From Oscillospiraceae bacterium (GTDB lineage Bacteria > Bacillota > Clostridia > Oscillospirales > CAG-272), in contig SVRG01000003.1 of NCBI GenBank assembly GCA_015064965.1, positions 1-60,293 on the forward strand: DNA of 60,293 bases, read 5' to 3'. Positions within the stretch are counted from its first letter, which is position 1, and each line of letters opens with the position of its first letter. A program made the position numbers and the translations under genes. A model generated the notes under the pieces. That model was not told the DNA's origin. It did not search any database and was given only the letters and a program-made list of their open reading frames with translations. Positions 1 through 60,293 of the stretch are shown piece after piece.

Positions 1-2815
1 CCTGACGTGTGATAAACGCATCCGGAGTGAATTTTCCGTTTCCGGTGCCAACAATTACACCAACCGCGCACAAAGCACGCACTTTTTCATTTTCGGTATC
101 TGCAAACAAAATGTTGTCAACGTTTTTGTCCTTAATCGCCGCCTGAACTACCGGAAGCTCATAAACTATCTCGCAAAAATCCTCTCTGGAAATGTTCTTT
201 TTGTAACGGTTTTGATGTTCCTCTTTCAAAATGCCCTTATCTATTGCTTCAAGCACTCCTTCTGCCGCCCAAGCCGACGGTGTATCATAAAGGCATCTTA
301 CAATGCGGATGCCCGTTGCTCCCGCCTTGCCGAGATTTGTTCCCATCACGGCAATTCCGTTTTCAAAATCGCCGCCGCTGCACCATTCGCCATTACTCTC
401 AAGCACAATTTCGCCTTTTTCGTTGATGTATGATACATAGCCGTATCGGCTGTAAATGATATTCTCAACGACCGGTGCCATTCCCTCGCTGAAACTGCCC
501 TGAACATAGTATCCATGCGGAAGTACGATTTTCACTTTGCCGTTTTTATCAATGTAACCCTCAAAGCCGTCCTGGGAAATACCGATATAACCGTTGTCGC
601 CCATCTCAGTGATATGAGTGCAACCGGATACAAGCACGCGGCCCGAACCGTGAACAATCGAACCCAAACCGCCCTTGTAAACATAAAACAGGTCGCTTCC
701 GAGATATGTGATGTTTGACCTTGCGTATTCAATAAGAGTTTCACCTTTCAGATTGATTACTCCAAGTTCGTTTTGCTTCTCGCCGCCGCAGATAATATAC
801 TTGTTATCCGCAAAGTTCTGAATCAGCAACGTGCCGGTATCCAAAACGAAATTAAAATCTCTGTCAAGTACCTTTGAGCCGACTACATAATAGTTTTCGC
901 CGCCAATATAAATCTCCGGCTTCAAAGGAAGAGGCTCTTTGTTGCGCTCTTTTCCGTCTTTGTCCACTACATACCAGCCGCCATCACGCTTTGCGGCATA
1001 TTCATCGCCAAGGAACAACACAAGTTCATATCCCTTGTCGCCCTTGTCAATATGATACTCGCCGTTTGCGTTCTTGTAATAATATCCGCCGTGATCCGCA
1101 AAATAGATCTCGGATATTTCAAAGTCAAAAGTGATGGTATCTGCTTTAGCCGACTCTTTTGAAAAGCGCTTTACACTATCGCTATATATTACATACATAT
1201 AGTCTTTAGCTTCGCACACGCTCTTACACTCGGACGTTTTTACAGTGAAAATAACATTGCCGCCATTGTCGCAAAGTTCATATGAATCTCCTACAGCAAA
1301 CATGTTATAGCCGTAGATCTCAACTTTATTTTCGGTTTCTTTACCCTCTTTATTGAAGTAACGGTGTGTACCATCCTTAAGCAAGAACTCATAGCCTCCG
1401 CTGTGAACCGAAATTTTACTGAGTTTTCCGTAAAAGTCGATGTACTCATAGTCCCAAAGAGCTTCTTGTTTTTCGGGTGTATATTTTACAACACCGTAAG
1501 AAGTGCCGTCGGTTACTGTATAAAAGCCCTCTTTTTCGGGAGAATCGTATGTGCCATACGAAGTGGTTTTCTTGTCAGCAGGCGCAAAAACCACGTTGCC
1601 GCGTCCGTCTATAAACTTGCCGTCAACATATGCAATGCCCATTCTGAAGCCGGTGCTAAAGTTCTCCGGATTAAACAGAACATTGCCGTCATTGTCAATA
1701 ACTTCATGAGTCCATACATCATCAATGTAGCTTGATGCAAAAGCAAGTCCGCCTGAAAAATCAGATATCATGCGATACTTAAACTCAGTAATCTCATTTC
1801 CATGCAGGTCATAGTATCCGGCATGATCGTATGACTTTTTAGCAGGAATCATTCCTTCGTAAATTCCATGAATCGCAATATGCTCTATGGGTATAACAAC
1901 ATTTTGGTTATAGTCAATGAGTCCGTAAAGCGTGGGGTATTCCTCTGCATCGGCGCGGTTGTTATCAATACCTACCTGAACAAGTCCATAATTTGCGTAG
2001 ACTTGATTTATCTGATAATCGCAAAGTTCCAGCAAAACCGTCTTGCCGTCAGGCGCAACAATTCCCTGCTTGTCACCCTTTTGCACTTTAAAGCATTCAG
2101 TTGAACCGAAGTCATATATCGGGTCTATATAATCATACTCAAACGCTGTCATTACATTGCCGTCATAGTCGATTATTCCGTATTTGCCGTCTTTAATTGC
2201 AACTGTTGTATAGCTATCGTTTGTAAATCCGCAAATACTATCGTAAACCGGTTCGATAACAACTTCAAAGCTGTGATTTATGGCACCGTATTTGCCGTCT
2301 TTTTCAAAAATCAGTCTACCGCTTTCAAAGGACAAACCGTATCCCGCAGTGCGGCTTGGCAAATAGTCCTCATACGGGAGAGTTTTAACAACCTTACCGT
2401 CATATGTACACACAGCAAACTCGCCCTGGTAATAAAAGATCGGTCTGCCGTCATTGTTATTGCCAAGGTCCAAAAGAACATATGAAGAATCGTGAGAAAT
2501 ATAATTGCCGCCAAACTCCTCGATTTCCTTGCCGTTATAATTTATCAAAAAAACCTTATCACCGCGGCGTGCAATGCCAATTCCGTTTGTGTTAAGACTA
2601 AAAGAATCATAGTCGGCGCTCAACTTTTCCCCTTTGTGATTATACATTGCGGTATTGCCGTTTTTGTCCATGGCAATAATGCGCCATCCTGTACCAAGAA
2701 AAGTTGCAAACTCTATCTTCTGGTATTCAGTTGGCAAAATATACTCAAAAGTCGCTGCACCAGCAAAAAGCGTCAGCATAAGAATTGTCAAAACAAGTAC
2801 CGTAAGCTTTTTCAT
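1..2815 (-). CDS. Secreted WG-repeat (KWG-type) protein with C-terminal SLH-like repeats; the 3' end runs off the window
   Basis: Absent from the ORF track because no stop lies in the window. I translated the reverse strand manually from the ATG at 2815 (RBS GGAGGAAATCAT upstream). The product starts MKKLTVLVLTILMLTLFAGA (signal peptide). It has many DGKYG(A/I)I(D/N)..G..V.(E/P).(Y/F)D repeats typical of WG repeats. The C-terminus reads SAWAAEGVLEAIDKGIL...ISREDF and FADT...VGTGNGKFTPDAFITRQ, which is SLH-like. Confidence 0.8.
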   Translation of the reverse strand, partial: MKKLTVLVLTILMLTLFAGAATFEYILPTEYQKIEFATFLGTGWRIIAMDKNGNTAMYNHKGEKLSADYDSFSLNTNGIGIARRGDKVFLINYNGKEIEEFGGNYISHDSSYVLLDLGNNNDGRPIFYYQGEFAVCTYDGKVVKTLPYEDYLPSRTAGYGLSFESGRLIFEKDGKYGAINHSFEVVIEPVYDSICGFTNDSYTTVAIKDGKYGIIDYDGNVMTAFEYDYIDPIYDFGSTECFKVQKGDKQGIVAPDGKTVLLELCDYQINQVYANYGLVQVGIDNNRADAEEYPTLYGLIDYNQNVVIPIEHIAIHGIYEGMIPAKKSYDHAGYYDLHGNEITEFKYRMISDFSGGLAFASSYIDDVWTHEVIDNDGNVLFNPENFSTGFRMGIAYVDGKFIDGRGNVVFAPADKKTTSYGTYDSPEKEGFYTVTDGTSYGVVKYTPEKQEALWDYEYIDFYGKLSKISVHSGGYEFLLKDGTHRYFNKEGKETENKVEIYGYNMFAVGDSYELCDNGGNVIFTVKTSECKSVCEAKDYMYVIYSDSVKRFSKESAKADTITFDFEISEIYFADHGGYYYKNANGEYHIDKGDKGYELVLFLGDEYAAKRDGGWYVVDKDGKERNKEPLPLKPEIYIGGENYYVVGSKVLDRDFNFVLDTGTLLIQNFADNKYIICGGEKQNELGVINLKGETLIEYARSNITYLGSDLFYVYKGGLGSIVHGSGRVLVSGCTHITEMGDNGYIGISQDGFEGYIDKNGKVKIVLPHGYYVQGSFSEGMAPVVENIIYSRYGYVSYINEKGEIVLESNGEWCSGGDFENGIAVMGTNLGKAGATGIRIVRCLYDTPSAWAAEGVLEAIDKGILKEEHQNRYKKNISREDFCEIVYELPVVQAAIKDKNVDNILFADTENEKVRALCAVGVIVGTGNGKFTPDAFITRQ

Positions 2816-2960
2816 ATGATTTCCTCCTTTAATTCTTCTGATTTGATTTTACCATATTTGGAAAACCATTGCAACTGCATATTACCACATTTTGTTGTGA
2901 ATGTCAATACCACAAAATGCGGTACTTTATAATGTTTACATAACATTACAGGAGTACAGT

Positions 2961-3173
2961 ATGTATAAACGTATAAGAGATTTACGCGAAGACAACGATT
3001 TCACCCAAAGTCACATTGCCAAGGTTTTAAACTGCTCTCAACAAGCATACAGCAACTATGAACTCGGGCAGCGCGACATACCTACGGATATTCTGATCGA
3101 GCTGTCAAAATTCTACAATGTTTCCGTTGACTATATCCTCGGCATTACCGACAATCCCAAAATTACAAAATAA
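2961..3173 (+). CDS. XRE-family helix-turn-helix transcriptional regulator (70 aa)
   Basis: MYKRIRDLREDNDFTQSHIAKVLNCSQQAYSNYELGQRDIPTDILIELSKFYNVSVDYILG is a classic Cro/C1 HTH. The RBS AGGAG lies 6 nt upstream of the ATG at 2961. The track ORF start at 2901 has no RBS. Confidence 0.85.
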   Translation: MYKRIRDLREDNDFTQSHIAKVLNCSQQAYSNYELGQRDIPTDILIELSKFYNVSVDYILGITDNPKITK

Positions 3174-3198
3174 AAAAGCGGCAAATGCCGCTTTTTTT
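3174..3198. terminator. Bidirectional intrinsic terminator between convergent genes
   Basis: AAAAAGCGGC-AAAT-GCCGCTTTTTTT: a GC stem flanked by an A-tract and a T-tract. Confidence 0.8.
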
Positions 3199-3694
3199 AC
3201 AGTCTTGCAAGTCCTTCTGCAATTTTGCCGATTACAGCCGGGATGTCCCATCCCTCGCCGACAACGGTGATATCCGCATATTTTTCATAAAGCGGAACAC
3301 GCTCGTTGTAAAGATCAAGTACAGTCATGCCGTCCTTGATCGCCACACCGCGCGCGGCAAAATCTGCAAGTCTGCGCTCGATTTCTTTTTCGCTGACTTT
3401 AAGATATACAACCTTGCCGCCTTTTTTGAGGTGCTGCATCGCCTCGTCGGAGTAGATCGCACTTCCTCCGGTGGCAATAACCGTGTTTTCTGCATCTATA
3501 GAAAGGAGTGCTCTCTGCTCACAGTCGAGAAACGCATCGTTTCCATCGGTGTTAATTATGTCCTGTAGTTTTCTGCCCTCGCGTTCCTGAATAACTATAT
3601 CAGTATCGCAAAAATGCATTCCCATTACCTTTGCAAGTATAACACCGACTGTGCTTTTGCCACAGCCGGGCATACCGATGAGAATTATGTTCAT
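3197..3694 (-). CDS. aroK: Shikimate kinase family protein
   Basis: 165 aa with the P-loop GMPGCGKST, a DTD motif, ATGGS and the overall shikimate-kinase length and layout. Confidence 0.75.
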   Translation of the reverse strand: MNIILIGMPGCGKSTVGVILAKVMGMHFCDTDIVIQEREGRKLQDIINTDGNDAFLDCEQRALLSIDAENTVIATGGSAIYSDEAMQHLKKGGKVVYLKVSEKEIERRLADFAARGVAIKDGMTVLDLYNERVPLYEKYADITVVGEGWDIPAVIGKIAEGLARL

Positions 3695-4558
3695 TTAGTT
3701 TTGCCCTGCCTTTAAACGGAACTCTACCGGTGCTGTTCCGGTCTGCTTTTTGAATGTATTTGAAAAATGGTGGCTATCTGCAAAATGCAGCATCTCCGCA
3801 ATTGCTTTTATGCTCATATCCGTTTCGAGAAGCATATTCTTTGCGGTCTCGATCTTTTTTTGAATTATGTACTGCTTTGGAGAAATGCCAAACTCATTTT
3901 TAAAGCAGCTGATAATATAAGATTTGCTGAAAAAGAATTTATTGGCAATGTCATCAAGGCTGATATCCGCTTGAATATTTGCATCAATAAAGTCGCGGAT
4001 TTTATAGGAAGACGGCGCAAGCATATCGCACGAAGAATCGCTTGTGAGCTGATCGAGAAGTCGCACAATAAGTTTGAAAACACTGCGATAGATCTCCGCC
4101 TTGTTTTCACAAGTGATTCGCGAACACTCTTCAAAAATCGAGTCAAAAGTCTTGCGGCAATTCATCTGTTTTATCACGATACCGCTTTGGAGATTGTAAA
4201 GCTGCATCATCTCGTTCATAAGACGGCCGCCGACGTTGATCCAGATCTTCGAATAAGGGTTGTCCGGATTACAATAGTAACGGTGCAAATGACGGCTTGA
4301 AAGCATATAAAAATCGCCTGCTTTTACCTTGTAAACTTCATGGTCGCATTCAACATATCCTTCGCCGGAAATTACATATTCAAGCACGTAGATATGACGG
4401 TAAAAATACCGTCCGTAATTCTCACGGTCAATAAGATAACGCTTATCAGGGTATGTGATACCCATTTTTTCTATGCAAAAATTGCCCTCGTACTCCGAGT
4501 GCATATTTTCATACGCATATTTTTCCGTGCCAAAGCTGTAAATAATGCCGTCAGACAT
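3695..4558 (-). CDS. AraC-family transcriptional regulator (cupin sensor plus HTH)
   Basis: The C-terminal AraC HTH signature reads SLDDIANKFFFSKSYIISCFKNEFGISPKQY...SIKAIAEMLHFADSHHFSNTFKKQTGTAPVEF. The N-terminal part is cupin-like. Confidence 0.85.
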   Translation of the reverse strand: MSDGIIYSFGTEKYAYENMHSEYEGNFCIEKMGITYPDKRYLIDRENYGRYFYRHIYVLEYVISGEGYVECDHEVYKVKAGDFYMLSSRHLHRYYCNPDNPYSKIWINVGGRLMNEMMQLYNLQSGIVIKQMNCRKTFDSIFEECSRITCENKAEIYRSVFKLIVRLLDQLTSDSSCDMLAPSSYKIRDFIDANIQADISLDDIANKFFFSKSYIISCFKNEFGISPKQYIIQKKIETAKNMLLETDMSIKAIAEMLHFADSHHFSNTFKKQTGTAPVEFRLKAGQN

Positions 4559-4778
4559 ACATCGCCCTCCACATATAATGTGTACAAAATTTTTTGATTT
4601 TTTTGCAAGTCAAAACGTGAGATATAATAAAATTAAACCATGAAAGCCCCATGTTTCAACAAGATTATACAATTTCAATGTAAAAAAGTCAACAGAAAAA
4701 TATACAATATTTCATAAATAAGTGTAAAAAAATCGTCGAGCAACGTCGAACGGTTTTCAAAAGTTTTTTAAAAAAGTA

Positions 4779-4807
4779 TTGACAAGCAATGCAAAGTATG
4801 ATAATAT
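4779..4807 (+). promoter_or_regulatory. Sigma-70-type promoter for the tRNA pair
   Basis: TTGACA (4779-4784), 17-nt spacer, extended -10 TGaTAATAT (4799-4807), about 25 nt upstream of tRNA-Leu. Confidence 0.7.
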
Positions 4808-4832
4808 ATCTCTGTTGCCGAAAGGTAATCGT

Positions 4833-4919
4833 GCCGGAGTGGCGGAATAGGCAGACGCCCGGGACTTAAAATCCCGTGAGGTAACACTCGTACCGGTTCG
4901 ACCCCGGCCTCCGGCACCA
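4833..4919 (+). tRNA. tRNA-Leu (anticodon UAA), CCA encoded
   Basis: Acceptor GCCGGAG/CTCCGGC, anticodon loop CTTAAAA, long variable arm and encoded ACCA. The 49:65 pair of the T-stem is an A-C mismatch. Confidence 0.9.
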
Positions 4920-4928
4920 ATTTAATAT

Positions 4929-5006
<78 letters not shown>

Positions 5007-5010
5007 AAGT

Positions 5011-5040
5011 AAAAGCAGTACGCATGGCGTGCTGCTTTTT
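5011..5040 (+). terminator. Intrinsic terminator after tRNA-fMet
   Basis: AAAAGCAGTACGC-ATG-GCGTGCTGCTTTTT. Confidence 0.75.
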
Positions 5041-5065
5041 GCTTTGCGTTAGGGAGTGTATTATG

Positions 5066-5149
5066 ATTTGCAACCACCTGCATTGCGTAGCAAGGCATCA
5101 GGGCTCGCTTGCGAGACCTTGTGGTTGTCAAATCCCGCCCCCGCAACCA
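5066..5149 (+). repeat. Structured element copy A (candidate ncRNA or att-type site) with a tRNA-fMet 3'-end mimic
   Basis: P1 is ATTTGCAACCAC / GTGGTTG(T)CAAAT. P2 is TGCATTGC-GTA-GCAAGGCA. P3 is GGGCTCG-CTTG-CGAGACC. The tail is CCCGCCCCCGCAACCA. Confidence 0.6.
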
Positions 5150-5153
5150 AAGT

Positions 5154-5183
5154 AAAAGCAGTACGCATGGCGTGCTGCTTTTT
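5154..5183 (+). terminator. Duplicate of the tRNA terminator, inside repeat unit 2
   Basis: Identical to 5011-5040. Confidence 0.7.
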
Positions 5184-5208
5184 GCTTTGCGTTAGGGAGT
5201 GTATTATG

Positions 5209-5292
5209 ATTTGCAACCACCTGCATTGCGTAGCAAGGCATCAGGGCTCGCTTGCGAGACCTTGTGGTTGTCAAATCCCGCCCCCGCAACCA
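5209..5292 (+). repeat. Structured element copy B
   Basis: Identical to copy A. Confidence 0.6.
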
Positions 5293-5295
5293 AAA

Positions 5296-5345
5296 AAGAA
5301 ACCGCAGACGATACAAAAAGGTGCTGCGGTTTCGCTATTTTTGTC
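5296..5345 (+). terminator. Intrinsic terminator after element copy B
   Basis: GAAACCGCAG-(16-nt loop)-CTGCGGTTTC followed by GCTATTTTTG. Confidence 0.65.
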
Positions 5346-5390
5346 CTTAAATCATCATTTTCGATGATTTTAAGGGCATTTTTTATTTTT
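5345..5390 (+). terminator. Second hairpin plus T-run (tandem terminator)
   Basis: CCTTAAATCATC-ATTTTC-GATGATTTTAAGG followed by GCATTTTTTATTTTT. Confidence 0.5.
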
Positions 5391-5405
5391 ATGCCATTCC
5401 CTCGC

Positions 5406-5450
5406 ATCGCAAGTGCAACTACTGCAGGTGCAGGTATCGCAAGTGCAACT
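5406..5450 (+). repeat. Two 15-bp direct repeats, ATCGCAAGTGCAACT, 30 bp apart
   Basis: Exact copies at 5406-5420 and 5436-5450, with TGCAGGTGCAGG between them, about 40 bp upstream of the 5491 promoter. Confidence 0.8.
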
Positions 5451-5490
5451 CATACAATCGTTCAAGTATTAAATCGTTCAGGGATTGATA

Positions 5491-5519
5491 TTGAAAACAA
5501 AAATGCATTATGGTATAAT
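5491..5519 (+). promoter_or_regulatory. Promoter with an extended -10
   Basis: TTGAAA (5491-5496), 17-nt spacer, TGGTATAAT (5511-5519). Confidence 0.7.
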
Positions 5520-5552
5520 TAACTCATAATTTAAAATGAGGAGTTGTTGCAG

Positions 5553-6143
5553 ATGACGGCGCAAATAGGTGATAGATTCAAATTTGACAAATCAGAATTC
5601 ACAATGGTCGCTATCAGTGAGCCTTTAAGTTTCGACCCATCTAAATATGGCATTACGCCTGAATCCGTAAGCACCGCTTGTTGGCGGGGGTTTTGGTGTG
5701 TTTATAACATAACTGACAAAGGTATCTTTTTAGAAGATTTATATATCAATTCAAAAGATGATTACTACCCCGAAATAGAAGGCGTAAAACCTTTTTTTGA
5801 AGAAGACCGTAATAAAAGATTCGCTTACATGGGGCATCATCTTTACAAAGGTTTAAATATCAAATTAGATTATACAGGAAAGATTCTTGTAGGCGACGGA
5901 TTTATACATGAATACTATATTCATATGGGGTATCAAAGAGCCTGGGCATACAAAAAACTTGTTGAGTTAGTATTTGCAGACGGAAATCTTATAGAAAAAA
6001 ATGATCACAGCAAAGTCGCAGCCGACATAAGAAAAAAGATTAGAAACGACAAGGATTTTGACCAAAAACTTCATATGGATATTCCGAAATTTGTTGAAGA
6101 CAGTTTTTCTTTAGATTATAAAACCAAAGCCTGGTGGTTATAA
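5553..6143 (+). CDS. Hypothetical cytoplasmic protein (196 aa); possibly an immunity-type protein, judged from context only
   Basis: The RBS GAGGAG lies 9 nt upstream of the ATG at 5553. There is no signal peptide or TM segment and I recognise no motif. The gene sits in an AT-rich islet beside toxin/immunity genes. Confidence 0.6.
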   Translation: MTAQIGDRFKFDKSEFTMVAISEPLSFDPSKYGITPESVSTACWRGFWCVYNITDKGIFLEDLYINSKDDYYPEIEGVKPFFEEDRNKRFAYMGHHLYKGLNIKLDYTGKILVGDGFIHEYYIHMGYQRAWAYKKLVELVFADGNLIEKNDHSKVAADIRKKIRNDKDFDQKLHMDIPKFVEDSFSLDYKTKAWWL

Positions 6144-6156
6144 CATTTTTCCTCAC

Positions 6157-6195
6157 AACCGCTTATGCAAAAAAGCATAGGCGGTTTTTATATTT
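6157..6195 (+). terminator. Intrinsic terminator
   Basis: AACCGCTTATGC-AAAAAA-GCATAGGCGGTT followed by a T-rich run. Confidence 0.7.
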
Positions 6196-6252
6196 TACTG
6201 GATATTTACAAAAAGGTATGGTAATATCTCGTACTACAAGGAGGGCGTAATT

Positions 6253-6390
6253 ATGAAAAACACACTTGAAGATTTATGGTACGGGAATATCCGTCCTTTT
6301 GAGCAGGCTACCGAGGATAGCAAAGCCGTACAAGATTCCCTGTGCGCTATGGGCGACATTCGAAACCTGTTTTTTTCTATCTTTTTGTGA
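6253..6390 (+). pseudogene. Short ORF (45 aa), probably the N-terminal remnant of a mobile-element-associated small protein
   Basis: The strong RBS AAGGAGGG lies 7 nt upstream. The product MKNTLEDLWYGNIRPFEQ... resembles the N-termini of small proteins I recall from Firmicutes conjugative elements. It ends abruptly in a hydrophobic tail (NLFFSIFL). Confidence 0.35.
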
Positions 6391-6405
6391 GTGCAGACAC
6401 AGAAC

Positions 6406-6432
6406 AAAAAGCACCCATGGGGGTGCTTTTTT
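6406..6432 (+). terminator. Intrinsic terminator
   Basis: AAAAAGCACCC-ATGG-GGGTGCTTTTTT. Confidence 0.75.
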
Positions 6433-6457
6433 CGTCCTCTTTTGCTGTGTGGATAAT

Positions 6458-6534
6458 ATTTGCAACCACCTGCATTGCGTAGCAAGGCATCAGGGCTCGC
6501 CCCGCGAGACCTTGTGGTTGTCAAATCCCGCCCC
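6458..6534 (+). repeat. Structured element copy C (dispersed copy)
   Basis: Identical to copies A and B over 43 nt and 35 nt. The only internal change is the P3 loop (TT to CCC). Homology ends after CCCGCCCC, so the CGCAACCA tail is missing. Confidence 0.6.
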
Positions 6535-6544
6535 AAAGCGAAGC

Positions 6545-6586
6545 AAAGCCTTGTGAACACTGGATTCACAAGGCTTATTGTTTTTA
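6545..6586 (+). terminator. Intrinsic terminator after element copy C
   Basis: AGCCTTGTGAA-CACTGGA-TTCACAAGGCT followed by TATTGTTTTT. Confidence 0.7.
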
Positions 6587-6680
6587 AAAGCATTCATAAA
6601 CTTTCCGAATTTTCCCGGATTCTTTATTTTATAATATAATTGCCCCGTTACAAAAAATATTGTATAATAAAGGAGAAAGA

Positions 6681-6912
6681 ATGAAAACACAAAGGCAATT
6701 TGTCGGAGGTACTCCCTGGAAAAATGATTGGTGGAGGAATATATAAAAACGCAGAGCATAAACTGCCTGATGATGTAGGTCGCATATGGTATGAAGCGGA
6801 TATTAACTATGAGAGTGGATATCGCAACGATTCCAGAATCGTCTATTTAAACGATGATTTGATTTTTGCTACATATGACCATTTTAAGACTTTTTACGAA
6901 GTATTACAGTAA
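6681..6912 (+). pseudogene. Barnase/RNase Sa-type guanyl-specific ribonuclease, interrupted by a 1-nt frameshift
   Basis: The RBS AAAGGAGA precedes the ATG at 6681. That frame gives MKTQRQFVGGTPWKND and stops at 6744. The next frame continues GGGIYKNAEHKLPDDVGRIWYEADINYESGYRNDSRIVYLNDDLIFATYDHFKTFYEVLQ. Joined, they give the RNase Sa-like GG.P.....G..(F/Y).N.E..LP ... Y.E.D ... R.....RIV ... DH(F/Y).TF pattern. Confidence 0.75.
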
Positions 6913-6973
6913 AGGAGCACATTATGTACGAATACAGAAACCCTTATACACAATGTACGAATAGGTGATACAA

Positions 6974-7543
6974 ATGAAAACAATTGAATTATGGTTAGGT
7001 AGATATGATAGCGAATACACATTATTCAATGCTATTTCAACAGACTTCGGCATCACCCCAAAGGTCTATTCAATAGACTCTCTCGCAGAGTTTCTGAAAA
7101 GCAACAGTGGACATTTTGTGAATATCCGCTATTCGGATAGGTTGTACGGAGATGCTGCAATTGTTTTTGCAGATATTATCAAACTTTTCGAGCAAATTAA
7201 GTTGATATACGGAAATCTCCACCTAGACTATTCGTTTGTCCCTCGTGAAAAAGTCGTTATTGATTTTGCCAAATGCCAAAGCATGTCAGAAATATATCAA
7301 GAAATGCGTGTGAAAATGGAGTGGATGGACTGGTATGGTGAGAACTTGGATGCTCTATGGGATATACTGACTGGCCTTCCGTACAAGGGTGATGATTTTA
7401 CAATTCTAAGGAAAAAACATCATTCCCGTATCATTTACGGCAGGACCGAAGATTTTACTGGCCTAGTTGATGAAATATGTGGTATTTTCATAGAAGCGCA
7501 AAATGAATATGGCAAAATTAAAGTTGACATACACTTTTCTTGA
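6974..7543 (+). CDS. Barstar-family RNase inhibitor with a tandem (two-domain) architecture
   Basis: The C-terminal half, VVIDFAKCQSMSEIYQEMRVKMEWMDWYGENLDALWDILTGL, is the barstar signature. The N-terminal half shows a degenerate second copy (IELWLGRY...SIDSLAEFL). The RBS AGGTGA lies upstream of the ATG at 6974. Confidence 0.8.
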   Translation: MKTIELWLGRYDSEYTLFNAISTDFGITPKVYSIDSLAEFLKSNSGHFVNIRYSDRLYGDAAIVFADIIKLFEQIKLIYGNLHLDYSFVPREKVVIDFAKCQSMSEIYQEMRVKMEWMDWYGENLDALWDILTGLPYKGDDFTILRKKHHSRIIYGRTEDFTGLVDEICGIFIEAQNEYGKIKVDIHFS

Positions 7544-7642
7544 TTTCGTTGATTGCACCATTGCACAAACCGCTATTAAAAGCAATGCACCACCGCTTTT
7601 CTCCGGAATGCATTGTACAGGTTCTAACACCCTTTTTCAGAT

Positions 7643-7686
7643 AAGCACGCTAATTTTGATAGAATCAGCGTGCTTTTACTTTTTTG
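7643..7686 (+). terminator. Intrinsic terminator
   Basis: AAGCACGCT-(15-nt loop)-AGCGTGCTT followed by TTACTTTTTT. Confidence 0.65.
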
Positions 7687-7829
7687 CGCCTCAAGAACCG
7701 CATAAAATAAGGCTTTGCTGGATTTTAACAAAAATCAAAAACAGCACGGTACTCTGTGAAATCACCATTTTTCACGAGTGAAATGCTGCTTTTTTCTTTA
7801 TTTTTTACGATTCTCCCCCGCCCTTATGA

Positions 7830-7904
7830 GTAACCGTTTTTTTAGTGGGGGGTAACCGTTTTTTTAGAGAGTAATCGTTTTTTTGTTGCAGTAATCGTTT
7901 TTTT
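7830..7904 (+). repeat. Four iteron-like direct repeats, GTAAYCGTTTTTTT
   Basis: Copies at 7830-7843, 7852-7865, 7871-7884 and 7891-7904, spaced 22, 19 and 20 bp. A partial inverted copy (AAAAAACGATT on the other strand) lies at 7801-7812. Confidence 0.85.
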
Positions 7905-7929
7905 ATTACCACTATTCTATTGTAAAAAA

Positions 7930-8100
7930 GTGACACATGCTGAGAGCAGGAACATAGATTTTGGTAAAGGAATAGATATTTATCTTCCTGAGTATAAAAT
8001 TGGAATCGAACATAATGGGAAGTTTTATCACAGAGATAAAAAAGAATCTGATGAGCAAAAAATAGCATTTTTTGCTGAAAGAAATATTCGCATAATTATC
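7930..8100 (+). pseudogene. Fragment of a DUF559/Vsr-like (PD-(D/E)xK) endonuclease-domain gene
   Basis: GIDIYLPEYKIGIEHNGKFYHRDKKESDEQKIAFFAERNIRII matches the D...E.(N/D)G..(Y)H...(K) endonuclease-like core. There is no credible N-terminus, and downstream the frame becomes antisense of another fragment. Confidence 0.4.
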
Positions 8101-8418
8101 GCCGCTTGCCTGTGCCGCTACCATTATACGCTTTTGTTCACGCAAGGCGGTTTCAAGATGGCGTATAACTTGAGTCCATCCGTAGCCGGTTTTGGTCTTT
8201 TTGTCTATAGTGTATTGTTTGGAATCCTCTTCTTTGAAATGAGCTAATTCCGCCTCGCTATATGCCGGTTCTGATATACCGAGCAGAATCGGAGTATCAA
8301 AATGCAAACATCCATAGTCATTCAATGCGCCTTTTTCTCCCGTGACGCCGGATATGTCGATCCAAAGTAAAAGCAGTGGGATCAAGTATTTCTCTTTTTT
8401 TAAATAAATATTTGACAC
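8098..8418 (-). pseudogene. Fragment of an unidentified gene, convergent with and abutting the DUF559-like fragment
   Basis: The coding-looking stretch is WIDISGVTGEKGALNDYGCLHFDTPILLGISEPAYSEAELAHFKEEDSKQYTIDKKTKTGYGWTQVIRHLETALREQKR. Its apparent GTG start lies inside the -35 box of the trmH-like promoter. The rest of the 168-aa track ORF is antisense of the DUF559-like fragment. Confidence 0.3.
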
Positions 8419-8440
8419 AAGGGGTGGATACGGTTACAAT
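8412..8440 (+). promoter_or_regulatory. Promoter of the first TrmH-family gene
   Basis: TTGACA (8412-8417), 17-nt spacer, TACAAT (8435-8440). Confidence 0.65.
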
Positions 8441-8467
8441 ATACATATCAACATAACGGAGTTTTCA

Positions 8468-9283
8468 ATGAATAACATTATAGAAATAACAGATTTTCTT
8501 GACCCACGTCTTGATGTATATGCACGGTTGACCGAGGCGCAGCTACTGAACAGAGAGTTCCCCGAAAAAGGTATGTTCATAGCGGAAAGTCCGAAAGTCA
8601 TCGAGCGTGCGCTCGATGCGGGATACGAGGCTGTATCCTGCCTTATGGAGAAAAAGCATATCGAGGGAGAGGGCAAGCATATCCTTGACAGAATAAAAGG
8701 CATACCCGTTTTCTGTGCGGAATTTGACGTTCTGACACAGCTCACGGGCTTCAAACTCACCAGAGGTATGCTGTGCGCAATGAAGAGAAAGCCGCTCCCC
8801 ACAGTAAAAGAGATATGCGAAAACAAAAGCCGAATCGTTATACTCGACCAAGTTATGAACCCGACAAACGTCGGAGCGATAATCCGCTCGGCGGCGGCGC
8901 TCGGAATGGATGCGGTACTGCTTACTAAGGGAAGTTCAGACCCGCTTTACAGACGCGCCGCAAGAGTAAGCATGGGTACGGTATTTCAGATTGAGTGGAC
9001 GTTTTTAAGTGATGACGGTATTGACGAAGTAAAATCACTCGGCTTTAAAACCGTTGCTATGGCACTGAAAGACAACACCCTCTCCATAAGCGACGAGCGC
9101 CTTACAAACGAAGAAAAACTCGCCGTAATTATGGGCACCGAGGGGGACGGGCTCTCCGACAACACCATAGCCGACTGCGATTTTACCGTGAAAATCCCGA
9201 TGTATCACGGTGTTGACTCGCTTAACGTTGCCGCCGCATCTGCTGTAGCATTCTACCAACTCGGAAACAAAAATCAACAGTAA
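8468..9283 (+). CDS. TrmH/SpoU-family RNA 2'-O-methyltransferase (paralogue 1)
   Basis: SpoU-methylase motifs are present: NPTNVGAIIRSAAALG, IMGTEGDGLS and IPMYHGVDSLNVAAASAVAFY. Confidence 0.85.
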   Translation: MNNIIEITDFLDPRLDVYARLTEAQLLNREFPEKGMFIAESPKVIERALDAGYEAVSCLMEKKHIEGEGKHILDRIKGIPVFCAEFDVLTQLTGFKLTRGMLCAMKRKPLPTVKEICENKSRIVILDQVMNPTNVGAIIRSAAALGMDAVLLTKGSSDPLYRRAARVSMGTVFQIEWTFLSDDGIDEVKSLGFKTVAMALKDNTLSISDERLTNEEKLAVIMGTEGDGLSDNTIADCDFTVKIPMYHGVDSLNVAAASAVAFYQLGNKNQQ

Positions 9284-9316
9284 AAAATGCGCTTGCATCA
9301 GCAAGCGCATTTTTTA
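9284..9316. terminator. Bidirectional intrinsic terminator
   Basis: AAAAATGCGCTTGC-ATCA-GCAAGCGCATTTTTT. Confidence 0.8.
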
Positions 9317-9320
9317 TTAA

Positions 9321-12300
9321 TTATCGCGCGATAATTTTCATAAGACGAATAACGTCGAGTAAAGTGGGGGGTGTGTCGCCGTAACCGATAGGCTTTTTAT
9401 TAAGAACGGCTTTGATAAGTATCATCGCATCCACAAGAGTAACTTTTCCGTCGCTGTCGAAATCGGTTGCGGTGCCGCCAACAGCAATTGCATTAACCGA
9501 GATATTGCCACTTCCCGAAAACGCAAACTCAACGGTTGCACTGTCAAGTGTGTAGTTGCTAAAGTCAAGCGTAACAAGCGCCATTTGCGATGTGGTATCA
9601 TTCTGAACAACGACCTTCGCAGCCGAAAGGGGCAAACCGTATGAATCATATACATTCATAGTATTGGTACCCTTCCATGCGCCGACAAGCATTGTAACCG
9701 TGTCTACACCCTTTGTGTTTAAAGTTACCTTAACGGTTCCGTTTGTATTGGTGCCGCTAAGTGTTTTTGCCTCGGTTACCGTGTCGCCGTCGCTCCACGC
9801 TATCTCCGCCTTGTTATCATAGTGCAATTTTTCACTGCTGAAAACGGTGTTGATATAGTCTTGATTGCCGCTCTTGCGATAGAACTGTACCGTATCTTTG
9901 CTATTTAGTTTTCCGTAAAACTCCCAGTCGAGGTTACCGAGGGCGGTAAGGTCAACCGTATCGGTATGCGGAGTGCTGACCGTAATCGGAACTGCACCTG
10001 CGGCAAAATCCACGTTTGGAAGTTCAACACGGTTACCGTCTGATGCCGCGACGGCAGTTACAGTAACGTTTTCACCCGAAAGTACCGAGTAGCTGATATA
10101 AATTTCGCTATCCTGTGCCGCGCTGCAATCAATGGTAATCTTATAGTAATAATTGGTGGTCATATCGCCGAAAGTATAAGTCTGTGCGTTTCCTGCACGG
10201 TCGCGCACGGTGAGTTTTGCAATAGACTTCCAACCGCCCAAGAACAACTGATACTGTGTTGTTTCGCTATCAACCGAAAGCGGAAGTTCAAATTCGGCTT
10301 TGGTATATACGCCCTTTTTTGAGGTGCCTATTTTTCTAAGGTCGCCGTCCTGCCAACAAAGTTCAAAACTATCGGAAAGACCGCCGTAAGAGCCGAGTAT
10401 CGAAAGGTCGCCAATCATATGAGATTTTACGTTTTTGCGAATTACGGTTTCCTTGCCGAGCGCACCGAAATACACCCAGTCTTTGTTGCCGATTTCGGAA
10501 ATATTATCTGCCGCAGATGCTTTAACAAGCTTTTCAACCGTAACGTTTGTTGTTGCCGCGACAGCATCATAATTTTCGTTAACGCCATCCTCGCTTGCAG
10601 AAGCAAAGGTAAAGATAACCGTGTTCTCTTTTGCAATCGGCGAGGTAAAGGTGTATTCGTAAACCGTGTTGTCGCGCGCGCCGCCCGAAACGGCAAGCGG
10701 TGCCGCATCCGCATTCTTTTGCAGAGCGGTAAACGAAACAGGCACACCGTCAAGCGTCATTTGCGTGAGTGTACCGAAGTCGTCTCTACCGTGTACACGC
10801 ACTGTCCAAGTACGGTCGGCAAAAGCTCTATCTCCTGTAAATGCGCCGTTTGCCGCATCTACCTTAAGAGTTACGGTATTTCCCTCTCCCGAAAGGGTGA
10901 TGGAGGTGGTGCGGAACTGACCGTCTTTGTATGCAACGGTTTCTCCGTCATCCTCATAAAGGGTGAACTCTGCAGAGTTTGTAACACTTGGATATACGTC
11001 AAGCGTTAAGTGACTCCAATCACTTTCGTCCATATTCTGCACAACGTCGGCAAGAGCAATCACACTGCCCATGCGTACAAAAACAGGCGAAGTGGTAAGC
11101 GAATGTGCAACCGAAACGGTTGTAGGACCGACAAAGGTTTCACCCGTCCACACGTCCATCCACTCTCCGTCGGGGATAAACACGGTGCGCTCGTTTTTAG
11201 CCTCACCGTATACCCACATTTTAAGATGTGCATTGTTTACGTCCTCAAAATATTCAATTGTGATTGAATGAGTGGTGCCTGCCAAAAGGGGCTCGCTTGT
11301 AAAGTAAACGTCGTACACGTCCCAAAGGTTTGCAATCTCTTCACCGTCAATGTAAATTCTGATACCGTCATCCGCAAAGAAACGGAGAACGATATCGTTT
11401 TTGCCTACGGTAATTGTGCCGCTATAGCGTATCGAAAAGTCGCTTGACTTGCCGATACTCGGATGTGTACCGGTACCAACGTCAAATGCGGGAGTATCAA
11501 CCTGCTCGATAACGGTAGGAGTGCCCGAAAGAGTTTGGTTTGGAAAATACTCTGCGGTAAGAGAAAGAGTATAATCCTCGGTAGGAACAAGTCCCTCTGC
11601 AATGGGCGCAACCAAAATCGAATCGCCAAGCAAATACTGGTCGTTTGCCGCACTTTCCGCATACTGCGGATAGTTAACGTCAAGACGTCTTACAAGCGGC
11701 AATCCCGTTTCATAATTTTCATGCGCAAGCGCATAGTACAAAGGAATCAAGCGGTAACGCATATCAACGTAGGTATGTGTAACGCTCTCTGCCGTTTCGC
11801 CAAAGCACCACGGCATACGAACCATGTTTTTGCCGCAATGCACACGCATAATAGGCGAAAGTGCGCCAAACTGCATCCAACGAACGTACAAATCGTCCAT
11901 AAGCTTGCCTTCCATATGACCGCCGATATCGGCACTCACATAAGGAAGACCGAGTTTTACACCGCCGTAAACCGCGTTAAAAATTTCGTCGGCAATATCC
12001 TCTTCCCAAACTCCAACGTCACCCGTCCATTGGAGGGTGTATCTGTGGGCGGCAAGCTCGGGCGCATAGGTAAGCGCGCCGTTTTTAATGCCGTCAACGT
12101 TGCCCATGATAAGCGCGCGTCTTGCATATTCACCAAGGTCGGTAATACTGTTGTAATACTCCTCGGTTACAAAATCAAATGCGTACATACCCGTTGCATA
12201 TATCGAAAGATCCTTGTGAATGGGGTTAAGCGACACGCTCCAGTTGCGGTCGTACCACCAATAATCAAGTCCGAGCGAGAGTATGAGTTTTAATTTTTCG

Positions 12301-13205
12301 GAGCGATAGGCAACTTCCTCTTTGTCAAGCAAATTGTCAGTTCCCGAAACGGGTTCGGGATGGTCGTTAAACACAATGTCAACGCCAAGTGCGTGAGCCT
12401 CTTCGAGGAAAGCCGCCATGTCGGGGAAAAGCTCCTCGTTAATCTCATAGCCAACGCCGCCCGTTTCACCGACTTTGCGCCAGTCGGTGTCAATTACGAG
12501 CACATCGATTGAATATCCCTTGTCCTGATAGTCTTTGATCTGCTGCAAAGCGGTTTCGGCAGTATAGGCATAATAACGAGAATCCCAATAGCCGAGAAGT
12601 TTAGGGGTGATAAGTTCGGATCTGCCCGTGAGTTTTACAAAATCCTCAGTAAAGGTTTTATAATCGCCCTTTGGCAAAAATACAAACGCATCGGTAGAAT
12701 CGTTATCCATATCCCATCCGTTAAACTCTTCGTACGGGTCGGTCAGCGAATATCCCGCCGCAGACGGAATAATGCGAGGCGAATCGGTGAAAAACCAACT
12801 GTCAAGTTTATCCGAGGGAGAAGGCAAATACACGTTTGAGGTGGTATTTGCGCTATACTGCCACAAAATTTCTCCGCCCACGTCGATAATATAGCAACCG
12901 CTAAGCGAAGATGCGCCGTCGGGAATATACACAGAGTATGCATCGGTAGCGATTACAACATAACCCTCGCTCTCTGTAACGGTATATTCAACCGCATCCC
13001 AATTATCTCTACCCACAACGGTAAAGGATGGACGGTCCTCAAAGCCGTTTTGCCCCTCAAGTTCAATACGCACAAGCGTATCCGAAAGAAGCTGTACACG
13101 GATATCACCGAAAACCTCTTCGCTGGGGGATGCCGCAAAAATGCTCAAGCTGAAAATACACATAAAAATCAGGGAAAATGCGAAACAAATCTTCTTTGAA
13201 AACAT
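9321..13205 (-). CDS. Secreted multidomain GH31 glycoside hydrolase with a PA14 insert, two C-terminal beta-sandwich-like modules and a dockerin-like tail
   Basis: Signal peptide: MFSKKICFAFSLIFMCIFSLSIFAA. GH31 motifs: DVLVIDTDWRK, DYWWYDRNW and ADIGGH. PA14-like: SDFSIRYSGTITV...FFADDGIRIYIDGEEI. Two related ~150-aa modules start NKDWVYFG and NLDWEFYG. The C-terminal DFDSDGKVTLVDAMILIKAVL is an EF-hand dockerin loop. I chose the start at 13205 because the RBS AAAGGAGA lies upstream. Confidence 0.85.
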   Translation of the reverse strand: MFSKKICFAFSLIFMCIFSLSIFAASPSEEVFGDIRVQLLSDTLVRIELEGQNGFEDRPSFTVVGRDNWDAVEYTVTESEGYVVIATDAYSVYIPDGASSLSGCYIIDVGGEILWQYSANTTSNVYLPSPSDKLDSWFFTDSPRIIPSAAGYSLTDPYEEFNGWDMDNDSTDAFVFLPKGDYKTFTEDFVKLTGRSELITPKLLGYWDSRYYAYTAETALQQIKDYQDKGYSIDVLVIDTDWRKVGETGGVGYEINEELFPDMAAFLEEAHALGVDIVFNDHPEPVSGTDNLLDKEEVAYRSEKLKLILSLGLDYWWYDRNWSVSLNPIHKDLSIYATGMYAFDFVTEEYYNSITDLGEYARRALIMGNVDGIKNGALTYAPELAAHRYTLQWTGDVGVWEEDIADEIFNAVYGGVKLGLPYVSADIGGHMEGKLMDDLYVRWMQFGALSPIMRVHCGKNMVRMPWCFGETAESVTHTYVDMRYRLIPLYYALAHENYETGLPLVRRLDVNYPQYAESAANDQYLLGDSILVAPIAEGLVPTEDYTLSLTAEYFPNQTLSGTPTVIEQVDTPAFDVGTGTHPSIGKSSDFSIRYSGTITVGKNDIVLRFFADDGIRIYIDGEEIANLWDVYDVYFTSEPLLAGTTHSITIEYFEDVNNAHLKMWVYGEAKNERTVFIPDGEWMDVWTGETFVGPTTVSVAHSLTTSPVFVRMGSVIALADVVQNMDESDWSHLTLDVYPSVTNSAEFTLYEDDGETVAYKDGQFRTTSITLSGEGNTVTLKVDAANGAFTGDRAFADRTWTVRVHGRDDFGTLTQMTLDGVPVSFTALQKNADAAPLAVSGGARDNTVYEYTFTSPIAKENTVIFTFASASEDGVNENYDAVAATTNVTVEKLVKASAADNISEIGNKDWVYFGALGKETVIRKNVKSHMIGDLSILGSYGGLSDSFELCWQDGDLRKIGTSKKGVYTKAEFELPLSVDSETTQYQLFLGGWKSIAKLTVRDRAGNAQTYTFGDMTTNYYYKITIDCSAAQDSEIYISYSVLSGENVTVTAVAASDGNRVELPNVDFAAGAVPITVSTPHTDTVDLTALGNLDWEFYGKLNSKDTVQFYRKSGNQDYINTVFSSEKLHYDNKAEIAWSDGDTVTEAKTLSGTNTNGTVKVTLNTKGVDTVTMLVGAWKGTNTMNVYDSYGLPLSAAKVVVQNDTTSQMALVTLDFSNYTLDSATVEFAFSGSGNISVNAIAVGGTATDFDSDGKVTLVDAMILIKAVLNKKPIGYGDTPPTLLDVIRLMKIIAR

Positions 13206-13218
13206 TGTCTTCTCCTTT

Positions 13219-15582
13219 TTAATCAGCACTTAAAAGCTCTATAATTGCACCACGCAAAGAGTCATTTACTTTGCGTGAAAGCATGTCCTGTATGCGTGTG
13301 GCTGCAGATGCATTTTTATTCACAAAGTTCATAAGCAGTGTCTTATCGGAGTAATTGCACTGTGCAGCGGCAAGAAGCTCGTAGGCTGTGTCGTGCACTT
13401 CGTTTTCGGGGAGCTTTCCGTCGCCGCAAAGTGTGACTTTAACCGTTTCTCCTGCCGTAATCTTGCCGATATCGGCATATACGGTGCGGCGCTTTGAATC
13501 ATAGGTGAATTCGCATTCCGCCTCCTTGCCGCCGACAGAAACAGCAATGCGTTCGGGCTTTGAAAAAGCAATGAAGCTTACCTTATAATCACGCACAGTG
13601 GGAACCGTGTCACATGCGCTCGGAGTAAATTCAAGCACAGCTTCTTTGCCGTAGGTAAACTTGAACTCTGTGTGTGCGCTGACAAGGTCTTTTCCTGCCT
13701 TGCCGTTATCCTCAATCATTGTAAATGCGCCGCTGTCGCCGCCGAATACACAGATTTCGAGTGCATCGGGATTATCTACTCCGTTTTTGTTTTCAAGCTG
13801 TGCGAGCGGAACCACCGAGCCTGCTTTTGCAAACACGGGCATAGTATCAATACTTCTGTAAGCAAAGAATTTACGGTCGCCGCTATAAACTCTGCCACTG
13901 AAAAAGTCAATGTATGTTCCCTCGGGCAACCATACCTCTGCCTTTGAAAGTCCGCTTTCTTTGTCACAGGGAGATGTAATCGGGGCAACAATAAGGTCGC
14001 CGAAGAAATACTCGTTCTTGACCGAAAAAGCGTTTGCAGTGCGAGAATACTTATGATACATCGGGCGCACCATCGGAATTCCGTCGGTATATCCTCTGTA
14101 CATCATTGTGTAGATGTATGGCACAAGACGGTGACGCAAACGCAGAAATTCGGAAATTACGCCCTCGCATTCACCGTACTTCCACGGCTCTTTGGAGTTA
14201 AACGGGTTGCTTGTAGAATGCAGGCGCAAAACAGGTGAAAATACACCAAACTGTACCCAGCGTGTCTGCAGCTCGTGGTTGTGGTAACCGCCCATATGAC
14301 CGCCGATGTCATGGCTCCACCACGAGTAACCGATATTTGCCGCCGTTGCAGTGAAATACGGCTGAAAATCAAGACTCTCCCATGTGACATGCGTATCACC
14401 GGAAAAGCCTGTAGGATAGCGATGCGAGCCCGGCTCTGCATAGCGTGAGAACAAAAGTCCCCTGCCTCCTTTGCGTGCAGAGTCAACATAGTGGCAGTGA
14501 TTTAGCATCCAAAGCACGTCGTATCCCTCGATGCGTGTGCCACCCTTTTGCTGCCAGTCAATCCACCAAAAGTCAACGCCGTCATCCTCCATGGGATTAA
14601 GCACGGTTTTAAAATATCCCTCCATAAATTTGCGGTCGGATGCGTCAAATTCTATCTGCTTTCCGTCCGCCTCTTTGCCGAGGAATTTACAAAATGCCTC
14701 ATACTGCTCTTCAAACGCTCTCACGCCGTCGCGGGGATGCAAATTGAGCGTTGTGCGAAGTCCTCTTCTGTGCAGGTCTGCAAGAAAGGCTTTGGGATCC
14801 GGAAAAAGCTCACGGTTCCATGTATAGCCTGTCCAGCCACTGCCGTATTTTATGGGGTCCGGCGTTTTTGTGATATGCCAGTCCATATCGATCACCGCAC
14901 AGGAAAGAGGAATGTTCTTTTCCTCAAATGCATCCATCAGTGTGCGGTACTCTTCGTCGGTATACGCATGATAGCGGCTCCACCAGTTGCCGAGAGAATA
15001 TCTCGGGAGAAGCGGAACCGGCGCCGAAAGCTTGTAGAAATCCGAAATGCATTTTTCAAAATCTCTGCCATAGCCAAAAAAGTAAAGGTCTATGCGGTCG
15101 CTGACAAGAGGCACGGGCCATCCGTCATCCCCAATAGCGATGGTTTTACTGTCATCAAGCGTTGTAAAGCCGCGCATTGCCAAAAGTCCGTCACCGAGTT
15201 TGCAAGCACCGTTCACAGTGTCAATCGTGCGTACTGTGCCGAAAAGTGTCAACGGTTTTGCGCCGTATCGCCAATCTCCCGTGCCGTCAACAAAAATCTG
15301 CATTCCAAACTCCGAAAACTCCTTTTCGTCATAACGGAGATGCAAATGCTTTGTAACAACGTGCAAAAGCCCGTCCTCAAAATAGGTTTCATACTCGGGT
15401 GTATCAAACGCACGGTTGAAAGCAAGGCGCGTTGCCCTATCCTCAAAAACGCCGTCCTTGCTGTATTCAAGGCGCAGCATCTGCTCGGTAAGCACGGTTA
15501 TTCTGTATTTATCACCCTTTATAACAAAGCGTTCGTCAGCTTTCGGGCGCATATCAAACATGGAAAGGTCGAAAATAGACAT
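13219..15582 (-). CDS. Cytoplasmic GH31 glycoside hydrolase (alpha-glucosidase/alpha-xylosidase family)
   Basis: No signal peptide. Motifs: WWSRYHAYTDEEY, AVIDMDWH, DFWWIDWQQ and WSHDIGGH. Confidence 0.85.
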   Translation of the reverse strand: MSIFDLSMFDMRPKADERFVIKGDKYRITVLTEQMLRLEYSKDGVFEDRATRLAFNRAFDTPEYETYFEDGLLHVVTKHLHLRYDEKEFSEFGMQIFVDGTGDWRYGAKPLTLFGTVRTIDTVNGACKLGDGLLAMRGFTTLDDSKTIAIGDDGWPVPLVSDRIDLYFFGYGRDFEKCISDFYKLSAPVPLLPRYSLGNWWSRYHAYTDEEYRTLMDAFEEKNIPLSCAVIDMDWHITKTPDPIKYGSGWTGYTWNRELFPDPKAFLADLHRRGLRTTLNLHPRDGVRAFEEQYEAFCKFLGKEADGKQIEFDASDRKFMEGYFKTVLNPMEDDGVDFWWIDWQQKGGTRIEGYDVLWMLNHCHYVDSARKGGRGLLFSRYAEPGSHRYPTGFSGDTHVTWESLDFQPYFTATAANIGYSWWSHDIGGHMGGYHNHELQTRWVQFGVFSPVLRLHSTSNPFNSKEPWKYGECEGVISEFLRLRHRLVPYIYTMMYRGYTDGIPMVRPMYHKYSRTANAFSVKNEYFFGDLIVAPITSPCDKESGLSKAEVWLPEGTYIDFFSGRVYSGDRKFFAYRSIDTMPVFAKAGSVVPLAQLENKNGVDNPDALEICVFGGDSGAFTMIEDNGKAGKDLVSAHTEFKFTYGKEAVLEFTPSACDTVPTVRDYKVSFIAFSKPERIAVSVGGKEAECEFTYDSKRRTVYADIGKITAGETVKVTLCGDGKLPENEVHDTAYELLAAAQCNYSDKTLLMNFVNKNASAATRIQDMLSRKVNDSLRGAIIELLSAD

Positions 15583-15712
15583 GTATAATCCCTCCTTTTA
15601 TATCTTAATTATGCCATACGGCAAACCTTTTTTAAATCAAGATATGTTTGAACTTGTTCCAAGATTTTTGGAAAATATATGTTTTTCCGCACAAACATTT
15701 CCAATTTTTTTG

Positions 15713-15733
15713 TTGACATTTAAGATTTGTCAA
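15713..15733. promoter_or_regulatory. Inverted repeat TTGACA-N9-TGTCAA in the divergent GH31/AraC intergenic region (candidate operator overlapping a -35 box)
   Basis: The half-sites are perfect 6-bp repeats. A second inverted repeat, TTGGAAA...TTTCCAA, lies at 15668-15704. Confidence 0.4.
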
Positions 15734-15758
15734 TATATCCTATAGTTGAGGTGAGGAT

Positions 15759-16514
15759 ATGGAATACGAGCATTACCGTGATGCAAAGGAATTTTTCTGC
15801 ATCGGCAAAAACTATTGCAAAGAGCATTTTCACCGTGCTATCGAAATACAGTATTGCATTAAGGAAAATAAAGAGCTTTTGATAGACGGCAAAAATGAAA
15901 CGCTTTCGGAAGGGGAGTTTTTGTTTATCCCTCCATTTTGCACACACCGCTTTCCCAGACAGGAAAACCACTCTTCCCTCGCCGTTGTTTTTCCCGTTTC
16001 GTATACCGACACATGGGAACAGGCACTTAAAGACAAGCAGCTTTCACACTTGATTTTCAAGGACAAAACACTTGCAAAAGACCTGTATGACCATCTTATA
16101 CAGCTCGCATCAACAAAGAATCCGATTCTGCGTGACGGCATTTATAAATATGTCCTCGGCAAACTGCTCGAGCACGGAAAGTTTCAGGCAAAAACACAAA
16201 ATAGCAAGGGCGACTTTGCCCTGCAAACGCTCACATATTTAGAAAAGCATTATGCAGAGCCGCTCACATTGTCCAAGGTTGCCAATGAACTTGGATACAA
16301 CTACAGTTATTTCTCATCGATTTTCAAGAAGACATTCCGTGCCGGCTTTTGCGAGTACCTCGCAATGCTCAGAGTGCGCAAATCACTACCGCTTTTACGC
16401 TCAGAAAAAATTGAGGATGTCGCATACAAAGTAGGTTTTGGCAGTATACAGAGTTACTATCTGTGTTTCAAGCGGGTTATGAAAACTTCGCCTGCCGCAT
16501 ACAGACAAAAGTAA
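15759..16514 (+). CDS. AraC-family transcriptional regulator
   Basis: Cupin-like N-terminus. The C-terminal HTH reads LSKVANELGYNYSYFSSIFKKTFRAGFCEY...EDVAYKVGFGSIQSYYLCFKRVMKTSPAAY. Confidence 0.85.
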   Translation: MEYEHYRDAKEFFCIGKNYCKEHFHRAIEIQYCIKENKELLIDGKNETLSEGEFLFIPPFCTHRFPRQENHSSLAVVFPVSYTDTWEQALKDKQLSHLIFKDKTLAKDLYDHLIQLASTKNPILRDGIYKYVLGKLLEHGKFQAKTQNSKGDFALQTLTYLEKHYAEPLTLSKVANELGYNYSYFSSIFKKTFRAGFCEYLAMLRVRKSLPLLRSEKIEDVAYKVGFGSIQSYYLCFKRVMKTSPAAYRQK

Positions 16515-16554
16515 GTTCATCACGCAAATAATTGCGCTTATCAAAGAGTAAACA

Positions 16555-16586
16555 AAAAATGCAAGGCTTGCCCTTGCATTTTTTGT
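16555..16586. terminator. Bidirectional intrinsic terminator
   Basis: AAAAAATGCAAGG-CTTGC-CCTTGCATTTTTT. Confidence 0.8.
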
Positions 16587-16662
16587 TATTTCTGACTTCT
16601 GCTCTTAGGCTATAGTCGAGACACGCTCTCAGTCAATTCTTCAACCGCTTCGCCCAAAGCGT

Positions 16663-17433
16663 TTAAAAGATACCTTCTTCCGTAACCTCGGCGATAGTGA
16701 TATTCCCATCCTTTATACCGAGGCGGTAATACACATCTTCGCCCCCCTCTGTCTTGGCACGGAGGTACACTTCCCCTCCTTCCGCCTCTTCAAACGAAAA
16801 GGCGATCCATCCGTCAGCCGGGAAAATATTTTCTATTGTCTCTCCGCTTGGCTCTGTAGCAGTAAACCTGAATGTAAAACGTCCGGACGTCGGACCTGCG
16901 CTGAGTGTCAAAGTCTCCTTTTCACCTTCTTTGTCTATGTCGTATTCCGCAACGTCATATATGGGATCGTAAACCGACCGAACACCCTTAAATTCAAACA
17001 CGGCACCGTCGGGTACGGGGCACTGACTCTCGGCGGCAGCGCCGGAATACTTGTAGCTCGGTATATACGAAGATTGCGCCGCATCAAAAGCAAATCCGTC
17101 ATCTGTAGTGCCAAATACATATGTATTCTTACCGTCGTCTGTTCTAAGCGTCAGTATGCCGTCTGCCAGCTCATATTTTCCTATACAAAGATAACTGCTG
17201 AACAGCGAATAGGAAAAATGAAAAGTTCCGTCATCCCGCAGACATATCGATGGCGGCATTGGTTCGAGACCGTTTTCGTATTCGTATCTTCTGTAGCTCA
17301 AGGACTTTGAAATTCCGCTTATATAAGTCTGCCTTGACATATCCGTGCGATATAGCCAGCGGATAAGCTCTCTTCCCTCTTTGCCAAGCTTTGCATATAT
17401 AAGCAATATAACGGAGAAAAACATGTATAACAT
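16663..17433 (-). CDS. Hypothetical protein with an N-terminal hydrophobic segment; start uncertain
   Basis: 256-aa ORF with a coding-like composition and no recognisable motif. No RBS precedes the ATG at 17433. Its first 11 nt overlap the divergent TrmH paralogue start. Confidence 0.5.
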   Translation of the reverse strand: MLYMFFSVILLIYAKLGKEGRELIRWLYRTDMSRQTYISGISKSLSYRRYEYENGLEPMPPSICLRDDGTFHFSYSLFSSYLCIGKYELADGILTLRTDDGKNTYVFGTTDDGFAFDAAQSSYIPSYKYSGAAAESQCPVPDGAVFEFKGVRSVYDPIYDVAEYDIDKEGEKETLTLSAGPTSGRFTFRFTATEPSGETIENIFPADGWIAFSFEEAEGGEVYLRAKTEGGEDVYYRLGIKDGNITIAEVTEEGIF

Positions 17434-18238
17434 TATAGAAATAACAGATTTTCTTGATCCTCGCTTGGATGTATATGCACGGTTAACCGAGGGTCAACTG
17501 TTAAATCGCGAGTTCCCGGAAAAAGGTATGTTTATCGCCGAGAGCCCAAAAGTTATCGAGCGCGCTCTTGATTCGGGATATGAAGCGGTGTCGTGTCTTA
17601 TGGAGAAAAAGCATATTGAGGGAGAAGGCAAGCATATCCTTTCAAGGATAAAAGATGTGCCTGTTTTTTGCGCAGAATTTGATATTCTGACACAGCTTAC
17701 AGGCTTCAAACTTACAAGAGGTATGCTGTGCGCTATGAAGCGAAAACCACTACACACCGTAAGAGAAATTTGTGAGAACAAAAACAGAATAGTTATACTT
17801 GATAAAGTTATGAACCCGACAAATGTAGGCGCCATAATCCGCTCAGCAGCGGCACTTGGAATGGATGCAGTGCTACTGACTCCCGGATGCTCCGATCCTC
17901 TGTACAGACGCGCTGCAAGAGTCAGCATGGGTACCGTGTTTCAGATTGAATGGACGTTTTTGACCGACGACTCTCTTGATGAAATAAAGGCTCTTGGGTT
18001 CAAAACCGTAGCTATGGCACTTAAGGACAATTCCCTTTCAATTAATGACCCACGGCTTACAGACGAAAAGAAACTCGCCGTAATTATGGGCACCGAGGGG
18101 GACGGGCTCTCCGACAACACCATAGCCGACTGCGATTTTACCGTGAAAATACCGATGTACCACGGTGTCGATTCGCTGAATGTTGCCGCCGCTTCTGCCG
18201 TAGCTTTCTATCAACTTAGCAAGCCAAGCAACTCTTGA
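17423..18238 (+). CDS. TrmH/SpoU-family RNA 2'-O-methyltransferase (paralogue 2)
   Basis: MYNIIEITDFLDPRLDVYARL... is collinear with 8468-9283, with about 25-30 aa differences over 271 by manual alignment. The RBS GGAGA lies upstream of the ATG at 17423. The track start at 17345 has no support. Confidence 0.85.
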   Translation: MYNIIEITDFLDPRLDVYARLTEGQLLNREFPEKGMFIAESPKVIERALDSGYEAVSCLMEKKHIEGEGKHILSRIKDVPVFCAEFDILTQLTGFKLTRGMLCAMKRKPLHTVREICENKNRIVILDKVMNPTNVGAIIRSAAALGMDAVLLTPGCSDPLYRRAARVSMGTVFQIEWTFLTDDSLDEIKALGFKTVAMALKDNSLSINDPRLTDEKKLAVIMGTEGDGLSDNTIADCDFTVKIPMYHGVDSLNVAAASAVAFYQLSKPSNS

Positions 18239-18249
18239 AGTTCTGCAGT

Positions 18250-18296
18250 AAAAAAGGAACTCATGCATAGTACATGAGTTCCTTTTCTGTTTTTAT
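18250..18296. terminator. Bidirectional intrinsic terminator
   Basis: AAAAAAGGAACTCATG-CATAGTA-CATGAGTTCCTTTT. Confidence 0.8.
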
Positions 18297-18304
18297 CATT
18301 TGAA

Positions 18305-20686
18305 TTATTTTACAAGTGTTGCGGTATTGGTTGCCGCATCCCATGCAATATTGTCATTTGCAACGCCGAGCGCGTTTGCAATAGCACGCACCGGGAGATA
18401 TGTGCGGTTACTTTCGATAATCGCAGGAGAATCGAGCGCAACTGCCTTTCCGTTTACCAGCATTTCTTTTGCATCAATTGTAACAACGATTGTCACTTCG
18501 CTATTTGTTAGTGTTGCAGTTCTGGTTGCCGCGTCCCATTTAATGCCGCCGTTATCAACACCAAATGCATTTGCAAGAAATCTTACAGGAAGCATTGTGC
18601 GACTCAAGCGGTTTATGGGGGCAGCATCAAGAGTCTGTGCTACTCCGTTGATATAAGCAGTAGTAGAACCGATAGTCAGCTTGACAGTAGTGGATCCTTG
18701 GGGAATATCGTTTGTAACAGTATCAAACCACTTAAGCATTTCATCTGTCGGTTCAACATTCATATAATTCAGAACATATGTAGAATTCTCAAAAAGCGCA
18801 AGCAGTTCTTCGTTTATTTCGCCTTGATATTCGCAATTGTTGCATGCAAACTCATCTATATCTCCGCCAGTCCAATTCACGGTAACGGTATCAAGCACAT
18901 TTCGCATATCAAGCTGCTTTACATATCCGCTCTTGACATTTACAACCGCATTGTTTGAATGGATGCTCTGGTCGCCGCCGACCTGAATAAACTTGTTTAC
19001 GCGGCAGCCGTCAACATTTATGACAACATTATCACCTTCGCTTGACTGAATCGGTCCTCCGTAAACGCGATCAACAGAACCGCCGAGGAGGTTAAGGGTT
19101 GATGTTCCGGTAAAGTCATGGATATAACCGCTGATTTCAACACCTCTTGTATATCCGATAACGGCATAATAATTTCCGCTTTCGATCGTGATATGATTAT
19201 CAACATTGTGCGGAACCAGAGTGTCGGATTCGTAAAGCTGATATCCCCCGAGAACATAGATGCTTGCCACATCGATTGTGGGGGTTACAAGCCCTGTACC
19301 AAAAGCGATATTATGAAATCTGCCGACAAAAAGCAAGGTGCCCTCAAAATCTATCTTTGTGTTTTCAAAAGTTGTATCTCCTCCGAAGAAAAAGCGTCTG
19401 CCTTTGTCAAACTTGATTCCGCCGTCAAAATAGTTTACTCCGTCAAAAGAAGTTATAACAATCTTGTTGTCATGGTTGGGCTCGATAAAGTTTGACTTGA
19501 ATTCAACCGTATTGATAAGAACAATTGTTCCGTCAATACCGGAAAGCATATCGTAAGCCTGTGCCAGGTCACTTATAGGGCTATCGGGAGTAAAACCGGT
19601 TCCGTCACCGACATTGGCAACATAAATCTTTGCAGGGTGCGCTGTGGATTTTTCAGGCTTGGTATCAAGAAGAGTGTATGATGCAACATCTGCATCAATT
19701 GCTCCGGAAATTTCGGATCCGTCCTCATATTTTGCAGTATCGAAAACATCCATTATCGCCTGTGCGTGAACACCTTTGCGAACTACAAGGTCCATCTTGC
19801 CGTCAACCACAAACTCTTTAATCTTATCTTCCACAGTGCGTGAAACGATATCAATTGTGCCGCCAAAGAAGTTAACTGTGGTGTGGCCCATGACATTGTT
19901 GAGATTGAGCGATTTTACAGTTCCGCCATTAATAGTTACCTTTGCGTCACCGTTAATACGTCTTGTAGCGTCGCCGGCGGTGCAAAGTGCATTTACAGTA
20001 CCGCCGTTAACTGTGATGTTTGCAGAGCCTGAGTAAGAACCGCTTATGGATGCACCGTAAACAGTCTTGATCGTACCGCCATTTACGGTGATATTTGATG
20101 TTCCGGTATAGTTTGTAGTTCCGCTTCCGCGTGAAAAGCCTACAACTGCATGCCAATTTCCGCTTTCAACCACAATGGATGAGTCGCGGTTTGTAGCATG
20201 TTTATTCTCCTTATCCGTTGCGGGAAGCTGATATCCTCCGAGAACATAGATAATAAGGTCGGACTGAACGCTCACGCCCTTGCCGATAACAAGCGGATGA
20301 TAACCGGCAACAAACATTGCAGTTTTTGATGAGTTCTCTGATCCAATTGTAAATTTGATATTTTCAACGGTAGTAGGTCCTGCAAAATAGAAACGGTTGA
20401 AAGATGGATGATTGGTTACGATCTGGCCACCGCTTATAGTAATGTTTTTTTCATGCGTGGGAGCATAGAACGGCGCATTAAATGTATATGTATCGGTAAT
20501 TACTACTTTGCCGCCACTCTGCGCAAGAATATCAAAGGCATCTTCAAGCGAGCCGAGGGGGGAATCTGCACTGATTCCTGTTCCGTTTCCGCCGTCATTG
20601 AGATATACGGTTTCTTCTGCCGCTGCACTTAACGCAAGAAGTGCCATCATGGCAACGATTAAATAAAACAATAAACTCTTTTTCAT
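18305..20686 (-). CDS. Secreted surface protein: two ~330-aa beta-helix-like modules plus two copper-amine-oxidase-N-terminal ('stalk') domains
   Basis: Signal peptide: MKKSLLFYLIVAMMALLALSAAA. The repeated module openings are VYLNDGGNGTGISADSPLGSLEDAFDIL and IYVANVGDGTGFTPDSPISDLAQAYDML. The C-terminus carries two INGVAQTLDAAPI...RTMLPVRF.ANA.G...W(D/N)A.T.TATL units. Confidence 0.8.
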   Translation of the reverse strand: MKKSLLFYLIVAMMALLALSAAAEETVYLNDGGNGTGISADSPLGSLEDAFDILAQSGGKVVITDTYTFNAPFYAPTHEKNITISGGQIVTNHPSFNRFYFAGPTTVENIKFTIGSENSSKTAMFVAGYHPLVIGKGVSVQSDLIIYVLGGYQLPATDKENKHATNRDSSIVVESGNWHAVVGFSRGSGTTNYTGTSNITVNGGTIKTVYGASISGSYSGSANITVNGGTVNALCTAGDATRRINGDAKVTINGGTVKSLNLNNVMGHTTVNFFGGTIDIVSRTVEDKIKEFVVDGKMDLVVRKGVHAQAIMDVFDTAKYEDGSEISGAIDADVASYTLLDTKPEKSTAHPAKIYVANVGDGTGFTPDSPISDLAQAYDMLSGIDGTIVLINTVEFKSNFIEPNHDNKIVITSFDGVNYFDGGIKFDKGRRFFFGGDTTFENTKIDFEGTLLFVGRFHNIAFGTGLVTPTIDVASIYVLGGYQLYESDTLVPHNVDNHITIESGNYYAVIGYTRGVEISGYIHDFTGTSTLNLLGGSVDRVYGGPIQSSEGDNVVINVDGCRVNKFIQVGGDQSIHSNNAVVNVKSGYVKQLDMRNVLDTVTVNWTGGDIDEFACNNCEYQGEINEELLALFENSTYVLNYMNVEPTDEMLKWFDTVTNDIPQGSTTVKLTIGSTTAYINGVAQTLDAAPINRLSRTMLPVRFLANAFGVDNGGIKWDAATRTATLTNSEVTIVVTIDAKEMLVNGKAVALDSPAIIESNRTYLPVRAIANALGVANDNIAWDAATNTATLVK

Positions 20687-20703
20687 AAATATATCTCCAA
20701 AGT

Positions 20704-22563
20704 TTAGTCAAGTACTACTTCAGGCCAAGATGTTGTAACAAACGCAGGAATATTATCAAGTGTATCGCAAATTGCGCCGGCACCGTCCTGATTTACAACC
20801 GCAGGGCTTGCCTTAAACGAAGTTGCATTGGTAAGGTTTACAAGCGATTTGGGAATTGATATTTCAATAACCGCGCCTTCGTCAGTATCGTTGTTGTTAT
20901 CTACGGTTCCGTATGTCTTGACCGCCGCAGTTCCGCCGCTAACCTTTGTTTCAACGCCCCTGTCAATGTATAAAACAGACATCGAACCGTCAAGTTCTAC
21001 AGTAACGCGGTAATACTGCGTATCACCCACACCGATGTTTACTATCACTGCGTCACCGCTTCTAAGATAATTATCAAGTCGGTTAACGAGGAAATAAACA
21101 TTGTTTTCATCATGTGCAACCTGTTGAGTAATCTGCGCTTGCGCTTTGCTGCCAACAAACAAAGCATCGGTATTGCTCTTCCATTCGGCAAAAGCACCAT
21201 CAATTGCGGGTGTCATCTTTTTTGCATTGGTGCGGTGATTGAGATAGGAGTGACCCAACTGAATACCGTACTTGTCTCCGTACTTTGCCTGAAACGCAGA
21301 GATAACCTCGTGAGGGCCGACAATCAAACTTGACCCCCACATGCCGCCGGTTCCGGGAAGAGCACTTCTTTCCTTGCCCCATGCTGTTCCGTCGGGACTG
21401 AGCATGCGATAGAAGAAGTCTCTGCCGTTATGATAGGTTAGGTATACTTCGCCCGATGGGAAAGTATTAAGATAAGGTCCTGCACCGTCACAAATCGAAT
21501 GAATAATGGTGTCAGGTCCCTCTTCCTCAAAGTTAAGCGAGCGCCACTTTCCGCCTTCTTCACTTATTCCAAGCGAAATATCAAAAGTAATATTTGCCTG
21601 CTTTGATTCAACCGCCATAAGCGACCTGCCATTGTAAAGCGTTGTTACTACCGGCATCTGCCCTGTCCAGTACTGGATGGGCTCGGTATATGTTTTGTTT
21701 TTTACATCGGGTATCTTTTTTCCTATAGATTCCTTGAATACGCGAAGGGCAACATAATTATTCTTGTCCCCCTCTTTTACAACCGGACTCCAGGTATAGC
21801 CATTGTCAGTTGATTCTATCATCATTACATAGGTTGAACGGCGGACAATGTCATAGCCGTAAAGCGAATGATACTCGGCATTGGATGACCAGAAAATCTG
21901 CAGAGTGCCGTCAGCCAGTTTATGAATATATGGCTCCCAGCCCGTGCCTGTATAGATTTTTGTATGCTCGCCCCATACAACCTTGTCATTTTCATCAAGC
22001 TTGCCGCGTACCATAAAAATACCGTTCATATCCCAATATGGAGCGTAATTTTCAGCATAGGCAATACTCGGACGCTCATAGTAGATACAGAGAATGTCGC
22101 CGTTATCAAGAATGATAGCATCTGCATTGCATCCAATCATACTGTCATTTTTGCCTGCGAGAGGGCCGTCGGTGTGAACAAATTTTTTATCATCATTGGT
22201 GGCATGAAAAGGCTCGGGGTTATCCCATGTTACACCGTCTTTTGAAAGCGTATAATAGAGATGGGGGCCCGTCTGTCCGCCCATGAAAAAGAGAATGTAC
22301 AAATCATCGCGAAGCTGCTTGATACGAGGATAAAAAGCATTGTCGTATCTCTTATACGAAGTTTTTGGGGAATTTAAATCAACAATTTCTCTGTAATTCA
22401 GCTCAACCGAGGATGTATTGAAATCATCCGAAACATGGCTGGCTTTTTCATGTTCAGTGTTGAGGTCTTTAACGGTAAGCACATTTTTTTCAGCACCAAA
22501 TGCCGTCATTGAAAAAAGTGCAAGAAGAACAAGCGCCGCCGTAAAATAAATAAATCTCTTCAT
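20704..22563 (-). CDS. Secreted BNR/Asp-box beta-propeller protein (sialidase-superfamily glycosidase-like) with a C-terminal CBM9/DOMON-like module
   Basis: It has a signal peptide. The Asp-boxes are SKDGVTW and STDNGYTW. The C-terminal stretch AIDGAFAEWKSNTDALFVGSKAQAQITQQVAHDENNVYFLV is CBM9-like. Confidence 0.7.
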   Translation of the reverse strand: MKRFIYFTAALVLLALFSMTAFGAEKNVLTVKDLNTEHEKASHVSDDFNTSSVELNYREIVDLNSPKTSYKRYDNAFYPRIKQLRDDLYILFFMGGQTGPHLYYTLSKDGVTWDNPEPFHATNDDKKFVHTDGPLAGKNDSMIGCNADAIILDNGDILCIYYERPSIAYAENYAPYWDMNGIFMVRGKLDENDKVVWGEHTKIYTGTGWEPYIHKLADGTLQIFWSSNAEYHSLYGYDIVRRSTYVMMIESTDNGYTWSPVVKEGDKNNYVALRVFKESIGKKIPDVKNKTYTEPIQYWTGQMPVVTTLYNGRSLMAVESKQANITFDISLGISEEGGKWRSLNFEEEGPDTIIHSICDGAGPYLNTFPSGEVYLTYHNGRDFFYRMLSPDGTAWGKERSALPGTGGMWGSSLIVGPHEVISAFQAKYGDKYGIQLGHSYLNHRTNAKKMTPAIDGAFAEWKSNTDALFVGSKAQAQITQQVAHDENNVYFLVNRLDNYLRSGDAVIVNIGVGDTQYYRVTVELDGSMSVLYIDRGVETKVSGGTAAVKTYGTVDNNNDTDEGAVIEISIPKSLVNLTNATSFKASPAVVNQDGAGAICDTLDNIPAFVTTSWPEVVLD

Positions 22564-22661
22564 CAAGGTTTCTCCTTAAATAAAAATACTTTTTGCTACT
22601 ACATTTATTTTACCACATTTTTTCCATAACGCAATAAAAATATAGTTTTTTCTTTCATTTA

Positions 22662-22690
22662 TTGACAAAGCATATACTTCGTGTTATGAT
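22662..22690 (+). promoter_or_regulatory. Promoter of the PadR operon
   Basis: TTGACA (22662-22667), 17-nt spacer, TATGAT (22685-22690). Confidence 0.7.
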
Positions 22691-22714
22691 GTATTACATA
22701 AAGAGAGGTATTTT

Positions 22715-23035
22715 ATGGATGCACAGTTAAAACGCGGTCTTTTGGATATATGCGTCCTTGCTGCTATTAAGAGCGAGGATTCATACGGTTATAAAATCAT
22801 AAAAGATATGAAGCCATATATTGAACTTTCCGAATCGACTTTGTATACTATTCTGAAGCGCTTGGAATCTGCTAACATGCTGACAGTGCGCACGGCGGAA
22901 CATGACGGAAGACTCAGAAAATACTATCATATCACTAAAACAGGATTAAGGCGTATCGAAGATTTCAAGAAAGAATGGTCGGAGATTTTCTCAATATATC
23001 GCTTTGTAACCAAGGGGGATGATACACATGAATAA
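22715..23035 (+). CDS. PadR-family transcriptional regulator
   Basis: LDICVLAAIKSEDSYGYKIIKDM...STLYTILKRLESANMLT...GRLRKYYHITKTG is the PadR winged-helix signature. Confidence 0.9.
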   Translation: MDAQLKRGLLDICVLAAIKSEDSYGYKIIKDMKPYIELSESTLYTILKRLESANMLTVRTAEHDGRLRKYYHITKTGLRRIEDFKKEWSEIFSIYRFVTKGDDTHE

Positions 23036-23618
23036 GCAAGAATTTCTTGACCGGTTGCGTGATGGATTGTCCGTATTACCGCAAAAAGACGCGGAGGAGC
23101 ATTTGGCATTTTACAGTGAAATGATAGATGACCGAATAGAAGAGGGACTTTTAGAAGATGACGCAGTTGGCGAAATCGGATCAGTTGATTCTATTGTATC
23201 TCAGATTGTTGCAGATGTTCCAACTGCAAAAAATACAGCAAGACAAAAGAAAAAGATGAAGTCATGGGAAATCATACTTTTGGTGCTCGGCTCTCCGATC
23301 TGGCTGTCATTAGTTATCGCCGCATTTTCTGTACTCCTATCTATTTATGTTGTATTATGGAGTGCTATTATTTCCCTATGGGCAGTTTTTGGGGCGCTTA
23401 TCGGCTGTACTGTCGCCTGCATTGCAGCAGGTATTGTATTTATTCCACAAGGCAACACGCTTTCCGGAATTGCTACAATAGGAGCCGGAACCGTTTGCGC
23501 CGGCATTTCTATCTTTATGTACTTTGGATGCAAGGCAGCGACAAAAGGCATACTGTTACTTACAAAAAAACTTGCGCTGTGGATAAAAAACTGCTTGGTA
23601 AAAAAGGAGGAACAGTAA
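23028..23618 (+). CDS. DUF1700-type membrane protein (PadR-associated)
   Basis: MNKQEFLDRLRDGLSVLPQKDAEEHLAFYSEMIDDRIEEG is followed by several TM helices. The gene overlaps the padR stop. Confidence 0.8.
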   Translation: MNKQEFLDRLRDGLSVLPQKDAEEHLAFYSEMIDDRIEEGLLEDDAVGEIGSVDSIVSQIVADVPTAKNTARQKKKMKSWEIILLVLGSPIWLSLVIAAFSVLLSIYVVLWSAIISLWAVFGALIGCTVACIAAGIVFIPQGNTLSGIATIGAGTVCAGISIFMYFGCKAATKGILLLTKKLALWIKNCLVKKEEQ

Positions 23619-24580
23619 TGAGTAAAAAAACAGCTATATGGCTTATTACAGCGTTTTTCCTTGTATTGATCGGATGCATGATCTTTGGGGGAGCAATGAC
23701 GATGTTTAAATGGGATTTTTCAAAACTGTCCACTGTAAAATATGAAACAAATACATATGAAATCAGTGACAGCTATAAAAACATATCAATCATAACCGAT
23801 ACTGCCGACATTGTATTTGCGATATCGAATGGCTCAGAACACTCGGTTGTATGTCACGAGGCAAAAAAGGAAAAACACTCAGTTACAGTAATTGACGGCG
23901 CCCTCGTAATCAAGGTCAACGACACAAGAAAATGGTATGAATATATAGGAATAGCCTTTTCCACGCCCAAAATAACAGTATACCTCCCTAAAGGCGAATA
24001 CGGCGCGCTTACAATAAAATCAACAACCGGAAACATACAAATCCCGAAAGAATTAAGTTTTGACAGTATAGACATCTCGGAAAGCACCGGAAATGTAGCA
24101 AACTATGCTTCTGCATCGGATGCTGTAAAAATCAAAACAAGTACAGGCAATATCACTGTTGAAAACATCTCCGCAAAAAAGATGGACCTTGCTGTCACAA
24201 CGGGCAAAATTACCGTTTCCCACGCGGCATGCGAGGACGATGTAAAAATCAATGTTTCTACAGAAAAAACAACCATTACAAAAACAACCTGCAAAAATCT
24301 TGTGTCAAACGGCAACACCGGAAGCATATTATTAAACGATGTTGTTGCTACTGGAAAATTCTCAATTAAGAGAAGCACCGGTGCTGTAAAATTTGAAAAT
24401 GCAGATGCTTCTGAAATTTTTGTAGAAACAGACACCGGCAATGTCAGCGGCAGTTTACTGACAGACAAGGTGTTTATTACGCATACCGATACCGGAAAAG
24501 TTGACGTTCCCAAAACGGTAAGTGGTGGCAGATGCGAAATCACCACCGATACCGGTGATATCCGTATAAAGATACAATAA
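23618..24580 (+). CDS. DUF4097-type beta-strand-repeat protein with an N-terminal TM anchor
   Basis: The RBS AAGGAGG is present, with a TAATG stop-start overlap. The product has a TM helix and then repeated S(T)TG(N/A)I/V...V strands. The upstream part of the 438-aa track ORF overlaps the previous gene out of frame. Confidence 0.8.
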   Translation: MSKKTAIWLITAFFLVLIGCMIFGGAMTMFKWDFSKLSTVKYETNTYEISDSYKNISIITDTADIVFAISNGSEHSVVCHEAKKEKHSVTVIDGALVIKVNDTRKWYEYIGIAFSTPKITVYLPKGEYGALTIKSTTGNIQIPKELSFDSIDISESTGNVANYASASDAVKIKTSTGNITVENISAKKMDLAVTTGKITVSHAACEDDVKINVSTEKTTITKTTCKNLVSNGNTGSILLNDVVATGKFSIKRSTGAVKFENADASEIFVETDTGNVSGSLLTDKVFITHTDTGKVDVPKTVSGGRCEITTDTGDIRIKIQ

Positions 24581-24583
24581 AAT

Positions 24584-24623
24584 AAAAAGCCATTTAGCAA
24601 GTTTTTGCTAAATGGCTTTTTTA
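24584..24623. terminator. Bidirectional intrinsic terminator
   Basis: AAAAAGCCATTTAGCAA-GTTTT-TGCTAAATGGCTTTTTT. Confidence 0.8.
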
Positions 24624-24633
24624 AAACAAAATA

Positions 24634-25410
24634 TTACTGTGCAGCGGCAACAGCTGTAATGTGAGTGTTAACACCCTCGTACCAGTAAATAAAGCCGGTT
24701 ACATCAACAACATCGCCTGCCTTGAGTGCGGAAACTGCTGCATAAACTTCAGTATCGGGGCCTGTGAGGTAGCGCTCTACGCAGAAGGAGTAAGAAGCGC
24801 CGTCCTTGGAAAGAGTAACATAAATGTCATCGCCGGGCTCGCCGTTCTTGAACTCGATTGCTTCAACAGTCATGCCCTTGAAGCTTGCATACTTGTTCTG
24901 ATGCTTGATAAGCTCATCAGTGCCGAGAAGTGCGGTTGCATCCATAGCCTCTGCAACATATGTGTCTGCACCTTCAACAAACTCAAAAGTAGCGTCCATA
25001 ACTTCAACTTCGCCAGCCCATGCGCCCTTAAAGCCGTTTACACGGATCTTGGTGCCGGGAACGAGCTTTGCTGCATCCTCTTCGGAGCAAGCCATTTCAT
25101 AAAGGAAGTATGCGCCGTCTTTGTCCTGAGCGTAAACGGTAATCTTGTTGTCCCACCAGGACTGTGTTGCCTGAACATAGCACTCGATAACAACCTCAGC
25201 GTCAAGTTCTGCTGCATCATATTCTGCATATGACATAACAGCTACAGGAGCTTCAGTGGTTTCTGCAACAGTAGTTTCTGCCGCGGTAGTTTCAGCAACA
25301 GTGGTTTCTGCTACGGTAGTTTCAGCAACAGTGGTTTCTGCTACATCGCCGCAGGCTGCAAAAGCAAATACAAGTGTAAGTGCTGCAAGCATTGCAATAA
25401 TCTTTTTCAT
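24634..25410 (-). CDS. Lipoprotein of unknown function (two OB-like repeats) with an (A)ETTV linker
   Basis: MKKIIAMLAALTLVFAFAACG is a lipobox. It is followed by six AETT(V/A/E) pentapeptides and two related ~90-aa halves. The gene has its own promoter at 25451-25478. Confidence 0.7.
   Translation of the reverse strand: MKKIIAMLAALTLVFAFAACGDVAETTVAETTVAETTVAETTAAETTVAETTEAPVAVMSYAEYDAAELDAEVVIECYVQATQSWWDNKITVYAQDKDGAYFLYEMACSEEDAAKLVPGTKIRVNGFKGAWAGEVEVMDATFEFVEGADTYVAEAMDATALLGTDELIKHQNKYASFKGMTVEAIEFKNGEPGDDIYVTLSKDGASYSFCVERYLTGPDTEVYAAVSALKAGDVVDVTGFIYWYEGVNTHITAVAAAQ
25252..25341 (-). repeat. In-frame 15-nt tandem repeat (6 units) encoding the AETTV linker
   Basis: It encodes AETTVAETTVAETTVAETTAAETTVAETTE. 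Similar ETTA-rich linkers lie at about 36105-36212 and 39240-39330. Confidence 0.85.
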
Positions 25411-25450
25411 TTTTTTAAATCTCCTTATGTAAAAAGAATAGATTGTTATT

Positions 25451-25478
25451 ATTATACAACTTTTAGCCGTCAAGTCAA
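25451..25478 (-). promoter_or_regulatory. Promoter for the lipoprotein gene
   Basis: On the minus strand: TTGACT, 16-nt spacer, TATAAT immediately preceded by TG (the TG sits one position closer than a canonical TGn extended -10). Confidence 0.6.
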
Positions 25479-25488
25479 GTGGAAAAGC

Positions 25489-27084
25489 CTATTTTCTTTG
25501 TTTTTTAAGCATATCTGTGACAAAGTATGCACCGATAAGCAACCAAGCAACCGCAAGTGATATAATCAGCACAACCGAAGCCGTCGGAAGCGTGCCGAAT
25601 CCGGTCTTGACACCGGCACCGTCCTCAGAAATGCTAACACCTTGCATCTGGTCAAGACGGTAAAGCGATGAAACTTTATCATAGAGATTGTCTATATAAG
25701 CACTGTCAACATTTTTGTTTCTGTATGCCGCCTTTGTAACATCGTTTATCATCTCGCCCGATGCATCGCGAAGCGAAGCCGAACCGCTGAACACCGGCGT
25801 TACAAATGTGTTTTCGGTATTGGCAAGCAACAGCTTTGCCGCAGCAATTTTTACATCATAATATGTGTTATTGTCTTCGCCCGCTCTTGCAAGATAGTCG
25901 CGGTATTCCTCACTTTCATGCGCCGCACTTGTTACGGGGAGATATCCCTCGGTCGAGGAATATGCAATCTGCACTTCATTTGTAAGCAGATACTGCACAA
26001 AAAGCCACGATGCAAGCACCTCGCCTGCATCATCCTTATTGAATATGCAGACCGAAGGCCCCTGCGATATCATCTGCACATTATCCGCATCAAACTGCGG
26101 AACAGGCAAAACAGCGGTTTCAAACTCAACAAGTTTATCCTCGCTTATGTCTATAAGCGGCGCATACGCGCCCATCCATGTTGCGCCGGCAGTGGAGTCC
26201 ACGGCAAAAATACACTCGCCTGCATTCAATAAATTTGCAGGGTATCCTGAACGTTCAAAAGTTGAAAATGCACCGGTTCTTGCGTTTGAATAAATAGTGG
26301 AAAGAAGCTCTTTTGTAGTATCGTTAAAGAGCAAAACATCTCCGTTTGAAGTGGAATACTCCCCTCCCCTTTGTCTTATCATCTGAATCATCATGTTATC
26401 AGTAGACTTATAGACAAAAGGAATAAGCACATCCTTACCGTTAACCTTGTACTTGCCGTCCCCGCCCTTTTCAAGCGCGGCATTTGAGACCTCCCATACG
26501 AAATCCCATGTCAACACCTTGGGCAACGTGAATCCGAGTTTTTCTACATAGGTCTTATTGACATAGCAGGCCTCGGTGGAGCGCATATACGGCATTGCAT
26601 AATAGTGCCCATCTATGATGCATTCATCAAGAAACGACGGTATGATCTCATCTTTAGCCGGGCTTTTAAACTTAAGCTCGCTGCCCGAAAGCCCATATCT
26701 CGGATCGCTCATAAGTGAATCGAGCTGAACAATAACATTTTCGCCCTGCATATACTCTGCAACATGGTCGGGATATGTAATGCAGACATTGGGGGTTGTA
26801 TTTGTTGCAAGGTTTGTGAGTACATCGTTTCTGATCATGCCATAGTCCGTATATGACGAAAGAGTGACTTTGATATTTGGGTAAAGCTCCTCAAATCCTC
26901 GCACCGCATCGGCATAAATTGCGCGCTGATGTTCGTTATTTTCGTTTTTTGCCCAAAAGGTTATCTCATATTGCTTGCCCTCGTCAAAATCCTCCGGAAT
27001 TTCAAACAAGGCATGCTCCACTCTTCCGTGACAGGAACAAAGAGTAATACAAATAAGCAAAAGGCACAAAACAAATTTCTTCAT
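25489..27084 (-). CDS. Sugar ABC transporter substrate-binding protein (family 1) with an extra C-terminal TM helix
   Basis: The N-terminal signal and Cys read LLLICITLCSC, on an SBP-sized body. The C-terminus, LPTASVVLIISLAVAWLLIGAYFVTDMLKKQRK, is a TM helix with a basic tail. Confidence 0.8.
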   Translation of the reverse strand: MKKFVLCLLLICITLCSCHGRVEHALFEIPEDFDEGKQYEITFWAKNENNEHQRAIYADAVRGFEELYPNIKVTLSSYTDYGMIRNDVLTNLATNTTPNVCITYPDHVAEYMQGENVIVQLDSLMSDPRYGLSGSELKFKSPAKDEIIPSFLDECIIDGHYYAMPYMRSTEACYVNKTYVEKLGFTLPKVLTWDFVWEVSNAALEKGGDGKYKVNGKDVLIPFVYKSTDNMMIQMIRQRGGEYSTSNGDVLLFNDTTKELLSTIYSNARTGAFSTFERSGYPANLLNAGECIFAVDSTAGATWMGAYAPLIDISEDKLVEFETAVLPVPQFDADNVQMISQGPSVCIFNKDDAGEVLASWLFVQYLLTNEVQIAYSSTEGYLPVTSAAHESEEYRDYLARAGEDNNTYYDVKIAAAKLLLANTENTFVTPVFSGSASLRDASGEMINDVTKAAYRNKNVDSAYIDNLYDKVSSLYRLDQMQGVSISEDGAGVKTGFGTLPTASVVLIISLAVAWLLIGAYFVTDMLKKQRK

Positions 27085-27914
27085 CCCTTTGTACCTCCCC
27101 TAACAACACCTGCCATGATCTTCTTGCGGAAGATAAGGAAAACTACAATAAGCGGCAAGGAAATTACCACAACCGCCGCCATCATCGCCGGAATGTTTTC
27201 GCGTCCAAATCCGCTCTCGCGTATTTCCTGTATACCGTTTGACACAAGATAATATGCCTCATTATCGGTGATAAGCCTTGGCCAGATATAGGAGTTCCAG
27301 CACTCGATCACCTTTAAAATTGTCACCGTTACAATCGTGGGGCGGCACATCGGAATCATCACGCGGAACAGATATTTAAGGTCGGACGTGCCGTCAACCT
27401 TTGCCGCATAATAAAGATTGTCGGGAATCTGCGAAAAATTCTCTTTTAAAAGATAGATATAGAATACCGATGTTACCGAAGGAAGTATAAGTCCTGTAAA
27501 AGAGTTGCGAAGGTCTAAATTTGTTATCGTAACAAAATTTGTGATAACTACAAGCTCGCTCGGTATCATCATAAGTGAGAGGAAAAGCGTAAAAAGCAAG
27601 TCCTTACCCTTGAAATTAAGCCGTGCAAACGCAAATGCCGCAGGCACTATAACTATAAGCATTATTGCCGTGGTGGCAACAGTGAAAATAAGCGTGTTTA
27701 AAAAATAGTCGGCAAGCGGTACTGCGGTAAACGCCACAAGGTAATTGTCAAAGGTGGGTTCGCTAACAATAAGCTGCGGTACTCGCTCTGCGTTATAAGC
27801 ACCAAAGCTTTTAAACGATGTGAGCACCATAAAATAAAACGGGAACAGAACGATAATAGCCCACACGGTGAGAAGTAAATATACTATAATTTTTGAAAAT
27901 TTGATTTTTTTCAT
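27081..27914 (-). CDS. Carbohydrate ABC transporter permease (MalG-like)
   Basis: Six TM helices with an EAA-like loop (AKVDGTSDLKYLFRVMIPMCRP). I chose the start at 27914 because GAGGT lies 7 nt upstream. Confidence 0.85.
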   Translation of the reverse strand: MKKIKFSKIIVYLLLTVWAIIVLFPFYFMVLTSFKSFGAYNAERVPQLIVSEPTFDNYLVAFTAVPLADYFLNTLIFTVATTAIMLIVIVPAAFAFARLNFKGKDLLFTLFLSLMMIPSELVVITNFVTITNLDLRNSFTGLILPSVTSVFYIYLLKENFSQIPDNLYYAAKVDGTSDLKYLFRVMIPMCRPTIVTVTILKVIECWNSYIWPRLITDNEAYYLVSNGIQEIRESGFGRENIPAMMAAVVVISLPLIVVFLIFRKKIMAGVVRGGTKG

Positions 27915-27924
27915 AGCAGTTACC

Positions 27925-28815
27925 TCAATAGTGGACATGTTTTTTGCTTACTATAAGATTGATGCAAGTGATTGTAAGCACAATGGTAAACAATATGATA
28001 GCCGCAGCCGATGCATATGACGGATAGCCGCCGCCGTTTGAATAGAGCATGTCATAAACATAGCCGACAATGGTATTCATCTGCGCGACATTCAGCTTTG
28101 TTCCGAAAAGTGCCACAGCATCGCTGTACGCCTTGAAAGCTCCGATAAAGCCGGTAATTATAAGATAAAAAAGCATCGGCGAAATCATCGGGAGCGTTAT
28201 CTTTGTAAAAATGCGCAGTTTTGATGTACCGTCAACCTTTGCCGCATTGTAATAATCCTGATTTACGCTTGCAAGCGCGCTTGTAAGCACCAGCACCTTA
28301 AAAGGCATTACCACCCACACAGTATACAGACACAGTACAAGCATCTTTGCCCAGTACGGACCGTCGATAAAATCAACCGCAGTGCCGCCAAAAAGCGTTA
28401 TAATACCGTTTACAAATCCGTCGGTGTACGGCGTCTTTTTAAACAGAATCATAAACACAAGTCCAACAGCAAGTGTGTTTGTAACATAAGGTAAAAAGTA
28501 AACTGTCTGATAAAGCTCGCGAAGCGGCTTGATTGACGCAAGCCCCATTGAAACAAGCAAAGAAAGCGCGGTTGAAAGCGGCACAGTAATTACAACCAGA
28601 ATAAAGGTGTTTTTAAGTGCCTGCAAAAAATATGGGTCATGCAAAACATAAGAATAATTGTATGTACCTATACCAAAATGCGTTTGCGATGCAAAGTTAT
28701 AGCCCTCCTCGATCGAGTAGATGAACACATCAATCAAGGGATAAACCAAAAACACTCCCAAAAACAGTATCGCAGGCAAAAGGTACAGCCATGCTTTATA
28801 ACTGTGCTTATCCAT
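27925..28815 (-). CDS. Carbohydrate ABC transporter permease (MalF-like)
   Basis: TM-rich, with the EAA loop AKVDGTSKLRIFTKITLPMISP. The ATG overlaps the upstream stop. Confidence 0.85.
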   Translation of the reverse strand: MDKHSYKAWLYLLPAILFLGVFLVYPLIDVFIYSIEEGYNFASQTHFGIGTYNYSYVLHDPYFLQALKNTFILVVITVPLSTALSLLVSMGLASIKPLRELYQTVYFLPYVTNTLAVGLVFMILFKKTPYTDGFVNGIITLFGGTAVDFIDGPYWAKMLVLCLYTVWVVMPFKVLVLTSALASVNQDYYNAAKVDGTSKLRIFTKITLPMISPMLFYLIITGFIGAFKAYSDAVALFGTKLNVAQMNTIVGYVYDMLYSNGGGYPSYASAAAIILFTIVLTITCINLIVSKKHVHY

Positions 28816-29914
28816 TTTTAACTCCTATCGCTATGCGCTCTTCGGTTTCTTTATCGTAAATATCAATCTTGCTCGGCTTGACAGAAAACTTGACCGTTGC
28901 CGCAGTGATATTTACATTTGAATCCGAGCTTACTATCGCACGTACGGTTGCGTGTGCATTTTTGTGGCTTGCAACAACGCTGATGTCGCGTCCCATAACC
29001 TCAACGCGGTCAAGCGCGCAAGAAAGTACGCCTCCCTCGTCAAGCACAAACCCCTCAGGACGGATTCCCACATACACATCCGCATCACCAACACCCGGTG
29101 CTTCCATGATAAATTCTTCGCCGATATAGAGCTTCTGACCTTTTACACAGCCGTCAAAAACATTTATCGGAGGTGTGCCGAGAAACTTTGCTACAAAGAG
29201 GTTTTTAGGATCGTCATAAACCTCCTGCGGCTTGCCGATTTGCTGAACAACACCGTCACGCATTACAACTATAAGGTCGGAAATGCTCATCGCCTCTTCC
29301 TGGTCATGCGTTACAAAAACCGTAGTTATGCCGGTTTTTTGCTGAATGCGCTTGATCTCCTCGCGGGTCTGCAAGCGAAGTCTTGCATCAAGGTTTGAAA
29401 GCGGCTCGTCAAGAAGCAACACACGCGGCATTTTTACAAGCGCACGCGCAATGGCAACGCGCTGCTGCTGACCGCCGGAAAGCTCGCTCGGTTTGCGATC
29501 CATAAGCATATCAATTTGCACAAGCTTTGCTATTTCAAGCGCTCTTTCGTTCATCTCTGCTTTTGTAAGCTTGTCCTTGCCCTTGAAATTCTGAAGCGGG
29601 AAAATGATATTCTGCCGCACTGTAAGGTGGGGGTAAAGCGCATAATTCTGGAAAACAAGGCCAACTCCGCGCTTTTCAGGCTCAAGCGTGGTCACCTCAT
29701 CATCGCCAAAATATATCTTTCCGCTTGTGGGCTTTTGAAGTCCGGATATAAGGTTAAGCGCGGTACTTTTTCCGCATCCGGAGGGACCGAGCAGTCCGAT
29801 GAGCTTGCCGTCGGGAAACTCAAAATTAAAATTGTTGACCGCGATTACATCGCTGCCGCTTTTTTTGTTTCTCGGCGGAAATTTTTTAGTCAGATTTTCA
29901 AGTACAACTTTCAT
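28808..29914 (-). CDS. Sugar ABC transporter ATP-binding protein (MalK/MsmK/UgpC type)
   Basis: Walker A is GPSGCGKST, the signature is LSGGQQQRVAIARAL and Walker B is LLLDEPLSNLD. A C-terminal regulatory domain is present. Confidence 0.9.
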   Translation of the reverse strand: MKVVLENLTKKFPPRNKKSGSDVIAVNNFNFEFPDGKLIGLLGPSGCGKSTALNLISGLQKPTSGKIYFGDDEVTTLEPEKRGVGLVFQNYALYPHLTVRQNIIFPLQNFKGKDKLTKAEMNERALEIAKLVQIDMLMDRKPSELSGGQQQRVAIARALVKMPRVLLLDEPLSNLDARLRLQTREEIKRIQQKTGITTVFVTHDQEEAMSISDLIVVMRDGVVQQIGKPQEVYDDPKNLFVAKFLGTPPINVFDGCVKGQKLYIGEEFIMEAPGVGDADVYVGIRPEGFVLDEGGVLSCALDRVEVMGRDISVVASHKNAHATVRAIVSSDSNVNITAATVKFSVKPSKIDIYDKETEERIAIGVKNG

Positions 29915-30027
29915 ATTTTTTTCCTTTTATGTAAAGTTTTTATATTGAATATATTATATAACCTAATGCTCGATTTTTCAAGATTAATGTAGATTATAAC
30001 TTTTTAAGTTTCTTTCGGCACAACATA

Positions 30028-30056
30028 TTGACAAGCGTATATCTTTGTGATATCAT
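30028..30056 (+). promoter_or_regulatory. Promoter of the LRR-dockerin gene
   Basis: TTGACA (30028-30033), 17-nt spacer, TATCAT (30051-30056). Confidence 0.65.
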
Positions 30057-30090
30057 ATTAACAGAAAACAAAATTTGAAAGGACAGGAAA

Positions 30091-31683
30091 ATGAAGCACG
30101 TTTTAAAAATATTTACAGTCTTGGCACTTTCACTTTGCCTTATACTCTTTGCAAGCGCAGAAACCGTAGCAAGCGGCACATGCGGCAGCAATGTTACCTG
30201 GACGCTTGATTCAGAGGGCACCATGACACTCAGCGGCAGCGGCGATACAACGGATTATTTCTCATATGAAACATCGCACCGCCCTTGGGACGACTACAAA
30301 TCCAAAATCAAGAAAATTGTAATAGAAAACAGAGTTGCGACAATTACAAGAGATTTATTTTTAGGGCTCGGAAATCTTGAAGAAGTTTACATTTCTCCAA
30401 GTGTTTCGTTAATTGGTCAAGACGCATTTGGATACTGCGCCAAGATAAAAGCGTTTTATGTGGACGAGAAAAATGCATTTTACTCATCCGAAGATGGGGT
30501 GCTTTTTGATGCAGATAAGACTGTTTTGATACAGTACCCTGCCGCAAACCCACGCACCGAATACACCATGCCAAACACGGTGACAAAACTTGAAACCATG
30601 GCCTTTTATAAAGCCAAGAAACTTGTAAACATAACATTTTCTTCTTCGTTAAAACAGACGAGCTATCGTGCTTTCAGCGGTTGCTCTTCTATAAAAGAAG
30701 TTGTCTTGCCCGAAGGACTTGAAAAGCTTTCACTGGGGAGCTTTGAATACTGCTCCTTGCTTGAAAAAATAGTTTTCCCGAGCACTATTAAAACAATTGC
30801 AGGCGGTTCTTTTGCATACTGCACTTCGCTGAAAGAATTTACTTTTCCACAGATTACCGACATATATAATGGGATGTTTGAGGGTTGCACCGCACTTAAA
30901 AAGGTAGTTCTCCCCGAAGGAATCACCGAAATCGGCAGTTATATGTTTTACAAATGCGCTGCGCTCACAGAAGTTTACATTCCGGACACCGTTAAACTCA
31001 TAGATGAATATGCATTTGCAGGCTGCAGAAAGCTTGACGTAAAGATTCCCTCTTCGCTGACAAAGATTGAAAACGGCGCTTTCTTAAACTGCAAAAGTCT
31101 TAAGAGCATCTCCGTACCCTCAGGAGTTACAAGAATATCACAGTCCGCTTTTTCGGGTTGCTCTTCACTGGTAGAAGTAACATTGCCTGATAACGTAACT
31201 GTTATCGAAGACTATGCTTTCAAAAACTGCACTTCACTCAGACGTTTTGTATCTCTTGCAACATACGGCGTACCGACAACCTCGCAAATGGATCTGGATA
31301 TCCAGGACAAAGCGTTTGAGGGATGCTCCTCGCTTGTAACAGTATATTTAGACGCATACAATCCGAGATTCTATAGCTACACGGTATTCAACGGCTGTGA
31401 AGCTCTAGCCGATATATACATCCGCGGTGAAAAAGACGATGTCTCCTACAGAAGTCTCAAATATCTGGAGACACAAAAAGGTGTGAGGATTCACTTTAAC
31501 CACGAATCCATGCCCACATTTACACCCGATTACAACGGCAGTGGCAAGGTTGACACAGTTGACGTTTTACTCTGCTTGAAGGAGAGCTTAAACGCTCCCG
31601 GTTCGCTCTCGATTGATATAGACGGTGACGGAAAAACCACACTTCTGGATATTATGCATCAGATAAAACTTGCAACGATCTGA
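30091..31683 (+). CDS. Secreted BspA-type leucine-rich-repeat protein with a C-terminal type-I-like dockerin
   Basis: It has a signal peptide and many repeats of the type (I/V).IP..V..I...AF..C..L. The C-terminus carries two Ca-loop repeats, DYNGSGKVDTVD and DIDGDGKTTLLD. Confidence 0.85.
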   Translation: MKHVLKIFTVLALSLCLILFASAETVASGTCGSNVTWTLDSEGTMTLSGSGDTTDYFSYETSHRPWDDYKSKIKKIVIENRVATITRDLFLGLGNLEEVYISPSVSLIGQDAFGYCAKIKAFYVDEKNAFYSSEDGVLFDADKTVLIQYPAANPRTEYTMPNTVTKLETMAFYKAKKLVNITFSSSLKQTSYRAFSGCSSIKEVVLPEGLEKLSLGSFEYCSLLEKIVFPSTIKTIAGGSFAYCTSLKEFTFPQITDIYNGMFEGCTALKKVVLPEGITEIGSYMFYKCAALTEVYIPDTVKLIDEYAFAGCRKLDVKIPSSLTKIENGAFLNCKSLKSISVPSGVTRISQSAFSGCSSLVEVTLPDNVTVIEDYAFKNCTSLRRFVSLATYGVPTTSQMDLDIQDKAFEGCSSLVTVYLDAYNPRFYSYTVFNGCEALADIYIRGEKDDVSYRSLKYLETQKGVRIHFNHESMPTFTPDYNGSGKVDTVDVLLCLKESLNAPGSLSIDIDGDGKTTLLDIMHQIKLATI

Positions 31684-31686
31684 TCC

Positions 31687-31725
31687 AAAACCATGTTAAA
31701 TCTTTTGGTTTAACATGGTTTTTTC
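31687..31725 (+). terminator. Intrinsic terminator
   Basis: AAAACCATGTTAAA-(loop)-TTTAACATGGTTTTTT. Confidence 0.8.
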
Positions 31726-31800
31726 TTGCGCAATCGGAGTTAAAGTGCTACAATACTCTTTGAGGTGATACCTTTGGAACAGAATGCCAAATATATAAAA

Positions 31801-33207
31801 ATGACTACGGAGCCGATAGAAAAGCTTATCACTTCTCTTGCGGTTCCGACAATAATAAGCATGCTTGTAACCTCGTTTTACAATCTTGCAGACACGCTTT
31901 TTGTGCGACAGCTTGAAAATGACAGCATGGTTGCCGCAGTTGGCATAATCATGCCGCTTATGTCGATTATTCAGGCGTTTGGATTTTTCTGCGGTCACGG
32001 CTCGGCAAACTACATATCCCGCGCATTTGGACGCCGCGATATGAGCTCTGCTGAAAAAATGGCTGCTACCGGTTTTGGCTTTGCATTTTTAATAGGTGTT
32101 ATAATCAGCGTGCTCGGTCTTTCGCTCCGCACACCTCTTGTTACTCTCCTCGGTGCAAAAACCGAGGCAACAGTGCGCGAAAGCATAAACTACATGACAT
32201 ACATACTGATCGCAACTCCGTTTATGATGGGCGCGATCGTCATAAACAATCAACTGCGCATGCAGGGCAATGCCTTTTTTGCAATGATAGGTCTTACATC
32301 GGGCGCGCTAATAAATCTTGCGCTTGACCCAATTTTGATTTTCGAAAAAGGCGATGTTATTTTCGGCGGTGCAATAACTGTTCCCTTCGGTTTTGGTATG
32401 GGCGTTGCAGGTGCTGCACTTGCAACCGCAATAAGCCAGACTATAAGCTTTATTTTGCTTGCCGCAGGCATGTGGAAGAGCGACAATGTGAAGATCCACC
32501 TCAAAAACTTTACTCCCACAAAATACTATATCGGCGGCATTGTGCAAGGCGGGCTCCCCTCCCTTGCGCGTCAAGGTCTCGGCAGCATTGCATCCACTTG
32601 TCTGAACAACTCCATCGGCTACTTTGTGGCACCCGTGATGATTGATGCAGCGCAAGCGGCAATGACCGGCGTTTCGCGAATCATGATGTTCCTCTATTCC
32701 GCAGTAATAGGCTTTGGACAGGGATTTCAGCCTGTATGCGGATTTAACTACGGCGCGAAAAAATATGACCGCGTAATAAAAGCATACTACTTTTGTATAA
32801 AAGTTGCATTTGTGGTGCTGCTCTGCCTCTCAACACTCGGATTTATTTTTGCATATCCGATAACCAACGCCGTGGCAGGAAGCAGTAAAGAAGCGGCAGA
32901 AATCGCGGCATTTGTGTTCCGCCTGCAGCTTATAGCATTTCCCCTTATGGCATGGGTTACAATGAGCAATATGATGCTGCAGAACATCGGCAAAACTGCA
33001 TCTGCAACGCTTGTTGCAATGCTGCGCCAGGGCATCGCATTTATACCTGTTGTACTGCTGTTGCCGCTTTTGACCGAAGCTCTCGGATTTTCGGGACTGC
33101 TCGGCATTGAACTTGCCCAACCCATTGCCGATGTCATTGCATTTGCTGTTTCCGCACCAATCGGCAAAGCCGCAATAAACGAAATGCGAAGAGAAAACGA
33201 AAATTAA
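31801..33207 (+). CDS. MATE-family efflux transporter
   Basis: The N-terminus IEKLITSLAVPTIISMLVTSFYNLADTLFV is typical of MATE transporters, and there are about 12 TM helices. The start is ambiguous: ATG at 31801 or GTG at 31765. Confidence 0.8.
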   Translation: MTTEPIEKLITSLAVPTIISMLVTSFYNLADTLFVRQLENDSMVAAVGIIMPLMSIIQAFGFFCGHGSANYISRAFGRRDMSSAEKMAATGFGFAFLIGVIISVLGLSLRTPLVTLLGAKTEATVRESINYMTYILIATPFMMGAIVINNQLRMQGNAFFAMIGLTSGALINLALDPILIFEKGDVIFGGAITVPFGFGMGVAGAALATAISQTISFILLAAGMWKSDNVKIHLKNFTPTKYYIGGIVQGGLPSLARQGLGSIASTCLNNSIGYFVAPVMIDAAQAAMTGVSRIMMFLYSAVIGFGQGFQPVCGFNYGAKKYDRVIKAYYFCIKVAFVVLLCLSTLGFIFAYPITNAVAGSSKEAAEIAAFVFRLQLIAFPLMAWVTMSNMMLQNIGKTASATLVAMLRQGIAFIPVVLLLPLLTEALGFSGLLGIELAQPIADVIAFAVSAPIGKAAINEMRRENEN

Positions 33208-33221
33208 GCTTATATTATAGT

Positions 33222-33251
33222 AAAAAATCCGCTCGTTTGAGCGGATTTTTT
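33222..33251. terminator. Bidirectional intrinsic terminator
   Basis: AAAAAATCCGCTC-GTTT-GAGCGGATTTTTT. Confidence 0.85.
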
Positions 33252-33252
33252 A

Positions 33253-33984
33253 TTATAATACCTTTGACAAAAAGTCTTTAAGACGCGGATTTTGGGGATT
33301 TGAGAAAAACTCTTCGGGTTCGTTTTCCTCAATGACCTTTCCCTCATCCATAAAGATGATTCGGTTTGCAACCTCTCTGGCAAAGCCCATTTCATGAGTA
33401 ACAATTACCATGGTCATGCCGTCGTCTGCAAGCTTTTTCATAAGGTCAAGCACCTCGCCAACCATTTCGGGGTCAAGTGCCGATGTAGGCTCGTCAAAAA
33501 GCATAACATCCGGGTTCATAGCAAGTGCGCGCGCAATGGCTATACGCTGCTTTTGTCCGCCCGAAAGCTGTGCAGGATACGCATTCGCCTTTTCAGGAAG
33601 CCCTACTATCTCAAGCAGTTCTCTTGCTTTTTTCTCCGCCGCTTCTTTGCTTTGTTTCAAAAGTTTAATAGGAGCGAGAGTAATATTCTCTAAAATAGAA
33701 AGATGCGGAAAAAGATTAAAATGCTGAAACACCATGCCCATCTTCATACGAAGTTTGTCGATGTTGCATTTTTTGTCGGTAATAAGCTGACCGTCAAAAT
33801 ATATCTCGCCGGCAGAAGGCTCTTCAAGTCGGTTAAGGCAACGAAGGAAAGTGGATTTGCCACTGCCCGACGGTCCGACAATTACAACCTTTTCGCCCCT
33901 TGAAATATGCTGATCAACACCCTTTAAAACCTTGATCTCATCGTTTTCGCCGAAGTCTTTATAAAGTCCTTTAACGCTTATCAC
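33253..33984 (-). CDS. Polar amino-acid ABC transporter ATP-binding protein (GlnQ type)
   Basis: Walker A is GPSGSGKST, the signature is [15 protein letters not shown] and Walker B is [12 protein letters not shown] chose the GTG start at 33984 because GGAGG lies 10 nt upstream. Confidence 0.9.
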
Positions 33985-35374
33985 TCTTTGCAAGCCTCCT
34001 TTCCAAAATGGATACACACTTTGAAAGTCCCAAAACTACAACAAGGTAAATAAGCGCCACTGCGATAAGCGGCATAAAGTTGCTGTAGGTAATGGAGCGA
34101 ATCTTGATACCGCCGAGAGTGAGGTCGGCAACGCCGATGTAAAACGCAACCGAAGACTCTTTTAAAAGTGTAATAAACTCATTTGCAAGCGAGGGGAGAA
34201 CCGCCTTGAAAGCCTGCGGAATGATAATGTACCACATGGTCTGCACGTAGTTGAATCCAAGGCTTCTGCCCGCTTCAGTCTGTCCTTCTTCAATGGACAT
34301 AATGCCGCCACGGACAATCTCAGAAACGTATGCGCCGGAGTTTAAACCAAAGCAGATAACTGCCGCGGTAAACTTTTCAACACCCATCGGAAGCAGAACT
34401 ACAAAGTACATTATAAGAAGCTGTACCATTATAGGCGTGCCGCGCATAACGGCAAGATAAACCTTACATATACCCGAAAGAAAACTGATTTTTCCGGTCT
34501 TCTGGTTTACACATCTGATAACCGCCACAACAAAACCTATCGCAATACCGAGCAAAACGGCAAATGCAGTGATTTTAAGTGTTGTAATAAGACCATTTAC
34601 AAGATACATATACTGGTCATTAACAACAAAGTTGCGGTGGAAATCATATTTCAACTTATTCCATGTCTTTTCGATCGGAACGCTTGTATCGGGCTTTTCG
34701 CTATCGTAGTTTTTGAGCGCGATATAATCATTGATACCGGTGCGGAGCGTATTATAGTTGGAAATGTCAACGCTCTCACCGCCATAGTTAACGGTATGTG
34801 ATGAACTAATAATCTCTTTTGCATCCAGAAGTCCGCCAAAAACGGTATTCACAAGCTCATAATTGAGATATGGGGTGAACTCACCGGGATTGATTTCAAA
34901 AAGCTCTACTGTCACACTGCCGCTTACAGGTGCGCTTGATGCAAGGTCGGCTTCAACAAGACTTGCAACTCTCTGCTTTATCTTGGTTGCGTTTGTCTTT
35001 TTGCCGCTTGCGTTATTATCGAGATAGAACTGATAAACTTCTTCAAGATATCTGTCAATATTTCCCTCAATAACCGCTTTTATATTAATCGTTTCATATG
35101 TACACTCAAGAATAATATTCTTTTCTGTACCGTATGAAAGCTCGTTTACGGTAACAACCGTATTCTCTGCAACATATTTTGCGCCGGTGGAAACATTGCC
35201 GGGAAGCCCTGCAACAGTTTCGTTAATTATCACCTGAGCATCGGCAACTGTAATCTCTGTATCAATTTTGTTGCCAAGCTTTTGAACAAAATATATGCCA
35301 AATATCACAAGGACAGCTAAAGCAACGCATATAAGCGCCGTCAATAGCCCTTTAAACTTGTTTTTCTTTTTCAT
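33971..35374 (-). CDS. Polar amino-acid ABC transporter permease fused to a ~220-aa N-terminal extracytoplasmic domain
   Basis: An N-terminal TM helix ([21 protein letters not shown]) precedes a ~220-aa soluble segment of unknown family. The rest is a HisM/GlnP-type permease (EAA loop [22 protein letters not shown]). Confidence 0.8.
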
Positions 35375-35384
35375 TACTTCTCCA

Positions 35385-35417
35385 AATTACAAACGGGAAT
35401 GTCGAGCATTCCCGTTT
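35385..35417 (-). terminator. Intercistronic hairpin (partial terminator or attenuator) between the SBP and permease genes
   Basis: AAACGGGAATG-CTCGA-CATTCCCGTTT followed by GTAATTT on the minus strand. Confidence 0.5.
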
Positions 35418-35438
35418 GATTTATGTGCGGTTTGCAGA

Positions 35439-36269
35439 TTACTTGATGTACTTTGCAACGATAGCGTCGATGGTACCGTCAGCAGTAAGTTCATCAATTG
35501 CAACGTTGAGCTTGTCAAGAAGCTCTGTGTTTTCCTTTGCTACGCAGATTGCATAGTCCTCGTCAGCATAAGCAGTGTCGAGGAGCTTGAGACCTGCATT
35601 TTCAGCAACGAGTGCCTTTGCAGGCTCGTTGTCGATGATTACGCAGTCAACGTCGCCGCCAACAAGACCGAGAACAGCCTCGTTACCGTTGGAGTAACGA
35701 ACAACATTTGCATCGCCGAAGTCATCGGTGGAATAGATATCACCGGTGGTTGCAAGCTGTACGCCTACCTTGTAGTTTGCTCCCTCTGCATAGAGGTCAT
35801 CTACTGTTGCGATAGCAGAACCTTCTTTAACGATGATGGACTGAACGCCGTTTGCATAGCTGGAAGTGAAGTTGATGCTCTTAAGACGCTCTTCGGTAAC
35901 AGTCATACCTGCCATACCGAAATCAGCCTCGCCGGCCTGTACAGCTGCGATGATGGAGCTGAACTCCATGTCGGAGATAACAAGAGTCATACCGAGCTTT
36001 GCAGCGATTGCTTCTGCGATTTCAGCGTCGATACCGATGATCTTGTCGCCTTCGTAGTACTCATAGGGCTGGAAGTAAGCGTTGGTAGCCATAACCAAAG
36101 TCTTAACTTCGGGAGCTTCGGTTTCAGCAACGGTGGTTTCTGCAGCAGTGGTCTCTGCAGCGGTGGTTTCTTCTACAGCGTTAGCAGTAGTTTCTGCAAC
36201 GTCGCCGCAAGCTACAAAGCAGCAAGCAAGCATCATGGTTGCAAGAACAAGGGATAAAAACTTTTTCAT
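35439..36269 (-). CDS. Polar amino-acid ABC transporter substrate-binding lipoprotein (family 3)
   Basis: The lipobox is LACCFVACG, followed by an ETTA-rich linker. The SBP_bac_3-like body reads LVMATNAYFQPYEY...IGIDAEIA. Confidence 0.85.
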   Translation of the reverse strand: MKKFLSLVLATMMLACCFVACGDVAETTANAVEETTAAETTAAETTVAETEAPEVKTLVMATNAYFQPYEYYEGDKIIGIDAEIAEAIAAKLGMTLVISDMEFSSIIAAVQAGEADFGMAGMTVTEERLKSINFTSSYANGVQSIIVKEGSAIATVDDLYAEGANYKVGVQLATTGDIYSTDDFGDANVVRYSNGNEAVLGLVGGDVDCVIIDNEPAKALVAENAGLKLLDTAYADEDYAICVAKENTELLDKLNVAIDELTADGTIDAIVAKYIK

Positions 36270-36400
36270 GATGAATTCCTCTTTCTAAGAATAAAATTGT
36301 TCGCGTATGATTATACACCCACGTAATTGTAATGTCAATAGCTTTTTGGTCTAAAATTAGCATAAAAATAAATATTTATACAGCTAATTCACCAAAAATG

Positions 36401-36430
36401 AATAAAAAAGCGCCCGATATACAGGCACTT
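36401..36430 (-). terminator. Intrinsic terminator after the GH43 gene
   Basis: On the minus strand: AGTGCC-(loop)-GGCGCT followed by TTTTTTATT. Confidence 0.5.
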
Positions 36431-36438
36431 TTGAATTT

Positions 36439-37344
36439 TTATCTATCGGCGGTGATAATTCCGTCTTTAACATTGAGTTTGCAGATACGTGCGGTACGAC
36501 GCTCTGAACTTGCATCATTGGGGTCAACGATAACATCTCTGCCGTGATAGATTGCGTAATACTGACCGTCAAGTTTAATAACGCTGTGGTGGCCAACACC
36601 CTCTTCAACATCGTTTTTAAACATGGTGGGGACCCACTTACCATTGTCGGTATGCTTCACAAAGTCAATCTTTGTGAGGTCTTCTTCATCGGTTTTTGCA
36701 GCAGCATATCCAATGTGGTATGTCTCATTCTCATAGCAAGCACCGCTGAACATTACATACTGCCAATCGCCCTCGCGGAAGTAGAATGCGCCCTCAAGAG
36801 TGTGCCAGTCCTTACCGTCGCCAAAACGGTTGCGCTTGAAAATTTCCTCGTCAAACGAAGGTCTGATAACCTCTTTGCAGATGTTTGCAGGGGTCATGGG
36901 GTCGATAAGCTTATCAACAAATACGCGTGTACCAACGCGCTCGTCCTCACAGTTATTTTCCGCATACCAAAGGAAGAGACCTGCATTGGTTTCTACAACA
37001 TGAGCATCAATTGTAAAGCGGTCGTAGAGCATCTTTTTCTTGGTGAAAGGACCAAGGGGGCTTTCGCCCTCTGCAACATGGAGATGCTGGAAGCACTCCT
37101 TGTTCTGGCAGGAGAAATAGAGATAGTATTTGCCGCCGATTTTTGCAATGCAGGGCGCCCAATACTGTACCCAGCCGTCAACCGAGCATATAACACCCTC
37201 ATGCTTCCACTCGCCAAATATATCATCAGCAGAATAAGCTTCAACACCGCTGTTTGCGGTTACATATATATAAAACTTGCCATTATCCTCAAAAATAAAA
37301 GGGTCGGGTTGGGTTCTGCCTGTAACATTAAATTTAAGTTTCAT
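36439..37344 (-). CDS. GH43-family glycoside hydrolase (cytoplasmic)
   Basis: The motifs are TQPDPFIFEDNGKFYIY, YWAPCIAKIGGKYYLYFS, IDAHVV and LEGAFYFREGDWQYVMFS. I chose the start at 37344 (MKLKF) because the RBS AAAGGA lies upstream. Confidence 0.8.
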   Translation of the reverse strand: MKLKFNVTGRTQPDPFIFEDNGKFYIYVTANSGVEAYSADDIFGEWKHEGVICSVDGWVQYWAPCIAKIGGKYYLYFSCQNKECFQHLHVAEGESPLGPFTKKKMLYDRFTIDAHVVETNAGLFLWYAENNCEDERVGTRVFVDKLIDPMTPANICKEVIRPSFDEEIFKRNRFGDGKDWHTLEGAFYFREGDWQYVMFSGACYENETYHIGYAAAKTDEEDLTKIDFVKHTDNGKWVPTMFKNDVEEGVGHHSVIKLDGQYYAIYHGRDVIVDPNDASSERRTARICKLNVKDGIITADR

Positions 37345-37440
37345 AACAGTCATCCTTTCATACACAATATAGATATTATATATTAAATAGGAACATTTTG
37401 TCAATGAGTAAAACTAAATTCAGTGTGTAAAATATCAAGA

Positions 37441-37469
37441 TTGACATATGCCCTGATATGGTTTAGAAT
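37441..37469 (+). promoter_or_regulatory. Promoter placed so that the radical-SAM mRNA would be leaderless
   Basis: TTGACA (37441-37446), 17-nt spacer, TAGAAT (37464-37469). The ATG at 37476 lies 6 nt after the -10 box and no SD sequence is present. Confidence 0.6.
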
Positions 37470-37475
37470 ATAATC

Positions 37476-38315
37476 ATGAAACGCTTTTATAAAATCTATC
37501 TTGAAATATCAAATGTGTGCAACCTCTCATGCGAGTTTTGCCCCGGCACTTTGCGCCGTCCGCGTGTAATGGGTGAAAAAGAGTTTGCATTTCTTTTGCC
37601 ACGCCTTTTACCGTATACCGATTACCTTTATTTTCACCTCATGGGCGAACCGCTCTGCCACCCTAATCTTGAGCCATTTTTAAAAATGGCTCACAATTAC
37701 GGCTTTAAAGTTATCCTCACTACAAACGGCACTCTGCTTAAACAAAAGCAGGAAATACTGTTAAGTTCTCCTGCTCTGCACAAAATTAACATTTCGCTTC
37801 ATGCTTTTGAGGCAAACGACATTTCTGTTCCTTTTTCAAAGTATCTTTCCGACTGCTTTGAATTTGGAAAAGCGGCAGAGGGCAAAAAACTTGTAGTATA
37901 CCGCCTATGGAACAGCGGAGGTGCCGACAAAAGAAACGAAGAAATATCCGATACTCTTAAAGAATACTTCACAGCACCGTGGGAAGATAACCGAAGCGGT
38001 AAAAAAATCGGCGATAAGGTTTTTCTTGAGTATGGCGATAAATTCGACTGGCCAAGTCTTGATGCGCCCGACATGGGTGAAAAAATGTTTTGCTACGGTC
38101 TGCGCGACCATATTGGCGTGCTTGCGGACGGAAGTGTAGTGCCATGCTGTCTCGACCACGACGGAGACATTACCCTTGGCAACCTTTTTGAGCAAAGCAT
38201 GGACGAAATCCTCTCGTCAGAACGCGCCGTCAGAATTCTTGACGGCTTTGACCGCAGAATCGCGACAGAACCGCTCTGCCGCCGATGCGGATATGCACAT
38301 ATGAAGTTTAAATAA
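37476..38315 (+). CDS. Radical SAM protein with a C-terminal SPASM/twitch-like Cys cluster
   Basis: The radical SAM motif is CNLSCEFC (CxxxCxxC). The C-terminal Cys pattern is CYG...VVPCC...LCRRCG. Confidence 0.85.
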   Translation: MKRFYKIYLEISNVCNLSCEFCPGTLRRPRVMGEKEFAFLLPRLLPYTDYLYFHLMGEPLCHPNLEPFLKMAHNYGFKVILTTNGTLLKQKQEILLSSPALHKINISLHAFEANDISVPFSKYLSDCFEFGKAAEGKKLVVYRLWNSGGADKRNEEISDTLKEYFTAPWEDNRSGKKIGDKVFLEYGDKFDWPSLDAPDMGEKMFCYGLRDHIGVLADGSVVPCCLDHDGDITLGNLFEQSMDEILSSERAVRILDGFDRRIATEPLCRRCGYAHMKFK

Positions 38316-38340
38316 TACGCGAATACCTTCTTTACAAATA

Positions 38341-38366
38341 AAAAGCCGCCCGGGGGCGGCTTTTTT
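38341..38366. terminator. Bidirectional intrinsic terminator
   Basis: AAAAGCCGCCC-GGG-GGCGGCTTTTTT. Confidence 0.85.
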
Positions 38367-38367
38367 A

Positions 38368-39135
38368 TTATACTTTCATTGCGCTGCGGCCGCCGTCAAT
38401 CGGGATATTTACACCCGTGATGGAGGAGGCTGCATCGGAAGCAAGATAAGAAATGAGATTTACAACCTCGATAGGCTCTGCAGCTCTACCGATGAGAGTC
38501 TTCATCTTTGCCATTGCCTCACGTGTAAGAACCGGTCCGGGAGATACGCAAACCGCGCGGATACCGTGCTGTGCACCATACTGTGCCATGGACTTAACCA
38601 AGCCGGTCATAAGACCGCTCTTGGATACGCTGTAGTCGCAGGACATTCCTCCGCCGCCTTCAGCGCCGACAATAGAGCCAAGGTAAATGATTACACCGCT
38701 CTTTTGCTCGATCATCTGACCGATAACGCTTCTTGTGAAGTAGAGCGGACCCTTGAGGTTTACGTCAATACCCCAGTCAAGAACGTCAACGGGATAGTCC
38801 TTGAACTGCTCTTTAACCTGCTTGATACGGCAGGATGCGCCGCCTGCGAAGTTAACAAGAATGTCAATGGAGCCAAAAGTTTCCAATGTCTTGTTCTTTG
38901 CCGCTTCAATCTGTGCAAAGTCGCGAACGTCAACCTGAACTGCAATAGCCTTGCCGCCGTTTTGACGGATAGCTTCAGCAGCAGCCTCTGCCGCTTCAAT
39001 ATTCACATCGCAAAGCACAACATTTGCGCCCATCTCGGCAAAGCACTCGCTCTGGAGTTTGCCCATGCCGCTACCGGCGCCGGTAATAATTGCGGTTTTA
39101 CCGGAAAAATCAAACATCATTTTTTGAAATTCCAT
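38368..39135 (-). CDS. SDR-family oxidoreductase
   Basis: The cofactor motif is TGAGSGMG, the catalytic residues are S...YSVSK and PG follows. The RBS AAAGGAGA lies upstream. Confidence 0.9.
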   Translation of the reverse strand: MEFQKMMFDFSGKTAIITGAGSGMGKLQSECFAEMGANVVLCDVNIEAAEAAAEAIRQNGGKAIAVQVDVRDFAQIEAAKNKTLETFGSIDILVNFAGGASCRIKQVKEQFKDYPVDVLDWGIDVNLKGPLYFTRSVIGQMIEQKSGVIIYLGSIVGAEGGGGMSCDYSVSKSGLMTGLVKSMAQYGAQHGIRAVCVSPGPVLTREAMAKMKTLIGRAAEPIEVVNLISYLASDAASSITGVNIPIDGGRSAMKV

Positions 39136-39162
39136 TTTTGTATCTCCTTTGGGGTTGAAATT

Positions 39163-40899
39163 TTATTTTTTCTTTTTAGATACAACCACAACAACTGCAA
39201 CAACTGCAATTACAACAACTGCAGCGATAACAACAATAGCTACGGGGAAAGAACCTTCTTCAGTAGCGGGAGCCGCGGTAGTTTCTTCTACAGCGGTGGT
39301 TTCAGGTGCGGTGGTTTCTTCGGGAAGCTGAGGAATAAGTGCACCGATATCAATGGGAGCAGAAATGTTAACCACTTCATTTTCAGCCATCTTAAGCATG
39401 GGGCACTTGTCGCCCATTACCCATGTGTTTTCAAAGTCAAGAGCGGTGTAAATGCTTGCGTCTGTAAGCTGTTCAAACTCAAGAGAGGTGTTGTTGCCTA
39501 CAGGAGCCATTTCAACCATGTTGCCCTTTACATAGTAGTTGTTTTCTACAACAGAATAAGTGCCTGCATCAGTTGCAGCTACTCTGTATACCATGTTTTC
39601 AGTGGTAACGTTGTTTGCAACTGTTACATTCTTAACCTGACCGATAATACCTGCAGAATAGCTGCCCATCTCTACAGCACCGGTGTTGAGACAGTTGGTG
39701 ATATAGGGGATCGTCAAGGGGTTGCCGTCTGCATCCGCTGCAGGATTTGTGCAGTTGGTGTAAGAAATGATACCGCCTGCGTAGGAAGGACCGGTGATCT
39801 TACCGGTGTTAAGGCAGTTGGTGATAAATGTGGGGTTCTCTGTGCATACAGCTGCGGTGCTGAGAAGAGAAACCATACCGCCTGCGCAATATGTACTGTT
39901 CATGTCGCCGATGTTTACACAGTTGGAAATCTGAAGTGCAGATGTAGTACCGGAAAGTTCGGTGCCCTTTTCAGGATTTGCAGCAACACCGTGAACCTCT
40001 GCTCTGCCGATAACAGAACCTACAAAAGGACGGTTGGAGCCTTCTGCATTTGTGCCGTCGCCGGTGATGTTACCTTCGTTGCGGCAGTTCTTGATCTCAA
40101 CGATACCTTCTTCGGTTCTTACATAGCCTGCGATAGCTGCAAGACGGTTACGGTCAACGGAAGCAGAAGAAAGATCTGCAAAGTTTGAACATCCGTCAAC
40201 ACTTACTGCAACACCGTCAAAAGTGCTCTTTGCATAAATTCTTGCAAATACGCCGCCGCAGTTACCGAGTGAAGGAGTGAGTGTGCCGTAGTTTGAGCAA
40301 GAAACAGCAACAAGGGTATCGTTTACGCCGTCTTCGTCAAAGTTGCGAAGGTAGCCTGCAACACCGCCTACATGGCAAGGACCTGTAACCTCTGCCATAT
40401 TGGTGAGGTTTTCAAGGCGTGAGCCGAGAAGTGCAACACCAATGATACCGCCGGTTGCAGAGTGATTGCCCTCAACCTTGCTTTCTGCGTTCTTGGGAAC
40501 AAAGTTGTTTACAACCTTACCCTTAACGGTAAGATTTTTAACAGTTGCGCCCTTAATTACGCCGAAAAGACCTGCGGTGATATCATCCACAGTAGCAAGT
40601 GTGCCGTCACCCTCAAGAACAGTTTCGGGAGTTGCGATGTCAAGACCGGAAATGGTAAAGCCAGCACCGTCAAATGTGCCGGTAAAGGGGTTGGAATATG
40701 TGCCGATAGGATTCTGAGCAATGCCTGTGAGGTCGATGTCAGCGGTAAGAGTGATGTTATCGCTCCATCTTGCGCTATTGAGCATAATAGCCTCAAGTTC
40801 CTGTGCAGTGCCTACTGTGATGTCAGCGGCAAAGATGCCGATGCAGAGCGTTACCGCAAGGATAACGACCGCAATGGCGGTGAGTAATTGTTTTTTCAT
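39163..40899 (-). CDS. Surface protein with GLUG-type beta-helix repeats and a C-terminal TM anchor
   Basis: It has a signal peptide. The N-terminus ITVGTAQELEAIM...FTGTFDGAGFTISGL is followed by repeated GG(I/V)(I/A)G motifs, an ETTA linker, and VAIVVIAAVVVIAVVAVVVVVSKKKK. Confidence 0.75.
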   Translation of the reverse strand: MKKQLLTAIAVVILAVTLCIGIFAADITVGTAQELEAIMLNSARWSDNITLTADIDLTGIAQNPIGTYSNPFTGTFDGAGFTISGLDIATPETVLEGDGTLATVDDITAGLFGVIKGATVKNLTVKGKVVNNFVPKNAESKVEGNHSATGGIIGVALLGSRLENLTNMAEVTGPCHVGGVAGYLRNFDEDGVNDTLVAVSCSNYGTLTPSLGNCGGVFARIYAKSTFDGVAVSVDGCSNFADLSSASVDRNRLAAIAGYVRTEEGIVEIKNCRNEGNITGDGTNAEGSNRPFVGSVIGRAEVHGVAANPEKGTELSGTTSALQISNCVNIGDMNSTYCAGGMVSLLSTAAVCTENPTFITNCLNTGKITGPSYAGGIISYTNCTNPAADADGNPLTIPYITNCLNTGAVEMGSYSAGIIGQVKNVTVANNVTTENMVYRVAATDAGTYSVVENNYYVKGNMVEMAPVGNNTSLEFEQLTDASIYTALDFENTWVMGDKCPMLKMAENEVVNISAPIDIGALIPQLPEETTAPETTAVEETTAAPATEEGSFPVAIVVIAAVVVIAVVAVVVVVSKKKK

Positions 40900-40931
40900 T
40901 TTTGGACCCTCCATAGATTTGATTTGAAAAT

Positions 40932-42983
40932 TTATTTAATTCGCTCGTCGGCAAGCGCAATTCTTGTAAAGATTACACATGCCTCGCTGCGAACTATTTC
41001 GTCACTTGGGCGGAAGTTTCCGCTGCCGGCGTCACCGCCTACAATGCCTGCGCCGTAAAGTTTTGCAACTGCGCTGTAGCAAGCCATATCAACAGTAACA
41101 TCGGGGTTTGAGCCACTGCGTGTTGCAGCATACTCGCTTTCGGGAAGAATGCTTGCAAATACAATTGCCATTTCTCCGCGAGTGATGTTCTTGTTGTAAT
41201 CAGTAAACATACCGAAACGGATGATGCCGTTGTCGATACAGTATGCAACATAAGGGTCGTACCATGCTTCGCCCTGATATGCTGCGCGCACGCTCTTGCC
41301 GTAATATACACTGTGAATATTTGCAGCAGCGGTAAGTGCCTGCGCTACGGTAAACTTGTTGTCAGGGGAGAATTTTGACGTGGAAGTTCCGTTTGCAAGA
41401 GTGTACTCATATGCAGTCTTTACATACTTATAAAACCACTTGTCCTCGGTAACATCGCCAAACTGTCCCTCATAAGTTCTTGTTGCTTTGAAAGGTGACT
41501 TGCTCTCCTCAACACCGATGTTGCCGGAGGTGCTTTCACCTGTGAGCATCTTGAGTGTGGGACCGCTCTCACCCATTGTCCAGATGTTTGTAAAATCAAG
41601 TTTTTTAAATGTTGTATTGACCTTTGCCGCATCGGCGGTAACAGAATCCATTGAAAGCTCAATAGTAAGTGTGGACTTGTTGTTGCCGATTGCCTTTTCG
41701 TGTGCTGTGTCAAGGTAGTAGCATCCGTCGATCTCGGAATAAACCTGACCTTCTGCAATGCCGACTACCGCACCGGAAACAGTTGCCTTTGCGATAGCTG
41801 CATTGTAGCAGCTTTTAACAGTAAAGCCATACTGTCTGCCAAGAATACCGCCGCTATAGTCATCGGAATACACGCCGCCGTAGTTTGCGCAGTTATAAAT
41901 TCCGGAATAGGTCATCTCAGCACATTTGTTTTCGGTGTAGCCTACGATACCGCCTGCAAAACGGGGAGCGTCAACCACACCTGTATTGATACACTCGGAA
42001 ACCTCGGTTACATTTTCGCCGCAGGTTGCCGCACGCTGGATGTATGTAACGATACCGCCTGCATACTTGCCGCTTGTAATTCTTGCGGTGTTGGAACACT
42101 TGGTAATGCGAATAGCAGATGAGTAATCGCTAACGACCTCGGCTCTGCCTACGATACCGCCCGCATACGGGTAGTCATTCGATGCAGCTTCATCATTTGC
42201 ATTTTTAGCAGTGATGTCGCCATTGTTTGTGCAGTTTTCGATAACAACCACGCCGGCTTCAGTACGCACATAGCCTACGATACCGCCGAAACGGTTGCGG
42301 TTGTTTATTTCAAGTTTTTGAATAGTATGGTTAATACAATCCTTTACGGTTACTGCAGGGAATGCCGCGCTGGAAACGTAAATTCTACCGATTACACCGC
42401 CGCAGTTACCTGCAGTTGAGTAAATAATACCTTCATTTTCGCAACCGGTAATGGTAATCGGCTCGTAACTGAAGTTGTAGACAACACCGATTACACCGCC
42501 GGTATTACCAGGGCCTTCAACCTGCGCATTGCCGATACAGTTTTCAATTGTTGCGCCCGAAAGTGCAACACCTACAACTGCGCCGGTACCGGGATACTTG
42601 CCGTTGATCTTTGTTTCGGCATTTGTTGACCAGAAAGTATTTTCAACTTCACCGTAAACAGTAACATTTTTAACAGTACCGCTTACAACACCGAAAAGAC
42701 CTGCTGTTCCTTCTGAAAAAATGCTGACCTCAACAGAGTGTCCGTCGCCGTCGAATGTACCAGTAAAAGGTACTTCATAGCTGCCCATCGGCTTTTGAAG
42801 GTGTCCGCGCATTTTAATGTCGGCACCGAGTTTATAGTTGCCCGACCACTTGTCCGACTCACGCATAATCGCTGAAAGCTCCTCGGCGGTGTTAATCACC
42901 ACAACATCGGACGCAAAAGCGCTTACGCAAAAGCAAAGTGCGAGCAAGAAAGTTAAAACTGCTAACGATAAAAACTTTTTCAT
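40932..42983 (-). CDS. Surface protein with GLUG-type beta-helix repeats and C-terminal SLH domains
   Basis: It has a signal peptide. The N-terminus VVINTAEELSAIM...FTGTFDGDGHSVEV is paralogous to 39163-40899. The SLH repeats read FGDVTEDKWFYKYVKTAYEY...FSPDNKFTVAQAL and further copies. Confidence 0.8.
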   Translation of the reverse strand: MKKFLSLAVLTFLLALCFCVSAFASDVVVINTAEELSAIMRESDKWSGNYKLGADIKMRGHLQKPMGSYEVPFTGTFDGDGHSVEVSIFSEGTAGLFGVVSGTVKNVTVYGEVENTFWSTNAETKINGKYPGTGAVVGVALSGATIENCIGNAQVEGPGNTGGVIGVVYNFSYEPITITGCENEGIIYSTAGNCGGVIGRIYVSSAAFPAVTVKDCINHTIQKLEINNRNRFGGIVGYVRTEAGVVVIENCTNNGDITAKNANDEAASNDYPYAGGIVGRAEVVSDYSSAIRITKCSNTARITSGKYAGGIVTYIQRAATCGENVTEVSECINTGVVDAPRFAGGIVGYTENKCAEMTYSGIYNCANYGGVYSDDYSGGILGRQYGFTVKSCYNAAIAKATVSGAVVGIAEGQVYSEIDGCYYLDTAHEKAIGNNKSTLTIELSMDSVTADAAKVNTTFKKLDFTNIWTMGESGPTLKMLTGESTSGNIGVEESKSPFKATRTYEGQFGDVTEDKWFYKYVKTAYEYTLANGTSTSKFSPDNKFTVAQALTAAANIHSVYYGKSVRAAYQGEAWYDPYVAYCIDNGIIRFGMFTDYNKNITRGEMAIVFASILPESEYAATRSGSNPDVTVDMACYSAVAKLYGAGIVGGDAGSGNFRPSDEIVRSEACVIFTRIALADERIK

Positions 42984-42997
42984 CTTTTGCTTTTCTC

Positions 42998-45900
42998 CTA
43001 TTTGATTCTCTTTGAGGGCGCCGCAATTCTTGTAAAGATTACGCATGCCTCGCTTCTGACAATCTCATCATTTGGACGGTATTTGCCACTTCCTGCGTCT
43101 CCGCCAACGATGCCTGCCTCATAGAGTTTCTTAACCGCAGAATATACCGCACTGCCCTCCAAAACGTCGCTTGGTGCACCGCTTCTTGAAGCTGTATACT
43201 CACTGCTTGGAAGAATGTTTGCAAATACAACTGCCATTTCTCCCCTGGTTATATTCTTATTATAATCCTTAAACTGTCCGTTTGCAATAATATTATTTTG
43301 AATACAGTATTCAACATACGGTGCAAACCAGCTTTCACCCTGTGCTGCTTTTCTCACCGAGGTACCGTTGTACGCAGTGTGAATGTTTGCCGCTGCAGTA
43401 AGCGCCTGAGCCACGGTAAACTTGTTGTCCGGCGAAAACTTAGTGGTAGAAGTGCCGTTTGCAAGCGAATACTCGTAAGCCATCTTTACATATTCGTAGA
43501 ACCACTTATCCTTTGTTACATCGGTAAAGCTATCCGTATATGTACGGCTCTGCTTGAATTTGGATCCGCTGTTTTCACCTTCAAAACCGCTTATCTTCTT
43601 TGCAAGCGGCATGGGGTTTGCCTGCACGGTATAAACTGTGTCAAGCTTATTAGGCATTCCGCTTCCGTTACCGATGCTTACTCCATCCTTGGTGACTGTC
43701 ATCGGCTCAAAGTGCGACCAACGGCGGTCGGACGCGTCGGGTCCGAGATAGCCATGGTAAGATGCCCATTTTGTGCCAAACGGGTCAGTTATATATGACG
43801 CATGTCCGCATCCGTTAACCTCGGCAGAACGGGCAAAAATAGGCTTGCCAAGTTTTTCCCAGTTGTCTGCATCAAGCGGATCGCCGCCCTTGAATTTGAG
43901 ATAACTAAGCTGATAATATACAGTCCAATATCCACTACCTGTGTACATGAGGTAGTATGAGCCGTCATCGCCGTAAACCGCAGCCGCGCCCTCTACAACC
44001 TTTGGATACCAGTTGCCGTTTTTATCCTGACCGTAGCCGCCCATTTCCCATTCCTCAGTAGGAACACATATGGTCGTAGGCTTGCCTATCGTCCAAGGAT
44101 TCTCAAAGTCACAGATATTTACAGTCTGATGGAAGTTTGATGTTCCGCGGTCTGCCTCGCCGATATAGGTGATATAGGTCTTGCCGTTAATATAGCTTAC
44201 CGACATACCGCCACAAAGACTTTCTACGTTAACATCGGGTGCTTCGGGGAACACAATTTTGCGAGGTTTATTAACTTCACCGGTAACGGGATCGCCCCAA
44301 CGTCCGAGAAGATTGTCGCCATCAAGACATTTTACAACGTGCATACGCTGGTTTGCAGTTGTACCGTCGTCAAACGAGATGAACATGTACCAGCCCTCAT
44401 TTTCCTTGCCGACGTCCTCTGCAGTGAAATACCAGATTTCAGGTGACCAAAGATTCATACCGCCGGTTTCCTCAAGAATGGTATACGCCGCAGTAGTCTT
44501 TATATCTGCGATATTTGCCGCCTTGATAATACCAATAGTGGTAGAACCGGTACATGTATAGTAATAGAATCCGTCCTTTTCATTATATAAAAGGTTGGGG
44601 TCTGCATTGTTGTAACGAATGGGGTTTTGGAAAGTGGTTGTGCCTGTTTCCTCTTCATTGATATTGATGTTGTTGCCAATATTGAGAGTGCTCTTCATAT
44701 CGCCCTCAAAATCTTCGGCGCCGCGAAGGTCGGTGAGATGCATAAACTCACCGCCGTCGAGATTAACTGTGTAAGTACCGTGAAGCACAGTATTTAAACT
44801 CTTTGCAGGGGCGATAGCCGCCTGGAAGTCGCCGCCTGTGATATTGAGTGTTACATCATAGTTGAGCTCATACCCCGCGCTGTCCTCCTCGTAGATTGCA
44901 TAGACACCTGCAAGGAATGTACCGCCCGAAATGTTTGCCACTATCTTACCGGAGGTGTTTCCTCTGGAAGCAAAGCTGACATAACTGTGGAATGTACCGC
45001 CCGAAATGTCAACATTGTGAACAAGGTCAGTTGCAAGAAGCTTTGTCGAGTTGTAGCCGCCGCGCAGACTGCTCCACTCGCCGCTCTTGACTGTCACATA
45101 CGTTGTCTGCGATGCAAGAAGATTGTTGTGTCCGCCAACGATGCCGGGATATGTAGTATTGCTGTTGGTAAGCACGCACTTTACATTTTCGCCGATAGTG
45201 AGCGGATTACCCTTTGCATAGATTATCGCAGTGGCAGGCGCGTTGATAACAATTTTATCAAACTCGGTTTCGCCTCCGAGATTTATCGCTGCAGCAAGCA
45301 CAAGTACTGCGCCTGCATCTCTGTAATCGTTGACATAATCAAACGATGTAACTGTAATTCGGTTTGAGTGAGTCTTTACGGTATACGCACTTTCGATAGT
45401 ATATTTACCGGAAATAACTATGGTGCCGTCCTCGCCGCCAAGTGCAGTGATTGCCGCATTGAGGTCGCCGAGCGGTGCAGACGCGCTTGCGCCGTCACCT
45501 GTTCCGCCATCGGCAAGATAAACAAGGTTTGCATCGATCTGCTCGCCAAACTTTGAAGATATCTGATTGATAAGTGTCATATCGGCGCCGTCGCCATACA
45601 TAAGCGCGCCGTTTGCAAGTTTGCTTTCGATATTGAATTTTTCAATTCGCGCTTTTTCAACATCGCAAAGCACATCACACGAAAGTGCACCGATGTTTAC
45701 CGATGCAATATTGCCGCCGCGCAAGCGGAGCGTGAAATTCTTGCTGACAGTGTTCTGTGCTATATTAACAGAGTTTATATTACCGCCGGAAACAATGATT
45801 TCTGCATTTGCAATCGAACCGCTGCCGGCAAGTGCAGAGATACTTCCGATAGCACCACCGAGAATGTTCAAGGTGTGTGTACCGTTTCCGCTGAGGCCTG

Positions 45901-47344
45901 CAGAAAGTTTTTCTATACTACCTGCTTTAACGGTGATTCTACTGCTTTCGCCTGCGCCCGCAAGCGAAAAACCGCTGTAGGGGGTAACAGTTCCCTCATC
46001 AATCGTAAGAGAGCCGTCTTTTGCAACAAACGTGAGCGCACCGGATGAGGTAAGTCTTACATCTTTGAACGTAACATTACCGTCAAAGGTGTAAGTTCCC
46101 GGATTAAACTCAATCTGTCCCATCTCAACGCCGGCAAAAGTAACGCTTTCAGCCGCCTTGCCGTAATCGGAGGCAAGACCGAAAGGAACTGTGCCGATAA
46201 CATAGACTGTACCGCCGTTTTGACGGATAACTTCAAAAGCTGCCGCAAGCGAGCCTATGGGGCTTTCCTTGGTGGAGCCGTCGCCGGTGGAACCAACTTT
46301 TACATAAACCTTTGACAGGTTTTCGTATTTATCAAACGCTTCTTTAAATCGTTCGATCTGACTTGTGCCGAAAAGGCTTGAGTCGCAATAGACATTCTTT
46401 TTAGAGAGGGATTTTTCCGCACTCTTTAAAATATTGTCATTTGCATATGTAACACTTGCAGTGCCGACTTTTCCGCCGTAAAGATAAACATCAGCATTGC
46501 CAATGGTATTGTTTACTGTAACAGTACCTACAACACCGCCGTTTACTGTAACCTTTGCATTGCCCAAAAGCTGACGTGTTGCATCGCCGCCTGTATAGAC
46601 AATAGAAACTGAACCGCCGTTTACTGTAATATCTGTATTTCCGGCATAGTGGTTTACAAGAGAGCCGCCGTAAATCTCGGTAACGCTGCCGCCGTTTACG
46701 GTAATGTGAGAAGTGCCGGTGTAGGTCATTGTACCGGCGCCCTTGTTACGTGTAAATCCGCAGATCTTGTAAAAAGTACCGCTGTTTATCACAATGTTGG
46801 AGTCAAGGCTGGCATCAAGCTCCACACTTTCGGGAGTGTGATATCCGCCTACAACAAATGCCCATTTACCGCCGTTTTTAACAGTGAGCCCTGTGTCAAA
46901 AGTGAGCGGATGGAAGTTTGCGGTAAAAATGACAAAATTAGTCATCGAAACTGTAAGGTCGCGGAAGGTGGTGGGACCTGACAAACGGTGGAAAGTTCCT
47001 GAACTTACGTTTACCTGAAAATCAAGAACTGCCTTGTAGTCCTTTGCGCCGTCCTTTGCAGTAATAACAATTTCACCTGCATGTTCAGGCTGAACATAGT
47101 CAGATGTGATTGTATAATTGGACACAAGCACAACCGTACCGCCGTCTTTTACAGCGCTAATCGCCTTGTCGAGCGTTTTATATGCAGAAGACGCATCGGT
47201 ACCTGCATATGCATCATCGCCGTTCAGCGCGTCAAGATAAACTGTTTTGTCTGCTGCCGAAGCGGAAAAAGCAAAGAGTGCAAAAAGTGCAGCTACGCAC
47301 AAAACAGCTACAAAAACTTTACGAAAAACAAAATTTCTCGTCAT
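42998..47344 (-). CDS. Giant surface protein: three ~330-aa beta-helix-like modules, a GH43-like catalytic domain and three SLH repeats
   Basis: It has a signal peptide. The module openings are VYLDALNGDDAYAGTDASSAYKTLDKAI, VYVKVGSTGDGSTKESPIGSLAAAF and VYLADGGTGDGASASAPLGDLNAAI. The GH43-like motifs are NNADPNLLYNEKDGFYYY, LWSPEIWYF and EGAAAVYGDDGSYYLMYTG. The SLH tail is about 80 percent similar to that of 40932-42983. Confidence 0.8.
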   Translation of the reverse strand: MTRNFVFRKVFVAVLCVAALFALFAFSASAADKTVYLDALNGDDAYAGTDASSAYKTLDKAISAVKDGGTVVLVSNYTITSDYVQPEHAGEIVITAKDGAKDYKAVLDFQVNVSSGTFHRLSGPTTFRDLTVSMTNFVIFTANFHPLTFDTGLTVKNGGKWAFVVGGYHTPESVELDASLDSNIVINSGTFYKICGFTRNKGAGTMTYTGTSHITVNGGSVTEIYGGSLVNHYAGNTDITVNGGSVSIVYTGGDATRQLLGNAKVTVNGGVVGTVTVNNTIGNADVYLYGGKVGTASVTYANDNILKSAEKSLSKKNVYCDSSLFGTSQIERFKEAFDKYENLSKVYVKVGSTGDGSTKESPIGSLAAAFEVIRQNGGTVYVIGTVPFGLASDYGKAAESVTFAGVEMGQIEFNPGTYTFDGNVTFKDVRLTSSGALTFVAKDGSLTIDEGTVTPYSGFSLAGAGESSRITVKAGSIEKLSAGLSGNGTHTLNILGGAIGSISALAGSGSIANAEIIVSGGNINSVNIAQNTVSKNFTLRLRGGNIASVNIGALSCDVLCDVEKARIEKFNIESKLANGALMYGDGADMTLINQISSKFGEQIDANLVYLADGGTGDGASASAPLGDLNAAITALGGEDGTIVISGKYTIESAYTVKTHSNRITVTSFDYVNDYRDAGAVLVLAAAINLGGETEFDKIVINAPATAIIYAKGNPLTIGENVKCVLTNSNTTYPGIVGGHNNLLASQTTYVTVKSGEWSSLRGGYNSTKLLATDLVHNVDISGGTFHSYVSFASRGNTSGKIVANISGGTFLAGVYAIYEEDSAGYELNYDVTLNITGGDFQAAIAPAKSLNTVLHGTYTVNLDGGEFMHLTDLRGAEDFEGDMKSTLNIGNNININEEETGTTTFQNPIRYNNADPNLLYNEKDGFYYYTCTGSTTIGIIKAANIADIKTTAAYTILEETGGMNLWSPEIWYFTAEDVGKENEGWYMFISFDDGTTANQRMHVVKCLDGDNLLGRWGDPVTGEVNKPRKIVFPEAPDVNVESLCGGMSVSYINGKTYITYIGEADRGTSNFHQTVNICDFENPWTIGKPTTICVPTEEWEMGGYGQDKNGNWYPKVVEGAAAVYGDDGSYYLMYTGSGYWTVYYQLSYLKFKGGDPLDADNWEKLGKPIFARSAEVNGCGHASYITDPFGTKWASYHGYLGPDASDRRWSHFEPMTVTKDGVSIGNGSGMPNKLDTVYTVQANPMPLAKKISGFEGENSGSKFKQSRTYTDSFTDVTKDKWFYEYVKMAYEYSLANGTSTTKFSPDNKFTVAQALTAAANIHTAYNGTSVRKAAQGESWFAPYVEYCIQNNIIANGQFKDYNKNITRGEMAVVFANILPSSEYTASRSGAPSDVLEGSAVYSAVKKLYEAGIVGGDAGSGKYRPNDEIVRSEACVIFTRIAAPSKRIK

Positions 47345-47364
47345 AAATTCAAATCCTTTCAATA

Positions 47365-48162
47365 TCAGTTTTCAAGGTTGAAAGAAATATTGGGAACGCA
47401 ATCAAAGTTGTCAACAATAGCCTTCATCGAGCGAAGGAGGGGTTGGTCGCGAGAGGAAAGTGCGTCATACTGCTGAACGCAAAGCCACATGCAAACGCCA
47501 AAATATGGGCCAAGCACGCGGTGCATCTTGCACCATGGGCCGTTTGAAAGGAAGAGGAACGGGATCTTGAGTTCCTTTTTAAGCAATTTGATTGTATTAA
47601 GATTGTTCCAGAGCTGCTCTTCATTGTCGGTGCCGGTTACAAACTTTGCAATATCAACACCGCGGCTCTGTTGCTCAAGCGCAAGTTCAAGCACCTGTTC
47701 AGGCTCCATATACTTGAAGATATGCGAGGACATAAGCACCTCTGCTCCTGCCTCATGGAACTTTTCGATCTGCGCTTTCTGTTTATCAATAGCAATGGGG
47801 TTCTTAGTCATTTCGCCGGGAGTAGGATCAAAAGTGTCACCGGTGAGGTCCACAAGTGTTGCTCCGCACTTGATAGCAAGCATAAGCTCGTCCATGCGCG
47901 CTTCCTCGGTCATTTCCTTATTATATGCACCGCGGTAGTTTGTAATATAGAGCGGCTTGTTGCCCATATACGCGGTAAGTTTTTTGAGAATATCCTCTGT
48001 TCTGAATTCGGGGCGGAGTCTTTCCATCTGCATGCCGAATGCATCAGCGCCGTCATAAATGGCGTTGCGTATATTGTTTACTGCCTGAGTGGGAGTTTCA
48101 ACAATAACCATATCAACCAAAAGCGGTCTTTCATGCCCTAAAAAGGTGAGTTTCTTTTCCAT
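47365..48162 (-). CDS. Type I 3-dehydroquinate dehydratase (AroD)-like protein
   Basis: By manual alignment it is collinear with AroD: KPLYITNYRG, LVDLTGD, VLMSSHIF (His position), VDIAKFV (Schiff-base Lys position) and MHRVLGPYFG. Confidence 0.65.
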   Translation of the reverse strand: MEKKLTFLGHERPLLVDMVIVETPTQAVNNIRNAIYDGADAFGMQMERLRPEFRTEDILKKLTAYMGNKPLYITNYRGAYNKEMTEEARMDELMLAIKCGATLVDLTGDTFDPTPGEMTKNPIAIDKQKAQIEKFHEAGAEVLMSSHIFKYMEPEQVLELALEQQSRGVDIAKFVTGTDNEEQLWNNLNTIKLLKKELKIPFLFLSNGPWCKMHRVLGPYFGVCMWLCVQQYDALSSRDQPLLRSMKAIVDNFDCVPNISFNLEN

Positions 48163-48354
48163 AACATATGCCTCCGTTAAAAGTTTATATTAGTATACAA
48201 TCTAATAATACCATCTGAACCTTTTATTAGCAATGCAAAAACTGATACTTATTTGTGTAAAATGATACACATTTTGCAATATTTGGTACTTTTGTTGATT
48301 TTATTTAACAAAAATGATATACTCATTATAACAAATCTTGAAAAGGAGAACTGT

Positions 48355-49140
48355 ATGAAAAGCATCTCAAAAATCACGCCGATTCGTTTTGTGGGCGCAC
48401 TTACCATAAAAAACCCCGTATTTAAACTGCGCGAACAACAGGATCGCAAATCATACGGTATCTGCTTTGCAAAGTCCGGCAAAATGGTTTATTACCATGA
48501 CGGTAAAGAATACATTTCTGACAAAAATCATGTTTTGCTCTTGCCCAAAGGCGCTACATATACGCAATCATGCCTGATAGAGGGCGAGTTTCCGCTTATA
48601 CAGTACCAGGCACTTGACGGCACTGCACCAAATGAGTTTATCAGTATCGAAATCAGCGATATCGAAAACTATCTCGGCGAGTTTGCAAAACTTGAAAAGC
48701 TGTGGCTTATAAAGCCGCCAAACGGACATCTCAGCGCGCTTTGCCACATATACGAAATTCTCAATCGCCTTTATAAAAATGAGCTTGCACAAAAGAGCGA
48801 TAAAAGCTTTGACATTATTCGTCCTGCAGTAAAATACCTTGAAGACAATTTTACAAATCCAAATCTTTCAAATCACATGCTTGCCGAAAAAGCGGCGGTA
48901 AGCGAGGTATATTTCCGCCGCGTGTTTAAAAATCAATACGGCACCTCGCCAAAGCAGTACATACAAAACCTGCGTATCCGCACCGCAGAAAACCTGCTGC
49001 TCAACGAGTACCTTTCGGTTTCTTCAATCGCAGAGATGTCCGGATTTACAAGCGTTTACCATTTTTCGCGCACATTTAAAAAATCCACCGGCTACACCCC
49101 GACAGAATATGTAAAAGCTTTCGGCAGCGCCGGTCAGTAA
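48355..49140 (+). CDS. AraC-family transcriptional regulator
   Basis: The RBS AAAGGAGA lies upstream of the ATG at 48355. The HTH reads LSNHMLAEKAAVSEVYFRRVFKNQYGTSPKQY...SIAEMSGFTSVYHFSRTFKKSTGYTPTEY. Confidence 0.85.
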   Translation: MKSISKITPIRFVGALTIKNPVFKLREQQDRKSYGICFAKSGKMVYYHDGKEYISDKNHVLLLPKGATYTQSCLIEGEFPLIQYQALDGTAPNEFISIEISDIENYLGEFAKLEKLWLIKPPNGHLSALCHIYEILNRLYKNELAQKSDKSFDIIRPAVKYLEDNFTNPNLSNHMLAEKAAVSEVYFRRVFKNQYGTSPKQYIQNLRIRTAENLLLNEYLSVSSIAEMSGFTSVYHFSRTFKKSTGYTPTEYVKAFGSAGQ

Positions 49141-49143
49141 CAT

Positions 49144-49171
49144 AAAAAATCCGCCAAAAGGCGGATTTTTT
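49144..49171. terminator. Bidirectional intrinsic terminator
   Basis: AAAAAATCCGCC-AAAA-GGCGGATTTTTT. Confidence 0.85.
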
Positions 49172-49172
49172 G

Positions 49173-52100
49173 TTATTCAGCTATTATTATCGGCCAATTT
49201 GCAGTGGAAGAAAGAACATTATTACCCATTGCATCGGATATCACTGAGGTGCCGTCATCCTTGTTATACAACGTTGCAGTAAAGAGAATGTTTTTGGATG
49301 TAAAATAACTCATCGGAATTGAAAGTTCGGTAACTGCGCCAAGCTTGTCAACTGCGACAGATGCAAAACCAATCTCTTTTGCATCGTGTTTCTGGAGCGT
49401 TTCGCCCGAGTAAACAACCTCACTTACAGAGTTAAGACCGACCTTTACTCTGTAAAAACCGCTCTTGCCCTCCTCGGCAAAGTAAAGCGTGATACTGTCG
49501 CCGGCTGTGAGCGAATAGTCGCTTCTCTCCAAAAGCAGATAAAGTCTGTCACCGTTAACTGCGGCGCGAATCGCGCTTTGTGCCTGAGTGGACGAGCCAA
49601 CAAAAAGTGCCTCACTTCCCTGCCAATCCTTATTGTTTCCGTCAACGGTAATAGCGGTCTTTTCAGCCTTTATTGCGTGATTAAGATACACTGTGCCGAC
49701 CATAAGCGTATTTGTGTCGCCGGTATTTGCAATCGCAGCAATTGCAGAGTGGGATGTGCGCTTTTCAACAGTACCCCAATAGCCACCGTTTAAGAAAGGC
49801 ATATATGTCGCACCAAAGTTTTCGCCGTTTTCATCGCCGACACGGAGCTGCATACGATTATTAACATTATAGGTAAGCAGAGTTTCGCCCGAATCAAACT
49901 GCAAAATGTACGGTGCCGCACCGAGGAAAACGTTGTCTGCGCGTTTTACGGGACCTTCCTCCTCGGTATCAAGGGGCGCAGTCCAGTTGTCGCTTGAATA
50001 GCCGAACGAAATATAAAGTTCTCCTGCATCGGGGCGCGACTCAACCGCCATAACCGAAGTGCCGTTGTTGAGATGTGCAACTGCGGGCATTTGGTCGGTA
50101 AAAAGTGTTTTTGCGCTGTCAACCTTGCGCTTTTGCTGCATAACAACTGCCGCACTGTACGGTGCACCGGTAACACTTGGTGTCCATGTTTTTCCGTTAT
50201 CCACAGAGCGAAGCATTCCGACACCGCTTGAGAGATAATCCTTATCAAGCTTGCCGTCAAGATAGAACTTAGGTGCGTTATGAGTAAAGAATATCTGCAC
50301 CTCACCGTCCGCAGTCTGGGTCATGAACGGCTCCCAGTTGATGCCCTTGTAAATCTCCTCTTCTTCGGTCCATGTTTTTCCGTTGTCTGTGGAACGGCGA
50401 ATTACAAGGCCGCCCATTGATGCATCCTTACCGTAACCGAGGTTGTAGCGATAAGAAGCCACCGCCAATATATCGCCGTTTGCAAGCACAAAGCCGTCGC
50501 AGGTGGAGTAACGTATGGAGTCAGATTCGCCGTTTACCCCTTTTGCTGCATGAAGTTTGAAGAGCAATTCGCCGCGTGACCATTTCAAAGCATCTTCGCT
50601 TGTTGTGTAATAGATATTTGAGCCGATCTGAGCATTTTGGTAAAACATAATGTATCTGCCGTCGCTCATCTGTTTAACGCGGGGATACATTGCACCGGTT
50701 GTCATAAGTATATCGGGGGTAACTTCAACATACTGTCTGAAGTTCATTTCAACGCTACTGTGCGAGGAAAAGCCCCCATGCGAATCCGCAGAGGGCTTTT
50801 CGTTGTTGAGCATGTCGATGGTGTTTATCTTCAAATCGCCTGCGGTGGGCAAAATTTCTGGCATATCAACCACAGCGCCCACAGCCTTTGTAAGCGTTGC
50901 GGTGCTTGTTGCGCCGTCCCACTCAACTTTTGCACCGAGTTTGTCGGCAACAAAGCGCACGGGGAGATATGTTCTGCCGTTTTCAATGAACGCAGGAGAG
51001 TCAAGCAATACATCCTCGCCGTTTACAAACGCAACGGGAGAATTGATTACGATTTTAATTTCAACATCGTCGGTTTTAACAGTTGCAGTGCTTGTTGCGC
51101 CGTTCCACAAAACCACCGCGCCAAAGCTGTCCGCAACAAAGCGAACAGGGAGCATGGTTCTGCCGTTTCTGATGATTGGCGCTGCATCAAGTTCTTTTGC
51201 CTCGCCGTTTACATAACCGACCTTTTGACCGATGGTGAGCTTAACCTCGGTAATCTGCGGCTCACTGCTCTCTTCTCCCTCGGTTGTAACATTGTCAAAA
51301 AACGATGAAACTGTTTCAAAATTTGCCGCCGCCTTGGTTTTGTCGGAATACACAAGAGTTTTGCCGTAGGTAAGGAACAAGTCACTTCCCTCACTAAAAA
51401 CATCGGCATACTTTCCGATAGTGCCGCCGAGCCAGTTTACAGTAAAGCTTTCTGCAAAGCCGCTTGCACTTGCACCGAAAATCTCATCAACCTTAGCATT
51501 GCCGTCAATGGTTACAACGGTTTTTCCCGATGTGAAAGGCTTGTTGCAAGGGGTGAGGTAAAGGCGGGAAACATGCGCGTTTCCGCCGATCGTAACATTT
51601 GCAGTGCCGAGGTACGATGCGCCGTCGATAAGGCGCGAATATGCGCCGATATTGATATTTGAACCGCCTAAAACGGTGATATTGGTATCAAGTGAATTCT
51701 CAGCCTCGGGCGCATCCTTGGAGCCGCGGAGCTTTGGCTGACCTGACTGATAGTTGCCGAGAATTGAAAAAGATGTGCCAAAGGTTTTACCGTCAAAGCC
51801 CGCATTGGTGGACTTTACAGTAACGCCCTCTCCGAGCGTAAAGGGATAGTGGTTTGCAATAACAAACATATATTTGCCGGTAATAACGATGTCAATATCG
51901 TCAAAAACAAACTCGCCGCTGCAGACAAATCGTGCTCCGATACATTCATAAACCGCGCCGTATTTGCGGTAATCCATGCCGTCATGCACCGAAGTTATCT
52001 TGATTTTACCGTCAAATGTTTCCGGATAAGCAAAGTTTGCCGCCTGTTCAAAACGTCCGCAAACTACAATGGTGCAATCCTTGGTTTTGTCGAGCAATTC

Positions 52101-52262
52101 AACCGCCTTGCCAAGCGAGCCAACCGGACTGTTGTCGCTGAGTCCGTTGCCGTCAGCACCTGTTTCAAGGTAAACAACGGTAACGCCCTCCTCGGCGCTG
52201 CCGCATATAACAAACATACAAACAAGGGTGATGAGCATCAAAAAGTACAATACCTTTTTCAT
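49173..52262 (-). CDS. Secreted fusion protein: beta-helix-like module, two copper-amine-oxidase-N domains, a BNR/Asp-box propeller and a CBM9-like module
   Basis: It has a signal peptide. The N-terminal module opens VVYLETGADGNGLSDNSPVGSLGKAVELL. Two copies of (V/Y)VNGE...LD(A/S)P..I.NGRT(M/Y)LPVRFVAD follow. The Asp-boxes are STDNGKTW and SVDNGKTW. The C-terminus ITVDGNNKDWQGSEALFVGSSTQAQ is homologous to 20704-22563. Confidence 0.8.
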   Translation of the reverse strand: MKKVLYFLMLITLVCMFVICGSAEEGVTVVYLETGADGNGLSDNSPVGSLGKAVELLDKTKDCTIVVCGRFEQAANFAYPETFDGKIKITSVHDGMDYRKYGAVYECIGARFVCSGEFVFDDIDIVITGKYMFVIANHYPFTLGEGVTVKSTNAGFDGKTFGTSFSILGNYQSGQPKLRGSKDAPEAENSLDTNITVLGGSNINIGAYSRLIDGASYLGTANVTIGGNAHVSRLYLTPCNKPFTSGKTVVTIDGNAKVDEIFGASASGFAESFTVNWLGGTIGKYADVFSEGSDLFLTYGKTLVYSDKTKAAANFETVSSFFDNVTTEGEESSEPQITEVKLTIGQKVGYVNGEAKELDAAPIIRNGRTMLPVRFVADSFGAVVLWNGATSTATVKTDDVEIKIVINSPVAFVNGEDVLLDSPAFIENGRTYLPVRFVADKLGAKVEWDGATSTATLTKAVGAVVDMPEILPTAGDLKINTIDMLNNEKPSADSHGGFSSHSSVEMNFRQYVEVTPDILMTTGAMYPRVKQMSDGRYIMFYQNAQIGSNIYYTTSEDALKWSRGELLFKLHAAKGVNGESDSIRYSTCDGFVLANGDILAVASYRYNLGYGKDASMGGLVIRRSTDNGKTWTEEEEIYKGINWEPFMTQTADGEVQIFFTHNAPKFYLDGKLDKDYLSSGVGMLRSVDNGKTWTPSVTGAPYSAAVVMQQKRKVDSAKTLFTDQMPAVAHLNNGTSVMAVESRPDAGELYISFGYSSDNWTAPLDTEEEGPVKRADNVFLGAAPYILQFDSGETLLTYNVNNRMQLRVGDENGENFGATYMPFLNGGYWGTVEKRTSHSAIAAIANTGDTNTLMVGTVYLNHAIKAEKTAITVDGNNKDWQGSEALFVGSSTQAQSAIRAAVNGDRLYLLLERSDYSLTAGDSITLYFAEEGKSGFYRVKVGLNSVSEVVYSGETLQKHDAKEIGFASVAVDKLGAVTELSIPMSYFTSKNILFTATLYNKDDGTSVISDAMGNNVLSSTANWPIIIAE

Positions 52263-52289
52263 AATGTTCTCCTTTTGTTTTTCTTAATT

Positions 52290-53186
52290 TTATCTTAACA
52301 CATTTATACCGTGCGCCTCAAGTATTTTTCGCGCATTTTCTACTTCGGTGGATGTTGGAATCGGCGCACTATCTTTATCAAGCGTATAATCAATTTCAAG
52401 AGAGGCATATTTTGTGCTTGAAAGGCTGTGATAAGGCAGCACGCGCACGCCCTTTACAGAGTGAAGCGAAGCGATAAAGTCAGCAATTCCCGTCATCTCG
52501 CCGGCATTTTGATTTGGCACATAAGGGATTCTGATTTCCATTGGCATCCCAATCGCATCGAGATAACGGATATTATCCAGAATAATATCGTTGTACTGCC
52601 CGGTAAGTGCCTTATGCACATCGCGGTCAATCGCCTTTATATCAACCAAAAAAGTATCGGTATACGGCACAACCTTTTCAAGGTTTTCGCGCGAGGCAAA
52701 AAGGCAGGTGTCAACGGCTGTATTAATGCCGTTTTCTTTAAGCAGTTTCAAAAGCTCTGCCGAAAAATCTGCCTGTAACAGTGGCTCGCCGCCAGAAAGC
52801 GTAACTCCTCCGCCCGAATTGTCATAGAACTCTTTGTCCTCTAACAGTTTTGGCAGAATATCATAAGGCGCCACGCTCTCACCGTAGAATATGAGCGCAC
52901 CAAAAGTACATTCCTCAGCGCACTCTCCGCATCCCACACATTTTGCGCGTTCAAAGCTGTGTACACCGTCCTTTATACTGTGTGCACCTGCTTTGCAAAC
53001 GCTTATACAGTCGCCGCACGCTGCACATTTATCCGAATAAAAGCCCAGTTCAGCCTTTGGCGCAAGGCTTTCGGGATTGTGACACCACTTGCAGCGAAGC
53101 GGACATCCTTTCAGAAAAATCGTTGTGCGAAGCCCATCGCCGTCATGTATCTCAAAGCGTTTAATGTTTAAAATTCTTCCGTTCAT
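52290..53186 (-). CDS. Glycyl-radical-enzyme activating enzyme (radical SAM with two extra ferredoxin-type clusters)
   Basis: The motifs are GLRTTIFLKGCPLRCKWCHNPES, CAACGDCISVC and CVGCGECAEEC. The ATG at 53186 lies 1 nt after the GRE stop. Confidence 0.9.
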   Translation of the reverse strand: MNGRILNIKRFEIHDGDGLRTTIFLKGCPLRCKWCHNPESLAPKAELGFYSDKCAACGDCISVCKAGAHSIKDGVHSFERAKCVGCGECAEECTFGALIFYGESVAPYDILPKLLEDKEFYDNSGGGVTLSGGEPLLQADFSAELLKLLKENGINTAVDTCLFASRENLEKVVPYTDTFLVDIKAIDRDVHKALTGQYNDIILDNIRYLDAIGMPMEIRIPYVPNQNAGEMTGIADFIASLHSVKGVRVLPYHSLSSTKYASLEIDYTLDKDSAPIPTSTEVENARKILEAHGINVLR

Positions 53187-53187
53187 A

Positions 53188-55377
53188 TCAGCTTGCCACA
53201 TTCTCGCATTGACGGATGAGGTCATCCTGTTCGGTTTTAGAAAGCTCAACAAAATACACATTCCATCCGCAAAGACGAACCTGGAGAGTTGCATATTTCT
53301 CAGGCTCTGCCTGCGCGCGGCGAAGCACATCGGGTGAAAGCACATTCATCTGGAATGCAAAACCTTTTTTCTTCATATAGGTCGTGAGAAGCGCGTACAT
53401 TGCAACAATGCCCTCGTCCCCCTCTGTAGCAGTGCGATGAAGCATCACATCAAGCACGGTGCCGTCGGGTACACCGGTAAAGTCAATTTCTGTTACGGAT
53501 TTGATAAGCGCAGTTACACCCTCTTTATCCATTGCGGTAACTGCTCCCATATTCTTAGAGAGCATTTCACCCGCCACTCTGCCGTCAGGAGTTGCACCCA
53601 TTCGCTCACCAAATGAAATGCGGTAGTCTATGGAGAAAAGTCCAAGACGGAACACGCCGCCGCGATGATTGGGTTTGCCGTTTACATATTCGGATGCAAA
53701 CGCAACAATGTCCTTTGCAAGCATATCTGGCTCTGCAAGTCCGTTACCGTATTTGGGCATTTTACGAAGCACTCTGCGATGAAGCGCCTCGTGTCCCTCC
53801 CAATTGTTTGCCAAAATCTCTGCAAACTCGGAAAGCGTGAGCGCTTTTTCTTCATATACAAGTTTCTTTACGGCAACAAGCGCATCGGCAGTACTTGCCA
53901 CGCTGAATGCAACTATCGAGGAGTTGCAGTATTTTGCACCGCGGTCATACGCATCGTGTCCGCTTTCCATACACGGTTCATACGTTGCCGAAAGCAGCGG
54001 AGCCTGGCTGAACACAGGATAATAGTCCTCATATGCACGTACAAGGTCCATAGCTCCATCCAAAAATGCCGCAATCTGTTCCTTTACCGCAGCGTAAAAC
54101 TCGTCAAATGTCTTGTATTCATCGGGATCTGTCCGTACAGTTCCTACATAGTTTCCCGTATACGCATCAAATCCGCCGTTCATTACGGTGAGCAGTGCCT
54201 TGGTCATGTTTGCTCTGCCCGCGCATGTACAGGGAACCTCCTTGCCCATTGCACACGGCTCATAGCAACCGATAACAATATAATTTCTCGCATCTGCGGC
54301 ATCCTCGCCGATGCCGACAAGCGCCTCTTCAACCACGTTATCGTTTATAAAAACAAAGCTGTTTTTGCCGTCACGGATCGAAGTAAGAATGAGTTTTACA
54401 AAATCTTCGGGAATCTCATCGTACCAACGCACATGGATTTTCGGGTCGTTGATATCAAGCGAAGAATACTCCTCTACAATTATGTAGGAAAGCTCATTTA
54501 CTGCACCGCTGCCGTCTGCAAGGCGTCCGCCAACGTAAAACGGAACATTGGCAACAACTTTCATAGAATAGAATTTATAGAAATAATAGCGAAGAAGTTC
54601 GCGGAGCTGACTCTCGGTAAATCTGCCGCTCTCAAGGTCGCGTTTAAAATAAGGATAAAAAAGCCGGTCAAGTCCGCCAACAGAGCGGATCGGCTCGCGC
54701 TCAACGTGAGTCTGCAAATTATAGTAGATCATGCAAAGCTGCATTGCCTCAAGCATGGTTTTTGGCGCGCGTACAGTGAGGTTGCGCAAACTCTCGCTGA
54801 CGAGTGTTGCGCGGTCGGTACCGTGTCTTGCCATCTCATCGGCAAGGCGGCGCACAAGCGTAATAGTAGACTCAAGCACGCTTTCCACGCACTCATAAAA
54901 TGTATTCTGCTCCTCGGTGAGTCCGTCCTTTTTGTGTGCGGCTTTAGCTCTTTCAAGAAGTCCTACAAAGCCATAATCCAAAAGCGCCTGCCAATCGGGT
55001 GCTATATGTCCGAGGTCTATATTACCTGTATAGCAAAGCCCCTCCTGACCGTTTTCATGAAGCGCAAGCACATCACGAAGTTCATTTGCGCGAAGGGATT
55101 TAATCCACTCTTCGCGAATTCTTGAAATCAGATAGTCATGGCGAAGTCTTTCGGGGAAAAAGTCTGCCTCGCGCACATCGAGCTGTGCGTTTTCAAGCAC
55201 AAACTTATACATGCGGGTTTTGGCAATAATGCGCGGCAATCCCTCACATTCCTTTGCAATGGCGTGACAGCCATCATGAAGCTCCTTCGGCGAAAGTCCG
55301 CTTTCGGGATTCCATGTCTGCCCATTATATATGGATTCAATTACTTTCTTGTCTTCATCAAAGCGATTCCAGATCAT
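53188..55377 (-). CDS. Glycyl radical enzyme (PFL superfamily, eliminase-like Cys-x-Glu loop), substrate unknown
   Basis: 729 aa. The Cys loop is VIGCYEPCAMGKE and the C-terminal glycyl-radical loop is TLQVRLCGWNVYFVELSKTEQDDLI. The RBS GGAGGG lies upstream of the ATG at 55377. Confidence 0.85.
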   Translation of the reverse strand: MIWNRFDEDKKVIESIYNGQTWNPESGLSPKELHDGCHAIAKECEGLPRIIAKTRMYKFVLENAQLDVREADFFPERLRHDYLISRIREEWIKSLRANELRDVLALHENGQEGLCYTGNIDLGHIAPDWQALLDYGFVGLLERAKAAHKKDGLTEEQNTFYECVESVLESTITLVRRLADEMARHGTDRATLVSESLRNLTVRAPKTMLEAMQLCMIYYNLQTHVEREPIRSVGGLDRLFYPYFKRDLESGRFTESQLRELLRYYFYKFYSMKVVANVPFYVGGRLADGSGAVNELSYIIVEEYSSLDINDPKIHVRWYDEIPEDFVKLILTSIRDGKNSFVFINDNVVEEALVGIGEDAADARNYIVIGCYEPCAMGKEVPCTCAGRANMTKALLTVMNGGFDAYTGNYVGTVRTDPDEYKTFDEFYAAVKEQIAAFLDGAMDLVRAYEDYYPVFSQAPLLSATYEPCMESGHDAYDRGAKYCNSSIVAFSVASTADALVAVKKLVYEEKALTLSEFAEILANNWEGHEALHRRVLRKMPKYGNGLAEPDMLAKDIVAFASEYVNGKPNHRGGVFRLGLFSIDYRISFGERMGATPDGRVAGEMLSKNMGAVTAMDKEGVTALIKSVTEIDFTGVPDGTVLDVMLHRTATEGDEGIVAMYALLTTYMKKKGFAFQMNVLSPDVLRRAQAEPEKYATLQVRLCGWNVYFVELSKTEQDDLIRQCENVAS

Positions 55378-55548
55378 AATGCCCTCCAAAAAAGTTTTCT
55401 TGATTTTAGATTATACCTGAAGGCGCATTTTGTAAATGCAACTTTCATGCAAATTTATATTTTTCGCTCACAAAACGATTATTTTTTCTCGAAAATATTG
55501 ATTTTGTTTGTATTTTTTGATTAAATAGTATTGAAAGGCGGTGAAAAA

Positions 55549-56349
55549 ATGTCAAAGCTTTGCAAAAAGAAGCCTCTTATCGGAGAGTTTTATCAAGCAG
55601 TTGAAGGCGTGATCCACAAGCGTTTTCTCCCTGAAAAGCCCCACGGCAGAGAAAGCGATGCTTTTATATATATTACAGAAGGAAAATGCGTTTATCGCTT
55701 TGCAGACGAAACATTTTCTGCTCAAAGCGGCGATATTCTCTTTTTGGCAAGGGGCGGCATTTATTCTATGGATATACAAAGCGAAGAATACCGCTTTATA
55801 TTTATCGACTTTGATTTTGCCTCAGATGCCCCGTGCAAGCATGAGGTTTTTAAAATGCAGAATGCGCGCGCCACAGAAAGTATGTTCCGCCGTATGCTTG
55901 AAAAATGGCGACAAAAGCGTCTTGGTGTAAAAGAAGAATGCCTTTCTCTGCTCTACTCCGTTTATGCCGAAGTCATAAAGTCCGAGGGCGCGGAATATCT
56001 GCCCAATTCCAAACGTGCAAAACTCGAAAACGCACTGCATTTCATAGCGGAGAATTTTTCAAAAGAAGATCTCACAGTTGAAAATGTTGCTCAGATCGCA
56101 GGCATGAGTCAGTCGCATTTTCGCAGGCTTTTCAAAAGTGCATACCGGATTTCGCCGATAAAATATATAAATATCATGCGTATTGACCGCGCAAAAGAGC
56201 TTATACGATACACAAACGAGTCTTTTTCTGACATAGCCGCAGAGGTGGGATTTGCCAATCTATATTACTTCAGCAGAATTTTCAAAAAAGAAGTCGGGTG
56301 CACCCCAAGCGAATTTAAAGAAGAATACAGCGAATATCAAAAAATGTAA
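55549..56349 (+). CDS. AraC-family transcriptional regulator (divergent from the GRE operon)
   Basis: Cupin-like N-terminus. The HTH reads VENVAQIAGMSQSHFRRLFKSAYRISPIKY...FSDIAAEVGFANLYYFSRIFKKEVGCTPSEF. Confidence 0.85.
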   Translation: MSKLCKKKPLIGEFYQAVEGVIHKRFLPEKPHGRESDAFIYITEGKCVYRFADETFSAQSGDILFLARGGIYSMDIQSEEYRFIFIDFDFASDAPCKHEVFKMQNARATESMFRRMLEKWRQKRLGVKEECLSLLYSVYAEVIKSEGAEYLPNSKRAKLENALHFIAENFSKEDLTVENVAQIAGMSQSHFRRLFKSAYRISPIKYINIMRIDRAKELIRYTNESFSDIAAEVGFANLYYFSRIFKKEVGCTPSEFKEEYSEYQKM

Positions 56350-56378
56350 AAAAGCGACTGCAATGCAGTCGCTTTTTA
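56350..56378. terminator. Bidirectional intrinsic terminator
   Basis: AAAAAGCGACTGCA-A-TGCAGTCGCTTTTT. Confidence 0.85.
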
Positions 56379-57026
56379 TTACAGTTTTTCAAAATCTTCT
56401 GCGCCGTGTTTGCAAAGCGGGCAGATAAAATCGGGCGGGAGTTCCTCCCCCTCATAAACATATCCGCAGATCTTGCAGACATAGCCACTCTTCTTTTCTT
56501 CCTTTGCCGCAGGCTTCGGCTTTACATTATCAAAATAATACTGATACGTCATTGACGGCACGCTTGAAAGTATTTTTGTTTCGCACACGTCTGCAATAAA
56601 CATGGTGTGCGTTCCGCAATCCACAGTGGCAACCACAGCGGCGCTTATCACCGCATTTGTAAACTTTGGCACATACAAAATGCCGTTACCCATGCGGTTT
56701 TCGCTCTCACAATCGGCAAATTTATTTACATCTTTACCGCTTTGAAATCCAAAATGCTGAAATACCTTGAACGGTGCTTCCTCGGAGAGGACCGAAAGAT
56801 TAAATGCATCTGTGCGCATTATCATATCATGAGTGTAATTCTGCTTGTTCACAGTAATTGCAATGCGGCATGGCGAAGAGGTAAGCTGAACAGCGGTATT
56901 GATTATGCAACCGTTGTCCTTCTTTCCGTCGCGTGCGGTAAGCACAAAAAGTCCGTAAGAGATCTTAAAAAGTGCGCTTGCGTCAAATTTTGCCCCGATA
57001 TCGGGCGCATTTATTTTAAAAGGCAT
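56379..57026 (-). CDS. Flavin-reductase-like domain fused to a C-terminal rubredoxin
   Basis: The N-terminal part is a flavin reductase-like fold (GLFVLTARDGKKDNGCIINT). The C-terminal rubredoxin motif is YVCKICGYVYEGEELPPDFICPLCKHGAEDFEKL (CxxC...CxxC). Confidence 0.8.
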   Translation of the reverse strand: MPFKINAPDIGAKFDASALFKISYGLFVLTARDGKKDNGCIINTAVQLTSSPCRIAITVNKQNYTHDMIMRTDAFNLSVLSEEAPFKVFQHFGFQSGKDVNKFADCESENRMGNGILYVPKFTNAVISAAVVATVDCGTHTMFIADVCETKILSSVPSMTYQYYFDNVKPKPAAKEEKKSGYVCKICGYVYEGEELPPDFICPLCKHGAEDFEKL

Positions 57027-57102
57027 ATTTTATCCTCCTCTTGATTTTTATTTAATTATATCATATTATTAAACCAGAATAAACACTTTTCGGAGAAATA
57101 AA

Positions 57103-57729
57103 ATGCAAACTTTTGTTTTCATACTTGAAATAATAGGCACCATTGCTTTTGCGGCATCGGGTGCGATGACCGCCTTAAAAAAAGACATGGACCTTTTCGG
57201 CATTGCGATTTTAGGCATTACAACCGCGGTAGGCGGCGGCGCTTTGCGCGATATTATCCTCGGCAATACTCCGCCAAGTATGTTTGAAAAGCCAATATAT
57301 ACTGTAGTCGCTGCAGTGACCTCTCTCGTTGTATTCTTCCCATTTATACGCCGGACATTTGACAAGAACCAGTACCTTTATGACCACATCATCCGTGTTA
57401 TGGACGCGCTTGGGCTTGCTATTTTCACTGTTATGGGTATCAACGTAGCAAAGACTGTAACTGACGGTCACAATCTCTTTTTGCTTGTGTTTGTCGGTGT
57501 TATCACCGGTGTTGGCGGCGGTCTTATGCGCGATGTTATGGCTGGCGACACTCCGTACATCTTTGTAAAACATGTATATGCGTCGGCATCGATTGCAGGC
57601 GCGCTTGTCTGCGCGCTTTTGTGGGAGCCGCTTGGCGCAGTATTGGCAATGTTCATCGGCGCAACTCTTGTTTTTACGATCCGTCTGCTCGCCGCACACT
57701 ACAAATGGAGTTTGCCGCACGCAAAATAA
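57103..57729 (+). CDS. TRIC/UPF0126-family membrane channel protein
   Basis: It has two internal repeats containing AxxGGGxxRD: TTAVGGGALRDIILG and VGGGLMRDVMAG. Confidence 0.8.
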   Translation: MQTFVFILEIIGTIAFAASGAMTALKKDMDLFGIAILGITTAVGGGALRDIILGNTPPSMFEKPIYTVVAAVTSLVVFFPFIRRTFDKNQYLYDHIIRVMDALGLAIFTVMGINVAKTVTDGHNLFLLVFVGVITGVGGGLMRDVMAGDTPYIFVKHVYASASIAGALVCALLWEPLGAVLAMFIGATLVFTIRLLAAHYKWSLPHAK

Positions 57730-57793
57730 ATTCTTGAACTTTTTAAGGAAAATTATGCATTTTTCCGACTAACTATTGAAAGGAGTGACTTTG

Positions 57794-59122
57794 ATGTTTA
57801 AAAAGCATATCAAATTTACAGCGTTTATTGGCGCAATGCTCTCTGTTTCGCTTTTGGCAAATAGCTGCATAAGCAGCGGTGCTTACACCATTGCGGCTGA
57901 GGCTCGCTATCCCGAAATGGCAAAATATCCGGAGGGAGAAATGCTCCCGGGCTTTGAAGACCGCTATGATGCGTGGCGCGAAAGTATAAAATCTCAACGC
58001 GAAAACTTTGGCGCGGGCGAAAATCTAGGCGAATTCTTTACAAAAACCATATCCAAGTTTCTCTTAGGCAAAGATGATGAAAACCGAATATACTCGCCGC
58101 TGAACGTGTACATGGCTCTTGCAATGCTTGCCGAAATAACCGACAATGAAAGCCGCGATCAGATTTTATCATTGCTAAATGCCGAAGACATTGATGCGCT
58201 CCGCGCACAGGCAAAAAAGATCTGGCTCGCAAATTACTCCGATGACGGTGCGGTTACAAGCATACTTGCATCCTCGCTCTGGCTGAACGATACTGTTAAA
58301 TTCAAACAGGATACACTGAACTCACTCGCAGACAATTACTATGCTTCAACCTACCATGGCAAAATGGGCTCAAAAGGGTTGAATGAGGCTCTGCAGAAGT
58401 GGCTCAACGAGCAAACCGGCGGTTTGCTTAAAGACTATGTTTCAGGAATTGAACTCACTCCTGAAACCGTAATGGCGCTTTACACCACAATCTATTTCCA
58501 GGCAAAGTGGGAAAACGAGTTTTTAAAAAGTGAAACAAAAAAGCAAACTTTCCATGCGCCAAGCGGCGATACTGAATGTGATTTTATGAACAAATCCGAA
58601 ACCTACGGCATATATTACTTCGGCGAAAAGTTTGGCGCAACCCGCCTTGGACTTAAAAATAGCGGATCTATGTATTTTATCCTCCCCGATGAAGGCGTTA
58701 CCACCGAAGAACTCCTTGCCGACAGCGAAGCACTTGGATTTATGGTAGCAAACGGCGATTTTGAAAATTCAAAGTCGCTCCGCGTTAACATTTCCATGCC
58801 TAGATTTGATGTTAAATCCAAAATTGACCTTTCAAACGGACTTAAAAACCTCGGCATTACCGACTGCTTCAATGGCTCAAAAGCAGATTTTTCACCCCTC
58901 CTTGAAGGTGGCGGAGTGTGGCTTGACAGGGTAAACCACGGCGCGCGAGTAAAGGTTGACGAGGAAGGCGTTGAAGCTGCAGCGTACACCGAAATGCTGC
59001 TCTGCGGCGCGGCGATGCCGCCCGAGGACGAGATGGATTTTGTACTTGACCGCCCATTTATCTTTGTTATAACAGGCTCCGACGATCTCCCCCTCTTTGT
59101 CGGCACTGTAAATAATCCCTAA
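57794..59122 (+). CDS. Secreted serpin-family protease inhibitor
   Basis: It has a signal peptide. The serpin hinge and reactive-centre-loop region is DEEGVEAAAYTEMLLCGAAMPPED, followed by FVLDRPFIFVI. The RBS AAAGGAG lies upstream of the ATG at 57794. Confidence 0.85.
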   Translation: MFKKHIKFTAFIGAMLSVSLLANSCISSGAYTIAAEARYPEMAKYPEGEMLPGFEDRYDAWRESIKSQRENFGAGENLGEFFTKTISKFLLGKDDENRIYSPLNVYMALAMLAEITDNESRDQILSLLNAEDIDALRAQAKKIWLANYSDDGAVTSILASSLWLNDTVKFKQDTLNSLADNYYASTYHGKMGSKGLNEALQKWLNEQTGGLLKDYVSGIELTPETVMALYTTIYFQAKWENEFLKSETKKQTFHAPSGDTECDFMNKSETYGIYYFGEKFGATRLGLKNSGSMYFILPDEGVTTEELLADSEALGFMVANGDFENSKSLRVNISMPRFDVKSKIDLSNGLKNLGITDCFNGSKADFSPLLEGGGVWLDRVNHGARVKVDEEGVEAAAYTEMLLCGAAMPPEDEMDFVLDRPFIFVITGSDDLPLFVGTVNNP

Positions 59123-59125
59123 ACC

Positions 59126-59155
59126 AAAAGGCTTGCTACGGCAAGCCTTTTTTTG
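59126..59155. terminator. Bidirectional intrinsic terminator
   Basis: AAAAGGCTTGC-TACG-GCAAGCCTTTTTTT. Confidence 0.85.
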
Positions 59156-59156
59156 T

Positions 59157-59804
59157 TTATTTTATCATCTCTTTGAGTGCCGATATTGCCTCTTTAAGTC
59201 CCCCTACTTCATCAATAAGTCCGCATTCCACCGCTTCTGTGCCGTCAATTATCGTACCGACATCGTTTGCAAGCTCGCTTGTATTGTTCATCATATTTCT
59301 GAAATTCTGCTCATCAACATTTGAATGTGAACATATAAAATTAACTATTCTGTCCTGCATCTTGTCAAAATAATAAAATGTCTGCGGCACGCCGATTATA
59401 GTTCCGGTAGTGCGGACAGGGTGAAGCGTCATAGTTGCACTAGGCACAATAAAGGAGCGCTTGCCGCAAACTGCAAGCGGCACACCTATTGAGTGTCCGC
59501 CGCCAAGCACAAGTGTTACTGTTGGCTTTTTCATTGAGGCGATAAGCTCAGCCAGTGCGAGTCCTGCCTCAACATCGCCGCCCATAGTATTGAGAATCAG
59601 CAAAAGTCCCTTGATATCGTCATTTTCTTCAACTGCGCAAATCAAGGGGATTATATGCTCATACTTTGTAGCTTTTTGCGTACTGTCAAGCACAAAATGC
59701 CCCTCAATCTGCCCGATTATTGAAATGCAATGTATTCCGCCGGCGGTCACTCCGCCGTCTTTTTCTTCATTATTCTCGCCGTTTTTCTTGTTTTCGTCAG
59801 CCAT
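59157..59804 (-). CDS. ClpP-family/TepA-like (SDH-type) peptidase homologue
   Basis: The ClpP-fold signature is IIGQIEGH...LILNTMGGDVEAGLALAELI...GGGHSIGVPLA...TMTLHPVR. Confidence 0.75.
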   Translation of the reverse strand: MADENKKNGENNEEKDGGVTAGGIHCISIIGQIEGHFVLDSTQKATKYEHIIPLICAVEENDDIKGLLLILNTMGGDVEAGLALAELIASMKKPTVTLVLGGGHSIGVPLAVCGKRSFIVPSATMTLHPVRTTGTIIGVPQTFYYFDKMQDRIVNFICSHSNVDEQNFRNMMNNTSELANDVGTIIDGTEAVECGLIDEVGGLKEAISALKEMIK

Positions 59805-59957
59805 TTTTCAGCCTTCCTTGTCAATTTTAATAAAACATATAAAAAGTTTACACAAAAATCTTCATATTTATACATTTACAAATCAAAAAGTTTGTGATAC
59901 AATTAACATTGAAAAAATATGCAAAAATACTATTTATATATAAAAGGAGAAACAATC

Positions 59958-60293
59958 ATGGCAGAGAAATTTTTGGTTGAAACTTCCGCAAGACACGTTC
60001 ACCTCAGCGCGGCTGATATTGAGACCCTCTTTGGCAAGGGCTACACCCTTACCCACAAGAAGGACCTGAGCCAGCCCGGTCAGTATGCTTGCGAGGAAAG
60101 AGTTACTCTCGTTGGTCCTAAAAAGCCCATCGCAAACGTAATCATCCTCGGTCCCGCAAGAAACGCAACTCAGGTTGAACTTTCCTTTACCGATGCACGT
60201 ACCCTCGGCGTTAGCGCTCCTGTAAGAGAGAGCGGCGACGTTGCAGGCAGCGCAGCTTGCAAGCTCGTTGGCCCTGCAGGTGAGGTTGAACTC
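59958..60293 (+). CDS. pduL: Phosphate propanoyltransferase PduL, 5' part; the gene runs off the window
   Basis: Absent from the ORF track because no stop lies in the window. The RBS AAGGAGA lies upstream of the ATG at 59958. MAEKFLVETSARHVHLSAADIETLFGKGYTLTHKKDLSQPGQYACEERVTLVGPK is the typical PduL N-terminal repeat. Confidence 0.8.
   Translation, partial: MAEKFLVETSARHVHLSAADIETLFGKGYTLTHKKDLSQPGQYACEERVTLVGPKKPIANVIILGPARNATQVELSFTDARTLGVSAPVRESGDVAGSAACKLVGPAGEVEL

What the first reader, a model, noticed from the sequence alone, without database searches (positions are those of the whole stretch)
53188..55377. Orphan glycyl-radical enzyme with non-canonical active-site loops
The 729-aa protein has the GRE fold hallmarks, but both catalytic loops deviate from the forms I know. 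The thiyl loop is G-C-Y-E-P (codons at about 54256-54270). This keeps the Cys-x-Glu arrangement of the 1,2-eliminase clade (glycerol and propanediol dehydratases, choline lyase, hydroxyproline dehydratase, isethionate lyase), where, as far as I recall, the middle residue is normally Val or Ile. The glycyl loop is R-L-C-G-W-N (Gly codon at about 53266-53268) instead of R-V-x-G-(Y/F). The protein is also shorter than the characterised eliminases, which are roughly 790-850 aa or longer. Its activase carries two extra ferredoxin-type clusters, typical of non-PFL GRE systems. A divergent AraC regulator (55549-56349) suggests substrate-inducible expression. Nothing in the neighbourhood identifies the substrate.
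Basis: partly seen in the sequence, partly recalled or inferred. Interest (0 to 1): 0.7.

Follow-up and report, generated by a model that had tools for sequence, protein, structure and literature searches.

The report
Uncharacterised gut glycyl-radical enzyme clade
This gene encodes an intact oxygen-sensitive radical enzyme from a large, unstudied family of gut Clostridia that probably removes an oxygen group from a sugar-derived compound, and its substrate is still unknown.

Summary
ORF 53188-55377(-) is an intact 729-aa glycyl radical enzyme (GRE) with G-C-Y-E-P at 54256-54270 and R-L-C-G-W-N at 53260-53277. Its activase has two extra ferredoxin motifs, and an AraC regulator lies divergently upstream.

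The odd loops are not peculiar to this protein. They are the signature of a large unnamed clade of 690-755-aa proteins. At least 569 relatives occur in species-representative genomes, almost all uncultured gut Clostridia. GCYE and CGWN are invariant in 178 non-redundant members.

No characterised GRE is close. Identity to solved structures is 20-26%, and every NCBIfam equivalog scores far below its cut-off. The radical Gly704, Cys371, Glu373 and the counterpart of glycerol dehydratase His164 (His124) are all conserved. I therefore infer eliminase or isomerase chemistry: ketyl-radical beta-elimination of an O-leaving group.

Context points to glycan-derived substrates. Here the gene is co-transcribed with its activase and a secreted sialidase-fold protein. 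Relatives sit beside glycoside hydrolases, sugar dehydrogenases, kinases, aldolases and transporters. Some relatives are fused to GH78-, GH2-, CE7- or SASA-type domains.

The substrate remains unknown.

The parts
53188..55377 (-). Glycyl radical enzyme, 729 aa, member of the GCYE/CGWN clade
   Evidence: Pfam PFL-like and Gly_radical. AF2 model pLDDT 94.4. Foldseek TM 0.86-0.89 to glycerol dehydratase, propanediol dehydratase and CutC. RBS GGAGGG before the ATG.
54256..54270 (-). Thiyl (Cys) loop G370-C371-Y372-E373-P374, at the tip of a predicted beta-hairpin
   Evidence: GCYE is invariant in 178 family members. Strands 366-369 and 373-376 flank it in the model.
53260..53277 (-). Glycyl loop R701-L-C703-G704-W705-N706. 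Gly704 is the predicted radical site.
   Evidence: R701, C703, G704, W705 and N706 are invariant in the family. It is a hairpin between strands 699-702 and 705-708.
55006..55008 (-). His124 codon, the counterpart of glycerol dehydratase His164 (proposed general acid)
   Evidence: HMMER alignments place it against GH in 1r8w, 5i2a and 2f3o. It is invariant in the family and in outgroup GREs. The role of His164 is taken from PMC13450708.
52290..53186 (-). GRE-activating radical SAM enzyme, 298 aa, with two auxiliary ferredoxin-type cluster motifs. It is translationally coupled: TGA, 1 nt, ATG.
   Evidence: TIGR02494 at 320.9 bits, cut-off 174. Cysteine motifs. Junction sequence.
49173..52262 (-). 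Secreted 1029-aa protein: signal peptide, two Cu_amine_oxidN1 domains, a six-bladed sialidase-fold propeller and a CBM9-like beta-sandwich. It is the third gene of the operon, 27 nt after the activase, with an AAGGAG RBS.
   Evidence: Pfam. Junction. AF2 of aa 470-1029 gave pLDDT 88.9. Best Foldseek matches are GH33 sialidases and KDNases at 12-14% identity. The same GRE-activase-secreted-protein order occurs in L001 (71% identical GRE) and L014 (92%).
55549..56349 (+). Divergently transcribed AraC-family regulator with a ligand-binding domain
   Evidence: Pfam HTH_18, HTH_AraC and AraC_binding. An AraC gene neighbours the GRE in 67 of 94 related loci.
55378..55548 (.). 171-nt divergent control region between the GRE and the AraC gene, with promoter-like hexamers and the GRE RBS
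   Evidence: A TTGACA-17-AATACT site on the minus strand lies at 55555-55527. A TATAAT box and the GGAGGG RBS are visible in the sequence. These are consensus matches only.
48253..49140 (+). Second AraC-family regulator, convergent with the end of the operon. The linkage is possible but not shown.
   Evidence: Pfam. The same arrangement occurs in L014.
47365..48162 (-). Divergent type I dehydroquinase-like (class I aldolase fold) protein, a possible downstream enzyme. The link is weak.
   Evidence: PF01487 at E=8.5e-13, but TIGR01093 AroD scores 38.7 against a cut-off of 139. Homologues lie near related GREs only in L014, L001 and L009.

Best explanation
This is a functional, cytosolic glycyl radical enzyme. 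It belongs to a large, functionally uncharacterised clade, recognisable by G-C-Y-E and R-[LV]-C-G-W-N, that is found mostly in uncultured gut Clostridia.

Proposed mechanism:
1. The adjacent radical-SAM activase installs a radical on Gly704.
2. The radical is relayed to Cys371.
3. The thiyl radical abstracts H from a hydroxyl-bearing carbon of a carbohydrate-derived substrate.
4. Glu373 deprotonates that hydroxyl, giving a ketyl radical.
5. His124 protonates the oxygen leaving group on the neighbouring carbon, and that group is eliminated.
6. The product radical takes H back from Cys371.

The leaving group could be OH (a dehydratase) or a ring or glycosidic oxygen (an isomerase or lyase).

Tyr372, Cys703, Trp705 and Asn706, together with clade-specific Arg231, Lys313 and Lys608, are a co-inherited remodelling of the core between the two loops and of part of the pocket. 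They do not change the radical relay.

Expression is probably induced through the divergent AraC regulator. In this organism the enzyme is co-transcribed with its activase and with a secreted, sialidase-fold glycan-active protein that plausibly releases the substrate or its precursor.

Shown: gene integrity, fold, conservation of the catalytic residues, operon layout, clade size, and glycan-related contexts and fusions. Inferred: the chemistry, the carbohydrate nature of the substrate, and the regulation.
For: Fold and catalytic residues:
- Pfam domains are present.
- The AF2 model has pLDDT 94.4 and places both loops at hairpin tips.
- Foldseek gives TM 0.86-0.89 to glycerol dehydratase, propanediol dehydratase, CutC, HpzG, PflD and YbiW.
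- C371, E373, H124 and G704 are invariant in 178 members. H124 aligns with glycerol dehydratase His164.
- The review states that all eliminases and isomerases keep CXE, with Glu H-bonded to the substrate.
- A cognate activase lies adjacent.

Clade:
- About 113 clusters at 33-92% identity all carry GCYE and CGWN.
- At least 569 relatives occur in GTDB species representatives.
- Of 147 newly retrieved 50%-identity representatives among the 150 best, 108 carry both motifs.
- There are at least 54 groups at 55% identity, and their putative pocket positions vary.

Glycan link:
- The GRE-activase-secreted-propeller order is kept at 71% and 92% identity.
- Neighbours in other groups include GH43, GH127-like, GH78, GH106, GH2, an RHGA-like protein, GDSL and SASA esterases, DUF5696, ABC, MFS and EamA transporters, GFO_IDH_MocA and Zn-ADH dehydrogenases, PfkB kinase, KDPG-type aldolase and aldose epimerase.
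- Single-ORF fusions join the GRE to GH78-like, GH2-like, AXE1, SASA and 3-keto-disaccharide-hydrolase domains.
- An AraC gene is a neighbour in 67 of 94 loci.
Against: No biochemical datum exists for any clade member.

Neighbourhoods are heterogeneous. Beyond AraC and the activase, no single neighbour occurs in more than about 10% of loci.

The window has no transporter, kinase or aldolase directly next to the operon.

The sialidase-fold protein has only 12-14% identity to real sialidases, and a full arginine triad was not found among its invariant residues. Its activity is therefore unknown.

Co-transcription is inferred from spacing alone.

The fusions each come from a single metagenomic contig.

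CXE plus His is also compatible with C-N or C-S cleavage.

No coordinates were available, so the pocket assignments rest on sequence alignment at 20-26% identity.
Confidence: 0.6

Rival explanations
1. It is specifically a radical sugar-acid (aldonate) dehydratase. H is abstracted at C2 and the C3-OH is lost, giving a 2-keto-3-deoxy sugar acid. A kinase and aldolase, or here the dehydroquinase-like class I aldolase-fold protein, would then process that product.
For: In L007, L019 and L020 (GREs 47-50% identical to the query), the cluster holds an aldose epimerase, GFO_IDH_MocA and Zn-ADH dehydrogenases, a metallo-beta-lactamase-fold protein, a PfkB kinase and a KDPG-type aldolase. No conventional aldonate dehydratase is listed, so the GRE is the only dehydratase candidate.

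A CitMHS carboxylate-type transporter and a Mem_trans carrier lie next to the 71%-identical GRE in L001.

The clade has specific invariant basic residues R231, K313 and K608.

HpcH/HpaI and RraA-like aldolases occur in other loci.
Against: Kinase and aldolase genes occur in only a minority of loci. None is adjacent in the window.

The three dehydrogenases per cluster are more than this pathway needs.

The structural position of the basic residues is not established.
Confidence: 0.2
2. It is a ring-opening isomerase or a radical glycoside lyase. A ketyl radical at C2 (or C3/C4) expels the ring oxygen or the glycosidic oxygen, so the enzyme cleaves a C-O bond of an anhydro-sugar or of a glycoside. 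This resembles YbiW/PflD chemistry extended to glycosides.
For: YbiW and PflD use the same CXE apparatus to open sugar rings, and they match the model at TM 0.86-0.87.

Clade members are fused in one ORF to glycoside hydrolase and carbohydrate esterase domains, and to a 3-keto-disaccharide-hydrolase domain.

GFO_IDH_MocA and xylose-isomerase-like TIM barrel neighbours recur. From my own knowledge, these are hallmarks of keto-glycoside cleavage pathways.
Against: NCBIfam PRK09983 (PflD-type) scores 275 bits against a cut-off of 1109.

No phosphosugar genes lie adjacent in the window.

No precedent exists for GRE cleavage of glycosidic bonds.

Fusion to a hydrolase is equally compatible with the GRE acting on the released monosaccharide.
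Confidence: 0.15
3. The substrate is not a sugar. It could be a cyclitol carboxylate such as quinate or shikimate, a hydroxy-amino acid, an amino alcohol or a sulfonate, handled by the same eliminase chemistry.
For: A dehydroquinase-I-like gene plus SDR or ADH genes lie near the GRE in the window, L014, L001 and L009.

The closest named outgroups in the protein search are annotated hydroxyproline dehydratase.
Against: The dehydroquinase-like protein fails the AroD model (38.7 bits against 139) and occurs in only 4 loci.

HypD, CutC, HpfG and HpsG models score 257-305 bits against cut-offs of 1000-1100.

No sulfite reductase, microcompartment shell or proline-pathway genes were listed among the Pfam hits on neighbours.

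A literature search for 'glycyl radical' plus 'quinate' found nothing relevant.
Confidence: 0.1
4. It belongs to another GRE class (formate lyase, decarboxylase or X-succinate synthase), or it is an inactive relic.
For: It shares the general GRE fold. HPAD-type decarboxylases also have a Glu two residues after the Cys (from my own knowledge).
Against: There is no Cys-Cys pair.

The PFL model TIGR01255 scores 104 bits against a cut-off of 994. The HPAD and indoleacetate decarboxylase models score 162-186 bits against 1100-1150.

No small-subunit genes were seen among the ORFs next to the GRE.

All catalytic residues are invariant over 178 sequences down to 33% identity, which argues for purifying selection.
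Confidence: 0.03

Closest known systems
B12-independent glycerol dehydratase (Clostridium butyricum, PDB 1r8w) and 1,2-propanediol dehydratase (Roseburia inulinivorans, 5i2g)
   Same: These are the best structural matches (TM 0.87). They share the Gly loop and Cys loop hairpins, the C-x-E motif, and the His counterpart (glycerol dehydratase His164 = His124). They share the activase type with two ferredoxin motifs.
   Different: Identity is only 24-25%. They have Val, not Tyr, between Cys and Glu, and RVAGY rather than RLCGWN. The query is about 60-110 residues shorter. Glycerol dehydratase Asp447 is replaced (Cys385 here). The query has clade-specific R231, K313 and K608. No microcompartment or 1,3-propanediol genes are present. 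TIGR01774 scores 377 bits against a cut-off of 678.
Archaeoglobus fulgidus PFL2 (PDB 2f3o), a solved GRE of disputed function
   Same: It is the best sequence match in the PDB (E=3.5e-80). It also has Trp after the radical Gly (RVAGWS) and a short chain of 776 aa.
   Different: It has GCVE rather than GCYE and Ala rather than Cys before the Gly. Identity is 26%. It is archaeal and hyperthermophilic, and its function is itself unknown.
GRE sugar isomerases YbiW and PflD (1,5-anhydroglucitol-6-P and 1,5-anhydromannitol-6-P ring opening)
   Same: They are the only characterised GREs that act on sugars. They have the CXE motif and the same fold (TM 0.86-0.87).
   Different: Identity is 24%. The PRK09983 model scores 275 bits against a cut-off of 1109. 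No phosphosugar context is present. The loop signatures differ.
trans-4-hydroxy-L-proline dehydratase HypD and relatives (HpyG, HpzG, HplG)
   Same: They share CXE eliminase chemistry and gut Clostridia hosts. The nearest non-clade hits in the protein search are annotated HypD-like.
   Different: NF043068 scores 296 bits against a cut-off of 1100. They have GCVE and RVAGY. HpzG has Glu where this enzyme has His124. No proline-pathway genes are present.

Membership tests
Glycyl radical enzyme superfamily (PFL-like) | PFL-like catalytic domain plus C-terminal glycine-radical domain | tested here: met
   PF02901 at E=1.2e-106 and PF01228 at E=2.9e-18
Glycyl radical enzyme superfamily (PFL-like) | Ten-stranded barrel fold with the Gly loop and Cys loop as opposed hairpin tips | tested here: met
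   AF2 pLDDT 94.4. Hairpins at 366-376 and 699-708. Foldseek TM 0.86-0.89 to solved GREs.
Glycyl radical enzyme superfamily (PFL-like) | Glycyl fingerprint R-V-x-G-[FWY] | tested here: met
   R-L-C-G-W-N. The Arg, the Gly and the aromatic residue are kept. Leu replaces Val, and Cys occupies x.
Glycyl radical enzyme superfamily (PFL-like) | Cognate radical-SAM activating enzyme | tested here: met
   The adjacent gene scores 320.9 bits on TIGR02494, above the 174 cut-off. CX3CX2C is present.
Glycyl radical enzyme superfamily (PFL-like) | Formation of a stable glycyl radical (EPR doublet) | not testable with these tools
   Needs anaerobic reconstitution.
GRE 1,2-eliminases / isomerases (CXE class) | Cys-x-Glu on the thiyl loop | tested here: met
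   C371-Y372-E373, invariant in 178 members. The class definition is from PMC13450708.
GRE 1,2-eliminases / isomerases (CXE class) | General acid for the leaving group (His164 of glycerol dehydratase, His166 of propanediol dehydratase) | tested here: met
   H124 aligns with it and is invariant. This rests on sequence alignment only.
GRE 1,2-eliminases / isomerases (CXE class) | Membership of a characterised equivalog (HypD, CutC, HpfG, HpsG, PflD-type) | tested here: not met
   Scores of 257-305 bits against curated cut-offs of 1000-1109.
GRE 1,2-eliminases / isomerases (CXE class) | TIGR01774 PFL2/glycerol dehydratase subfamily cut-off | tested here: not met
   377 bits against a cut-off of 678.
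GRE 1,2-eliminases / isomerases (CXE class) | Demonstrated elimination or isomerisation of a vicinal O/N/S-substituted carbinol | not testable with these tools
   No biochemical data. No paper was found on this clade.
Formate lyases (PFL, TdcE) | Adjacent Cys-Cys pair on the thiyl loop | tested here: not met
   The loop is C-Y-E. TIGR01255 scores 104 bits against a cut-off of 994.
GRE decarboxylases / X-succinate synthases | Small accessory subunits and equivalog-level similarity | tested here: not met
   HPAD, indoleacetate decarboxylase and BssD-type models score far below their cut-offs. No small-subunit ORF lies next to the gene.
GH33 sialidases (for the co-transcribed secreted protein) | Six-bladed propeller fold | tested here: met
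   Foldseek best hits are GH33 sialidases and KDNases, with target-normalised TM up to 0.70.
GH33 sialidases (for the co-transcribed secreted protein) | Arg triad, nucleophilic Tyr/Glu pair and acid/base Asp | tested here: inconclusive
   Only R59 and R136 are invariant arginines in the propeller part of alignment A5. No residue-level structural superposition was possible.

The most novel reading that the evidence does not exclude
The GCYE/CGWN clade is a previously unrecognised class of carbohydrate-active radical enzymes. It would use ketyl-radical beta-elimination to break C-O bonds, including ring or glycosidic bonds, of glycan-derived sugars that hydrolases and conventional dehydratases cannot process anaerobically.

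In some Gram-negative-type, high-GC gut bacteria the enzyme is fused to glycoside hydrolases or esterases. There both the enzyme and its activase carry twin-arginine-like export signals, which would make them the first extracytoplasmic glycyl radical enzymes.
Probability: 0.15. Interest if true: 0.9.

Novelty: new variant of a known kind. Interest (0 to 1): 0.6.

Why it matters
GRE eliminases are the fastest-growing class of anaerobic radical enzymes. Each newly assigned member (choline, hydroxyproline, isethionate, anhydro-sugars) has exposed a new gut metabolic pathway.

This clade is large. It has at least 569 hits in species-representative genomes, and at least 108 of 147 newly retrieved 50%-identity representatives carry both motifs. 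It occurs almost only in uncultured gut Clostridia, which probably explains why it has been overlooked.

Its links to glycoside hydrolases, carbohydrate esterases, sugar dehydrogenases and transporters suggest a radical step in fibre or host-glycan catabolism that current pathway maps lack.

The invariant Tyr between the catalytic Cys and Glu, and the Cys next to the radical Gly, also offer a natural experiment on how the core of the radical relay can be rebuilt.

Tried and rejected
Literature. Five searches were run, and the June 2026 GRE review was read. No paper in the held library describes this clade. One search was too unspecific to be useful.

Sequence searches of the PDB with the secreted protein and with the dehydroquinase-like protein found nothing.

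Quinate/shikimate hypothesis. It was prompted by the dehydroquinase-I-like neighbour and then downgraded. The protein fails the AroD model and is present in only 4 of about 90 loci.

Single conserved neighbour. I looked for one neighbour that would name the substrate. Clustering of 1319 neighbouring ORFs and Pfam counts on 299 neighbours showed only AraC and the activase as frequent partners.

Pocket inspection. The structure tool returns no coordinates, so pocket residues could only be mapped through HMMER alignments to glycerol dehydratase, propanediol dehydratase, CutC and HpzG. That is uncertain at 20-26% identity.

RNA evidence. Only DNA runs (faeces metagenomes and a sheep gut metagenome) hold the sequence, so expression could not be checked.

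PFL, decarboxylase and X-succinate synthase readings were rejected on motifs and model scores.

The 486-aa antisense ORF at 53665-55125(+) inside the GRE gene was treated as a mechanical artefact.
Full report
**1. Observation**

The window carries an intact 729-codon ORF at 53188-55377 on the minus strand. A GGAGGG ribosome-binding site lies six bases before the ATG at 55377, so the four extra codons of the mechanical TTG start are not needed.

Pfam finds a PFL-like domain (E=1e-106) and a glycine-radical domain (E=3e-18).

- The thiyl loop reads G370-C371-Y372-E373-P374, at nt 54256-54270.
- The glycyl loop reads R701-L-C-G704-W-N706, at nt 53260-53277.

The gene that starts one base after the GRE stop codon (52290-53186) is a GRE activase. 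TIGR02494 scores 321 bits against a cut-off of 174. It has the radical-SAM CX3CX2C motif and two CX2CX2CX3C ferredoxin motifs.

The divergent gene at 55549-56349 is an AraC-family regulator with a ligand-binding domain.

**2. It is not a lone oddity but a member of a large unnamed clade**

- A search of 5.8 billion proteins returned about 113 clusters at 33-92% identity and 690-755 aa. Every one has G-C-Y-E and R-[LVR]-C-G-W-N.
- Below that, hits drop to about 30% identity. Those are 780-790-aa proteins with GCVE and RVAGY, annotated as HypD-like.
- A motif-guided scan of one genome per prokaryotic species found at least 569 relatives. Nearly all are in metagenome-assembled genomes of gut Clostridia (Oscillospiraceae, Acutalibacteraceae, Ruminococcaceae and unclassified Eubacteriales), from humans, ruminants, birds and rabbits. 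A few are Armatimonadota.
- The closest relative (92%) is an Eubacteriales MAG (L014).
- An exhaustive profile search of 1.84 billion 50%-identity representatives gave 2809 GRE-like proteins at E<=1e-30. Its best 150 all belong to this clade (483-1010 bits). Of the 147 that were new, 108 carry both motifs. The rest are edge variants, such as GCYE with RV[ST]GW[NS].
- In 178 non-redundant members, these residues are invariant: D121, H124, R231, D237, K313, C371, Y372, E373, S463, D498, R600, K608, N609, D643, N678, R701, C703, G704, W705 and N706.
- Comparison with outgroup GREs shows that F74, D121, R231, K313, Y372, K608, Q699, C703, W705 and N706 are clade-specific. H124, C371, E373, R701 and G704 are superfamily-wide.
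- The clade splits into at least 54 groups at 55% identity. Positions that align with substrate-contacting residues of solved GREs vary between groups, which suggests many specificities.

**3. It matches no characterised GRE**

- NCBIfam equivalog models score 162-305 bits against cut-offs of 1000-1150. These cover HpfG, HypD, PflD-type, HpsG, CutC, HPAD and indoleacetate decarboxylase.
- The PFL model scores 104 bits against a cut-off of 994.
- Even the broad PFL2/glycerol dehydratase subfamily model is missed, at 377 bits against 678.
- The best PDB sequence hits are Archaeoglobus PFL2, glycerol dehydratase, propanediol dehydratase, CutC and HpzG.
- An AlphaFold2 model built on 30 clade members is confident (pLDDT 94.4, pTM 0.93). 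It places Cys371 and Gly704 at the tips of two beta-hairpins.
- Foldseek matches all solved eliminases and isomerases at TM 0.86-0.89, but at only 20-26% identity.
- A June 2026 review (PMC13450708) enumerates the characterised eliminases (GD, PD, HpfG, HypD, HpyG, HpzG, CutC, IslA/IseG, HpsG) and isomerases (HplG, YbiW, PflD). It states that whole clades remain unvalidated.
- Listing papers from 2025-26 that mention 'glycyl radical' revealed nothing on this clade.

**4. What the conserved residues say about mechanism**

According to the review, every eliminase and isomerase keeps CXE. The Cys sits next to the carbon that loses H, and the Glu is hydrogen-bonded to the substrate hydroxyl. In glycerol dehydratase, His164 protonates the leaving hydroxyl.

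HMMER alignments put query His124 opposite His164 of glycerol dehydratase, the corresponding His of propanediol dehydratase, and that of Archaeoglobus PFL2. HpzG has Glu at that position. His124 is invariant in the clade.

So the radical relay (Gly704 to Cys371) and the acid/base pair (Glu373, His124) are intact. I infer ketyl-radical beta-elimination of an oxygen leaving group vicinal to a carbinol carbon.

In a hairpin tip, residues i and i+2 face one way and residue i+1 faces the other. From this I infer that Tyr372 packs away from the substrate, toward the Gly loop. There it has co-changed with Cys703, Trp705 and Asn706. I could not verify this because no coordinates are returned.

Neither deviation of the Gly loop is unprecedented on its own. 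Archaeoglobus PFL2 has G-W. From my own memory, Cys before the Gly is found in class III ribonucleotide reductases.

**5. Context in the window**

The GRE, the activase and a 1029-aa secreted protein (49173-52262) are separated by 1 nt and 27 nt. No convincing terminator lies between them, and the third gene has an AAGGAG ribosome-binding site. I read this as a three-gene operon.

The third protein has:
- a signal peptide;
- two Cu_amine_oxidN1 domains;
- a C-terminal module whose AF2 model (pLDDT 88.9) most resembles GH33 sialidases and KDNases, followed by a beta-sandwich.

Sequence identity to those sialidases is only 12-14%. A complete arginine triad is not evident among the invariant residues. 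Its homologues are about 600-aa 'exo-alpha-sialidase'-annotated proteins with BNR_2 and CBM9-like domains, common in Clostridia and Bacteroidota.

The same GRE-activase-propeller order is kept in relatives whose GRE is 71% (L001) and 92% (L014) identical.

The wider window is a glycan-degradation region. It contains two GH31 genes, two GH43 genes, a second propeller paralogue, a sugar ABC transporter and five AraC genes.

**6. Context across the clade**

I called and clustered 1319 ORFs in 94 loci. An AraC gene neighbours the GRE in 67 loci, and an activase in 57. Nothing else is frequent.

Pfam counts on 299 neighbours are nevertheless dominated by carbohydrate functions:
- Zn-ADH, GFO_IDH_MocA and SDR dehydrogenases;
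- PfkB kinases, and KDPG-type and HpcH aldolases;
- GH43, GH78, GH106, GH2 and GH127-like enzymes;
- BNR_2, SASA and GDSL esterases, and a sulfatase;
- xylose-isomerase-like TIM barrels;
- EamA, MFS and ABC transporters.

Individual groups have coherent operons.
- One group has GRE-(GDSL esterase)-EamA-activase.
- Another has an RHGA-like pectate-lyase-fold protein, an MFS transporter, the GRE and the activase.
- In L019, L020 and L007 (47-50% identical to the query) one strand carries DUF5696, two ABC permeases, GFO_IDH_MocA, two Zn-ADHs, GH43, the GRE and the activase. The opposite strand carries a GH127-like protein, PfkB, a KDPG-type aldolase and an aldose epimerase.

That last cluster looks like an oxidative sugar pathway that lacks only its dehydratase. 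This motivates the sugar-acid dehydratase rival.

**7. Fusions**

Among the 50%-identity representatives, seven are long single ORFs with the GRE at the C-terminus, preceded by another module:
- a GH78-like six-hairpin domain (P0347);
- a GH2 beta-mannosidase-like module (P0350);
- AXE1/CE7 esterases (P0355, P0365);
- a SASA esterase (P0361);
- a 3-keto-disaccharide-hydrolase domain (P0352);
- an unassigned 830-aa region (P0357).

P0361 is followed by GH2 and GH127 genes.

Each fusion rests on one metagenomic contig. However, they are independent of one another and all point the same way: toward a functional link with glycan deconstruction.

**8. Verdict**

There are two corrections.
- The deviant loops are a family signature shared by hundreds of species.
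- The neighbourhood, read comparatively, does narrow the substrate class to glycan-derived compounds.

The substrate itself remains unknown. I rate it a new variant of a known kind. The catalytic machinery is that of GRE eliminases and isomerases. The clade nonetheless has its own invariant core substitutions, a shorter chain, no characterised member, and associations (hydrolase and esterase fusions, operons with secreted glycan-active proteins) not described for GREs.

**9. Side observation**

This is outside the window. In high-GC (57-67%) gut contigs, clade members and their activases carry N-terminal extensions that look like twin-arginine signals.
- Examples are the GREs P0362 (MKADLTRRRFLEGLAAASLG...) and P0359.
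- 29 of 61 activase fragments carry such an extension, for example MKTSRREFIAASASFAVLPSFAADG... placed before the usual KRMAIxDGPG.
- The hydrolase-GRE fusions begin with Sec or lipoprotein-like signals.

If these are real, they would imply extracytoplasmic GREs. That is unprecedented and hard to reconcile with the need for SAM and a reductant. Over-extended ORF calls do not explain the conservation of the extension across dozens of homologues.

Noticed in passing
L096:3810-4100; L097:134-2724; proteins P0359, P0362, P0388-P0448: In high-GC gut contigs, a sub-branch of this GRE clade and its activases carry conserved twin-arginine-like N-terminal signals (TRRxFLE, SRREF, TRKEF followed by a hydrophobic stretch and AxA). 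29 of 61 activase fragments have such an extension. This would imply Tat export of a glycyl radical enzyme system, which has no precedent.
   Followed up: partly
proteins P0347, P0350, P0352, P0355, P0357, P0361, P0365; loci L094-L096: Single ORFs fuse a clade GRE to GH78-like, GH2-like, AXE1 (CE7), SASA or 3-keto-disaccharide-hydrolase domains. Most begin with Sec or lipoprotein-like signal peptides. Each is seen on one metagenomic contig.
   Followed up: partly
protein P0119 (Bathyarchaeia, 783 aa): An outgroup GRE homologue has R-V-A-T-W, with Thr where the radical Gly should be, and G-C-A-S with no Glu. It looks like one of the aminoacyl radical enzymes described in 2024.
   Followed up: no
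window 18305-22566 (-): A second sialidase-fold propeller paralogue (20704-22566, 620 aa) sits next to a 793-aa Cu_amine_oxidN1 protein (18305-20686). Both are related to parts of the operon's 1029-aa protein, as if that protein arose by fusion of two such genes.
   Followed up: partly
window 39163-47362 (-): Three tandem paralogous secreted proteins (583, 704 and 1454 aa). The two larger ones carry SLH domains, and the largest also has a GH43 domain. An SDR gene lies just downstream at 38368-39135.
   Followed up: partly
window 36439-38315: A radical SAM/SPASM protein (37476-38315, 279 aa) is transcribed divergently from a cytosolic GH43 (36439-37404). Its role is unknown; it may be a maturase.
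   Followed up: no
window 56349-57026: A flavin-reductase/rubredoxin fusion protein (56379-57026, minus strand) converges on the AraC gene. A 13-bp-stem hairpin at 56349-56377 could act as a terminator for either gene. A small redox protein next to a GRE locus could be an electron donor for the activase, but that is untested.
   Followed up: no
window 57776-59122 (+): A secreted serpin (448 aa; Pfam Serpin hit, E=1.4e-70), which is uncommon in bacteria.
   Followed up: no
window 9321-15582 (-): Two adjacent GH31 genes. One is a 1302-aa secreted form with a PA14 domain. An AraC gene lies at 15759-16514.
   Followed up: no
window 53665-55125 (+): A 486-codon open frame runs antisense to the GRE gene. 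It has no family match and is most likely a by-product of codon usage on the coding strand.
   Followed up: no
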